Assembly: GCA_964658305.1 (NCBI GenBank) | Contig: OZ210885.1 | Location: 22,196,001-22,260,000, forward strand | Direction of reading: 5' to 3' | DNA length: 64,000 nucleotides | Source of the DNA: Leptogorgia sarmentosa | Taxonomy: Eukaryota | In this document: positions 1-64,000 of the stretch, piece after piece | Numbering within the stretch: the stretch's first letter is position 1 | Layout: each line of letters starts with the position of its first letter | Program-made: the position numbers and the translations under genes | The notes under the pieces: generated by a model | What the model was told of the DNA's origin: nothing | Seen by the model: only the letters and a program-made list of their open reading frames with translations | The model's database searches: none

Positions 1-1854
1 GATAACATGAGTGAGGTTCCCACAAGGCAAACAGTTTGCATAGCATATGCGAGCCAAATACACAAGTCCCTTAGCGCAGTTGGAGTAAAAACATGCACAC
101 ATACATACACATATATATAAATTGTTAAACATGAGATACTTATTAGTACAACTTCAATTACCGGTATAATAAGTGATTTGCACTAAGGTTCATTTATAAA
201 CATTTCAGTAAACAGTTCATGTGCTCTCTGTTTAAATGCAGGCAGTTGCCTCGAGCTTTATATCTGATAAAGCACTCTTGCTCATGTTTTAGATAGTACA
301 TAAACCTGCTTTAATTTACAGAGACTTAGGGATACACATATAACATATAAACAACTTATACAGGAAGTACAGACAATCGTTGTAGCATAGATAACAGATA
401 TAGCCATTTAGCCTAATTCCAAAGTTACACCAAGATTAAGCTACCAGCATATGAATTTGTTTGGATTAATAGAAAAAGTAAAAGTGAAATAGTACAACCC
501 TTGCTTTAATTTAAAGGAAATCCATTTGGTCAGTGCGACGCTTGGTGGTGAGGTCAATAGTTGCAGGGAAAACCTATATAAGTGCTTATAAATCCTAAAC
601 AATTTGTGGCATTATTAATATTATTATTATCGTTACAATTACTATTACTATATCATAATTATTCTTACAATTAAATCATAACTGTTATCATTTCTATTAA
701 AAACATACAATTCATTAAAAATTATATAGTAGACTATTTATTAATTTAGCCTATTGTAAATTACCAGCATCAAGGTAGTGTATTAAGTATAAACCTAAAT
801 GTAAATTGTGCTGTAAATATGTATAATGAATCCTAGAAGGTCCAGTGGAAGTTAGCATTTGCTAAACTGGCATATTGTTGTATAATTAACCTTCTTTAAC
901 TAAAGATTTAATAATAAAAATAATAATAAAACAAATTGGCTTTGAGAGTATATTATTTCAGACAGGATGCCACTCACCAAAGCAAAGCAAGCGGCCATTC
1001 ATTGCATAAGTTTGTTTCATAAGGGCAATATAAAAAGAACTTTACCTGATCGTCTAGATATTTATTATCTCTTTTCTCTCCGCTTTACTTAAACAGGAGC
1101 TTGGATATTTTCACCTGAAATGTAAGGGATATTGTTATAAAATATATAGGCCTCGATCGCTTCGGTAAAATTCAGTAAACATTTTACACGCAAAACACTG
1201 AAATATAATCATAATCACCTCACTTTCGCTCTAATTCTGTAAAATGCCTGAATGAGATTATTATCCTCGTCTATACACGCCAAATAATAAAAAGGATGGT
1301 AAATTTCACAAGAGAATTCAATAGAAAAAATACGACAACCGAAAGCATAACAGCAACACTCATTTGCAAAATACGCGAACAAATCTGAACTTCCGATCTG
1401 GTATTGTTTAACCTGCGAGCGGGCACGAAGCAGCGGGTCAACCCTGCAGGTATAAAGCGCAGTGCAATGCACAGCTGAACCATAATAAATCCCCTTAAAC
1501 TTTGAATCAATGAGCCCTTGAATCTCAATGTTGATGAGACTATTGGACCTGACGACTTGGTATTAGTTTACAAATACGCTGCATCACAGAAATTGGCCCA
1601 TTGTGTTACCCTTTTTGCAACAGCTACATACCTGCACTGACTTTTTACAATATTGCAGGCAAGTTCACTCAGCTTAGTAAAAATCAAAAATATGAAACAC
1701 AAGTTGTTTTATTTTTTCAATATTGGCATTTTAGTGCAGAAATCATTGTTTTTCAAAGGTCACTCTTCAGTCAGATTATAACAATCCAGTATACAAATAA
1801 GATCAGAGCCTTTTAAAACCCCTAATTTCAGGACCTTAAATATAACGATTTTTT

Positions 1855-2014
1855 GGGTAGGGATAAAACACTGAAACTGAAACGCGGAAACGGAAACTGA
1901 AAGCGGAAACTGAAATAGGGATAAAACGCTGAAATGGGGATAAAACACTGAAATGGGGATAAAACGCTGGAATGGGGATAAAACGCTGGAATGGGGATAA
2001 AACGCTGAAATTTA
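1855..2014. repeat. Left TIR of the MULE with five internal copies of a 19-bp unit (GGGGATAAAACGCTGAAAT)
   Basis: Reverse complement of 8944-9065; 19-bp periodicity at 1921, 1940, 1959, 1978, 1997. Confidence 0.9.
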
Positions 2015-2219
2015 GTCGAATTCGTTGTTTGCTAGACCATTGCTAAACAGGCCGAACAGATTTAATTTGCCTCAAAACTGAATAAATACATATAACAAAC
2101 TTTCCGGATTAAGTCAAGAAAAGTGAAATCCAGACAACAGTCACTCAAATACCGTTCAATATTGTTAACTGTAAAAGATTGATCGGCATAATATTGCTGC
2201 AAACTGTTGGAAACATGCC

Positions 2220-2255
2220 GTACAGTACAGTACAGTACAGTACAGTACAGTACAG
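2220..2255. repeat. (TACAG)n microsatellite
   Basis: About 7 tandem TACAG units. Confidence 0.95.
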
Positions 2256-2472
2256 ACAATAAAGCTCACTTAGCTCAGCACTTTTTAACAAACTAGAACA
2301 AAATAACACCCAAAGGATCAAAGATGGGAATTTCTCAGCTCCTCGCATGCAAACGTTTAGTGATACCAAATAAAACAGGAAGAAGCTACCTTCTAGGTTA
2401 GGTGTCATTGAACAAACTAGAACGAATATATCAATATCAATGTCTACATAACAATATCGACATCATGCTATG

Positions 2473-5400
2473 TCAAATTTGAGCACCAAAGTCTCGTAAA
2501 TAGCGCTCATGTTCTGGTTTTAAATAATATCGAAGCCAACTTGGTATAGCTAAGCACGCAGGGTTGAAATATGGCTGCTTCAACTTCAGGCACCTCAAAT
2601 GTACATGGAAATAGGCATTTTGTTCTTTGTACATCAACTGTCCATCAGGCGTATTAGGTGGTCGAAAACCTCTATTCATGCGTGTAACGATGGTTAAGTC
2701 ATATGGTGGACTTGCAACATTCCCGCCTGGTTTCAGCGATTGGGAACATCCAAAGCATGAGCAAACCAAAGGAGGACAACACTGTAAAAGACTAACAACA
2801 AATGTTCCTACTGGAGGATTTACAGGAGTAGGTAATGGGACCTGTTGGGATCCTTGTGGGGTTGCTGTTGTTGGCGGAGGTGTACAGACTGGCTGTTGCG
2901 CTGACGTCATTTGATACGATGCTGGTAGAGTTGCTGATGCTGGTCGAGGTGTACAGACTGGCTGTTGCGCTGACGTCATTTGATACGATGCTGGTAGTGT
3001 TGCTGATGCTGGTCGAGGTGTACAGACTGGCTGTTGCGCTGACGTCATTTGATACGATGCTGGTAGAGTTGCTGATGCTGGTCGAGATGTACAGACTGCC
3101 TGTCGCGCTGACTCTCGTTGAGGTGTTTCTGACGTTTGCATAAACAAAGGACGATCTACTACGGATGAAACAGGTGTTCGCTTTGCTGTTCTTCCTCCCT
3201 TTCTTCTCGCCGTGGATCCTTTACCACCTTTTTTACCTGTCCCACTGCTGCTGTCTGATGTCATCAGCGCCGTCATGTTGATTTGGGCTGGACCTTTATT
3301 CAGTATCCATTCGATGTATTTGGCGATCATGCCACACTTTTCTGCAGCAGCCACCGCATGAGCGCAAATCTTTAACGCTTTCCAATTTGGACAATCTTGG
3401 CATGTCACTTTACCATTCTTCGCAATACTTACGTAATGAGGCCTTACCGATGTGTAACTTTCAACCATGTACGCCATGCCGTCGACTGATCCAGGTGCTT
3501 GCAAAATCGATCCATTTTTATTGAGCAACTCCTCTGCTTTATGAGATATAGAACGAAGAATCTCTGCAGGAGCGGATTGGATGCTGGATTCCACCAAATC
3601 CGTGGAGACACTAACTCGTTCTATCGTTGATGAGGGCAATTCAGGAATGACAGAACTGCAGTACCGATTATCATTCGTTGTTTCCGAGATTTGAGCATCG
3701 TGGAATTTTCTTAGATGTTTGTCGCGCTGATTTGCATTCATTTTGAACCAAGCACTCTGTTGCACTTCAAAGGATCGGAACTTTGACGCCAAGCGATACG
3801 GCCCCTTGTTTATTACTGCAGAATCTACATCTTCCTTCTGACGGAGAAGCAGCGTACTCATTTCATTGCAAAACTTACTCATCTCGCTCTCGTTGAAATT
3901 TACAGCATGTTTAATCATGGCGTTGGCAGACTCGGGCATGTTGTTGAAGTATGGTAAAGGAGGATCACCTAATCCGGCGTTGACACAAGTTTCTCTCGAC
4001 ATGCATGAGATGATCATTTCTGCCTATAGATATAAAAGTGGAGAATAGTTTATTCAGATCTTTCTCGTTGAAAATCGATATGCATTTTTTGGTGGCTTGA
4101 AGTGGAAACGACACCTGATGTACCGTTCCTTTAAATATTTTTCATAATTCTTGGCATAATTTCTATAGAAACATGCGGTATAAATTTCTGAGGATCTGCC
4201 ATTTTCAATATTCATGATTCGCATTATTTTATATGAAGGTCACGAGAAAACAAACACTATGAAAAACGAAACCTAATGCTGACGACTGCCATTTCAAAAC
4301 TAGTTGCAATCCATTGACCATCGATATTTTTATCAAAATGTCCCAGAAGTTTTTCTGGGCTTCTCCTGTTTATGAAGTCCAGAAAATCCTATTAAATTAA
4401 TTTGAATATGGCAGACGACTCGGGCCCATTGACGAATAAACATTCTTTTTAAATGAATAAACAGTTCTTGATTACCAATTATGTACCTTCAAAACAAAAA
4501 CAACAAACACAATGTGCTCGATAAGATCTTTTTCGCATACTGCTTTTAATTACTAACCCTTTCAGCTATGTAGTCGTAAAATGTAGCATTAGTGCCAGTT
4601 GGTAAATATTCTTGTTCCTTCGCTTTCCACGATTCTTTCACGCTCAATAATTTAGTCATAAAGTCGTCTGCGTTATTTGCATCTGCAAGATATGAAAGAA
4701 AGAAAAATGAACAAATGAGAAGAGCCGTGAAATGTTGCAGTTATGTTAAATGTGAAATGTCGCAGTTTGATCATAGGATACAAATATATCATACAGATAG
4801 TGTACTTGGTTAATTATACACAAAAACCCGAAGGGCAAAGTAAGACAGGTCCATTTTGGCAAAGAATGACGAACCTTTCTCCCATATCTCGCCAACCTGA
4901 CGTCCAAATATATCATAAAGGAATTCTTTTTGCACCTCTTCGGGAACATTAGATGAGCGTAGTTTCTCCTTACAATTATCACGGAAGTGATTGAAGCAAC
5001 GCAAATGCAAAGCGTATGGGAAGCTAAATTTCATCGCTTTAAATAGCTCTTCCTCGCCATCTGTACCAAATGCAAGGATTCCTCGAGTTCCTTTATTTAA
5101 ACTGACCATCTTGCTGAAAAACTGATTGTAGGAATCGAATGACTTGGTTTGACTTAACAACAGAGGACCAATCATTGTTGGATGTTTGCCAGTTGCTCTG
5201 TCAACCACCTTGAGATTGTGAAAAGTAGTAACTGTGACGTTGAACCGTCCAAGATTGAATGTAGGGTCGGCCCCAAACACTGGAATCTGCGCTGGATCTG
5301 TGCAGAATGTGGAGATGTCTTGAAGCTGCCAATCAAATCCAAGAATACATCGGAATTCTGGAGCGCCAGTTACTTCTCTGATAAATGATTGTTCATCCCG

Positions 5401-8325
5401 ATGAAGTTGTTGACGTTTGCATTGTTCCAAGAGAATCAACAACGAATCAATGTTATCGAAGTTTTTTGGTTTTGTGCTACCACGTCGGAGATATTTCGCT
5501 TGTCCTACATTCCTAGGAAGATCGCTGATTGAAGAGGCGTTCAATATGCCACCCTGATCCTTATGCACTTTATGGTATGCGTCTTTTGGAAATTTGGAAG
5601 TAGCTTCATTTCGCAGTTTTTCTACCGTGCTTTCCTTCGTTCTGATGTATGCAGGAGCGAGTCGCATATTGCAGTTGCCATGACTGGCTACTTCTACTGG
5701 ATGCTCATTCCCAGCAAATACATATTGTAAGAAAATCAAATTGGGAAATTCTACGAAAATATAAAACTGAAATTAGAAAAAATACAATATTTTGAGGTGA
5801 TGTAGACAACAAAAATATATAACGACAAAGTATACCATACCTACAAGGTATGACGCATACTTATTCAGATCATTAGATGATTTGTTTTTGTAGTATGTTC
5901 TCTTTAATGTGTACGTAGTTTCATCTGACGCCACTGCCTTGTCTTGTTTGATTAGAGAGATTTCTCCATTTCTAATGGAAAATCTGGTATACCCATTACC
6001 ATTATGTTTCCATGAACCCATGTCGTCACATTTCCAGTCGTTGGATAATTGAAGTAGCGTTGTATCGAGAAGAAAACAAACGTTATGTGATACAGATTTG
6101 GGTGGCTTTTTGCATAGCAGAGCTTCTTCAACTGGTTTTAAAAGGATTTTTAAGACGTCACTTGAGCTTGTATTTTCTGATCCCCACTGGTATACTGGCA
6201 CAAAATGATCACCTTCATAAGGATCTCCAGCATTCCTATAGGAACAGTAAATAAATTTATGTTGCCTATGACAAGTGAGATTTATGAAAAATCTGATACT
6301 CACAATGACTTTAACCTAATTATATGAAACTTATTAAAAGCATGCATGAATACGCAAAATGTATAAAAACCGTGCACATATATCGAGTAGTTACCTTCGT
6401 AAAACAGGTTCTCCTTCATTTCCACTATCATCTGTACTGTCACTGCTTTCTTGTTTCGTTATTGTGCGTAACCTACCAAGAATGAGTGAAAAAAATACAA
6501 TTGGGTACCAAAATACAACGTATGCGGCTAATGGCGGACAAATATAACTCACTTCTTTACAGGCGGATCGCGGCACTTAATTTCAGAATCCGAATTATCA
6601 TCAGAAGATACAATGATAAGCTGTAATAATGGATAGAAAATGAATAGGCAGACATAGAATAGAAATGACTTTAACGACTAGGTAATTTTTAATAAGTAAG
6701 TGTCTTTATTCAATTTGATAAAATATTATTAGTTACATTTAACGATAAGAACTTCATTTGGTGCTTTCACGAAATCAAAACCATATTTAACATTTGACGC
6801 CATGCAAATATACAAATATTAAATTAAATAATTCTTTACAACTTACATCTCTATTGTCTTCAGTTATATTCAAAAGAACAGGAGTCACAATGTCTGATTC
6901 AATATCCGAACAGTCATCAGAAGATAATATGATAACCTACAAAAAAAGTACAAATAGAAATGCACGGCATGCACGCATAAAAACGCGTCTCAGAAGACAT
7001 TTTCTTTAACAAAAATTAACATGTTTTGCAACTTGCTATAAACCTAGAAATAGATAGCGAGTATAGAGTATATAATTATATTATATCAGTTTATTTCAAA
7101 TAATTCAAGAGTTTTGATTGGTTAAGAGCAGTGCATTAAATCCTCATATACGTTATTATGACGTATATTGAAAATTATATGTGAGGACGAAAAAGGCCGA
7201 AACGGTTCCGTCTGTAGTTATTGGAATTTGAAACTTTGGATGACTTAACCTAACACTAAGAAAAGTAACATATTTATGAGCTTACATTCCTATTTTCGTC
7301 ATCTTCAATCGTATCGACAAAGTTTTGTGGAACTTCGTTTTTGATATCTTCAGTTTTCATACTAAAATGAATGGAATACAACAGCAAAATTGAAAAAACG
7401 GAACCAATTCATTGCGCAAATATACTGAGCTTGAATTTCAAGCAAAAATGCTCGTTTTTGGGCTCCTACGCTGTCAATATGGTATATATTTCTTACTTTC
7501 ACATTCAAACCCGCATGCATAAGAGCTAGCGCTAAACTGTATGAACAGACAATCAGCTTACTTTTCTTCCAGTGAAGAATTAAAAATTCATTACCAAATA
7601 ATTCAACTGACTTACTTCATGATGGCAAAAGACTGCATACTTCCAGTAGTGACTCCTGATTTCTTCAATCTTTTTAGAAGCCATTCGCGAATAAACTCTT
7701 GGCATTCAGAAAATATCGCCACACCAGTCTTTTCACCACAGGTCTTTTCAACAACGGGATGACTATCAACTAGAAAAACCTTTCCCGCAACACAACCAAT
7801 CAATAGCACGTACTTGCCACAAGTGTAAATGGCGACAGACATCTTAGAATCACCACTCTGTCTTTGCAAATTGAGCATCGCATTCATAAGCAACTCTTCC
7901 CCATTCGTGGAAAAGACACAACTTGACGAGATAATTTCCTCCGTCAGATCATATAACTTGTTCACAACACCAGCTTTTTGTAATATCTGACATGCTTCTT
8001 GGGCGTCGTACATTCGATCAGGATCTCTTAACATGTTGAAATATCGAGGAAAGTCATTGATAACCTGTTGTGCGGTCTCGATTATTTTGTCTTCCATAGG
8101 GTGTTGTGAAATGTGCGTCAACTCCGTATCCGATAAAAGCAAATGACCAAGAGTTACGGATATAAAAGCGCATGCATTGACGGCGTTGTTGTCAAATAAT
8201 TCTTCGTAGTCAAGCGGAAATCCAGCGGCAAAATCATGGTCAAGGCGCTCAAGTGCTGTGTTCTGACTTACTGATAAAGGAACAACCCGGCTTACATGCT
8301 TGGAATTTGTTTGCTCGAGCGACAT
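2473..8325 (-). CDS. Spliced MULE transposase, ~1322 aa: N-terminal papain-fold protease-like domain, SIM-like acidic motifs, DDE domain, SWIM finger, repeat linker, C-terminal Cys/His cluster
   Basis: Nine GT-AG exons join in frame: 8325-7616, 7361-7286, 6936-6847, 6620-6553, 6472-6395, 6235-5841, 5750-4875, 4682-4558, 4023-2473 (3969 nt). MULE motifs: DPTFNLG, GTDGE, LRCFNH, NNMPESAN. SWIM: CQDCPNWKALKICAH. Confidence 0.85.
2879..3100 (-). repeat. 69-bp coding tandem repeat, ~3 copies (QQPVCTPRPASATLPASYQMTSA)
   Basis: TGTACAGACT recurs at 2881, 2950, 3019, 3088. Confidence 0.95.
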
Positions 8326-8943
8326 CTCAGAAACTAATTAAAATCTTGAGCAGAACGTGTAGACTGTAGAACACAATGTGAAATGAAGTTGTGGACGTAC
8401 GGAATTTTCCCGTAGTTTTACTTCAAAAGTTGCAAAATTGGTTCTATATTGAATACTGTAATTTTGTTACTTTTTGCAGTACACTGGAAAATACCGCACG
8501 CGTTCGCACGCGTATTTAAATTATTCAATTAGCCATTTTTCTGAATCGAGCAGAAGACTGGGCCTAACTACTTGTTTTGGATATGCCGAATATGACATTT
8601 GGCAATGTCATATTCGGCAAACCTTTGGCAATACGAAATTTGCCGATAAAGCTTTTTCAAACTTCCTAAAGTTCTTTGTATTTAGCTCGTTCACTATTAC
8701 TTGTTGTGCATGTCATATTCTCTTATCTCTAGTCGTTCTGCATATATATGATTACATGTTTTGATTGTAAGGTGTCTATTTTTGCACAATAAGTTTTAAA
8801 ATTGAACAAAAACAAACGTATAGAACGTCTACAGCGCTCGCAGTTTATTTAACGCACAGGTTTATAACTGCTCAATCTTTACCGCGAGGTATAGTTAATT
8901 CAATTCAAACGACTATAAAAATAGTCGTTTGAATTGAATAAAT

Positions 8944-9065
8944 TAAATTTCAGCGTTTTATCCCCATTTCAGCGTTTTATCCCCATTTCAGCGTTTTATC
9001 ACTATTTCAGTTTCCGCTTTCAGTTTCCGTTTCCGCGTTTCAGTTTCAGCGTTTTATCCCTACCC
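8944..9065. repeat. Right TIR of the MULE with three internal 19-bp units
   Basis: Reverse complement of the left end. Confidence 0.9.
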
Positions 9066-9761
9066 CGATTTTTTACCAAAACGTGTGTAGGAGTTTCCCA
9101 GAGCATGTGCTTTTCTCAGAAGCGATCATTTGCTCATTACCTCGATCATTTGCTAAGTTCTGAAAAACTTTGATTTTCTTGCAGTATGGATCTTTTGTAA
9201 CCTTAAGGTTTTCAAATAAAATTGAAAAAATCATATGAAAGAATTTGCCCGATCAGACCGAAATTTCAGTATCATTTACATATAATCAAACTTCATACTG
9301 GGTCCAAATTTTGTTGCATTTGGATTAATTTTAGGGGTGAAAAGATATTGCAACATAAACTTTTCAAACTCATGAAAATGAGACGTGAGCCCAAGAAAGG
9401 TTCATAATATTCTTACTCGAAAATTTTGTGAAAATGAAATAAAGATAATAAGAGTTAGTGCTAGTGAAGATAATTCACTAAAATGCCTTAAGAGGCACAT
9501 AATTTATATTTTTAGCCAAAAAACGGGTTATTTTTAAGAATTTGAGATCTAAGCACTGCATATGGACCTTTAGTAACCTTTCTCCTACGTTTCAAATCAC
9601 AGTAACATTCCCTTTCGAAGAAATCTTCCAATTTTTCTAAGGATTGTAATATTCTAAAAATTCGTCAATTTCATAAAAGAAGAAACAATTTTGCGTGAAT
9701 TGTAGGCTAAATATTAGGATGGATAGAAAATGTTACAAAAGCACCATATTTTTCATCTGTA

Positions 9762-10110
9762 TAGAGAGCGAGAGAGAGAGAGCGCGAGAGAGAGCGCGAG
9801 AGAGAGTGAGAGAGAGAGCGAGGGAGATAGATAGACAACTTTATTTCAGAACGGTGGTTTCCTCAATTTACAAGAATTGCTTTTCAGGAAAGCCGTTACT
9901 AAGAGAATGAACCGGAACTAAAACTAAAACAACTATTTACATGATAATCTCCAAATTTTACAAACTATGTACAAACATGAACTCTAATATTATTTACAAT
10001 CTATTACAAAAACAAATCAAGTCATAAGGTTTCTGAAAATGTTCAAAGTTGGTGCAGATTTCACCGATGATGGCAAATTATTCCATAAAACTGGACCACT
10101 GTATGCAAGA
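9762..10110 (-). mobile_element. 3' fragment of a CR1/L2-type LINE ending in an (AG/CT)n microsatellite
   Basis: Minus strand 10110-10025 translates LAYSGPVLWNNLPSSVKSAPTLNIFR, similar to the ORF2 C-terminus at ~15900-15990. It is followed by AATAAA (reverse of 9840-9845) and an AG repeat at 9762-9833. Confidence 0.75.
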
Positions 10111-10140
10111 TATAATAAATCGAATGAAAATCCTTTATTA

Positions 10141-10266
10141 TGTTCTCACAAAAACCCAACGGAATATGAAAGTTTTAGTACAATAATATAACCCCCCGCC
10201 AAGCTCCCATATAAGGTCAAGTGTCTCGCGTGACTAATATCTATAAATATAACACAGTTCTTGACA
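10141..10266 (-). repeat. Putative 3' LTR (126 bp) with adjacent polypurine tract
   Basis: TG...CA bounded segment, preceded on the minus strand by GGGGAG (10272-10267) just after the pol stop. The outer boundary cannot be confirmed without a second LTR. Confidence 0.65.
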
Positions 10267-10303
10267 CTCCCCTAGTTTGATTCAACGAGCCGATCAAACT
10301 ATC

Positions 10304-13300
10304 TTAAATGTGTTCAAGACGTCTCAGTTCTCCCACAACGGCAGCATCACGCCTCACTCGGGTGTTCTGTCTGACGGGCCAATCATCTCGATTTTCTTGA
10401 AAGGTTGATCGTATTTCCAAGGGAATTAAATGCTGAATTACTCTTTTAAGCCTTGACGGTTTACCCTGTCCATTGATTGTTTTAACAATAGCTGCTCTAA
10501 TGGCTCCATCCCGGCTCGAAATGAATTCTTCAACTACTGCTAGTTGCCAGAAGTTACGAGCGGTCGAATCGGATCTCAGTAAAACGATGTCACCTTTGGA
10601 GATTGCAGTTGAGTTAGAAGAGTTTCTGGAATTCGTAGCTGAATTTTCGCGTAGATTTAAAAGATAGTCTCGACGCCATTGGTTAATGAACCTTTGCAGG
10701 ATGTTCCTTTGATGTTTGGCTCTTCTACTAAGCGTACTACTCGTGCTCACGATCTCGTAGTGGTGGTCGTTAGGCATTGCTGTAATCATCCTGCCGTTAA
10801 TCAAGTGCGAGGGAGTTAGAGCATAGGATACAGATTCTTCGTCGTCGTATACATACGTAATAGGTCTAGCATTAATAACACTCTCAACTTCTGTTAAAAT
10901 TGTAGCTAGTTCATCGTAAGTGACTATCGCGCGTCCGATGATCTTTTTAAGGCAAAGCTTCACAGTTTTTACTAGTCTCTCCCAGAATCCGCCCCACCAA
11001 GGACCCTTGTCCACGATGAATTTCCAACCTACGCGATTTTCGGTCGTGTAACGAGAGAATTCCTGCGATCGAATAATTTTCCTCAAATCCTTAGACGCTG
11101 ACTTAAATGTCCTTGCGTTGTCCGAGATAAAACTAGCCGGCAGTCCTCTACGGGCTACAAACCGTTGAATCGCGAGTAAAAACGTAGGCACATCAAGTCT
11201 ACGGGTAAGCTCCAAATGAACTGCCCTCGTGGCAGCACAAGTTAATAACAACACATAAACCTTGTTCAATTCGGCTCGAGACTCAGAACTTGTTTCCTTG
11301 CTAATGTCCTTTACGTGCAGAGGACCAGCAAAGTCTAATCCCGTATGAGAAAACGGTGGTGCGTCAGATATTCGAAATTCTGGTAGTTCAGGTGTGGCTG
11401 GTGGTCTGTAAGGAACGCCTTCAACCTTTTTGCAAATGACGCAATGACGCACAGACTTCTTTACAGCTTCTCGACCCCGAAGAATCCAGAATACTTCTCT
11501 TGTCGCTGCCAACGTATTTCTGATGCCACTGTGTTTCACTCGTTCATGTGCATCCCGTATGACCAATTCGGTAAACCAATGCTTTGGAGGAAGTAGCGCT
11601 GGAATCTTCGCAGTTAACGACAACGTCGCCTCGTTGATTTTTCCCCTGCATCGTAATATTTCTTGCCTGTCAAGAAATAGCCCGAATTGACGAACTAAGG
11701 GAGGTGTGGTATTCTCCTTTCGTATCTTCAAAAATTCGATTTCCTTGGCGAATGACCTTGATTGAACTGATTTCACCCATAAAGACTCCGCTGCCGACAC
11801 TTCCGCTGACGTTAATTCTCCAGTTAATCCTTCGAGTGCTGGAACCCTATTTCGATCTCTATTCCTGGCGTTCCTCCCAAATCGCAGCACATACGCCGTT
11901 ACTCGTACCAAACGATTAAGACTACTATAACGCTCGCAACTGATCACCTTCGAAATGTCCACTAGATTATCAACGTTGGCTGACGAAACTGGAAGAACAT
12001 GAACAATACTCGATTGATCCTTAACAAGTTCATCTGTAGCTGCAGCATCAATGGTTGATGTATTGGAACAAACAGGCCATTCGGATTCAGGTAGTAACAA
12101 AAAGTGGGGACCGTTCCACCATATCTGGGCTGTGGACAAATCTGGACCAGACATTCCTCGCGATGGTAAATCTGCTGGATTGGTTGTACCAGGGCAGTGC
12201 CTCCAAGCATCTCTGCTTGTCAAGCGTCTAATTTCCTCTACCCGGTGGCTGACGTATTGCTTCCACACTCGGTCATTCTTGATCCAACAGAGTACTGTCG
12301 TCGAATCGACCCAATAAAAAATGCGACCGTGTCCCAGAATCGATTCTCTCAGGGTGTCAACGAGTCGGGCTAAAATGACAGCGCCAAGTAGCTCAAGTCG
12401 CGGAATGGATTGCTTTTTTATGGGAGCGATTCTTGATTTAGAGGCAAGCAGTCGAACTTGAACGTTGCCGTTCTCGTACGATGATCTCGTGTACACTACC
12501 GCTGCGTAAGCTGTGTTGGATGCATCACTAAACGCGTGTATTTGAATCTCAGTTGGGTGTGATTGTGGATCAAAATAGCACCGTGGAATTCGAACTGTAT
12601 TCAAACATTCCAGCTCTCCAATTGCACGATTCCATTCATCGAGAATCTTTCCTTCGAGTGGATCGTCCCATCCCAGTCCTTCGACACATACGGCTTGAAA
12701 TAAGCACTTCAACCGAACAATGAATGGGCTCAAGAGACCCAACGGGTCAAATATTTTTGCAGTTACCTTGAGCAACGATCTTTTCGTAACAGGCAGAGCC
12801 CTGGCATATTCCACGATAGAAGACAAGTTAAAACACAACTCGTCAGTCTTACAGTTCCATTTTGTTCCGAGAACATTCACCACATCAACTTCCTTCTCTC
12901 CGTCATAGCTACCAAGGGTGGACTTTGTGTACGACTGATCTTCTTCGGTTATAGAGTTTGGTTTTATATCGTCCTTCGACTGTTGATTCATCTCATCGCC
13001 CGCCTCCGTGTGGTGTATACGATCGAGCAAGGACCTCGAATTCATGTGCCATTTCCGCAGATTGAAATTGCCCTCGGCTAAGATGCGCTTTGAAGATTGG
13101 TAGAGTTCAAATGCTTTCCATTCATTTTCACCACCACTTATCAAATCATCAACATACAGCGACTCTTCGATCCTCTTGATCAGCTCTGGATAGAGATCTG
13201 TGTAAGAATTAAGGTGATGAGCCAGTATGGAACCCAAAATCGCAGGAGAGGGGCGTAAGCCAAACACTAGCCTCGTGAACCTGAGGTGTAAAATCTCGCT

Positions 13301-14053
13301 GTCTATATTACTTGGATCACTGAACCAGACAAAACGTAACATGTCCCTGTCCAATTTATTTATACCAATCATCAAAAATGCCTTTTCAATATCGGCCGTA
13401 AGTGCAATTGGGTGCGATCTAAACTTTATTAAGATATCGAACAATTTGGGAATTAGATTAGGACCTTGTTCCAAGCAATCGTTTATCGAAGGTTCGTCGG
13501 GTTGAGATTTCGCGGAGCCATCATATACAACCCTTAATTTAGTTGTATCTTTGTCGGTACGCACCACAGTGTGATGCGGCATGTAGTGAACGGTGCCCCC
13601 TTCAGGAGATTCAGACAGTTCATTCTCTGGGATTCTTTCAACGACGCCACATTTCAATTGTTCCTTAATGATACTGTCATATTCGTTAAGTAGATCTGGT
13701 CGTTCTTTCAATCTTCGTTGTAATGACTTCAACCGATTATAACACAGCTCATAGTGTGTTCCCGGACGATTTTCCTTCCAGGGAAGACCAACTTCATAGC
13801 GATGTCCATCACGATTCACGTCAGTTAAGAATGGTGCTGTCTCGGTTCCACCAGCGAAATCCGTTATCCCGATTGCCTCCGTCTCCCAAAACTGCCTCAG
13901 TATCTTTGTTAGACCTTCATCATCCTCGGCTATATCATAACAGCTATCAGCTGGTTTCTCAACAATCAAATTTGAATGGACTGAACAGCCACCCGAATTT
14001 ACTGCTAACTGCAACAAGCTCAGAACTGCCCGCTCCACGCCTTGTGTCCCCAA
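10304..14053 (-). CDS. BEL/Pao pol (RT-RNase H-integrase), uninterrupted frame
   Basis: 1249-aa ORF with ADIEKAF, YVDD, HCPGTTNPAD, HHCC and DDE integrase motifs. The true start is upstream in the frameshifted gag-protease. Confidence 0.9.
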   Translation of the reverse strand: MGTQGVERAVLSLLQLAVNSGGCSVHSNLIVEKPADSCYDIAEDDEGLTKILRQFWETEAIGITDFAGGTETAPFLTDVNRDGHRYEVGLPWKENRPGTHYELCYNRLKSLQRRLKERPDLLNEYDSIIKEQLKCGVVERIPENELSESPEGGTVHYMPHHTVVRTDKDTTKLRVVYDGSAKSQPDEPSINDCLEQGPNLIPKLFDILIKFRSHPIALTADIEKAFLMIGINKLDRDMLRFVWFSDPSNIDSEILHLRFTRLVFGLRPSPAILGSILAHHLNSYTDLYPELIKRIEESLYVDDLISGGENEWKAFELYQSSKRILAEGNFNLRKWHMNSRSLLDRIHHTEAGDEMNQQSKDDIKPNSITEEDQSYTKSTLGSYDGEKEVDVVNVLGTKWNCKTDELCFNLSSIVEYARALPVTKRSLLKVTAKIFDPLGLLSPFIVRLKCLFQAVCVEGLGWDDPLEGKILDEWNRAIGELECLNTVRIPRCYFDPQSHPTEIQIHAFSDASNTAYAAVVYTRSSYENGNVQVRLLASKSRIAPIKKQSIPRLELLGAVILARLVDTLRESILGHGRIFYWVDSTTVLCWIKNDRVWKQYVSHRVEEIRRLTSRDAWRHCPGTTNPADLPSRGMSGPDLSTAQIWWNGPHFLLLPESEWPVCSNTSTIDAAATDELVKDQSSIVHVLPVSSANVDNLVDISKVISCERYSSLNRLVRVTAYVLRFGRNARNRDRNRVPALEGLTGELTSAEVSAAESLWVKSVQSRSFAKEIEFLKIRKENTTPPLVRQFGLFLDRQEILRCRGKINEATLSLTAKIPALLPPKHWFTELVIRDAHERVKHSGIRNTLAATREVFWILRGREAVKKSVRHCVICKKVEGVPYRPPATPELPEFRISDAPPFSHTGLDFAGPLHVKDISKETSSESRAELNKVYVLLLTCAATRAVHLELTRRLDVPTFLLAIQRFVARRGLPASFISDNARTFKSASKDLRKIIRSQEFSRYTTENRVGWKFIVDKGPWWGGFWERLVKTVKLCLKKIIGRAIVTYDELATILTEVESVINARPITYVYDDEESVSYALTPSHLINGRMITAMPNDHHYEIVSTSSTLSRRAKHQRNILQRFINQWRRDYLLNLRENSATNSRNSSNSTAISKGDIVLLRSDSTARNFWQLAVVEEFISSRDGAIRAAIVKTINGQGKPSRLKRVIQHLIPLEIRSTFQENRDDWPVRQNTRVRRDAAVVGELRRLEHI

Positions 14054-15775
14054 TCACAATGTTCCAGTAATGATCTGATCCTACTAATATGTCAATGACA
14101 CCGTCTGAGGATTCCCAATCATCGGCCAGATCCAGTCCCTTTAAATGTTGGCCTTCGACATTAACCTTAGAGGGTAACGGGGTACAAATAACAGGATAAG
14201 TTGTGGCTGTTATATCAATTACGTCGTTGCATTGTGGCTTCTTCAATTGTAAATTCACAATGTCACAGTTTTGCGTCTTGTATCTCGACTCTCCAAATGT
14301 GTTCAGTTTTATTTTGTCCTTAGTGATGGGCTTCAGTCCCAAACGTGAGCGCAAATTGACTGCCATTATCAAAAAGTATGCGAACTGGGATTGTTCGATT
14401 GTTTTCTTTGTTAAAGGCCATCGCTCGAGCAGTTTGCAGAAGAACATTCTTATCTTTCCTTGTCTTGGTTGCACTCGCCGTCATAACACTTTTCGAAGCT
14501 CCGACTTGCTCTTCGGGGAATTTACGCTTTACCTCACTATTAGCACCATGAACTCTTTCACAAATTGACTGGTGGTGTTTGCTATTACAATGTCTACAAT
14601 TCCGTGATGATTTACAGTCCCTAGACATATGGTTTGGGTTCAAACAAATAAAACATCGCCCCGACCTTCTCAAAGCGTCCTTTTGGTCTTTCGCGTTCAC
14701 GACCGTTTGGCAAGATGCGGAGTAATGCTCCCCTTGGCAGTAGACAAACTAATCCATCATTACTAAACAAAGCGTTTGTCGTACCTGCAGGTCTCTGGGT
14801 CTTGCCACTACTCGAACTTGCATTATGAACCTTGTTTACATCACTTGCTTCACGTGCTTCAATTTCCGCTTGAATCGTCTTGAGTAACTCGTTAATCTCC
14901 CATACCTCCCCTGATGCCTTTCTCGCCACTTGAAGTTTGATTTCACTTGGTAACTTGTCCATTATAATGGGGATGAGAAGACTGCCATACTGATCAGCCG
15001 CTACACCCAACGATTCTAGTCCTCTTACATGTATGCTTATCTTATCATAAACGTAACGCAGTGAAGACGGATTGTCTTTGTTACAACTGGGTATCTTCAA
15101 CAATTCATCCATGTGTGATGTTATGACACGCTGAGGTTTACCAAACCGTTCCTTTAAAAGCACAATCGCATGTTCATAATTTGCAGAGGTGAGTGATAAA
15201 CCTTGGATAGCACGAGCTGCTGCGCCTTCTAACAAGGAGTTTAGATAGTTAAACTTATCTATTGGCGATAATAGTGGATTGTCATGAACAGCAACTTGAT
15301 AAGAATCGCAAAACCCCGTCCAATTTGCAATGTTTCCTTTAAATTTCGACAACACTAACTTAGGTCATTTCGGTCGCAGTTGTGTCACCCCAGCAAGAGC
15401 ACTTAACTGAGCAGGGGGCGTCGCTGGTTCCGTAGTAACCGTCTCGTTCTCTTGATGCACGGCCGTACTCGAGGCCTCATTGTTATCGTTTAAACCCAAA
15501 TGTTCCACCGTATTATTGTCGTTCGTACTCGGCTCGTTCGGCAAAGTTTCCGTCGTATCCATCGTAATCGTTTCAGGTGTAGACAATTGTACTGTTAGTC
15601 GATTAATTCCATCCTGGATATTTCGTTGGGCATCCAATACACACGATAATATATTTTGTCTGCTGCTTCGATTTCATCTGCGATATCCGTAACTTCACAT
15701 AAATTTACAACTTGCGAATCCAAAACCTTTATTGTAGCTAACTTATCGTCCAACAAAGTACTTATAGTTTGTAAT
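13959..15775 (-). pseudogene. BEL/Pao gag-protease broken by several frameshifts
   Basis: Contiguous gag/protease pieces lie in different frames (15365-15637, 14621-15355, 14320-14700, 13959-14474). Gag N-terminal helices run to ~15775, where LINE sequence begins. Confidence 0.85.
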
Positions 15776-15892
15776 CTTTATTTAAATTATTTAAAAATTG
15801 TAGATCTTTATTTAAATTCAGTAAACTCTTCAGTGATACCACTGCTTTACAAGAGGGCCGACATTATATTAAAAATAGCTATATATACAATT

Positions 15893-18709
15893 TTAGGCAT
15901 GAGATGAGATACATTTTTTGAAGATTTGTAAACTATTACTACATTTTACTTCTTCTGGCAGTTCGTTCCAAACTTTTGCTCCAGAAAAGGCAAAACTTTT
16001 CTTTAGGAATTCTGTTTGTGCTCTTGGCAAAATTAGACTTAATTTTCTATTTCTAAGAGAATAAACTTGGTCCGTGTAAGACATTTTAAAATGGTCACGT
16101 AAGTAAACAGGAGCCATATTATTTAATATTTTATACATCATTATGAGTTTATGACTATTCCTTATTTCTGAAAGTGTTTTCCATTTCAATTGACTTCTAA
16201 TATCATTAGATCTTACTTCATAACCCTGACGAGTGATAACTCTTGCTGCACGATTTTGCAGTTTTTGAAGTCGTTGAGCAAGTGTGATTGACATGTTATC
16301 CAAAACAACATCACAATAGTCAAATATTGGTTGAATTAGTGAATTATATATTGTAAGTAATGTTGAAACGGTAACAAACTCTCTCACTTGCCGAAGACCG
16401 GAAATTCCGGAGCATATGGTCTTAGAGATTTTATCAATATGATCTCTCCATGACAATCTTTCGTCAATAAATACCCCTAGTGATTTTGATACTTTAACTC
16501 TTCTTATGGGTTTTCCACCCAAAAATAAATGTGGTATGTCCCGAAGTTTGTCAAGATTACTGTCAGACGCAATGAACATATACTCCGTTTTGGTAACATT
16601 CAGGGTAAGTTTATTTGCTTTGAGCCATATGCGAATATTATCAAGATCTGTATTGGCTCCAGATGCTATTTCCTTTATCGACTTTCCAGTTGTAGTTATA
16701 TTTGTATCATCCGCATACATTCGTGCTGTAGAATGTTGCAGACAAGAAGGAAGGTCATTAATGTAAACAAGAAATAGCAAAGGACCAAGAATAGATCCTT
16801 GAGGTACCCCACATATCAACGAGCGCTCACTCGATACTAGACCATATACATTACATTTTTGTTTTCGGTCAAATAGATACGATTTAAACCAATTGAGGCT
16901 CATTGAATCAACTCCATAAATCTGAAGTTTGCTCAACAATATCTCATGATCCACCGTATCAAATGCCTTGGCTAAATCAAGAAACACTACAGAATTCAAT
17001 TGACCTTTATCCATATTGCTTAACCATTCTGTAGTTGCGTCCAAAAGTGCGCTTGTGGTGGAGTGAACTGGTCTAAATCCAGACTGTTTATTATAAATTA
17101 GGCCATTTTTATTAAGGTATGCTTGCAACTGGTCATAAACGATTCGTTCAAAAATTTTGCTCACAGCACTTAGAACAGAAATTGGTCTGTAGTTATTTAA
17201 AAGATCTTTTGCATCTCCTTTATGAAGTGGCTTAACCTTTGCAATTTTCCAATCATCTGGAAATACACCAGTTCCTATTGAGCAGTTAAATAAGTTGCAT
17301 AATGAGTCTGATATCACTGACGCGGCACATTTTAACAATTTAGCCGGAATCTCATCAAGACTCATTGCTTTTCCTTCCTGCAATGAAGAGAGTAACTCAA
17401 AAACAGCAGTTGGGGTTGTCAAATTTAACGTGAAAACCGTATCCGCTTGTTTTAAATAATCACCAAAACTGCAATTATTTAATTCATTCGGTTCATCAGG
17501 TCTCAATTTCAACCCAATTTCTGCAAAATGATTATTAAAACACTCTGTTAAGTCAGCTGAGTCACTGATCACTCTATCATTGCACGTAAGATGAGAGATC
17601 TCGTCTGACGTAGCATTACGAGACATTAGCTCATTGATTGATTTCCAAATTTCTTTTGGATTTCCCGAATTAGTTTTAAAATATTGATGGTAATAATCGG
17701 TTTTTGCTTGTCTAATTTTATTATTGCACGTATTTCTCGCATCTTTGTATTTTTTCCAGTCAGCTGGATTTTTTGACAACACTGCTAGTTTCTTAAGTTT
17801 GTCTCTTTGCAAAAATAATTGTTTTAGACTTGCATTCATCCAGGGACTTCTATTATTTCTAAGCCGTTTACGTTTTAATGGAGCGTGATTATCAACAACA
17901 TTCATAAACATCGATTTCCACAATTCCCATCGGTCATTTGCATTTTCAAGATTATCAACAAGTGACCACGGTAGACTGGTTAATTCATTTTTGAATCTAT
18001 CAGCGTTGAAGTTTTTCATGGATCTAATATTAACAACACGATGCCTGCTCTTAGTTTTGATAGCGACTTTGCACACAACGTAAACCAAACTATGATCGCT
18101 TATGCCCAAATGTAGAACACCTGATGTAACGACTCTTTCTGGGGTGTTTGTGAGAATCACGTCAATTAAGGTTTGGCTATTTTCATTACACCTGGTGGGC
18201 TCTTTGATTAGTTGTTCAAGCTGAAATAATTCTGAAAATGAGTTTAATAGCGTTATGGGTCGACGACTCCTTTCGGCAAGCAGATCAGAATTTAAATCAC
18301 CTAATAAATATGTTTCTCTTTGTTCATTGTCAAGTAGATTAAAAATACTAGTCGTATGATCAAAATACATATCCGGATCGCTTTCAGGTGGTCGGTAACT
18401 TACTACCACGGTAAATGGTTTACTGTTTGGCTTTATAATATCAATCACAATGGTTTCTGTGTCATCGGACATAACATCGCACCGAACCTTGAAGTTGACG
18501 TGATTTTTCAAATATATACAAACTCCCCCACCATATCGGTTTCGGTCTTTCCTAATCAATTGATAATTATCAAGTTTAACACGATTGTCAGTTACATCTC
18601 TATCTAAGCGTGTTTCATTCAAAGCTATTAAGTCAATATTTTGTTCTGACAACCAAGTGCGTAATTCTTCAAAATGACGAGGAAGACTACCAATATTTAA
18701 GGAGACCAT
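15893..18709 (-). CDS. LINE ORF2: AP endonuclease plus reverse transcriptase
   Basis: 938-aa open frame with LNET, GDLN, SDH (APE) and DLAKAFD, GVPQGSILGP, YADD (RT). Confidence 0.95.
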   Translation of the reverse strand: MVSLNIGSLPRHFEELRTWLSEQNIDLIALNETRLDRDVTDNRVKLDNYQLIRKDRNRYGGGVCIYLKNHVNFKVRCDVMSDDTETIVIDIIKPNSKPFTVVVSYRPPESDPDMYFDHTTSIFNLLDNEQRETYLLGDLNSDLLAERSRRPITLLNSFSELFQLEQLIKEPTRCNENSQTLIDVILTNTPERVVTSGVLHLGISDHSLVYVVCKVAIKTKSRHRVVNIRSMKNFNADRFKNELTSLPWSLVDNLENANDRWELWKSMFMNVVDNHAPLKRKRLRNNRSPWMNASLKQLFLQRDKLKKLAVLSKNPADWKKYKDARNTCNNKIRQAKTDYYHQYFKTNSGNPKEIWKSINELMSRNATSDEISHLTCNDRVISDSADLTECFNNHFAEIGLKLRPDEPNELNNCSFGDYLKQADTVFTLNLTTPTAVFELLSSLQEGKAMSLDEIPAKLLKCAASVISDSLCNLFNCSIGTGVFPDDWKIAKVKPLHKGDAKDLLNNYRPISVLSAVSKIFERIVYDQLQAYLNKNGLIYNKQSGFRPVHSTTSALLDATTEWLSNMDKGQLNSVVFLDLAKAFDTVDHEILLSKLQIYGVDSMSLNWFKSYLFDRKQKCNVYGLVSSERSLICGVPQGSILGPLLFLVYINDLPSCLQHSTARMYADDTNITTTGKSIKEIASGANTDLDNIRIWLKANKLTLNVTKTEYMFIASDSNLDKLRDIPHLFLGGKPIRRVKVSKSLGVFIDERLSWRDHIDKISKTICSGISGLRQVREFVTVSTLLTIYNSLIQPIFDYCDVVLDNMSITLAQRLQKLQNRAARVITRQGYEVRSNDIRSQLKWKTLSEIRNSHKLIMMYKILNNMAPVYLRDHFKMSYTDQVYSLRNRKLSLILPRAQTEFLKKSFAFSGAKVWNELPEEVKCSNSLQIFKKCISSHA

Positions 18710-18775
18710 TTTAAAACCTCTTACCTGTGGTATATGAAAATTATCTCGTATCTCATCACAGCCTTTTTCGTTTAG

Positions 18776-20180
18776 TCAATCTAAATTATCTAGGTAATTC
18801 TTAAAGTTTCTTGCAAGGTTTATTGTGCCACGATTATTCAGATGAACTTTGCGGCCATTTAAACAGTTAGAATCAATATTATTATGGATAATTAATTTCA
18901 AACCCTTAGATTTAGCTAAAGAACTAAGGGTCTCGTTCACACATACACGCTTCTGTTCAAGTTCAGCCGAATCTTGGCGTACGATTAGTTGGGAAATAGC
19001 AATATTTGTTGACGGAGAATCATGATTAACAATGCTACAGACTTTCTCAATTTCCTTTGCGATTTCGCTTGGAGTATTCGATCTGAGATTATTTGTCCCA
19101 ACGTGTAAAATTAAATTATCTGGTTTATACTTAAGTGATGGCTTGATATAGTGGGACATGTCTTCGACTTTTGCTCCAGAGAATGATTTCACTGTCACAC
19201 GTCGAGATTTGTCAGACATCTTCCAACCTTGTAATCGTGATATCATAGAATCACCAACTATGACGGTAGAATTTCGATTCTTATACTCTGTATACTCCGA
19301 TGATTTTCCTTCGAGAAAACTATTAGATTCTGCATCGTTTGGTTTTTGTTCACCCTCGTTGTTGATTTGCGATTTCTTATTTTTATATTTACGTAATGTT
19401 TTCGTCCTCATTGTCGACCGGGCTTTTCCCAGCAGTGTTTACGCTTTCCAATACATCATTGCATTTAACACTTGTGGGTTCGGTATTTGTCATGAGTAAT
19501 TTAATGACCGTTACGAGACTAGCTTTCTCCTCTTCTAGCTTTTTAATATATTCTTTTTGAATATTCTCTCGGTTTTTAAGTTCGTCAATTTCTTTATAGC
19601 ATTGACATTGTACAGGTGAATGATTTACCTGCTTTCCTTGAGTGCAAGAATATGCTTTAATCTTTTCTACCTCATTACGTAGATCTTTTAGCTCACTCAT
19701 AACAGCATCACGAAAAATACTTTCCATATTCATTTGAACGTTCTCGCCAGTATCGATGTTTGACTGACTACAGAGAATTACACTGTCGTCGACCGACCCC
19801 GGTGATGCTTCGTGAGGTTTCAGTGGTTGAAATTCATCTTCTGCTTCGTCTTCGCAGCCATTTTTAATTATATTCATACTTGAAGGAATGACAGGTGACG
19901 CCTTGTTTTCATCAATGATCTTGTGTAAATTGTTTAATAAGGCGTTTTGCCCCGCGCCAAACAATTTAAGCGTTCCTGTTGTTATGTAGAAACGCACTGA
20001 GATGTCGTTGAGCTTATATGTGAAAGCATTGTGCTTCTTGTCTTCTTTCAATTCGCCTTCAGAGTCATCTTCGATGTCTAAGATAGCATTTACAAACTTT
20101 TGCAAATCTTCTGGAGAGCTTTTCCACAAGAAAGAATCATCACTTTCACTATATTTTAGATGTTTCTTTAATAGCGACAT
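18776..20180 (-). CDS. LINE ORF1: coiled coil plus SGNH/GDSL esterase-like domain, split by one frameshift near 19400
   Basis: IVGDSM, SFSGA, HVGTNN and HLN motifs in 18776-19411. The coiled-coil half (19389-20216, ATG at 20180) overlaps it in another frame. Confidence 0.85.
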
Positions 20181-20877
20181 AATAGCTAAATAATAGCTAA
20201 GCAAATCTAGCACCAAATTATTTTATTTTACGGAGCTAGCAAATACACGTCTGCTCACCAAGACAGCCAGACAGACCCACCCAAAATCACCCCTACCACC
20301 CAACCTACTAGATGCACCCAACCTGCTAGATCCACCAGCCACCCCATCACCCTGACGCTAACCCAACTAGGTAGAAACACCCGGCACACCCAGATACAAT
20401 GACCACAACCACCTACCTACCTACTTACCCACTCATTAAGTACCTAATATCTACCTACAGCTACATGGCCACCATGTAATATTTATAAAAAATTAACAGC
20501 ATCTTCTGCACCTTGAGAGAAAGCATGCAGGGTAAGGGAGGGGAGAGTTGATAACCCCTTGTTAAAGAGCAGTAATATGGCTAAACAAACAAAAGCATAT
20601 AAAGCCAGGTTTTCATTGTAGGCTATTAAAGGCACACAGTCAGCGTTTGGACAATGAAATCATTTAATGAATGTAATGCTTTGGCTTTAGCTAGAAATAT
20701 AGCTAGTGAAAATATTGTTAGAATAGGGCAATACTTGTAATCAAGATGAAAAGTCTAAAAATAATGTGTGGGCATGATATTGTATGCCCTGCAAACCCAC
20801 CCTTTTGTTAAAGTAGCAGTAGCAAAACCTTTTTATCTTTACACAGATGACCACATATTTTTGATTATAATACTAAC

Positions 20878-21703
20878 CTTCAAGGACATATAGTGGTGTC
20901 CATTATGCCCATAATAGAGTGTTCCCACCACACCTCCCTTTACTGGTGCCTTGATATGCTTTACATATTCAGCCTTGCTTGACTATATTAAATTGAATCA
21001 CAGCTAGCAGCGTCAAAATTACCTGAGTATGTATTTTCAAAGCTGTATATACACTTTAAAACAGAAAAACTATACACAAACAGAAAAATGAGAAAATGAA
21101 AGTATTACCCCATGTGAAGTTATGATTATGATATCACGCTGAAGCATCTCTGACAAAGCTCGAATGATCATCGAATTTGCATAATTTTCCTCCAAAAGAC
21201 GCAACGACATTTCCCACGTTTGTGGCTTTTTTTCTCCACCAAAATCTATATCACACAAATAGTGATATCGATCTATTCCATCGCTCTATATAATTTATTT
21301 AATTAAATTAAAAAGAAACATTACAATAAAATATAAATTGATGAATAGTATTGTATACTGTCTATCATCTATGATATACTGTGTTTAAAGGTCATGAGAT
21401 GAAAAGACTTATTCTTTATAATTTTAATATGTAAAGATGTACAGCTAGAACACAAGGACGATGGAATACTTAAAAGTATTTGAATGTATAATAGCGGAAT
21501 ATTATTAAATAAAATAGTAATACCGTGATTCGATGACTTCTCAGGTATTCAAATACCATACTGTGAATGGTTTCAGTTTTCAGACCAAGTTGAAAAGCTG
21601 TAGCTGCATAAAAACACCGTCCATCACCTGGCGGATTGTATGAAACCACAAAACCTTCATCGCGAATCCTTTTCAATAGCTGGTCATGTGGTGGTGATTC
21701 CAT
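20878..21703 (-). CDS. Spliced OTU-family cysteine protease (deubiquitinase-like); 3' part unresolved
   Basis: Exon 1 PGDGRCFYAA (catalytic Cys box), exon 2 YANSMIIRALSEMLQRDIIII, exon 3 LYYGHNGHHYMSL (His box). The junctions checked are GT-AG and in phase. Confidence 0.75.
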
Positions 21704-21807
21704 TGTTTCTCAGATATCCGTGTTGCACGTGTACGTTTACGACTTGGTTACGATGCGCAAAAATTCGGTGTTTCCGTAACACACCATCGAAATTTTATCC
21801 CCCATAA

Positions 21808-21868
21808 GCCTGCACGTGGTCTGTTAGTCTGCAGTCTGCGGTCTGCAGTCTGCATTTTAGACCTGCCG
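21808..21868 (-). mobile_element. Orphan DNA-transposon terminus (CGGCAGGTCTAAAATGCAGACTGCAGAC...) upstream of the OTU gene
   Basis: Short (GCAGACT)n repeats ending in CCG resemble invertebrate TIR ends. No partner end was found in the window. Confidence 0.45.
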
Positions 21869-22668
21869 TTTCACACATTAATACTCACAACTGTAGAGAG
21901 CAGAAATTAAATTTTAATTGTCATAATAATTGAAATTTTAACTAGGAATACATATATGCAGCAACCCTTGCCTTACTAACCAATTAATGCAACTACATTT
22001 TTGGAACATGAAGTACTTCAAAGGTTGTTGTCATGGCAACACCACAGAGGATATATCATACAGAGATATAACTGGTGTAAATCAATATGAAAAAACTCAT
22101 TTTCACGTACCCTCTTTTTAGTGCAAAGTTTAACTTTGCAGTATTGTGATGAGGGGCAAAAATTCACATCAGCGATTCAGCTATTCATTTATAGTGTAAA
22201 CTCCGGGGGGAGAGTCCCAAATTCTCCTGATATGCGAAACTCTGTAGTTGACTGAAATCCTCACAATGTTTGATCCTCACATTGTTCATGATTATTAAAG
22301 TTATTCTTATGGATAAATAAGTTATTTAGGTGAGTTAAACGTGATCTAAACCAACAAATTACAATACACAATAGCGGAAATCTATGGCGTTCCATCGCCG
22401 CCAAAATTCAAAGTTGCTACTCGTAATTCACATGACACAATAATAAAGTTCACGAACATCAACTTTCAATTTCACAACTCAACTGTCTTTCCCGGAATCT
22501 TTTTTACATCTTTCATTGAAACAATGTTACGACTTGCAATATCAAATGTTGCGATTTGTAATGTTGAATGTTGACATCTGCAGAACGTACCAAGGCCGCC
22601 AAAAAGTATCGGGTGTCGTAATGACGTCATCTTTCAGACACGTGCAAAATAGTGGCGTTGTTGACAAC

Positions 22669-24702
22669 ATGGCGGAACTAACAATAAGCACGGTGACAAA
22701 TGCTATAAAAGAAATAGCGGGCACAATAGAGCATTTAAGCAATGCAAGCGATGTTGATTTGGTAAAATTAAGGCTTGACTACGTAAACGGAATGCTCGTT
22801 ACGTTGGATGTACCTGACGAAATTGTAAATACAATGTCCTCAGTACACCAGCAGTTGGAAAGATTTGTACTGGATAGCAATCATGGCAGTGATGCACAGT
22901 ATTATGGCTATCAGGCTTCGTCGACTCCCTCTATAGGTCGCGGAAGACCAACAATTGATATTTCAAGGGAGCAGTTGGCATTTTTGGTAGATCAAGGATT
23001 TACAGCTGGGGAAATGAGCGGCGTTTTGGGGGTAGGGAAGCGAACTGTGCAAAGAAGACTTGCAGCGTTTGGTATCAGTATTTGTGGTGAGTTTGATACC
23101 TCTATTGTGCAATAAATGTCAGTGGTTCGTCAATTCTTGTCCACCCTAAATTATGTAGGTACCCAAAAATTGCATATAAATTGGTTGTGGAAATTTTAAA
23201 AATTTTTATTGAAATTAGATACATACAGTAACATAACGGACGACGAACTAGACATGCTAGTGATGTCTGCGCAAAGAGAGAATCCCAGTATTGGCATCCG
23301 AATGCTCAAAGGATATCTTCACAGTAAAGGCCACAGAACACAGCGAGAAAGAATTAGGCAATCACTTCTAAGAACAGATCCTTCTGGGGCTGCCCAACGA
23401 TGGAAGCAAGCTGTTAAGAGAAGAACGTACAATGTACATTCCCCCTTGGCCCTGTGGCACATAGATGGAAATCATAAGCTAATACGGTATTGTTTTAACT
23501 ACTTGATGCTAAGTAGAGTAGCCAAATATTCCAATTGACGATTACCAAAATAAAATAGTGTGATTGATTATTAGGTGCTCCTCTCTCATTTAGGTGGAGG
23601 ATTGTTGTCCATGGTGGAATTGATGGTTATTCCAGGATACCTGTATATATACATGCATCAAATAATAATAGGGCAGACACTGTTCTTCAATTGTTTGTGG
23701 CGGCTGTTGAAGAATTTGGTTTGCCATCCCGCGTGCGCTCTGACAAAGGAGGGGAAAATGTTGATGTTTCATGGTACATGATTTCACATCCGCAAAGGGG
23801 ACCAGGAAGAGGAAGCATGATTACAGGTTTCTAACTTGCAATGCATGTGATAATGGTCTGGAAATTACGTTCCAAAGAAGTTACATTAATTGATGAATGA
23901 ATTTAAATTTTTCACATCTGTTTTGGCAGGCAAAAGCAAACATAACCAACGTATAGAGAGACTGTGGAGAGATGTATTTCAGGAATGCCTTGTATTATTT
24001 TATAACACATTCCATGAATTGGAGAGGAGTGGCCTGCTTGACGTTGACAACGATATTCACTTGTGGTGTCTTCATTACGTTTTCCTACCAGTAGTGAATA
24101 GACATTTACAATCATGGAAGAATGCCTGGATACATCATCCTCTGAGAACAGAAACAAATTCTACACCAATGCAACTATGGGTGAAGGGGCTTCACCGTGT
24201 GTGTCACAGTGGCTTGGATGTATCAAGAGAGGCATTTCAGGTAAGTTACTACAAGTTACATGTTAATTAGAATGTCATACAACATTGCATGTATCTGTAA
24301 CTTGTATAATGTATAATCATGTGTATGTGAGTCAAATAATAGTCATTTAGCACACAGAATGGACACTGTAAATTGCACGGCAAGTAGCATTTAAACTTCC
24401 AGTTTAGTCCAAGATGTCATTCATGTTCAGTTAAAGACAGGAACCTTGTTATCCAACATGCTAAATAACCGTCTAAAAAATCCATGTTCTTTCAACTTTG
24501 CTAGGGGGATTTTTCAAATTATGGCATAGATCTTGGAGGACCTGTACCACCACATGAGTCAGAATCTGTAGAAGTGCCTGAAACAGTGTGTCCTTTGGAT
24601 TTGCAAGGGGTAGAAGGTATGGCACAATTTGTTGCACCTGAAGGAATGCTAATACATGATGTTGTTGAACTATATATTAATGCTGTGGAGTTTATTACTT
24701 AA
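22669..24702 (+). CDS. IS3/integrase-core DDE transposase with N-terminal HTH, ~475 aa, apparently intact
   Basis: Exons 22669-23086, 23219-23486, 23594-23826, 23930-24240, 24505-24702 join in frame (1428 nt). Catalytic motifs [27 protein letters not shown]. Confidence 0.9.
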
Positions 24703-24768
24703 GCAAAGTGATATAACTTAATATCAAATGTAACATAACTCAACATACAATGTAAATGAAATAGCATG

Positions 24769-27700
24769 TTAAGAAAAGGTAAATCCCTTAGACCCATATT
24801 TAAGGGCGATATCCATGTGTTTTGCAAAATCTTCAAAAACCTTGTATTTCAATGGTAAGGTCATGCTCATGAAGCACGTTTCCACAACAGGCAATTCTAT
24901 TTCACTGTCAAATTTAACAAGTTAGCCCCCTCTAAAAAACAAACAAAAAGTGTTATGACAAATTTATGCATCAGCAGTCAAGAGAGATTTATCCTCTATA
25001 TGACAATATCACTAAGGAAGTAAAACCTAATTGCTTTAAATGCTAGTTTTCTATCAGAATATACTAAGTATAAATGTAACAAGTGCTGTCTAGTACATGA
25101 AATAACATACAAACTAATAGCAACAAAAAATAATACTAATTACCTTGCTGTCTCTGTTCGATCATGTCAATATACTGAAATAAGAACTGTGTGGCATGTT
25201 CGTTTTCATCCCTTTCCTCAAAATCAATCTTATCTTTAAACTCATTTCTGTCCAGTATGCGTTCATTATCTCTTGGAAATACTACGTTCGCAAGAACTGG
25301 CCATTTTGAGAGGTATGTCACCAGCTTCATCTCTTCCATACCTGTAAATAGATAGAGTATTAATAATACCAAAGAGAGATGATCTTTGCTTATTGTGTTT
25401 TTCTATACAATAAATAGCTAACAAGTTGACACCAAATGCTTTGTCATTTTGTGTCAAATTCTCCTTCAAAATTGCTGGGTGTTGGGCATGTGGATGGTGT
25501 TTGCTGGGTAAGGGTATGGTTATTCGTACATTGATGAAATACATCAGTATCAATCATGCTGCCCATCACACCTTTGCAGATGTCTTCAATCTCCAACCGC
25601 CTTTTGTTAATGATATTATAAACCATGAGGCCTTGAATCAAAAATTTGTGATCCGAATTTCCTGGATCCAACCCAGCCTCAAACAAGTACGGGTCCAAAC
25701 GACATTTCAACATTTCTGGAATCTTTTCATCACCTTCAAGATCATCAAGCTGAATAAATTGAAAACAGCGCTTATTAAATTGGTGAAATATTAATACAAG
25801 CAGGTATCAAGGTATATCTTTCTATATCTATATATATCTTTCCTAGATTGGTATCTAGGAAAAATCTTGCTTTAAAACCGGAATAGGGCTAACTTTTTCA
25901 AGTGGGTGTGTATAAGAAGAGGGAGTGGGGGGGGGGGCAGGAAGGCTAAATGTTGGCAATGTGCAAGAGGAAATACAGTATTTGCAGTCATACATATGTT
26001 GAGGGGGGCAACAGGGACATTACTACATGGTCACAAAAAAATTGTGGAGGAAGGGGAGGGGAGGGGGTATGAGCACAGGGGCCTCTGAATACAATTTTGC
26101 CCCAGGCCCTGCATACCTGTGAAATACACTCTCGAAGGTCAGTATCAGGAATGTCATTGATTGACAAAGGTGGTGGTCTTTCGACAATATCTTTGTCTTT
26201 GGAAGGGTTACTCAAGTAGTGCACAATTGCTGGCGAAATTCCATGTAGAGAAGGACCGTTGTGCAATACAGAATGACCCAGTATTCTGCCAATCGCCTTA
26301 AAAGAACCGGTTATTCGCAGCGCTTGATCATGGATAGGCAAACGATGATCTGTTTGACCCTCAAAAAATATTGTAGGTTTGGACGAAATTTTCATTCCCT
26401 CATCTACAATCCTGATAGCGCATGACAGAAATTCCCGAACTGGACCACTTCCGGCCCCTTCTTCACCCTCAAATAAAACTCTAGGGCGTGCCATTAGGTT
26501 GTTTCTTCTGCCTTTGTAACATACAAATAAAGCACGTTTGAGTTCCTCAATGCCTTCCATACGAGACACAGAGAATAATTGACGAGGTGCATTTTGGTTG
26601 ATCACTTCTTCTCTAAACTTTAGTACTGCTTTGGTTGCATCAATACATGTGACATCCTCGTCATCAATACATGTTGTATGGAAAGGGTCAATCCTGATTA
26701 TTTCTTCACCATCATCATCTTCCACACCTAGACAATGTTAGGAAGATTATGACACACCTGATTTTTTCATATAAATAGAGATAAAGAAAATGGAAACAAT
26801 TCATTTATTACTAGCCAGTCCATACCAAGCAAACTTTGTGCTGCAACATTAGCATCGCCACCGGATGCAGAAAGTGCTGCGTTAATGTCCTCAGTATTTG
26901 CACTTGGACATAGTTCTTCCAAAAATAACCTTTGACTATAAAATGATACAGTACCATACATTAATAAATATACTGTTTGCTCTTCCACTACTATCAGTTT
27001 TACAGTATGTATAGTATAGCATATAATCTTAAGAAAATATCTCAAAAGCCTAATTCTATGTGAATTAGCTGCTTTTGGTATGGAAGTTAAGATAAGAGAA
27101 TATGCAAACTATACAGTATACATACATACATGTACAAACTGCTAGGTACACCACTATATGTACTGTATGTGTGTATGTGTTACCCAGATGCATTATTCAA
27201 TCCCAGCAAGCTTTCAACATCTTCATCACTGGCAACAATGACCTCCTAACGCTCGTTGTCTCTAAGGCAAATTAACATATTGTTCAACATATTTACAGTG
27301 GCAGAAAGTTTGGTTAGAAAGTTTGGTAGAAAATATATGAACATTTACCCTCCCCCCCCCCAAATTAATGCTGTAGTTTCGCCCCTGTGGACATTTACCC
27401 CACTCCACCACCATCTACCAAACCTACAAATCCTACTATATTTACATACTTTATCAGGACGTGTTTCCCCTGGATGAGCTTCAGCAATGTGATCCTTAAT
27501 GTTCATCATTGGAACAGATAAACCACACTTTATACAGTCTACCTCAGGTACATCCATGTATGCCTGCAAAAGCAAGAGTTCGACAAAACAAAATATTTAG
27601 TTGTAAAAATTTTCCCCTTCATTTGCACACTAACCCACCACACACACACACACACACATACTCCCATACGACTGTGTGTTCACTTTAACAAACTTTGATT

Positions 27701-28953
27701 CTATACATTTACTTTTGTTTTGCCATTGTGTAGAAAAGATATAAAATAATATATATGACGATAATTTATTGTACGTTGTTACCTGTAAATCATCTGCATT
27801 CTCTTCATTGTCTAAGTCTAAGTCCCTTTGCAATGGTCGGAGGTAAATTTTTGCATTACCAGCAGCATCTTTTATCCATCTAGGTGTCTGTGGACCTTCC
27901 ATTTTTATGAAACCAGAATCTTCTCCTCGTTGATAAAGAAGCATCTCATATCCAGAAGTTTGGAATTTTGGGAATCTCTCTAAGATTTTCTCATGGCACT
28001 GGACAGTATTCATGTCAAGGCAAAATTGAATGGATCCTTCTCCAAGACCAGCATTCTGTAAGGCTGTTCGGTCTCTTATTTTTGTTGGAGGTTTGAGTGC
28101 ATGGACTTCAGAGAGTGCCACAAATTTAAGTGTACATGTTGGCTGTTTTTTCTCTTTACCTCTTCTGCTTGCTTTTCGTTTACCAGCACTATTACCAAAG
28201 GAAAAGAGTTGCTTGTGTTCACTGACCTGTCTCATCTGGACAATGTTTATGGCTGAAGAACTGGCAGACTGTCTTGAAGGACCTGGCCTATTCAGTGGAG
28301 ATGACGACACCACTCCAGATGGTCCTGGGGCGCTTGATTGAGAGTTGGTACTTGGCAGTTGAGCTAGCTGTTGCTGATTAGATACTTGATTTAAAAGCAC
28401 CCCTGGAGAAGTTATAATCAAGATTTCAGGAAAGTCATTGGCTAATTAGCTCATGAATTATTCATGATTTTAGAATGTCCTGTATATAATGGGCCAGCTC
28501 GAACAATACGTCTTCAAAAAAGAACCCCCCCAAATGGTTTCCCTAATTCCCCCTCAATTGCCCCTCTTCCCCCAAAAAAATTGGTGCCTGGCATCGCCAC
28601 TGGCCGATCAGATCTGCACCAGATTTATAGTCAGCGTGGTTTGAAAATAAATGTTAATAGTCTGTACGTCCCTACAATTTTACATCCAAAATTATAGTCA
28701 CTCATTAGTTGAAGTTTTCTAGCAATATGGGTTGCTTTAAAACTTAAGGAAATGGCAAATAACGGATGCGTTTTTGCCGTTTTAATGTATGTAGTTCATT
28801 TACATAGCGCATTGATTGCATTTATATGATAAACAGTCATTAATATTTATTACGAACTTACTATTTTTACGAACCTTGTGGAGACTCTATTCGCTCCAGT
28901 TGGCTTGCAACACGAAGTAAAGTGTCTTTGACACTCTTTATCTCTTGTTCCAT
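24769..28953 (-). CDS. Multi-exon HECT E3 ligase-like gene (G2E3-like HECT) with UBZ-like finger and CUE/UBA-like domain; last exon appears damaged
   Basis: HECT N-lobe FEGEEGAGSGPVREF and GRILGHSVLHNGP; C-lobe LPVVETCFMSMTLP...GFTFS*. Also CIKCGLSVPMMNIKDH and LEELCPSANTEDINAALSASGGDANVAAQSLL. Confidence 0.8.
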
Positions 28954-30400
28954 GTTTTTGAAACAGAGCAACACGCATCAACAATCTATGACATTGTGCA
29001 TGTGTCTGACGGATACAACGTTGTCGTGCACGTGCCTGAGAGATGACGTCATTACGACACCCGATACTTTTTGGCGGCCTTGGTACGTTCTGCAGATGTC
29101 AACATTCAACATTACAAATCGCAACATTTGATATTGCAAGTCGTAACATTGTTTGAATAAAAGATGTAAAAAAGATTCCGGGAAAGACAGTTGAGTTGTG
29201 AAATTGAAAGTTGATGTTCGTGAACTTTATTATTGTGTCATGTGAATTACGAGATTATAAAAAATGACAAATATAAAATTATTGCGATTTTTCGAAGTTA
29301 AATGTTGATTTGAGTGCAATCCGATGTTGAGTATGGGAGAGTTGAATGTTGAAGGTCCAAATTAAATGTTGTGTGGCAATGTTGGTTGTTGAGTAGCAAT
29401 GTTGGTTGTTGAGTAGCAACTTTGAATTTTGGCGGCGATGGAACGCCATAGAAATCCCCTCCGGAATTTCAATTTTGGCGAGAATTTCAACTAGCTGAGC
29501 ATGTGTTTGGGGGATTAAAATATTTGTGAACACAATATGGCGGACGCTAAGAGTGGAGCGGTGAATCAGTGAATGTGGCCAATATTGTTTGAATATGTTG
29601 GTAAAGCACTTAAAAGGTCGTTCATACATCTTTGATGAATCTAGAAAATTGCATTTGCTTATATGTAATACCAATAGAAAACATGTGTAGGTTTTTGTTC
29701 AGCAAATAACAGGCTACTGTCGTATTAAAATTTAACATAGTTGGGTATTCGCTATTAGGACTGATCCACTGACTACGACCAAAGTTTGGTAGAAGAAACT
29801 TACATCGTTACTAGTAATAGCAAAATATATATACAGTGTTAAGAATACATCTATCAAACAGCAAACACTGGTATTATTAGATACAACTTAGATTTAGTAT
29901 TCATGCCGTTTTGAAATGTGTCAAGCTCGTTGCCTCGTTCATTGGCATCATACACGCGTTTACTTGAGCGTTCATTCACCACCGACACGGTCGTGAGTGT
30001 ATTCAATTATACAAACCAGAGTTAAGTAGCGAGTAAGACATGAGTGGTGTAAAACACATGCATCGAACTAATCAAAGCGCTTCGCGAACGAAGTAATTAT
30101 ACTATTTAATTAATGCTGTAATTTTTACGCATTTTATCTCAATGACATGTTATACACACGAGTATAGCATGTGTAAAGCATGCTCGGATAATTGAACATG
30201 ATTGGCTCGCTAAATATGGAAATTATAATGAGTTTCACTTGCGCTGCACGAGGTGACAAAGTTCATATAAACAACCACAGCATGTGCACAACATGCTGCG
30301 AATATTAAATATGATTGGGTAGCTGATCGATATGAATCAATACGGCGATTTGTGAAATCCTCTTGACTCGTCAGAGGGCTATATTCAAAAGCAAAAGACG

Positions 30401-30640
30401 AGGAGATAGCCAATGTGTTATCGCCACTCGCTTCACTTGCCAGCGAGCCTTATGTAATCGAGGAAAACGGCAAGGAGATAGCCAACGTGTTATCGCCACT
30501 TGCTTCACTTGCCAGCGAGCCTTATGTAATCGAGGAAAACAGCAAGGAGATAGCCAACGTGTTATCGCCACTCGCTTCACTTCCCAGCAAGCCTTATGTA
30601 ATCGAGGAAAATGGCAAGGAGATAGCCCACATGTTATCGA
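30401..30640 (+). repeat. 72-bp tandem repeat, ~3.3 copies
   Basis: AGGAGATAGCC recurs with a 72-bp period from 30401. Confidence 0.92.
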
Positions 30641-31359
30641 CACGTACCTTGTGCACGGGTCTAGCACAACGGTGCAAAATTGTGTTCCATTGAAAGAGAA
30701 ACTCACTAAAAACCTGCTAAAATCTTGTGAAAAATTATCAAATCTAACGAGAAACTATGTGAACTATCTGAAACTATGAAAATTGTATGTGTGAAACAAC
30801 TATGCTTATGTGAAACGCTTATTAATATTTGTCAAACAGCCGATGACCTTGGGAATACACTGTAAAAGGTCAATGACACTTGTATTTTAAAAGCAGATCA
30901 TAATTATGTAGAAGAAACAATTGATGCTAGTCCACAGCTAAATAATGATCCGAATATAAAAGGTGAACTTTTATCCACGTTTACAAAACAAAACAAGCAC
31001 CTAACGTCTAATCAGTCGTACGTTTTCGATCGAAGTAGATCACAATGTATAAGACATTCAAAATATGCTAGAAAGCGTGATCGTGAACCGTCTAGAATTC
31101 CTATGAAAAAGTTTGTTCATTTAACGACCAAAAATAAAACAAGAAGGCGTAGAATTAAAAGTTTAATAAAGCAGTTCATTCCTAAGTCATCATGTTGGCA
31201 TAATTTGCTCTCTACAAGATACCGTAAATATGTAATTCATAAACCTACAAATAAAAACATGTGGCAATTTCGGAAGCCAACAATTACTAAGTTTGCAAAG
31301 AATGTATATCTTAAATTTTTAAAACAAGTAAATGCAATGTGCAAAGAATAAAAACATGT

Positions 31360-31764
31360 GGAAAATTATTGTTATTTGTATGTGGTGATATTGAGTTAAA
31401 CCCGAGTCCCGTAAATACTTCAGCTATGTCAATGTTAACGACACGATTAGCTCGCATAGGATGAAAGCCAGTAAATATTGCCGGTGATGGTAATTGCTTC
31501 TTTCGTAGTGTAAGTCACCAACTTTACGGAACTGAAGATCGTCATCCACAAATAAGAGCTCTTGCAATCCAACATTTGATAAATTGTCCAGAATATTTCG
31601 TGGAATATAACACTGATCAATCATGGATGCAATATTTAGGAAATATGTCGACACTTGGCACATGGGCAGATCATATTACTATACAGGCAGTTGCTAATAC
31701 AAATAATTTACGAATTAACATCACCGAAAGTGCACTAAACTTTTCTGAGTCAACAGTTATATAA
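31360..31764 (+). pseudogene. Helentron/Helitron-like N-terminal remnant: 2A-like motif plus OTU domain (frameshifted)
   Basis: LLLFVCGDIELNPSP, then GDGNCFFRSVSHQLYG and WADHITIQAVAN in shifting frames. Confidence 0.7.
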
Positions 31765-31878
31765 ACTCTATTTATAATCATAATACAGCCATATTCCTTT
31801 CCTTTATAAAGATACAAGTGGTTCATTTAAAGTACTGTTTCAAAATGTGAGATCATTACATCTTCATGTTGCTGCAAA

Positions 31879-32287
31879 TTTTTTTTCCATAGACAGTCGG
31901 ACCCCTCCGAGATGGTCGGACTCCTCCTTTATTAGCGTCCAGACTCTTTCCCGTGATCAATTGATAATACTAACACTTACTCAAACGGTAGTTCTGACCC
32001 TAACCTTGAATATAAATAAAATTTTGAAAGAAAATCTTAAGTACGGATGTATTTCAAAAATAAATCGCTCAAATATCTTTGGCAGAATGAAAAAAAAGTG
32101 ACGAAAAAAACAACACCCTGATGGGGATCGAACCCAGACACGCTGCACGCAGTCCGCCTGCTTACCACTAAACCAACCGCTCAAGCTGCCAGATCTGTCA
32201 TTGAAAACTTCTATAATGCTTATTCCGAATGATAATGTTAATATGATAATAAAGGAGGGGTCCGACTGTCTACGGAAAAAAAACTAG
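31879..32287. mobile_element. ~400-bp non-autonomous inverted-repeat element containing a tRNA-derived segment
   Basis: TTTTTTTTCCATAGACAGTCGGACCCCTCC at the left is the near-perfect reverse complement of GGAGGGGTCCGACTGTCTACGGAAAAAAAA at the right. Confidence 0.8.
32104..32183 (-). pseudogene. tRNA-derived Pol III unit (A box, B box, T7 terminator); not a foldable tRNA
   Basis: Minus strand reads TGGTTTAGTGGTAA ... GGGTTCGATCCCC ... TTTTTTT. The T-arm pairs but the acceptor stem does not. Confidence 0.65.
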
Positions 32288-32493
32288 CGATGTTGCTAGT
32301 GATTACAATGTGAAAGCGGCGGATGTTAATATATTTGTGGAATCTGCTCTGTGTAGTAACAATGACAATGCATTATATGACATTTCTGGCTTTCAATTAT
32401 TTAGGAATGATTTTACACAACATGGTGTGAGAACACCTTATGGAACTGCTGTTTACGTAAAAAATGATGTTCAGCTTATCTCAGAACCGTTAA

Positions 32494-35400
32494 AGTGCCT
32501 ATCTCATGGTTGGGTTTTTTACATATATGGCATATTTAGATGATTTCCAGACGATTTGCAATTTAATGTTCTCACAAAAAATGCCATCTTCATGCTTAAT
32601 TTTGCGGGTGAAATCAGCATTTCCGCATTCGAGGGCGCAAAATTGGGATCTGGTGACTAATCTAATTAGTGATGTCACACTAGGGAGGCCAAAAGCTGCA
32701 TCTATTATTTCAGTCAGTTTCATATTACCATAAACCACGTTGTCAACGCTTACGAGACTTTTTATAAGGTAAAAATGCCAAATCGTTGTGTTGTTTATGG
32801 CTGTTCTAATGAACCAAATCCAGAAGCAGGCATTACGCTTCATCCTATACCGTTTACGGATGATTCTCGACCCGAGGCAAAAAAGCGCAGGAAGAAATGG
32901 ATTGAGTGTGTCGCTCGTAAGCGAGCGAAATGGACTCCGGGGAAAACTGCGTCGGTTTGCTCAGTTCATTTTACTGATAAGGATTTTGAAAGGCGATTTT
33001 GGAACTTGCAGTCCGAAGAAGAGACGACGACCAGATCCTTAAAGCATTCGCGACGAAATTTAAGAAAGGACGAAGTTGGGGTTTCTGTTTGGCCTACCAT
33101 ACAAGCGATTCAACCATCTGAAGCCGAAGGAGAGTCGGCAAGAGACATTCGTCGCAAGATAATTCTAATATCAATATGAGTATAACATGTCGCAAAGTTT
33201 CCCATACATGACAGTGATGATACTAGAACCATATAATATAACTAAACAAATTATATTATAATTACATCCAAGGTTTTCAGAGCTAAGAATGGGGGATGCT
33301 CGACATTCACTCCTAGCGAAGGGCAGGCGGCTGGTACTGGTAGTGAAGGAGACGAAGCGACGCCGGAGGCAATCGATATAACAGAGCCGGAGGAAATGGA
33401 TACTCAGAATACAGATGACAACGAAGATCAAGCGCCACAGGTATAACGTTGCGCTATACTTTTAGCCTAATGCCAGTACTTGGTAGTGTGGCAACATCAA
33501 ATAATTACACGTACTGTAGCACTTCATTGATCCATGAGTCCATGATCTGTGTATTAAATGTATGGGTAATCATTTAGGCTTCTGCTAAAGATGCTTGGTG
33601 TCAGACCGTGGAAGCAACATCACCAGCAGCGCACTGTGTAAAATGCAAACAGCTGGAGAACAAGAACCATCGACTAAGCTGCCAGTTGAATAATGCAAAA
33701 GAAGAGATAAAGTCACTAAAGGAGAAGCTGCAGAGTCGAGAAAGAGGTATACATGCCATACAGTAGCCTAATAGTACAGTATGCAGAGTAAAATCCATAG
33801 TCAACATGGAAAATCTGCATCATATTACATGATTTTTTATATTATTCTAATATATTCTTCTAGAAACAGTCTCAAGTGATAGTGAAGGTAGCTCAGATGA
33901 GGATGAGCTAACAAGTCCAAGCATTCCGGAGGAGGAGAGTAGCAATAAAGAGCATTATGACAGTGCCACTACAGATGATACTGTTTCAGAACATATCAGT
34001 ACAGAAGCCAGCAGTAGCAGTAGTGATGAATCTGACAATGGTCTGCAAGATGGAGCTGAGTAAGTGTGATATTAAGGCACTCTTTACATGAGCCTGGTTT
34101 GGTGGACCAAGTTGTTGACCAGCCCAATCTCATGCAAGGGTGCCTATAAAGATTGTACTTTAAGAACTATTAATTTCCAAGTGCTAAGAAGTAGCTTTAA
34201 GGGGGAGGAAGGGGGCAAAGAAATACCTGAGAAAGTATGTAAGAGCTTAATGTGAGGTGGGAGGCTGAATTACACCCTGGTATGTTGCCCTTACTTTCTG
34301 GTGTACAGTAAATACTATAACATGTTGAAATTGAAACATTGTACCTTTGACAGAGCGAAAATACCAGATGGCAACAACCTAAGGACTGAACCAAAGTTTG
34401 TGGTGTTTCTGTCCCAGCTCCTGTTGCTATTTTCAGTCTGTCCCTCATGCAAAGACCAAGGACCATTGGTGAAAGTTCAGAAATATGGTACCATGGCAAA
34501 GGTTACAACCACATGCAGCAATGAAGCATGTAAGAAGAGAGAGAATGTCTGGAATAGCCAGCCTAACATGACCGATACCAACATTCCAGCAGGAAATTTT
34601 TTATTATCATTTGGAACATTGCTTTCTGGTGGTTCCCCTTCAAATATTTTAAGGGTATTTGAGCATATGGGACTGTGTTGCATCTCACTGGCTACTTATT
34701 TTAGACACCAAAGTGTAAGTACAACATACATCTACAACGTTAGTAGCAAACAATTATATATTATACATTGTGTTGGTGTGTGTAGTGAAGTCATGTTGTT
34801 ATTGTCATTTGTCAACAAGTAAAACCGAACCATAATGCAATGGCTTTTGTATTGTCTTTAGTGGTTGTTTTCTGGTGTTTTCTCTAACATCTTTAACACT
34901 GTGTAAACACATATTTTTTTAGAATATGTTATTTCCTTTGTTGCACAACCATTGGCAGACATACCAACTGAAACTTGTGGAAGCAATAAAAAAAGAAAGT
35001 CAGGATGGTGTTGTGATATCAGGAGATGGTAGACATGACAGTATGGGGCACAGTGCCAAATACTGTGCATATACCATCTTCTGTTTCACAACATCAAAGA
35101 TAGTGCACTTCAGCCTTTTACAGGTAATTATTACTTATCAGTACTGTAGAGTCAGTACATATTCTCTCCAATTAATTCTGCAAGTACTTTGGATTGGGGT
35201 TATTAAATACTCCAGTTGATATTGAAAAACAGTTCACATTATTATTTCAGAGAAATGAGACAGGCAGTAGCCAGGCCATGGAGTATGAAGGCTTCCAGAG
35301 GTGCATGGAGTTTCTGTCAAATAAAGAGCTCAATATGACCACTTTTGTGTCTGACAGACACACCTCCATCCAGAAACACATGAGAGAGAAACTGCCAAAG

Positions 35401-37392
35401 ATAATCCATTATTTTGATCTTTGGCATATTAAAAAAAGTGAGTTTTCAATTATTTCTGCTGGTATAATACAGGAAATATTTTCATGATTATTTTTATATC
35501 ATGACATTATCTAGAGATTCAAAAAGTATTACAGAAACTCTGTAAGGAAAAAGGAAATGAGGCACTCTTGGAATGGATAAAACCTATCACCAACCATCTC
35601 TATTGGAGTGCAACTACAACATCAAATGGGCCACATCATCAACAAGCATGACAATTTGCCGAATCCAGTCTTTGATAAATGTGCCCACGACGAAAATATT
35701 GCACCAAGAAAATGGTTAACAGAAGGTGATTTGTTTAGTTACCTAATTTTGTACTAATTATGTAGTATGGTAGTTTTACAACAGTTAGCCTTCTACGTTG
35801 GCAGGTTATGCATAGTTCACTGAGCTAGCGATGCCTGGTAAACTTCTTTGCTTTTTCCAGATTCTCTTGTGTATGAAAAATTGAATAAAGCAATGACCAA
35901 GAAAAATTTAAAGAATGGAATATTACAAGCCTCTCCTCTGGTCCAAACTAGTAACCTAGAAGGTTTCCACAGTGTGCTAAACCATTTTGCACCAAAAATG
36001 CTTGTGTTTTCATTTCCTGGAATGTATTGCAGGTTTGTTATACATCATGTAAACCTACAGTATATAATCTTTTTCACATTTACAGTAGAGATGGTATTGT
36101 ATAATGTGAATTTTAATTTGTAAGAAATGTTGTGTCATTATATTACAGGAGGTCCATATTGCTAAGCATCCCCTATATATCTTCACAGGCATCTTCTGGC
36201 TGCTATACATTTCAATCACAATTTGCAAAGAGATCTAAAGAAGTGTCCCGATGGCACAGACCAGATCAAAATTGTATACCCGAAGTTTAAAAGTGGTGAA
36301 GCGACAGTTAGAAGTGTCACTGTTAAACCAAACTATGGTAAGCACAACATTGAATTAACATGAAGCATAAAATACAGTATCATTTGTTGTGCTAACTTTT
36401 TAAATGTTTTAGATTATGTGCAGGACATATACAATTCATTCTTGGGCTCCACAGAGGATGATTTACAACGTGGATTTGAAGCACTGCACGAAATGAAACC
36501 ATTGCCTATGGATTCAAGTCTGGACAAACAGCCTCGAGAAGAGGCTATCCAGCAAAAACAACTGCGACAACAGATGGAAGTAAACGATGTCCCAGCAACT
36601 GGGCAAGGTAAAAATCTTTTTAGGTAAAGTTTTACTTAGAACTAAATTGGAACTATTAAGGATAAAAATATACTTTTTTTAATTACAGCTGTTGATGCTC
36701 CCAATCCCCAGACACCACAAGAAAGAGAGAGGCGAAAACCACATTGCAGTACATGTGGCCACCCAATGAAGGGGTACAAAAATATAACAAATTGTCCAAA
36801 AAATTGTAAATATGTTTCATAATCCACTACCAGTCTTGTTTTTTTCCAGCACCAAGTGATTAATGCAGTAAACTTTATGCTTCTTTGCATCAATTTTGGT
36901 GCAAGATCAATGTAAGACTATTGGAAATGTTCAAACTTACTGACATCATATCAATCATCATGCTGTGTGGAGCGGAACCTGCTCATATTATGGGTCATAT
37001 TTAGGGCCGTCTCAGTACAGTAGGCTACACCAGAACCATTTTTGCTTCGTAGCAAGAAGCTATAGCTGTTTGACCATAAATCCAACATTTTGTGACAACA
37101 TTGGCTCGATAGTGTTTGTTAGATAATCTTGTTTTGCTATGATTTTGCCCGCCATTTTGTAACCCGACGTAAAAACAAGAATACGGCCTCCCTAGTGTGA
37201 CATCATCATTCCATCACTAATTAGATTAGTCACCAGATCCCAATTTTGCGCCCTCAAACGCGGAAATGCTGATTTCACCCGCAAAATTAAGCATGAAGAT
37301 GGCATTTTTTGTGAGAACATTAAATTGCAAATCGTCTGGAAATCATCTAAATATGCCATATATGTAAAAAACCCAACCATGAGATAGGCACT
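32494..37392 (+). mobile_element. Kolobok DNA transposon
   Basis: TTAA on both sides (32490-32493, 37393-37396); ~190-bp TIRs starting AGTGCCTATCTCATGG; THAP plus Kolobok-type transposase. Confidence 0.93.
32775..36822 (+). pseudogene. Spliced THAP-Kolobok DDE transposase, probably disabled
   Basis: THAP MPNRCVVYGCSN...W...VCSVHF; catalytic GDGRHDSMGH, VSDRH, FDLWH, TSNLEGFHS; C-terminal CSTCGH knuckle. The THAP exon ends AAG|AT rather than GT, and there is a deletion or frameshift near 35630. Confidence 0.82.
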
Positions 37393-39964
37393 TTAAGATC
37401 ATTGAAATAATAACCGTTGAAATGACGTTACTCAGGGCTAACCAACCAGTAAATAACTTGCATGTTGTAGCAATTTATCGCTCTGCATCAAAAGTGAAAA
37501 TCTCAAGGTTCATAAATGCCTTAAAAGATTTGCATTCTACTTTTCGAAATGATCCAAATATTCCTGTTATAATTGTTGGAGATTTCAATGTTAATCTAAG
37601 TGAAAATGCTTCCGACAAAAATACACTTTGTAAATACCTAATCGAAGAAAAGAAATATGTACAACTTATTAACCAAGTGACAACCGATTATAAATCACGA
37701 ATTGATCACATTTACACTAATATACATCACAGAGTGAAAAACAGTGGTGTTTTAGAATCATACTTTAGTGATCATAAGCCTATCTTTGTCTCACTTATTT
37801 AATGTATAATCTGGTAATTTTTGCACAATTAATGCGACAATGCAGGGTTGAAATAGTAAAACGAAAATCAAGTTAGCTATGGATAAATTGCAATGAGGGC
37901 ATTCGGGCAGTTATAATAATCTTCACACAATATCGACAAACATAAATATATATTGTACATTGCCAACTGCCCCCTCTTTCCCGAGGGGTTGATGTCCATG
38001 CTTGTCAGGGACATATAAAAGAAGATTTCCCCAAAGTGCCGTCCAGGTAATACAAAGGTAAGTTTACTTCATTCATTTTATCTCACTTTTTTCTCAAGTT
38101 CGTGTTTTCCTGACCGGATCATGATTCAAATTAATTCAATTTTTATTATTTTATAGTGACATCATAACCATCGTCTTCATTTAAGATTATATGTAAAGGA
38201 AAGCCAGAAGAAATAAGGTAAAGGTAGATATTGTTTGTGGTAGCAATTTATATTATGATTTGCATAAAGCTTACTTTATGTCCTTTCAGTTAGAAATTTT
38301 TACCCAGATGGAATTTAATCAATTAGTCTACAAGAACACCTGCTTAGGGCTTGCTTAGGGCTAGTTTCTATTAAACGTTTTCGTCCTGATTCATCCATAA
38401 AATCAAAATTACTTTTAAGCATGTAAATTTAATGTGCAATCTGCTTTTAGCTGTTGGAAATAACAAAGTTGAATTTCAGATTTCTTTCGTTTTACGTAAA
38501 TTTTAATCAAACAATTTACAAACCAAAAAATTTACAAAAACCAAAATGCCGCTTGTTCAGTTTTTTATATGCCCTGTATATGGATGGCATCACCCAAGAT
38601 GAATTTGTTACGATAGTTACCGCCACCAACTGGAAACTATATATACTTGACTAAAAAACAGGGCAATTACTTGAAACTAAACCAAATCAATACACATTTT
38701 CATTTCAGGTCTAAAATTGTGCAAACAGTACAGAAATCTGTGCTGTATGAAGAAGTTCCAATGAAATTATAAGATTAAAATTTACAAACTGGGTTTGGCT
38801 GGCAAATATACACTGTACTATCGGACGACTGATTATCTTGAATTTCATCTGTACTGTTATTGTCAGCCACCAATAGAACTATACGACGATCGTAAATATA
38901 TATGTCATCTTAACTTTCGAAAATCAAAACATCGAAGTTTTATAAAGACATGGTCACGAAGAAAGTTCAGCATTCGTTCCAAAGCTGAAGAAGTCAGGTT
39001 TTATGAACTTTATGTATAACCACATGGCAACTTCCGTCTATGTTGTAAAGAACATTACTTAACCAAGGACACCTATACTCACTCCATGTTGCACATTGGT
39101 TCCAATGTCAGTCATAGCAAGCTATTATACAACAGCTAGTATACCACAATTAGATCTTGCCACTATGATATATCGGGAAATAAGTAAAAAATCATTTTTA
39201 TGTACTATCTAGTTGTCCTGTATCACCAAAGTCGTGAATGCTGCAATTTGGATTCACTTGCAACTCGGTTTATCAGTTATAAGTTTTCTAGCTCGTTTTT
39301 TTACATCATGTAAAATCTAAAAACATCTATTTCTTTAATTAATATGCTTGAAACGAATTACATGGGCGGACATAGCTATATTGCAGCATTTATTGAGAGG
39401 CTGCATGCATGCACATGTTACACAAAATGATTCAAGGCGAGATTGTGATATTTTGAAATAAGTAGACCCGAATCCACACAATATTGACCTTTAGCTTCTA
39501 TATTCACTCTTGACACAATCTCTCCATGTAATAAATACGGTATGTAAACATATTAAACTTCAAATGATGCAAGTTATAAGACCGCTACTTGCGTAATTAT
39601 TTTCTTATTACACGTAATAAGGGTAATAAGCAATATACAGCCAAACCACTAAGGTAACAGGGTAATAAGGGTAATAAGCATTAAAAATACAACTGACCGT
39701 TCCTAGGTATAATTCTCACAACTATAAACTCGCTGCCAGAAAAGAAACCTAAAGTTATTTATCGCTAAAAATCGAGTTAACGCCGCAGCTTACAGCTAAA
39801 ATGACAAAATCTCAAAAATTTTAAAAAAGTCCAAAAATCTATCCTGTTGAATAACAGCGTGCCAAAGGTACTATAATACTGCAAAGTTTGAGAAAGAAAA
39901 TATTATAAAATGGAAATATTTATTGGCCATGGCCATGTAAAATTCTTCCATGTGCATGTTATAA

Positions 39965-40171
39965 CGAGTGTTACTTTATTGGCAAAGGCAACATTTGTAG
40001 ACCCATTTCAGGCGGAAATGGGTGTCACATTAATCTGGCACTTTGGGAGTTGGCACAGCTTTGATAACAAGCGAGTGTTACTTTATTGGCAAAGGCTACA
40101 TTTGTAGACCCATTTCAGGCGGAAATGGGTGTCAAATTAATCTGGCACTTTGGGAGTTGGCACAGCTTTGA
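39965..40171 (+). repeat. 107-bp direct repeat x2, each with a 9-bp-stem hairpin (ACCCATTTC-AGGCG-GAAATGGGT)
   Basis: CGAGTGTTACTTTATTGGC at 39965 and 40072. Confidence 0.92.
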
Positions 40172-40255
40172 TTACATTTCATCTGGCGAGAAATCGCTTC
40201 ACTATAGGTTCCTAACTCCTAAGCGTGCTAAGATTTTATCTTTTGGCTTCAAGTC

Positions 40256-43200
40256 ATGTCGAAGCGACGCCGCGGACAAGATCTGTTTTCACGTGAAGCG
40301 GTCCTTGCGCGTTTGGAGGCAAAATCAGATGTTCATCATAACATAACAAATATTGCAAATTATGAAAGTGCAAAACGTCTTGAAATGACGCAAATCTTGA
40401 ACGAGAAAGAAAGCATTGGCGAAGAGGTAATGGTATTCGTTCTTTCTTCGAAACTAACAATGAAAGGATTGCTAACACTAGCTATGGCGATTAAACACGT
40501 TCCTGCGGCATATAGTCAAACTGGTCACGAGGCCGAGCTCGATGGCTACTCAAACGTTAGGCTGTACGCAATTGGTATGCTAATGAAAAAGGCTGGGTAT
40601 ATGATCGAAGCAAGTCATTTGGAAACCTACGTGACATTAGTTGAAACGCGGTGTCCTTCCTTACTCGTGTCTTACAAGCAAAACTTCAGTGATACACTTT
40701 GGAAAGCTACAGAAGAAGAGGCTTTTAACTTCAACAGCATGATTGCGCCTCCAGTTGATCAATGTCTTCGTTGTAAGAAGCCGTTGACCACCAACAACAA
40801 GCCAACCAAAGCCACATTGTACACACTACATGGGCCAATCCCTCTGACCAAGATTAGACTTCGCTGTCGGGAATGTGCTGTCCAATATGGGATTTGCACA
40901 TTTAGGGATAAGTCTGGAGAACATCTTTACCCAAGGTCTCATCGCCATCATCTTGTGGAAGCCGGCAACGTTACCTACCTTGAAAAAGCGTTATACGAAT
41001 GGATACCGTCATTCGGGTATGAATCTTTAATATATTATTATATATTTTTGCACACATTTGTTGAAAATTATCTAATCTTTTTCTCACACATCGTACTTTG
41101 GTTTTCCCCCTTTCGAGTCCCCCCGCCCACAAAGCTAAGGAGCTTTTTTTCGGACCCCTCCATTCTTTACGTATAAAAGTGCGAGGCGATTATTCGATAT
41201 TGATATTATTTTTTCTGAACAGCAACCATGCTTGGGTGTCATTCAGTGGATTTGCTCAAGTTTATAATGAAGTGTTTGCGAATGAAGTCAGTCGCTATTC
41301 ACGCACATTTGGAGGTACTCTAAGATTAAACTTAAATCTGTCATCTGTGTTAATAAAAAAAGCTATAACTACATGTTCTATGCTATAGTATCTATTGTAT
41401 CTTGAGTTTTTCAGTTTATCTTCGTAAAGTGCTAATAAAGTCAATTCAATTCAATACAAATTAGACTAGTAATTAAGTATTTTATGCATCTTCCCATACT
41501 TGCTAATTGGCAATAATAAAACCAATTTAAAAATTCAAAATGTTTTGCTGCAAAATCTTCCATTTATTTAATTTTTTTTAAGAGAGTACTCATGGTTACG
41601 AGGCTGGCAAAGAAGCTGCTGAAGGCCCATCTATAAGTGATGAAGGTACATATATTTTACTGTTTGTTCACCAGAATGCCAGAATACTGTGTTTAGCCTT
41701 GTTATATTTTTATCCATGTGGATAAAATTTATAAGTTTGTTATGTATTGATAACAGAATTAAATATTTTTGAAGCTATTGAACAGCAAGACCTCATGGAA
41801 GTGGCATGTGATACTAGTACAGACAGTGAAGAAGGTACTGTATGTATAGCTTCATTGAATCATGAGGGGATCGATTTAGGGACCAATATGACATTAGGTA
41901 CGATTGCTATAATAAATTTAATACAACTAAATTATATTGCTTGCATAGGTGTATATTATAATATTGGTGAGATTACTGCAAAAACAGTGGCAAAAGCTTA
42001 TTGGAAAGAGGAGGTCAATTGTGAATTGGCTGATCTAGGGTTGGATGAGCAATGGATTTTCAAAAATGATGCTGGAAGCTTGAGTGGGACATATGATGAT
42101 GCAATGGAGTATGCTGACAAACATCGGAGTCACAATATATATTCCCATGACTGTTCTGAACGTTGCCGAAAAAAGGGTACAGTATGGTTCAATTCTCCTA
42201 ACTTCATATTTGGTGCAGCCATTTCTTTTGATAATTTAAAATGTATATTAAATATATCTATAAATTTCAGAACATGGTAATGAAAAATTATTGCATTAGG
42301 TAGTGGTTAGAAAAAGGGCTGTATTGTATCATTATATTAAAACTGCCTTAAATTAAACGACAAAATTAGGTTTCCAGGAGATTTAGGCCCAGAATACTGG
42401 TGTACTATCAATCGATAGTTTATAAAATATAATTGTGGACAAATTTTGTAATTTATGTTTACAATTACATAGGAAAAATATTTATGGTACCGTAACTATC
42501 AATAATAAATTTTATAGGTTGTGGTGCATTATATGTTGCTGATGGCAACTGGAAACTTTGCCATTTACATTGTATGTGGAAAGTCCCAGTTGAGATCAAA
42601 GGATTTGGCCAAATAAATTACCCCTCTGTATGTCCTTTGACACCAGTTCGGGGTAAGGCTTTTTGCTCCATCCATGTCGCTGCTGCAGAAAAACAACAAA
42701 TCGAAACTGATTTGAAAGGATTTTTAAAAACATGTGGAGTGAATGATGATGATTGCAATAGTGATGGTAAGTTTTACAGATGATTTAAAATTTATGCCAA
42801 ACATGTGAAATATGGGCCGTTTCTCGATATATGATCAACCAAAATAGGTTAGGGTTAGAATATGAAATGAAAGTGTAAGACTGAATTCAAACACACTAAT
42901 TGTGAGACCTTTTATGAAGGTATGGTATTAAGAAGTAACGACAAAGTGGAGCAGCAGCTTGATAAGTTGTCAAAATCATCTACGCCTAGTAATGCAAATG
43001 CCACAACATTTCAAGGTAAATAAAATAGCTGTTATTATGAAATTTACTGTATATTGTACCAACTGTGGATAGTTATTTCCATTTGTATATATTAATTTAA
43101 GTTTCATAATTAAGGAACGTCAGAATTCTTGGAAAAACATCCGAATATTGTTGGTGGTGATAATAGTGACCAAGTCGATGAAGTCATGTGCAACAAGGAC

Positions 43201-43935
43201 ACTGGAGGAAAGACATCATTGCACAGCTGGTCAAGAGGATCAATGTGGATTGTCACTGCAGGTGGCATGATTGAGTATTTCCAGCCTCTGTATAGGTATG
43301 TAGTCAAGAATGGTTATTGCAATACTTTATAGAATAACTATATATGTAGATGTCTAGTTTTATATTAAGAAATAAGAATACAAATATAACTCTGTACTCT
43401 TTATTTCCTTTCTTGTTGCAGGTCTGAATCTCCTACTCAGGCATTTGTAATATTTATGTCATGGCTGCTATTGAAAATCAAACCTATGTTGACAAATGGT
43501 TCTGCTATTGAAGAGACCTCCAAAAAAATTAAGTCAATAACTTTGTCTTATGACAATATGTGCCACGTTGACAACATGAAGATATGCAGACAAGATTTGC
43601 CACTTCCAGCACCACTAAACACTGCATGGAAAGATATGGGGAAGGTTATTGATAGGTTACACTTGCGAAACCACAAAGATGCAAAATGCAAAAGGGAATA
43701 CAATCCAGAAGGGAGAATACCAAGAGAGTTCAACTCAATGGCTGCTGAACAGACATTTGTCTGGGCCAGTCGAATGAAAAAGATAGTCTGTGCAATGCCC
43801 CGACTTCACCATTTCTTCTATTTGCATCGTTCGATCAAAAGGCGTAATGCATATACACAGAGGTGCTATAAACAGAACAAGAACCCTGTCTTGCCAAAAT
43901 TGAGCAAGGACCACTATAATAAATGTAAAAAATAG
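40256..43935 (+). CDS. Spliced KDZ (Kyakuja-Dileera-Zisupton) transposase with CxC5/CxC6-like cysteine clusters
   Basis: PPVDQCLRC...TLYTLHGP...CREC; HDCSERC; VADGNWK; CPLTP...FCSIH; SESPTQ; YDNMCH; IDRLHLRNH; NSMAAEQTF. The middle small exons are not fully resolved. Confidence 0.82.
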
Positions 43936-44428
43936 GAAGCTTGAAAAAAATGATACATATATTTCCATATTATAACACCAGGCATCCGAATTAAGGTTGG
44001 TGATCAGCAAATGTTGACATGATTGCTTAGTACCCATCTTTGTTTTGGGACTGCAAAAATGTGCGAACTAGCAAAGGCATTTCTAATAATTTGAAAAAAA
44101 TTAAAGTTTTGTTGTGCACAGTTTTCATCTTCAGTTCGCAACCTGATTCACACACCTTAGGTAATCTCAGGTTATTTGAGTAAGTATTTTTTGCTGCATG
44201 CTTTGTGTTAGCTAGGTTTGCTGATGTATTGTTGTTCTGCCTCGAGATCACAATTGCAAATTTCCAATTCCACCAATCCAATTCAGATGCCTGTGCATTT
44301 TATATTACATTAAAATTACTACATAATATTAACATGTGTTGAAGACAGGGTTACCATATATCACGAATAAATAAGCTAAACATGTAACAATGCTCTTTGC
44401 TTTTCTTTGTGTTTGCCTTTTGTTTTCA

Positions 44429-47400
44429 TTATTTTCTTGAAGGTGCTAATGATAGTTTTGCTAATTTCTTGATTTCTGGCAACCTTGGTTGTAATTAAAC
44501 TAAATCATTAGGTACCGATAAATGTTCTCGGAACTGGTGTGAATAAAAGTAGACTTGTTCAACGAATGCTTCTCTTTGAATTGAACTGAAAACTGTGTAC
44601 ATGACTAACCCTCTGTATTACAGTTTACGTGATTTGCGTGTTCGCTTTGAGGAGGTTGGACGAAAGGATGGACTGAGTCCATCTTCTAGGCCAGTTGTGC
44701 TGCTTTGACTTGTGGTTGGTGTGGACGATGAAGCTGCAGAAAACATATTATGAGTAATGAAAAATACATAATATGAGTTAAAAATTGACAGCCAGTGTAA
44801 GGTTAAAAAAAATTATTATTTTGGCTTACTTTGAGTCAATAAGGTGCTCAACGTATCCGCAGGGATTGGGTTAGTTGGATCAGTAAGGTTTTCAACGGCT
44901 GTTTTACTTTCCAGCACTCTTATTTTCTCATGGGCCTCAGCCAGCTCTCTTTTCAAATTCACAATAATGTCATCTTTAGTTGACATTTCTTCATTGTGAT
45001 GCTGCTCCAAGTTCATCAGTTCCTGATAATGCTGCTCCTTCTCAGTATTTAACTCAACCACCAAAGCCTTACTGACATGGAGCTCCTTTCTAAGTTCTTC
45101 AAGCTCAGTTGCGGTGTTGATCTCTACCTCTGCAGGTGTATCTTGGTCTGATAATGTATCATCTTCCATAACATCACTGTCATCTTGTACAGGTGCAAAT
45201 ACTAAATTAAAATATAAATTATAAAACGAATATCAGAGATAATAATGTACAAGATAAAAATGTACACATAATACAGCAGTCAAACACTGCACATATTACA
45301 TATACATTATCAAAGCATTTTTGTGATTCCATGTGATTCCCCTGCACTGCTGTAGACTGGATGGTCTAGCTGTACGCTCAAATAAAACGGTGAAAGTATT
45401 TAATTATATAGCCACTTCAATTAATCACCTTTATCTAAACTGTCCAAAACAGAAGCTTCCAATGCCCGTCGTGGTATCTTCAGACAAGGATCTTGGTTTG
45501 CACCAGTAAAGCGAGAGCGGAACTTAACGTTAGCACCAGGAATACGTGAAATAGTTGTTTTAATGGCTTGGGTATTGATTGTTACCCCTGCATCACGCAA
45601 GTATGCCTCCGCCTTTGCTATGTTGACATGGATTGTATCTCCATGCAATGACTGCCTGCTGTCTACTTTGGGCTTCAACCATTTAGAAATCTGTAATAGG
45701 TAAAATATTGAAAAATTCAAATACAATATAGATAAATTGTTTAATAATATAACTATAACATGAGTAAAACTTATGACTCAAATTGCTTTAAAATACGAAC
45801 TTAAATCAATACATACATCTCACTGATAATTTTTTTAAATTTAAAATTTACGTGTAAACACTAAACAGTCTAAACAAATCATATAGATATGAAAACATTT
45901 GAAATAAAAAATATACATAAATGTAACAATGATTCCGTAGTGTTTCCGCTTATATTGATATTAGGGTATTTTCCATGAAGTCTGACAAGGAGGTTTGTGT
46001 TGGATATACAGTGGAGCCCCACTTTACAACCACCTTGTCAATACGACCTCCTCATTAATATTACCAAAATATTCTAACCGAATATTATTAGGAACACGCA
46101 GTATGCTTCATACACATATCCATTTAAGTACCTCATCAATACTTGTTCCCTTCGCTTTAACAGTATTGACAATGGCAGTTGTGAATGAATTGACATCATT
46201 TGGACCAGAAGAAGACCCTGCGTAAAAATCTTTCACATATGGAATGAACTTATGTTCCAGGTAGTTGTCCAGATCAGTTTCACTTATGATTACTGCATCA
46301 TCAACCAACTCAATAATCTAATAAGATACAACAAAAGTTTGTTTTTAACCCATGAACACATCGCGTTTCATCATTTGGGTTAACAATAGACCCAATTACC
46401 TTTCTTGCGAAGAAGCGATAAACAGAATAAATACTGGACAATCTGTTTGGAAGTCCTTCCATGTATTGGTTGAAGAATTTTACATGCTCGTTCAAGTTGG
46501 TGAAATCCAATCCCTTTACCATTCGGATCACATCTGGTAAACAACTCGTTTTTGCCAATTGAAGCATCATTTGTTGCTGGTCCAAGAAATTGGATGCACC
46601 TTTCACCATTTTCTCAAACCATATCGGTGCAGTTCTTTCAAATGATCTGGAATTAAAATTGTTAAAATTTTGAAATAGTTTCGGGAAGCTTGTTGAGTTG
46701 CCCACCCTGAAGGGTGAAAGACTCGTAATCACTTGACAAATATGCTCATGACCTTGTGAAAAATGAACTAAACAAATTACCTAATGTCATCATCCAAGGT
46801 AAAATTCACGGTAAGGAGGAATGAAGTCTCAGGTAATTCTGTTCCAAATTGCTTTGTTTGCCTGCCACCTCTCTGAAATGTTGACACCAAAACTTTCTTC
46901 ACGGTATTTGGATGGGTTGGGTCATCCCAAGAAACTGGCACAGTTGTTTTCATCAAATCTGCTGAAAGTGATTCTCCAGATGTTTGTGAAATAAGCTTTC
47001 CTCCAAGAAGTTTGTTAATAACAATCAGTGATGTTGACTTGCCACTTGATGGATTACCAACAGCCATTGGAACTGAGCAAGAACCTGAAAGTTGGATTGA
47101 TGGCAACAGTTGCATGAACTACACACAAAACTTCACAGTTTGGTTAAATATTTATTATTTCTGAAGAAACATTTCTAAATTCATAAACAAATTGTTGGGG
47201 AATTTGCTTTAAATTGTAAATTAACCCAGGGTTAAACTAACCGGCTTTTGAACAACCGGCCCCTGGTAGAAAAATAACATCTCACCTACAACATTTAGAA
47301 CTTGGTGATAGTGGAACACTGAGACTGATCCAGCAAGAAACATAAAAAATGGGAAGAAGTTACAGCTGAAGAACCTGCGTGCTTCATCGATGAACTGTTT

Positions 47401-49665
47401 CCAACTAAACATTTGAAGTGGGACATCAATATTTATTGGTTGTGCAGTAAGGTATTCCCTGAGGTGCCTGTCACTGAGTGCCATTTGCATGCTCTTCAAG
47501 TAGGGGGCCATCAGAACATATTTATGGTTTTCTTTGGGTATGAGAATACCTTCAGCATCGATCTATAAAAGAGATTCTTAAATAACATTCGCTCGATATC
47601 AAAATTGGGCTGCATGCATGCATGTGTTAGGGGGAAATCAAAGTGTCCAAGAAAATTTTGCCTAGCCGAAAAAATACTACAGGTTTATATTTCAACAAAA
47701 ATATAGCTAATGCAGGTTTCGCATATGTATTTTATACCTGAACCTCTTCATTCAGCACATACACCGCACTTTCCAACCCTTCAGTTTTTTGTTGCCCGAT
47801 GACCAACGCTGCTTTTTTTGTGGCTCTATCACCATTGCCATCTGCCCAAAACTCTTCGCTCATTTTCATCAGGAGGTTGCACAATTGATTGTCCTGTACA
47901 CTCTCCCACAGAACTCCACCTCTGCAGGAAAACATACGATTTATCGCATTTCTGAAACTTTTTGCGACATTGAGCTCATCGCACGTCACGAATGCCTCCC
48001 TATTATTTTTTAAAAAAATTTAGTAGGATTCTAATTCTAAAAATTTAAACTGTATTAAAAGTCCTGCGCAAATGATCAAGGTTACATCACACCACTGAGA
48101 AGTGCTTTAAAAAATTGGCTTTCCTTTGTTCGCAACGAAGTGATCGTATTAACGGGGTACTTTCATCATGAAATAATAGGTTTTTTTTTGGTACAAAAAA
48201 GCGGTGTTATAACGAGGTGGTCCGTCGCCTATAGTATAGCGGGGTTCCACTGGACTTAAAATTCGCTCTAAATAACACCTCCTGAAACAAAGCAATCGTG
48301 TAATCTCGCAGTTCCGCATTCCTTTATATATGTTTTACTAACAACGTGTTTTAATGTTTTATAGTATTGAATTTAGAATATATACATGCAATGCTACGCG
48401 AGAAACTTCATGAAATGTTAATTCCTTCAGAGAGGTTTTCCACTTTAACGCAAATGAACGTTTTATTTTAGGCTTTGATTTTTCTTTTCCGTTTTCCCCA
48501 CTAGCTACATACACCTATAATGTTTTCATTAATTATCTGCATGGGGCGATGGTCGGTGATATTTCTTTTAATGGCTGTCGCCAAGTGTGGCAAGAGGTGT
48601 AAAACTGATAAGAACCGCTTGCCGCAGTTTATCTGACCGACGCCGACCAGCCTTTGTGGATGTACCCTAACCCGCGTTTAACAACTCACGCTGTGCCGGA
48701 ATGCCAGCTTGTGTCTATATCCAAACTTTTCTGGCGGACAAAAAAAAACATTCCTCTATATCTCCACCACACTTCATTATTTAATCCAAAAATTCAGAAA
48801 TATGACAAGCACTAATTTATGTGTCCGTAATACAACTATGTGTAAAAAATAAATGATGTAAAAATGTGTGATGTAACCTTCGCCTAAGGCCACGCAACAT
48901 AATACTATTAGGCCACCCACCCTATTGCATTGGAAGCCACTTTAGATATATTTATTGGAGTATATAAAACATAAACACTACATGCCGTTATAATATATGA
49001 TTTTAATCCAATTTGATAAAGAAACTTGTTTTGTCTTTCAAATGTATATTACAATTATAAGAGCGACTCGATGTTTCTATTTAATAAAGCGGCAAAATAA
49101 GCTTTTTCTCCTTAAAAATTATTGCCAGATTTCTCGAAAATCATCATTCAAAACGATACTAACATAAAGCGTTTTTTACTTTTTAATAACTGATGTTTTA
49201 AGCCAGTCCAGAACGAAAACAATTAAAATACACAATTACACAAATATAATCCTACAAGTTTGCATTTGAGTTTGCACGCTTATAGTTATAGATCCAAACT
49301 AAAAAATCTCCCAGCACCTGACATTTTTATCTGCGCGAACTTTGTTTATTCTCTGATTACCTAGCTATACGATTAAATAATTCCTGCCCACTAAAATCTT
49401 TGCGGTTTGGTTAAACTATATACAAAAGAAGTATTCGAGTGCTTATTACTTACATCTTTACTCCGTCCCCTGTCCTTTCCACGTCGAGTAAGTAGCCGTT
49501 GTAGCGACTTAAGCCACTCGGAAAAATTACAAAATTCTTCATGCGAAAATAAAAGTTCGCCACCGACTTGTAAGTGTTGTCACCTACTTTGGCATGTATT
49601 GATAACTTATTCTCTCTGTCCTGGCGGACAGAGAGAGATTTTTTTGGAGAAGGAGAAGCCTGCAT
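44429..49665 (-). CDS. Multi-exon P-loop NTPase, SF3/DUF927(Cch)-like helicase candidate with C-terminal coiled coil
   Basis: In-frame exons 49665-49454, 47999-47738, 47562-47286, 47084-46781, then from 46646. Walker A GNPSSGKST, Walker B VSWDD, motif-C-like LLTVN, Arg-finger-like ERTAPIWF. The 3' exons and stop are approximate. Confidence 0.7.
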
Positions 49666-50017
49666 TTTTGCCAAACTTCGACAGCGCTTATTCTGTTATT
49701 CAACACGTTAGCAGCAACAACAGCCTGACCACACTGACTTTGCTGCCAGGCTGCCAGTGAGTTGGCACCCAGCGTGCGAACTGCGAATTTGATTGAATGG
49801 TGACAAACACCGACTGCGAACTCGATTGGCTGGTGACAAACACTGACAAGATCACCATCGGCCACCCGACAGGCACATTCGCTTTTTGCATTGTTCACGC
49901 GAAAAAACTCGCTGAGCGGAAAACGGGCTTTACTGTTAATTTACGATAAATAAATAGAATGCTAACCAAGACGTGAGTTTAAAGGCCGCTTCAACCCCTA
50001 GCTATACCGTGTATATA

Positions 50018-50845
50018 TCTTATTACCCTTACTACCTTATTATACGTGCGTATACCCTTATTACCTTATTACCTTATTACCCTTGTTACCTTATTACCCT
50101 TGTTACCTTATTACGTTATTACCCTTATTACCTTATTACCCTTATTACCTTATTACCCTTATTACGTTATTACCCTTATTACGTTATTACCCTTGTTACC
50201 TTATTACCCTTATTACGTTATTACCCTTGTTACCTTATTACGTTATTACCCTTATTACCTTGTTACCCTTATTACGTTATTACCCTTATTACCTTATTAC
50301 GTTATTACCCTTATTACGTTATTACCCTTGTTACGTTGTTACCCTTATTACGTTATTACCCTTATTACCTTGTTACCCTTATTACGTTATTACCCTTATT
50401 ACGTTATTACCCTTGTTACGTAATACCCTTATTACGTTATTACCCTTATTACCCTTGTTACGTTATTACCCTTATTACGTTATTACCCTTATTACCTTGT
50501 TACCCTTATTACGTTATTACCCTTATTACGTTATTACCCTTGTTACGTTGTTACCCTTATTACGTTATTACCCTTATTACCTTGTTACCCTTATTACGTT
50601 ATTACCCTTATTACGTTATTACCCTTGTTACGTAATACCCTTATTACGTTATTACCCTTATTACCCTTGTTACGTTATTACCCTTATTACGTTATTACCC
50701 TTATTACCCTTATTACGTTATTACCCTTGTTACGTTGTTACCCTTATTACGTTATTACCCTTATTACCTTATTACCCTTGTTACGTTATTACCCTTATTA
50801 CGTTATTACCCTTATTACGTTATTACCCCTATCACCTTATTACAT
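50018..50845. repeat. ~820-bp complex satellite of TTA/TTG + TTACCC/TTACC/TTACG units
   Basis: Directly visible; produces artefactual Leu/Tyr/Pro ORFs in all three plus-strand frames. Confidence 0.97.
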
Positions 50846-50847
50846 TA

Positions 50848-51269
50848 CCGTATTTACTCGTTTGAGCGCCGCCCCCGATTGAGCGCCGCCCTCGAATGAG
50901 CGCCGCATTTCAGCTCAAATTTGTTTAAAGAGCGCCGCCCCGGAAAGAGCGCCGCACTGAAAATTTTGAAATGTGGCGCTTAATCCATCGATTAAGAAGA
51001 TGGATTAAGAAGCGAATAAAAAACAACAACAACTTAAATCAACCTCGGAAATTTATTTTCTTGTATTGAAATGCTTTATAATTCAAAGTGAGTGTACTTT
51101 GAAGCTCTTTTACACTTATATTTTATTGTAAAAAGTTGTTGTTATATTTCACAAATAAAATATTTTTTAAAGAGCGCCGCCCCCGATTAAGCGCCGCCCC
51201 CGAATGAGCGCCGCATCAGAAGCTCTCAAAATTTAAAGAGCGCCGCGGCGCTCAAACGAGTAAATACTC
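50848..51269. mobile_element. MITE, Tc1/mariner-pogo-like (TA|CCGTATTTACTCG ends)
   Basis: GTATTTACTCGTTTGAGCGCCGC versus GCGGCGCTCAAACGAGTAAATAC; many internal GAGCGCCGC motifs; the right tip is mutated. Confidence 0.8.
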
Positions 51270-52685
51270 TTATAATTACATCATTCCCCTTATTACCTCA
51301 TTAACGTATTACCATAGTATTGCCAAGGTATTTTGCTGTGTATGTGCATTTCATGTTCCATGCTCATGTTACCTTATTACTATGTATACTTATAGTAGTT
51401 TGGTTGTATGGTTGTTTCATAATGCTAGTTTTGTAAAACTAGCAGAAAATTATAGTTCATTATATTCATGAAAAGTATATGGATACCACACTTGAAAGTA
51501 CGATTAATGTTAAATTACCCAAAGCAAATGCGATGAACATAAAGAATTCTCAGTTTCGGACCAAGGCTTGTTACTTAATTACTGGTAATAAGAAAAAAAC
51601 ACCTAAAGTAGTGGTCTTATATCTTGCATGGTATATTAAACTTGACCCAACGAGACAATATATCACCTTGATCAAATGCCTAGATTTATGTAAACATTTA
51701 GAAAGATTATTGTTCGCTACTTCGCTATTTTAGAATAAAAAGGATATTGTACCAGAAACCAGACCTCTATGATAACAAAACATTTGCTTCATTAAATGGA
51801 CAGAATTGTAACATTGCATGAATTCTCTGACACCATAGATTACGAGCTGCCTGTCTCTTGTAATACTGCCAAAAGGCAAATATTTTTTTGCTCCAATGAG
51901 GTTTTAACTTGCCATGCTGTATTATTCTGGCATGTGGCAGCCGAAAAAAGTCATATAGAAGGGGGGGTGTCGCACCACACTGATTTCAATATGCAATAAT
52001 TTGGAATGTAACAAATTTCGTGACAGCAATTCAAACTTACTGTAAAGTGTATGATAACAATCGCAATCAGCTATCTGGAATAACACTATATACGTGTAGT
52101 GTATACACTATATACGTATTCATATATGAATCAATATTGAAGCACAAGTTAAACACTACATGCACTAAGCCTGGTTGGTTAATCACTGTGCAAGACTGCG
52201 CAACAAATTGGTTATTACTGAATATCACTGCTCTCTAAAAAAATCGCTGCAAAAGCTGGATTACGGCGCTCAATTAAATATAATAAATTCACATCAGTCA
52301 TACTGCATGCACTCTATAGCTATACATCATGCAAACTATATAGAACATTGGTATAATGAATCAAACATGCAGTCTTGATAATAAACATAGCTACCTTCTA
52401 AACTTTTCAATTTCAAAACAAATCAAACATTCAAACTAAATCAGTTTATGAATATAGATTTATTAATTTTTACAATATTAATTTTTTCCCTGCATGCTAT
52501 ACTATAACGAAATTAATTTCTCAAAATATAAATTCACCTTAATATGTTTACCCCATTGTCAATTGTTCATAACTGTTTACATATACATGTACATACTATT
52601 TATCTACGAAAGATGTCCATGAATTAATATAAAGTTTTTAAGCAGTTCATAGTATGCAAGTTCAGCAAGAAAGAGTACACTTGGT

Positions 52686-53150
52686 CACAACGTTGTTTCT
52701 GTTGAATGTGATTTGGAAATTCTGCAGTGTAAACAGTTTTTCGTAATGTTCACAACCAACGTTTCAATGGAATCTTGGAACGTAACATGCCGATGGACCT
52801 TCTTATCATCAAGCGAATCATTTTGTTGGCAGGTAAATTTGCAACACGCACTGAGCTGACACATAGAACTCCTCACGATGTGACCACAAGAGTCGCACTT
52901 TGATGGCTGCTTTTGCGCTGTCCTGCTTAATTTTTTTATTACAGTTGCAGCATTTCTTGAAGCGAGAAAATTCCTCGATGTCGTTGATTGAAGGTACTTT
53001 AATCGTAGTACTGCTGTTGAAAAGGTCGTCTAATTCTCCCGAGATTTCTACGAGGTTTGACAGAGCATGGTCATCTTGCTTAGCAACTGTTGTCTCTTCA
53101 TCACTTGACCTTCGGGAACATTAAAAAAGAAGGAAAACTTGCTTGGCATG
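52686..53150 (-). pseudogene. Degenerate RPA70 C-domain-like (OB fold plus Zn ribbon) fragment
   Basis: Minus-strand translation FKKCCNCNKKI...(frameshift)CDSCGH...VTFQDSIETL resembles the CxxC-KK...CxxC ribbon of RPA70-C. Confidence 0.45.
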
Positions 53151-54016
53151 GGGTTTTGAATCTCATCAAAAAAAAAGGAAAAGCATTTGTTGTCGAAAAG
53201 AATACAACAACTGTAGAGGAACTCCCCTCAACAACTGATGAAATGGATCTCTGATAATGGTCACGAATCTACTTATTTGACAGATGAACGTTCATGATTT
53301 GATATATTCATACCCAGTAGTTGTAGAAAAATGATGCACTACAAACTTGTGTCTTGTCATTCATTAATGTCTAATATTTAACAAATAAATAAACCAAAGA
53401 TTCTAATTTTTGTTTCAAAGTTCAACCAGTCCTTACTTATAGCATCAGTCAGTGGCTCACTGGACCAGTGTGACCAGCTTTTCTCAAGGACAATTACCAC
53501 ATGATAAAAATCACCACATGAGGCCAAAAATTACCACGTACACTTTTATCCCATATTACCCCTGCATATCCCAAAGATTATCTCGAAGTATTCCTACTTT
53601 ACCCTCACTAACCCAAACAGCTACACCAGAAAAGGGCTTTCCTATAAAAAATGAAAACTGAGCTGAGGACACATTCAGCAATTAGAGTTAGGGTTGAGTA
53701 AATCGCAAAGGTGTGCTGCAAAATGGTGTGTTCTGTTGTGCAATGCAGTGCTGCACAACACACACAAAGGTGTGTTGAATTTGAAACAGAAAACGTGTGC
53801 GTTCAAAGGTGTGTTGTCTAACCTACTGCTGTGCTACTTAGCACGCTTTCATGGGTTAAGTAACACACAAAGCTGTGCTACGATACGTCATTCTCGGGCT
53901 TAACACCTAGCCAAGAAATCAATGCTGTAAGTCTTATACCAAATCATATCTGCAAGTATGGTAATCTATTAAATTAATACTGTACCTTACATTTCTTTTT
54001 TTGTTTTTAATGAAGG

Positions 54017-54663
54017 CTGCAAAAGAGAAAGGCAATGAAGATCTGGAGTTGTGGGCACCATCTATTAGAAACCACCTTTGGCATTGTTCAAAAACCTGTG
54101 AGAAAGATACAAAAGCACTCGAAGTAGGATTCATTTGATTATTTCACTTTTAGTATGAGTATCTGTATGCATATTTGTCACTTCAGCATGTCTAGAAAAT
54201 TGGTATGTGATGTAATGTAATTGTGCATTTAAACCATTGTACAGCAATGTGCACACATGCTCACTCTGTATAATGCCAAACAATTTTACTTGTAAAACCA
54301 CTACCGGTAACTGGTAATGCACCCAAATGTGCTCCACTGTAGTATCAACTGTCTAATACCAGACAATTTAGCTTGTCAGTAGTTGAGATCGGCCGGTGAA
54401 TGTGTTAAGGAGGAGTCTGGTAGATCAATAGATTAAATGATGTGTTGACAGATGATTACAAAATTGAGATGTTGTGATCGAAATACTATAGGTCTACATT
54501 TTACTGTTACATAATAGGACAAATGGATTGGGATTTTGCATCATGTGGTTGAAGAGAGAAAGAAGCCCTGGCTTGAGAGGGAGTCATCTGCTCACAAAGC
54601 AATGACAAAGATTGTGATGGATACACGCTTCCTAACTACTCTTGTATACCACACCAACTTCAG
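54017..54663 (+). pseudogene. Two exons of a second Kolobok-type transposase
   Basis: AAKEKGNEDLELWAPSIRNHLWHC and DKWIGILHHV...KPWL...TNF parallel KEKGNEALLEWIKPITNHLYWS of the Kolobok at ~35550. Confidence 0.72.
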
Positions 54664-54794
54664 GTATGCGTGCTTGGCTAAATATTGTTAATACTGTGGG
54701 GTATTGACAATTTACTGTATTATGTGTATGTACAGTCTACATAGGAGCTAGGGGCTAGGCAGGAGCCTCCCCCCGAAAAAAATATTAAAAAATT

Positions 54795-55162
54795 TTTTTC
54801 AGACTAAAAATACTGAACGTTACTTTTTAGTTTTTAGACTGGTTTACTATTAAATCACTGTATAATAAAGGCGATTGGTTTCCGTTGGTTGGCACTTCGT
54901 TCCCTGTCAGCAGGGGCACAACAGTGAAAAATTTTTGGTTCGATTTGCGAAGGTATCCATACTGTATTGTAAATACTTTAGTCATTTGATGTAACTTTTT
55001 AGTTTTCAGACTAAAAAGACTGAAAGTTCCTAATGTTTTAGTTTTTAGACTGGTTTACCATTAAATCACTGTATAATAAAGGCGATTGGTTTCCATTGGT
55101 TGGCACTTCGTTCCCTGTCAGCAGGGGCACGACAATGAAAAATCTTTGGTTTGATTTGCGAC
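54795..55162 (+). repeat. ~207-bp tandem duplication (about 1.8 copies)
   Basis: CAGACTAAAAA...GATTTGCGA block at 54800 and 55007. Confidence 0.9.
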
Positions 55163-55214
55163 GGTCAAAGAACTAGACTCAGATATGCATGATTGAACCG
55201 CTCAAGTTATTGTG

Positions 55215-57930
55215 TGTTCCCGTATTGAACGACATGTCAAAGGTTGGATCAATTTCACTCACTATTACGATTTTATGGTCGTAATTTTTTATAATCTGGA
55301 TTGATATAAATCACCAACAAAACGCAAAAAATCTACATGATAACACAGATAATAACACCCGACTACGCTATCTTCCCTTTTCTACGACCACTCTGGTCCA
55401 GTCCGTATTGTTTGTCCCTATGGGGGGAGGGGTGAAAACCAAAAAAACAAATATGAATTCCAAAACATCCCCCTCTCGAATGCGACTACATTCGTTAAAC
55501 TAAAACTTAAATTTTGTCCTAAATGTTCATCAATGTCTCTCCAACGGGCATAGTCGATGTACTGGCCAAATGTATTCAGCTTCTCCCACCTTGATCTTCG
55601 CTAACTCTGATGAGGTCGTCATGACCTCGATATGTCTCGACCACACGCCCAAGTGGCCACTCACCCCACTTTGCATTGGGCTTGACTGAAAGCACAACGT
55701 CTCCTGCTTTCAGCTCTCGCTTCGGGTTGAACCATTTACCTCTCACATTCAGGCTAGGTAGGAACTCCTTGTGCCACCTTTTCCAAAGCTGTCCAATTAA
55801 TTGTTGAATCCGTCTCCAGCTCTTTCTTGGGTGGAACACTTCGTCCGGGCTAACTTCGTGGGCGAACTGTCCACCTAGATTTCCAACCAGGAAATGTGCA
55901 GGTGTAAGAGGTTCCAAGTTGTCCGGACTTGAACTAATGTATGTTATCATGCTTTTAAATACTCCTCCAAAATGTGGGGCAGACGATGGACAATTCGCCC
56001 ACTCGATTTTGTGATGTTGGGTGGTTTTCTTCACTATTTTCATCTTCGTCTAATTCGCATATCTTTTTGCACATCTCTTCCTCGGCACCGACGAAGTTCG
56101 TCCCGTTATCCAAAATCACATACGAAGGCGTCCCCCTCTGTGCGGTCATCCGTACGAATGCATGTATGATCCAGGTGGTCAGTCGCACTAGACGTGTTGT
56201 TTGATCTGTTTCATTCGTCACATGGGTTTTCACTTTCTTCTTCTCCTGCAGCGTTTGGGGGTGATTTAGATGGTAATCTCTCTGGCCAAGGCTCACCATT
56301 GGTCAGGAAGTTTGGACCACGCATCCAGGAATCGTTGTGGCATAGTTCTAGGGATGGTCACTGCTTTTAGGGGGGGGACGTGAGTCTTCGAGGTAATCAA
56401 ACAAGCCGTTGGTGGGTTGTCTCTGTACTCACTACAAGGTAGGACGCGGAAGCGTAGGCGTCTTTGGAAGCATCAGAGAAGGTATGTAACCACGACTTGG
56501 TTGGATTCAGGAGGTGGAGAGGATGAGGGATTTTGAAGTCAATTAGGTCGTTCAGTTCCCTGGTCCAGTCATTCTATTTGTCGGTAAGCTCGGCTGGTAG
56601 ACGTTCATCCCAATCAATTCCGGCAGTCCAAATTTTTTGCAGTAGAATTTTTGCTCTGATAGTAAATGGTGACAGGAACTGCATCGGGTCAAATAACTTG
56701 GCAACGCTGCCGAGCACATTTTGTTTCGTCTGCGGTTCTGATAGGGGTGGACGTTTTACTTGAAAGGTGAAAGTATCTCGGTCGGCTTGCCAAGAAAACC
56801 CTAACGTCTTCAAGGTTGGAAGATTGCCGCTGTCAATTTCCAAACCTGGTAGACGGTCTTCTAGAGGGACGTCTTCGATGACTTCAACCTGGTTTGACAT
56901 CCATTTCTTCAGAATGAATCCTGCCTCAGACAAGAGTCCTGTCATTTGCTGCTGGAGGTCCTTGGCTTCCATCACTGTTTCACACGAATCTAGCACATCA
57001 TCTACGTATATTGCATTGTTCACCGTACCAGCTGCCTCTGGATACGTCTCCTTGTTACTTTTGGCATGGGAGTGTAGAACATGCTGAGCGCAGAATGGCG
57101 ATGCTGTGTTACCAAAGGGTGATCTCGCAAACTCGTAGACTTTGGGTTCCATGGACAAGTCCAGTCCTCGCCATAAAAATCAGTGAAAAGGACAGTCTTT
57201 TTCTGCCAGTCCAACTTGCAGAACCACAGGAACATTTGCGAAATGTCGGCTGACAGGGTTACAGGTGTTCTTTGAAACCTAGTCAGGACGTCAACAAGTT
57301 CCCGTTGCAACTTTGGTCCAGAATATATTGCTTCAAATAAAACTCTTGCCCTTCAGCTTGGCAGCAGCGTCGAAAATGATTCGAACCTTCGTCAACATCT
57401 TTTCATTATTCACCACAGCAAAATGGAGTAAAAGGCACTGTTTGTTATCCATCAGCAGCACTTTCGCCACGTACCCTTATTCATATAGTCGTTGATTATG
57501 TCACAATAGGCCTTTGCAACATCCGGCTTCTTCAACAGGGACGTTTCGAGATTCAACAATCGTGAGAAGGCCATCTCGAAGTTATTTTTAAATTCCGGTT
57601 CTCCCTCTTGTCTCGTCCTTGGTCATTGCCCGAATACTACTGTCTTTAATCCCAACGGCATCAAGTTTCCAGAATTTTCTCAAAAGTTCATTTGTCTCGT
57701 CAACTTTCAACTGGCTAGTTCGATAGGTGCAGGTCATGTGGACATGGGTGTTGATCGACAAAACATTCTTGGAATGGGTCTTTTGGGTGTTCGCCATTAA
57801 CTTCTCATAGAACCTTGTGGAAGGCAGGGTGATCACTTCGATTTGCTTACGGCTCGATCAAATGCAATTGAGGTCAAATGGGGCCAAGTTGTTTATCATA
57901 ATCTCTGTGTCTTCTCTTGCGTCATCCATT
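55215..57930 (-). mobile_element. Heavily deleted BEL/Pao retrotransposon relic with a putative 3' LTR (~55215-55467)
   Basis: Fragments ADISQMF, PFGNTASPF, YVDD, FDPMQFLSP, DNGTNF, APHFGG, PLTPAHFL, WPLGRV. A polypurine tract precedes TG at 55467 on the minus strand. Confidence 0.85.
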
Positions 57931-58406
57931 ATCCGAACTCTAGTGTCAATCCATTCACCCAATTTCTCAAAGCTATCTTCTTTCTAAGGCGAAGGACGGC
58001 ATGAAAAGAGAATACACCCGACCAGTCACAGAGGTGATTTTGATCGGAACAGCCGATGAACTCAAGTGAAGGCCATAAGCCGAACATAACATAATGCCTT
58101 GTTGTTACATGGACATCATCTGAACAGTTAGCCATTCATTATTACGGACAGCTTCTTAATTAATTATTATGTGTAGTGGTATCTTTCATACTAGGCGGGG
58201 AGTGTGCTGTCTCCCCCCATCCCCTTTGTGCTTTCGCACCATCTTTCCCTTTCGCAGCATCCCATTGGCTGTTAATTCCATCAAGGGGGCAGTATGCATG
58301 CACATTGTTGTTGTTGTGGTGGAGCTTGCAAAAGCACTCCTTTTTTCACGATAAGAAAACACAAAATAAAGTTATAATAAATCGTTTGTGTTGCGTTACA
58401 CTCCTT

Positions 58407-58762
58407 GGGCCGGTTGTACGAAAGGCATTTAAGTCGCTATACACCGTTTAACTCGCTATCCGCTGGATAAAACCGTGCCGTTGTTTTCGAATTTCATGAA
58501 GGATGATGTTACACGAGTGTGAAATCTGCAACATTTTACCCTCAAGTTCCCTCAAGTACCAAGTTGAGGTGCACAAATTCTGGAAAATCCGGTTTTTTAC
58601 GGGTAAATTTAAGTTTATCCACCGTATAGTTAAACGCGATGCTAAACGGGCTTCGTGCAACGCGATTTTATCCGCTAGTTAACTATCCGCTGGATAGGAA
58701 ATTTATATGTTGGATAATGCTTAAACGCTGTTTAAGTTAAATGCCTTTCGTACAACCGGCCC
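58407..58762. mobile_element. MITE, PIF/Harbinger-like
   Basis: GGGCCGGTTGTACGAAAGGCATTTAA versus TTAAATGCCTTTCGTACAACCGGCCC; 3-bp flanks CTT and CTG. Confidence 0.82.
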
Positions 58763-59796
58763 CTGGTGAAGGGTCCTAATAACTCCACGGGGCCCAAAGG
58801 ATCAGAACAGGGTTTTATGATTTTTGTGCTTTAAACAGGGCATTTTTAAAAAACAAAGTAATAATGTATCATCACAGTATATTGAGTTGGTAGAAATTCT
58901 TATCCAGTATCATTCTTCCAATAGATGTGCCCAGAAATATGTATGTCAATGCTTAAGGACTTAAAAACATGTAGAGTTTTCAGTACCAGGCAGGAAGTAA
59001 CAGACATTTATCCTGTTAGCACAGGCTTAAATTTTGTCAGGTAATCGCCACAGTAATTTAGTATTATTTTACTGCTAGGTTGGGCCGATATTTCAAGCAA
59101 CCTGTGTAAACGGATTGAAACTCAGCTCGGGTTGAAAACTATCCTTGTAAAACTATCCAGGAGTTGAGAATCATTCACGTTTCTGCCCAGAAATGTGTGC
59201 TTCTCTCGTCTTGACACAAGCAATTCATGCATGCGAAACACAAACAGAACGAGTAACTTGTCGTAGTGCCATAGATTTTCATGCAAAATATGTTAATAAT
59301 GATGTATTATCATTCGAGGAAAAGAGTTTTTAATAAACAGTTACACTGTGTTTAATATTGAATAGAAAATTCGATCAAGTTCTACCGCATGAGAATCACT
59401 GATGTTAAATGCTACAATGTACTATAGTCATTCATGATCGCCAACAGCATGTACGTTTACTTATTGATCGGCTGTTTCTCTGGGTTGCAGTGAAGGTAGA
59501 CACTGAATCATACTTTAAGTACAACTCAGCACAGGCTGCACAGAATATATATAATAATAAAGTCGAAATGTATATGTCATGTGCAAAGCAGTATGCTATT
59601 GTACAAGATAAAATTCTGTATCAATGTACAACTGCAAAGCAGTTGAATACTTTTAATATGTCTAATTTACTACACTGCAAGTCAATAGCTATTTATGAAA
59701 CAAATATTTCAAACAATATTGCAAGTGTATAAAGACGTATTCGAGTTTGTGAAATATTGTACCACACACATGGAAGAGTAATTTCTAGGGTAATAC

Positions 59797-61158
59797 CAGG
59801 GCGGTTATAAGATAGGGTGGCGAAACGCCAGCTGACGAGCTGAAACATGTGTGATGCACTGTAAGCATGGGGCGAGCGCAGTTATAGCGATGTTCTAGGA
59901 AAAATGTTTGAACATGTTTTTTTATTTATCGCCCTCAAAACCCTTTTTACTTCTTAGTTATTAACCCAATACCAACTATTCTTTTCCCCTGCACTTGTAG
60001 TGTTTTTTTGTTGCCATCAGAGCATGTAACAATTAGCATGTAATAGTTAAAACAGAAAATTTCTTAAACATTAAACCATAGACATTACAGGCTACTTTTT
60101 TGATTTTGAAACAGAAGATAAAATATTTGATTTTTTCAGCTACAAATGGACAGTTTGGTATTTAACTTTTAAACTTGGTGTCTAAGATGTTGCTTAATAC
60201 GTCTAGCATTATTTTACCACATACTTTGAGCTTTTTAAGCAATCCTCAGTTAATTCCGGACTAAAAATTGTCGGGATGACAACCAACTGTCGCGACTGAC
60301 AGGGTCCTAAAATATCCGTAAAAAACGCTTCAAATCACGTTTTGATGACAGTTTATGTACTTATCTCAAAAACAAAACATTCAGTTCTGTGGGCATATTT
60401 TGTAACAACGGCAACAATTTAGCAGGGAAACCATGAACTTACTTGCAAAAAACATCTGACCGTGTGATGACAACAAGATCAAAACTTTCATTAGTAATTT
60501 TTCCAGTGTACAATTGATCCATTAAAATAATTCCTTAATTTTATTGGAAGCAAAACGTTCATGGTGAAGCTAAATCAAGATTTTGTCGAGTCGTTCTTTT
60601 CATCTCAACGGCAGATGTGTGGTGGCAGGCAAAACATGACAGCATTTATTTACTCATTTATTTACTTGGAAACAAGCAAACTAATGTTTATGAAGTACAA
60701 GAAACAATGACATATTTAAACAGTGATAACAACCTCCCAAAAAGACGAAATGAGAACTGTATTTACGATACAGTCGAATGGTACATTGAAATATAGCAAC
60801 TTGTGTAATGTTTGTAAATTATCAGTAATGGATGGGATGAATATTGCAGTGAGTGTGAGTAGGCAAATATTAAATGAAATACCAATCATACCTTTCATTG
60901 CAAAAAACCTGATGGGGCAATGGGGATATTTCTTTTAAGCATATTGCATACACACTTACACACTGTACCAAAAATATTATAATAAAACTTACTTCTTGTT
61001 GTATACATTCACACTTTCATATCATTCACCTTTTGCCAGGCGAAAGTGACTGTCGCAAACTCTGCAGCCATGTTGAAAGTTCACAGTGGGGGTCCATGCA
61101 TCACACATGTTTCAGCTCGTCAGCTGGCATTTCACCGCCCTATCTTATAACCGCCCTG
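59797..61158. mobile_element. Non-autonomous hAT element
   Basis: ~60-bp TIRs starting CAGGGCGGTTATAAGATAGGG; identical 8-bp TSD GGTAATAC (59789-59796, 61159-61166). Confidence 0.92.
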
Positions 61159-61511
61159 GGTAATACCATGTTTGATATATATACTCCACAGCAATTCTTG
61201 ATGGTCAATATCTTTCATGGAAGAAAAAAATTTTGCGGTCCGTGTTAGATCATGTTTACAAATAGTTGGACTGCTTCCAGATCTTTGATTTATTAATTTT
61301 ACATCATGCACAGTATATATAAAGTAAATCTGTTCACTTATTGGACACTTTGACACTAGCAACTACTTATCCCAATGTATCCATTGCCCCTATATGTATT
61401 TCATAGTTTGTTTTTCATAGCTTGCTTATACAATGGCTTTCGTCTCCAAGCACCTCTGGCCCTGTTGTCTATTGAAATCTGATCCAACTTCCATCGCGAA
61501 AGGTAACCTAA

Positions 61512-61965
61512 AGTGGTTATGACACAAAATTTGTCATTATCTTGTTTGAGAGAACTTTTAAAAGTATAATGTAAATTCTTTTCTACTTTTTCATTTTCTT
61601 TCCTGCAACTTGAGTTATTTTAGTTTGTTTGCATTCTTCTTGGCATCGAAGTGATGTCATGGAAGGATAATAGCTCTCGTTTAAGCTTGTTATCTTCGGT
61701 ATTTCCAGCAAAAAAAACACATCAAAATCAAGACTTGACCCTTACAGTGTTGCAGTCGAACATAAACTTAATTCTAGCCGATTTAATTGGTTAAAGACAG
61801 ACTTATTTGAATTTTCAAGAAATCATTATGCATATGTGATGTCACTTCGATGCAAAGAAACTAAAATAACTCAAGTTAAAGGAAAGAAAATGAAAACTAG
61901 AAAAGAACTTACATTATACTTTTAAAAGTTCTCTCAAACAATATAATAAAAAAATTCGTGTTACA
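61512..61965. mobile_element. Degenerate non-autonomous long-TIR element (Kolobok-like)
   Basis: TGTTTGAGAGAACTTTTAAAAGTATAATGTAA...ACTTGAGTTATTTTAGTTT is inverted at 61857-61941; the left end is TAA|AGTGG. Confidence 0.65.
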
Positions 61966-62093
61966 AATAGAAATTTTACCGTCCGAGTTTAGAACAAAAG
62001 TTGCAATTAATAAAGCAAAACCAATACACTCCCCTACCACCCCACCCTAAGGAAAATTGGAATTTACCACCCAAAATCTGGGTGGCTCATGAC

Positions 62094-62157
62094 CAGCCCC
62101 AACCAGGGTCTCTTTCCTCTGCGGGGAGCAACGATCAAGACCCTGGGTATGAGGCTG
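62094..62157. repeat. Short palindromic (hairpin) interspersed element
   Basis: CAGCC..CCAGGGTCT ... AGACCCTGG..GGCTG arms. Confidence 0.55.
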
Positions 62158-63351
62158 TCTCAATGCATGCTAATCATCACTTGCTGTCCTGCTGGATTTG
62201 GAACACTGACATCCATGTGGTCACTTGATGATCTGATCGATTTTAGTAGCGAAATTACAGTTAAGTTTGAGCCTGTATTTTTCGTACCAAGAAGCTTGTA
62301 AATGAGGTTCTTTTTATAACTAGTGGGCAATATACAAAGCATATCCCTTCAGCAACAATAGCTTTTACTGCTTGTATTGACAATGTTGCAATTAAATATC
62401 TTGTTTTCCCAGTCCCTCTAACGCTTCTTCCAAACCACAAATACAATTTTCCCATTTGGAAAGAACTTAAGTATTTAGTAAATGTGTTCTGACATCAATG
62501 ACATCTGACACATATGTACCGTTATTGGCTTGACGCACTGAGATGTGTCCTTGCCACATGGATCCCATTCTTCCAACGAAAATCGCAGGCTCAGGAAACA
62601 AGACTGGTGGTTTTGGAGTTTGTCTTCTTGCTTAGAATGAAAATCTTTGAGGACATCCTTTGTTGAACTGTAGATGTCATATTGTATATTAGTATGCTTG
62701 TTAGTTGATTTCCAGAGCTTGTTTATGGATTTATTTGAGAGTTTTCAAGGAATTTCATAGTACATTCAGGGAGGATATTCTGACCAAATTTGTTACCTGT
62801 TAAATACATGTTACTTATCGCTCTGTAAATGGGTATTTACCGCCCAGGTTTTCCAGAGCAATGCAACAGTAAAATACCAGGATATTTTGGACAGGTTGTA
62901 GCACCTGTACCAGGGGCTGCGGAAGCGCCTCAATATCAGAATCGTAATACTTTCCTAGATATTTAGGAAAGAAGACAAATAGGATTAAAGCCAGGATATT
63001 CAGTGATACATTTTAGGTTTGCATGTTGACCAACTTCACTGATAACGGGTTTACTGTTAAGTGCATGTCCACATTCATCTATTTCCATGCAGCAAACACA
63101 TTCATATGCATTACTGAGATGTTCTATGCTACAGTTTCCACATTTGCACCTATAATAATATTAATATATTTTCAAATCAAATTGATACTGATACTGACAG
63201 AAGAAAAGGATCAACTCGGGTAAACAAGTATGAGACTGTGACTGTATTTATTTACTCACCATTTGCTAACTTCCAAAGAACCATCAATCTGTTTAAGGAA
63301 TTGCAGTTTGACTTCACGGCGCTCATTTTCTTCTTTCTGGTATTGTTTTAG

Positions 63352-64000
63352 CCAAGGATAAAGTCAAGAGAGCAAATTTTGTAACTGTGTTAGCTGACGG
63401 GGCAACTGATGCAGCGTGCATAGAGAAAGAACTCATCTATATTCTTTTCATAGATCCAGATGTCTTTAAAGCTTCACTTGCTTTTCTAAGTTTGAAATCG
63501 GTGGAATCGCAAGATGCGCAAGGGATCACTGGCGCTATTATCCATGCCTTCAAGGAATGTGGTATTGAAGAGAAACTGCAGAGAATTGTCTTTTTCGAGT
63601 CTTATGGTACTGCAGTCAATTCAGGTTTGCGAGCTGGTGTCATTTCCCTATTGCAACGAAGGTTTGGCAAGCACATCAAGTTCTTTTGGTGCATGAATCA
63701 TCGACTTGAACTAGCTGTAAAGGACGCAATTCAGAACAACGTGGAGGAAGTGGAAACTGCATTGCAGGATTTATACTACATTTGTCAGAACTCTGGAAAG
63801 CGACTGAGAGAACTGAGGAGTTTGCATGAAATCCTGAAAGAGATGTACAGCTTTGAGAACAGACAAGTTAAGCCTTCCAAATCGAGCGGTACCTGAGGGA
63901 TTGACCATAACTTGCGAGCCATGAAAGCTTTTATTGACAAGAGGGGATTGTATTTGGCACATTCAGAACGTCATTGCAGATACCAGTAAGCAGAATGACA
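63352..64000 (+). pseudogene. hAT (ZNF862-like) transposase pseudogene running off the window
   Basis: LADGATD...E.ELIY and WCMNHRLELAVKDA. The second catalytic DG reads YG, and a stop falls where TRW is expected (63894-63896). Confidence 0.8.

What the first reader, a model, noticed from the sequence alone, without database searches (positions are those of the whole stretch)
39604..50845. KDZ transposase paired with a spliced SF3/DUF927-like helicase: candidate undescribed helicase-carrying DNA transposon
Seen: a CxC5/CxC6 KDZ transposase (+, 40256-43935) and a multi-exon P-loop gene (-, 49665 to ~44429) lie tail to tail ~500 bp apart. Each starts a few hundred bp inside a putative end, the same layout as the IS3EU element in this window. 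The partner has Walker A GNPSSGKST, Walker B VSWDD, LLTVN and a following Arg, spaced like SF3/AAA+ replicative helicases, and an N-terminal VANF...F..A block reminiscent of phage/ICE DUF927-Cch helicases. Known: KDZ elements are described with TET/JBP, SUMO-protease or F-box cargo, Academ carries RecQ, and Helitrons carry PIF1. I do not know of a KDZ element with an SF3-type helicase. Inference: a DDE transposon with its own replicative helicase, possibly of prokaryotic or viral origin and since intronised.
Basis: partly seen in the sequence, partly recalled or inferred. Interest (0 to 1): 0.9.

Follow-up and report, generated by a model that had tools for sequence, protein, structure and literature searches.

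The report
Mobile transposon carrying phage-type helicase
This is an intact 12,000-base jumping gene of a marine animal (likely a soft coral), present on some chromosomes and absent from others, that carries beside its cut-and-paste enzyme a second spliced gene predicted to make a DNA-unwinding motor of a kind otherwise known from bacterial viruses and genomic islands, a pairing I could not find in print.

Summary
Confirmed, with corrected ends and a corrected family. The element spans 39561-51635 (12,075 bp), not 39604-50845. It has imperfect TIRs and an 8-bp target duplication. Public runs show the empty site (2 of 4 runs), three other right-end flanks, one other left-end flank and deletion derivatives, so it has moved recently. 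It encodes two uninterrupted nine-exon frames, tail to tail: a 747-aa CxC5/KDZ transposase and a 745-aa AAA+ ATPase; 3 of 16 predicted introns are seen spliced. The ATPase is not best called SF3: a model of a full-length lancelet relative matches the MCM-like DUF927 helicases Cch and SaPIbov1 Rep (Z 19.4, 19.1), ahead of MCM (12.7) and D5-type SF3. The same two genes, in the same layout, sit together in a 50%-diverged locus, the only one of 8 long enough to tell. There is no primase or polymerase gene. Helicase activity and its role are inferred; most likely it serves the element's own mobility by unwinding its DNA so that host polymerases copy it. New variant of a known kind.

The parts
39553..39560 (.). 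Left copy of the 8-bp target site duplication
   Evidence: Identical to 51636-51643; single copy in empty-site contigs of runs X4 and X7
39561..51635 (.). Whole element, 12,075 bp, ends 5'-CA ... TA-3'
   Evidence: Right end: three other flanks begin after 51635 in X4, X6, X7. Left end: an X8 contig joins other DNA at 39560/39561; follows from empty site plus right end
39561..39618 (+). Left terminal inverted repeat (imperfect)
   Evidence: 44 of 58 bases complementary to the right end; longest inverted pair in 14 kb
39612..39680 (+). Left subterminal GGTAATAA-type repeats; candidate protein-binding sites (inferred)
   Evidence: 3 copies here, 0 in the 10.3-kb interior, 1 in 39.5 kb of left flank
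39965..40176 (.). 107-bp tandem duplication upstream of the transposase start
   Evidence: 2.0 copies, 97%
40256..43935 (+). KDZ transposase gene, 747 aa; exons 40256-41016, 41223-41314, 41583-41645, 41775-41834, 41949-42176, 42518-42766, 42920-43015, 43115-43295, 43422-43935; CxC5; candidate catalytic D410, D621, E686
   Evidence: Open frame; CxC5; relatives with PF18758/PF18718; introns 2 and 8 skipped in X8 contigs; residues
44618..49665 (-). Cch/DUF927-type AAA+ ATPase gene (predicted MCM-like helicase), 745 aa; exons 49665-49454, 47999-47738, 47562-47286, 47084-46781, 46646-46400, 46317-46132, 45690-45429, 45201-44830, 44733-44618
   Evidence: Open frame; intron 6 skipped in an X8 contig; motifs; family; fold of relatives; profile link to the folded relative
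50053..50843 (-). 17-bp-period tandem array of the same GGTAATAA-type motif, inverted relative to the left repeats
   Evidence: 47 units; 47 motif copies on the - strand
50850..51267 (.). Unrelated MITE-like insertion in the right arm
   Evidence: 23-bp perfect inverted repeats at its ends
51578..51635 (-). Right terminal inverted repeat (imperfect)
51636..51643 (.). Right copy of the 8-bp target site duplication

Best explanation
This is an intact, recently mobile two-gene KDZ DNA transposon whose second gene is predicted to encode a Cch/DUF927-type ring helicase that likely serves the element's own spread by unwinding its DNA. Shown: the ends, the 8-bp target duplication, presence/absence at this site, other insertion sites, two open spliced frames, and the recurrence of the pair. 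Inferred from the family: the DDE transposase binds the ends and joins them to a target with an 8-bp stagger. Inferred from the fold: the ATPase forms a ring and translocates on DNA, like Cch and SaPI Rep. Most speculative: it loads at the GGTAATAA subterminal repeats, as SaPI Rep loads at iterons, and opens the element so that host primase and polymerases make an extra copy (of the donor or of an excised form) that the transposase then inserts. The element has no primase or polymerase of its own, so it would be helicase-assisted, not self-synthesizing. Odds: real mobile unit with both genes 0.95; Cch/DUF927 family 0.9; ATPase needed for the element's mobility or copy gain 0.7; by unwinding for copying, rather than another step, about 0.45 overall.
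For: Mobility: empty site in 2 of 4 runs from 2 studies, filled junction in 3 of 4, other right flanks in 3 of 4; other left flank and two internal-deletion forms in X8. Expression: 3 of 16 predicted introns skipped exactly in X8 contigs, from both genes. Linkage: L002 holds both genes tail to tail; its first five ATPase exons have the same intron phases, no stop, and 214 of 430 identical residues, while blastn of the whole element against L002 hits only two transposase exons. Catalytic residues: Walker A G-K invariant in 24 of 24 and Walker B DD in at least 90% of an alignment with 21-44% identity to its first row. Fold: model of full-length relative P0085 gives Cch E 5.8e-10 and SaPIbov1 Rep 8.3e-9, then D5/E5/NrS-1 at 1e-5 or weaker; VIA Z 19.4 (386 aligned, rmsd 5.3) and 19.1 (355, 5.0), then MCM 12.7 (258, 4.2). 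The window protein's profile aligns to P0085 over that span (prob 99.9, E 1.9e-35, 384 columns). ESM Atlas features point to DUF927 clusters (0.95; 0.97), with TM 0.73-0.78 to helicase halves of phage primase-helicases. Cch is a proven helicase related to the self-loading SaPIbov1 Rep that binds iterons (PMC7581432, PMC5862659; passages).
Against: No biochemical or copy-out evidence: no circles, no amplification. Copy number looks low (element end 426 against 166-240 on the flank in X4; contig depth is a poor measure), which does not suggest strong replication. The fold was predicted for relatives, not for the window's spliced protein; the model of the closer relative L003 (ATPase core only, pLDDT 67) ranks Cch first by Foldseek only weakly (1e-4) and ties Cch with RFC and Rubisco activase by VIA (Z 10.5-10.8). 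Only 5 of 36 family members hit Pfam DUF927, best E 2e-4; profile search of PDB sequences gives Cch E 0.39 and SaPI Rep E 0.13. A C-terminal origin-binding domain was not shown (low confidence there; no Pfam hit). Linkage rests on 1 informative diverged locus of 8, and its transposase has one internal stop; neighbours of the lancelet, anemone and unnamed relatives are unknown. No likeness to the window's ends was found in L002.
Confidence: 0.45

Rival explanations
1. The ATPase is an essential partner in transposition but does not drive copying: it works as an ATP-dependent target-capture, remodelling or donor-repair factor, in the manner of MuB, TnsC or IstB (roles recalled), or as the RecQ helicases of KolobokH and Academ may do.
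For: Intact, conserved and linked to the transposase across 50% divergence; no primase or polymerase in the element; apparently low copy number; RecQ helicases ride on KolobokH DDE elements (PMC9587614, passages).
Against: The match to Cch covers the N-terminal domain as well as the AAA+ core and lid (model 24-483 against chain 8-453), the build of a replication-initiator helicase. IstB, TnsC and MuB are not among the rows shown (absence from such lists is weak).
Confidence: 0.3
2. The ATPase is long-term cargo, kept for a benefit other than the transposition reaction (for example against silencing, or a host benefit), like TET/JBP genes on fungal KDZ elements.
For: KDZ elements often carry accessory genes (PMC12730594, PMC12477816; passages). 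KDZ relatives in an octocoral lie on other contigs than the ATPase relative from the same species (contig lengths 124,275 and 174,600 against 8,721), so some related transposases may lack it; their neighbourhoods were not seen.
Against: A DNA-motor fold with conserved catalytic residues fits a DNA transaction; same layout in L002; deletion derivatives lose both genes but keep the ends, as non-autonomous copies do.
Confidence: 0.17
3. The ATPase is a conserved single-copy host gene, or an independent element, that happens to lie between the ends of a KDZ copy.
For: Intron-rich gene; relatives annotated as ordinary uncharacterised genes in lancelets.
Against: The empty allele lacks both genes; one TIR pair and one duplication enclose both, and no second terminal pair was found inside; the pair recurs in L002; run X12 of another species holds 94-98% alike pieces of both genes and the spacer but nothing on the left flank.
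Confidence: 0.03
4. The element is a degenerate virus-like or self-synthesizing element (Polinton or casposon type) that has lost its polymerase.
For: Closest structural kin are phage primase-helicases.
Against: No polymerase, primase or capsid frame: the other stop-free frames of 70 aa or more are array shadows or short unassigned frames; no relatives in viral contigs or phage records; L002 shows the same two-gene content by tblastn (other genes in L002 were not sought).
Confidence: 0.05

Closest known systems
KDZ DNA transposons, Zisupton and Dileera type (PMC12730594, passages and supplement search; PMC9297572, PMC12477816, passages)
   Same: CxC5 plus KDZ-type DDE transposase, multi-exon genes, over 10 kb, TIRs, 8-bp target duplication, accessory gene.
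   Different: Accessory gene is a Cch/DUF927 AAA+ helicase-like ATPase, not TET/JBP (or SUMO protease and F-box, recalled). Differs from fungal Kyakuja, which make 7-bp duplications and have no TIRs. Sub-lineage not placed on a tree.
Cch of SCCmec (PDB 5DGK) and Rep of SaPIbov1 (PDB 8TCH); DUF927 helicase halves of phage primase-helicases
   Same: Predicted fold from the N-terminal domain through the AAA+ core and helical lid; Walker A, Walker B, sensor-1 Asn and candidate arginine finger and sensor-2 Arg; sits on a mobile element beside its recombinase.
   Different: Animal gene with eight introns, an acidic coiled-coil tail and a basic C-terminus; 10-14% identity; partner is a DDE transposase, not a serine or tyrosine recombinase; no primase, SSB or polymerase gene; activity untested.
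Helicase-carrying DDE transposons: KolobokH (PMC9587614, passages) and AcademH (recalled; paper not held)
   Same: DDE transposase with a conserved helicase partner of unknown role.
   Different: Their helicase is RecQ-like; this one is an AAA+ ring-type motor of phage and island type, and the transposase is KDZ.
Helitrons, Polintons and casposons (Helitron from passage; the others recalled)
   Same: Eukaryotic or prokaryotic elements that carry DNA replication proteins.
   Different: No HUH nuclease, no polymerase, no capsid genes; integration leaves an 8-bp duplication typical of DDE enzymes.

Membership tests
KDZ DNA transposons | CxC cysteine cluster N-terminal to the transposase | tested here: met
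   PF18718 CxC5, 34.5 bits against cut-off 26.9
KDZ DNA transposons | KDZ RNase H-like domain (PF18758) | tested here: inconclusive
   No PF18758 hit on the window's single exons. Of 6 relatives at 44-57% identity, 1 passes the cut-off and 2 hit below it
KDZ DNA transposons | Intact D-D-E triad | tested here: met
   D621 and E686 in 6 of 6 relatives; D410 in the 3 that cover it. Their naming as the catalytic triad is by motif, recalled
KDZ DNA transposons (Zisupton/Dileera type) | 8-bp target site duplication | tested here: met
   Empty site plus mapped right end; 8 bp for Zisupton and Dileera in PMC12730594
KDZ DNA transposons (Zisupton type) | Terminal inverted repeats | tested here: met
   44 of 58 bases
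Kyakuja (as defined in fungi) | 7-bp duplication, 5'-CA..TG-3' ends, no TIRs | tested here: not met
   8-bp duplication, CA..TA ends, TIRs present (definition)
KDZ sub-lineage (Zisupton, Dileera or Kyakuja) | Position in the transposase phylogeny | not tested
   No reference transposases of the three lineages were in hand
Cch/DUF927 MCM-like helicases | N-terminal domain plus AAA+ core plus helical lid matching Cch | tested here: met
   On relative P0085: Z 19.4, 386 aligned, rmsd 5.3, linked to the window protein by a 384-column profile match. Not modelled on the window's own spliced protein
Cch/DUF927 MCM-like helicases | Pfam PF06048 match | tested here: inconclusive
   5 of 36 members, best E 2e-4; none on the window's exons; Atlas features 0.95 and 0.97 to clusters with 10-88% DUF927 members
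Cch/DUF927 MCM-like helicases | Intact Walker A, Walker B, sensor 1, arginine finger, sensor 2 | tested here: met
   K266, D304-D305, N344 conserved; R356 and R420 align with Arg in both lancelet proteins; the roles of the two Arg are assigned by position
Cch/DUF927 MCM-like helicases | C-terminal dsDNA-binding domain | tested here: inconclusive
   Model below pLDDT 60 past residue 475; exon 7 conserved at about 30% in L002 and L007 but without Pfam hit
Cch/DUF927 MCM-like helicases | ATP-dependent ring helicase activity | not testable with these tools
   Needs biochemistry
SF3 helicases (D5, E1, large T) | AAA+ core without a C-terminal helical lid (definition recalled), SF3 members as nearest structures | tested here: not met
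   Confident helices follow the core (residues 360-474); SF3/D5 entries rank below Cch and SaPI Rep by three to four orders of E-value. With the core alone, E1 and Cch are close
Self-synthesizing transposons (Polinton, casposon) | Own DNA polymerase gene | tested here: not met
   No further coding frame in the 12,075 bp

The most novel reading that the evidence does not exclude
Animals harbour a widespread, still active class of DDE transposons that took a self-loading replication-initiator helicase from a phage or bacterial island and use it to start replication of their own DNA at iteron-like subterminal repeats with host polymerases: a copy-out mode of transposition unknown for eukaryotic DDE elements, and the first eukaryotic branch of the Cch/DUF927 MCM-like helicases.
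Probability: 0.25. Interest if true: 0.9.

Novelty: new variant of a known kind. Interest (0 to 1): 0.7.

Why it matters
Why some DDE transposons keep a helicase gene (KolobokH, Academ) is an open question, and those helicases are RecQ-like. Here the partner is a replication-initiator-type AAA+ motor whose known kin are in phages and bacterial islands; none of the 17 DUF927 papers listed has a title on a eukaryotic element. This copy is intact, spliced, has base-exact ends and an empty allele, so it is a ready specimen for a transposition assay with and without the ATPase. It also flags an unannotated animal gene family (octocoral, sea anemone, lancelet) as probable transposon genes, and bears on how MCM-like helicases move between mobile elements and cells.

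Tried and rejected
No whole genome is held for this window, so genome-wide copy counts were impossible. No RNA holder was listed; X8 is of unrecorded type. Pfam and PHROGs on single ATPase exons gave nothing significant. Word-index search with P0001 for longer proteins: 0 of 850 candidates. P0020 and P0029 (fish GIMAP GTPases) among the 79 hits match only at the P-loop and were left out of the alignments, as were most exon-sized fragments (36 rows used in A1, 24 in A2, 10 in A3, 32 in A4). phmmer of P0001 against PDB: 1 chance hit. No relatives in viral contigs, prokaryotic genomes or phage records; these searches reach close relatives only. The broad alignment had no block conserved enough for a DNA scan, so the one metagenome scan used the close subfamily and says nothing on distant members. 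An 11-bp duplication was considered and rejected: other copies end at 51635, so three of the eleven bases belong to the element. A short first intron in the transposase gave a broken frame and was dropped. No window-like terminus in L002. Accession adjacency of octocoral proteins showed no linkage. Look-ups of earlier scan notes by sequence were blank. Papers not held: Iyer 2014, Mir-Sanchis 2016, Kojima 2020 on AcademH. No complex was predicted.
Full report
Scope. No whole genome was held, so the work rests on the window, public sequencing runs, protein collections and metagenome loci. The nearest named relative of the ATPase is 85% identical over one exon and comes from the octocoral Paramuricea clavata, so the host is probably an octocoral (inference).

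Genes. On the - strand, nine GT-AG exons from 49665 to 44618 join into a 745-aa frame without a stop. On the + strand, nine exons from 40256 to 43935 give 747 aa without a stop. The stops are 682 bp apart. The + protein has CxC5 above the Pfam cut-off. Its last exon finds 6 relatives among 83 candidates at 44-57% identity in corals and a clam; one passes the KDZ domain cut-off and two hit below it. D621 and E686 are kept in all 6, D410 in the 3 that cover it. In run X8, of unrecorded type, contigs skip exactly transposase introns 2 and 8 and ATPase intron 6: 3 of 16 predicted introns, with 5 joints not shown in the table. The other junctions are predictions, but ATPase introns 1-5 fall at the same positions and phases in L002. 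The 3' end of the ATPase gene is the least certain part.

Ends and mobility. Laying four runs on the right end settled it. In X4, X6 and X7, one contig each follows the element to 51635 and continues into a different flank. In X4 and X7, contigs join 17 bases that are the window's left flank (39533-39549) straight to 51633: the empty site, with one copy of the repeat. These contigs are short (56 and 82 bases, under the tool's 31-base bridging rule on the left side), but the exact match appears in two studies. X4, X6 and X7 also hold the filled junction, so the insertion is polymorphic. The element is therefore 39561-51635, with an 8-bp duplication, ends 5'-CA..TA-3' and 44 of 58 terminal bases complementary. 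An X8 contig enters the element at 39560 from other DNA and then skips 39798 to 48452 at a 6-base microhomology; another skips 40522 to 49250: deletion derivatives at other sites. Whether the other right ends belong to full-length copies is unknown. A GGTAATAA motif occurs 3 times at the left end and 47 times, inverted, in the right array, against 0 in the interior and 1 in 52 kb of flanks. A MITE at 50850-51267 interrupts the right arm.

What the ATPase is. Single exons gave no significant Pfam or PHROG hit. A full-library search with the octocoral protein gave 79 hits, mostly exon-sized pieces, two of them false P-loop hits; named true members come from lancelets and a sea anemone. Walker A and B are conserved across the family. 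The full-length lancelet protein P0085 was folded (mean pLDDT 63.7, mostly 85-95 over the core). Foldseek ranks Cch (5.8e-10) and SaPIbov1 Rep (8.3e-9) first, then D5/E5/NrS-1 at 1e-5 or weaker; VIA gives Z 19.4 and 19.1 for those two over 386 and 355 residues, then MCMs at 12.7 and below. A profile led by the window protein aligns to the lancelet pair over residues 23-439 (prob 99.9). The ESM Atlas points to DUF927 clusters and to phage primase-helicases, as does the viral structure library (best E 5e-14). Against this: only 5 of 36 members hit PF06048, sequence profiles reach Cch only at E 0.39, and a core-only model of the closer relative L003 cannot separate Cch from other AAA+ proteins. 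The N-terminal domain is what makes the call specific. Cch is described as an MCM-like DUF927 helicase, of a different family from the D5-type Cch2 (PMC7581432 and PMC10061031, passages; PMC5862659, passages).

Do the genes travel together? One metagenome scan gave 8 loci from 135 pattern matches. Seven end within 1.5 kb of their last ATPase match and cannot show a partner. The eighth, L002, has the transposase tail to tail with the ATPase, 28-56% and 31-64% identical by segment, with one stop in its last transposase exon. Run X12, labelled as another organism, holds 94-98% alike pieces of both genes and the spacer and nothing on the left flank, though no single contig joins the two coding regions. 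Five earlier notes of this scan describe a KDZ or KDZ-like gene paired with a helicase-like ATPase in sponges and other animals. They are unchecked AI notes, share no detectable words with my sequences, and are leads only; they describe decayed copies, whereas this one is intact.

Mechanism. Shown: a DDE-type insertion signature and recent movement of the two-gene unit. Inferred: the ATPase is a ring DNA motor kept under selection. The element has no primase or polymerase frame, so any copying needs host enzymes. By analogy with SaPI Rep, which loads at short iterons, I favour loading at the subterminal repeats and unwinding that lets the host copy the element (0.45). A non-replicative role in target capture or donor repair (0.3) and cargo with another benefit (0.17) stay open; the repeats may simply bind the transposase. 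The clean empty site fits a pre-insertion allele or a precise excision and does not decide between cut-and-paste and copy-out.

Comparison with print. Zisupton and Dileera make 8-bp duplications; fungal Kyakuja make 7 bp and have no TIRs (PMC12730594, passages; its one supplementary table holds no 'helicase' or 'ATPase'). Giant KDZ elements with accessory genes are known in algae and fungi (PMC12477816, passages); nematode Zisupton passages mention no helicase or ATPase (PMC9297572). KolobokH carries RecQ (PMC9587614, passages). Nine searches (listings and abstract starts seen, passages read only for the papers named here and PMC9926710) showed no KDZ element with a DUF927/Cch or SF3 helicase and no animal DUF927 gene.

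Verdict. A real, intact, polymorphic KDZ transposon with a conserved Cch/DUF927-type helicase-like partner; apparently undescribed; role of the partner untested. New variant of a known kind, interest 0.7.

Noticed in passing
window 47157-47265 (ATPase intron 3): A short high-copy repeat, probably a MITE, sits in the intron: depth 240-850 against about 10 around it, with many unrelated flanks.
   Followed up: no
window 50053-50843: The 17-bp array varies between copies: loose ends in X4 and X7 at 51285 and 51385 suggest copies with differently built right arms, and an X8 contig turns from 50040 into an inverted match to the left repeats.
   Followed up: partly
L003 1273-2455: An intronless relative of the ATPase gene with frame changes at both sides of a 329-aa frame: a transcript assembly or a processed copy.
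   Followed up: partly
window 43700-44800: Depth three to five times that of the rest of the element in X3, X6 and X12, with many variant contigs near 44380: related elements may share the transposase 3' end and spacer.
   Followed up: no
ESM Atlas hit of P0001: An unnamed eukaryotic cluster of 173 members (one record from a nematode) scores 0.94 by features; the family may reach nematodes.
   Followed up: no
window 10304-15364 (-), 55576-57179 (-): Reverse transcriptase, RNase H and integrase-like frames of BEL/Pao-type LTR retrotransposons (label recalled from motifs).
   Followed up: no
window 15893-20222 (-): A 960-aa endonuclease-reverse transcriptase frame with upstream frames, like a CR1/L2-type LINE (label recalled).
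   Followed up: no
window 1870-9050: Frames at 2473-8337 (-) resembling a MULE-like transposase with a SWIM-type finger, bounded by inverted 19-bp tandem arrays at 1910-2011 and 8947-9049 (label recalled).
   Followed up: no
window 32673-34822 (+): A THAP-like frame followed by a transposase-like frame; possibly part of another DNA transposon (label recalled).
   Followed up: no
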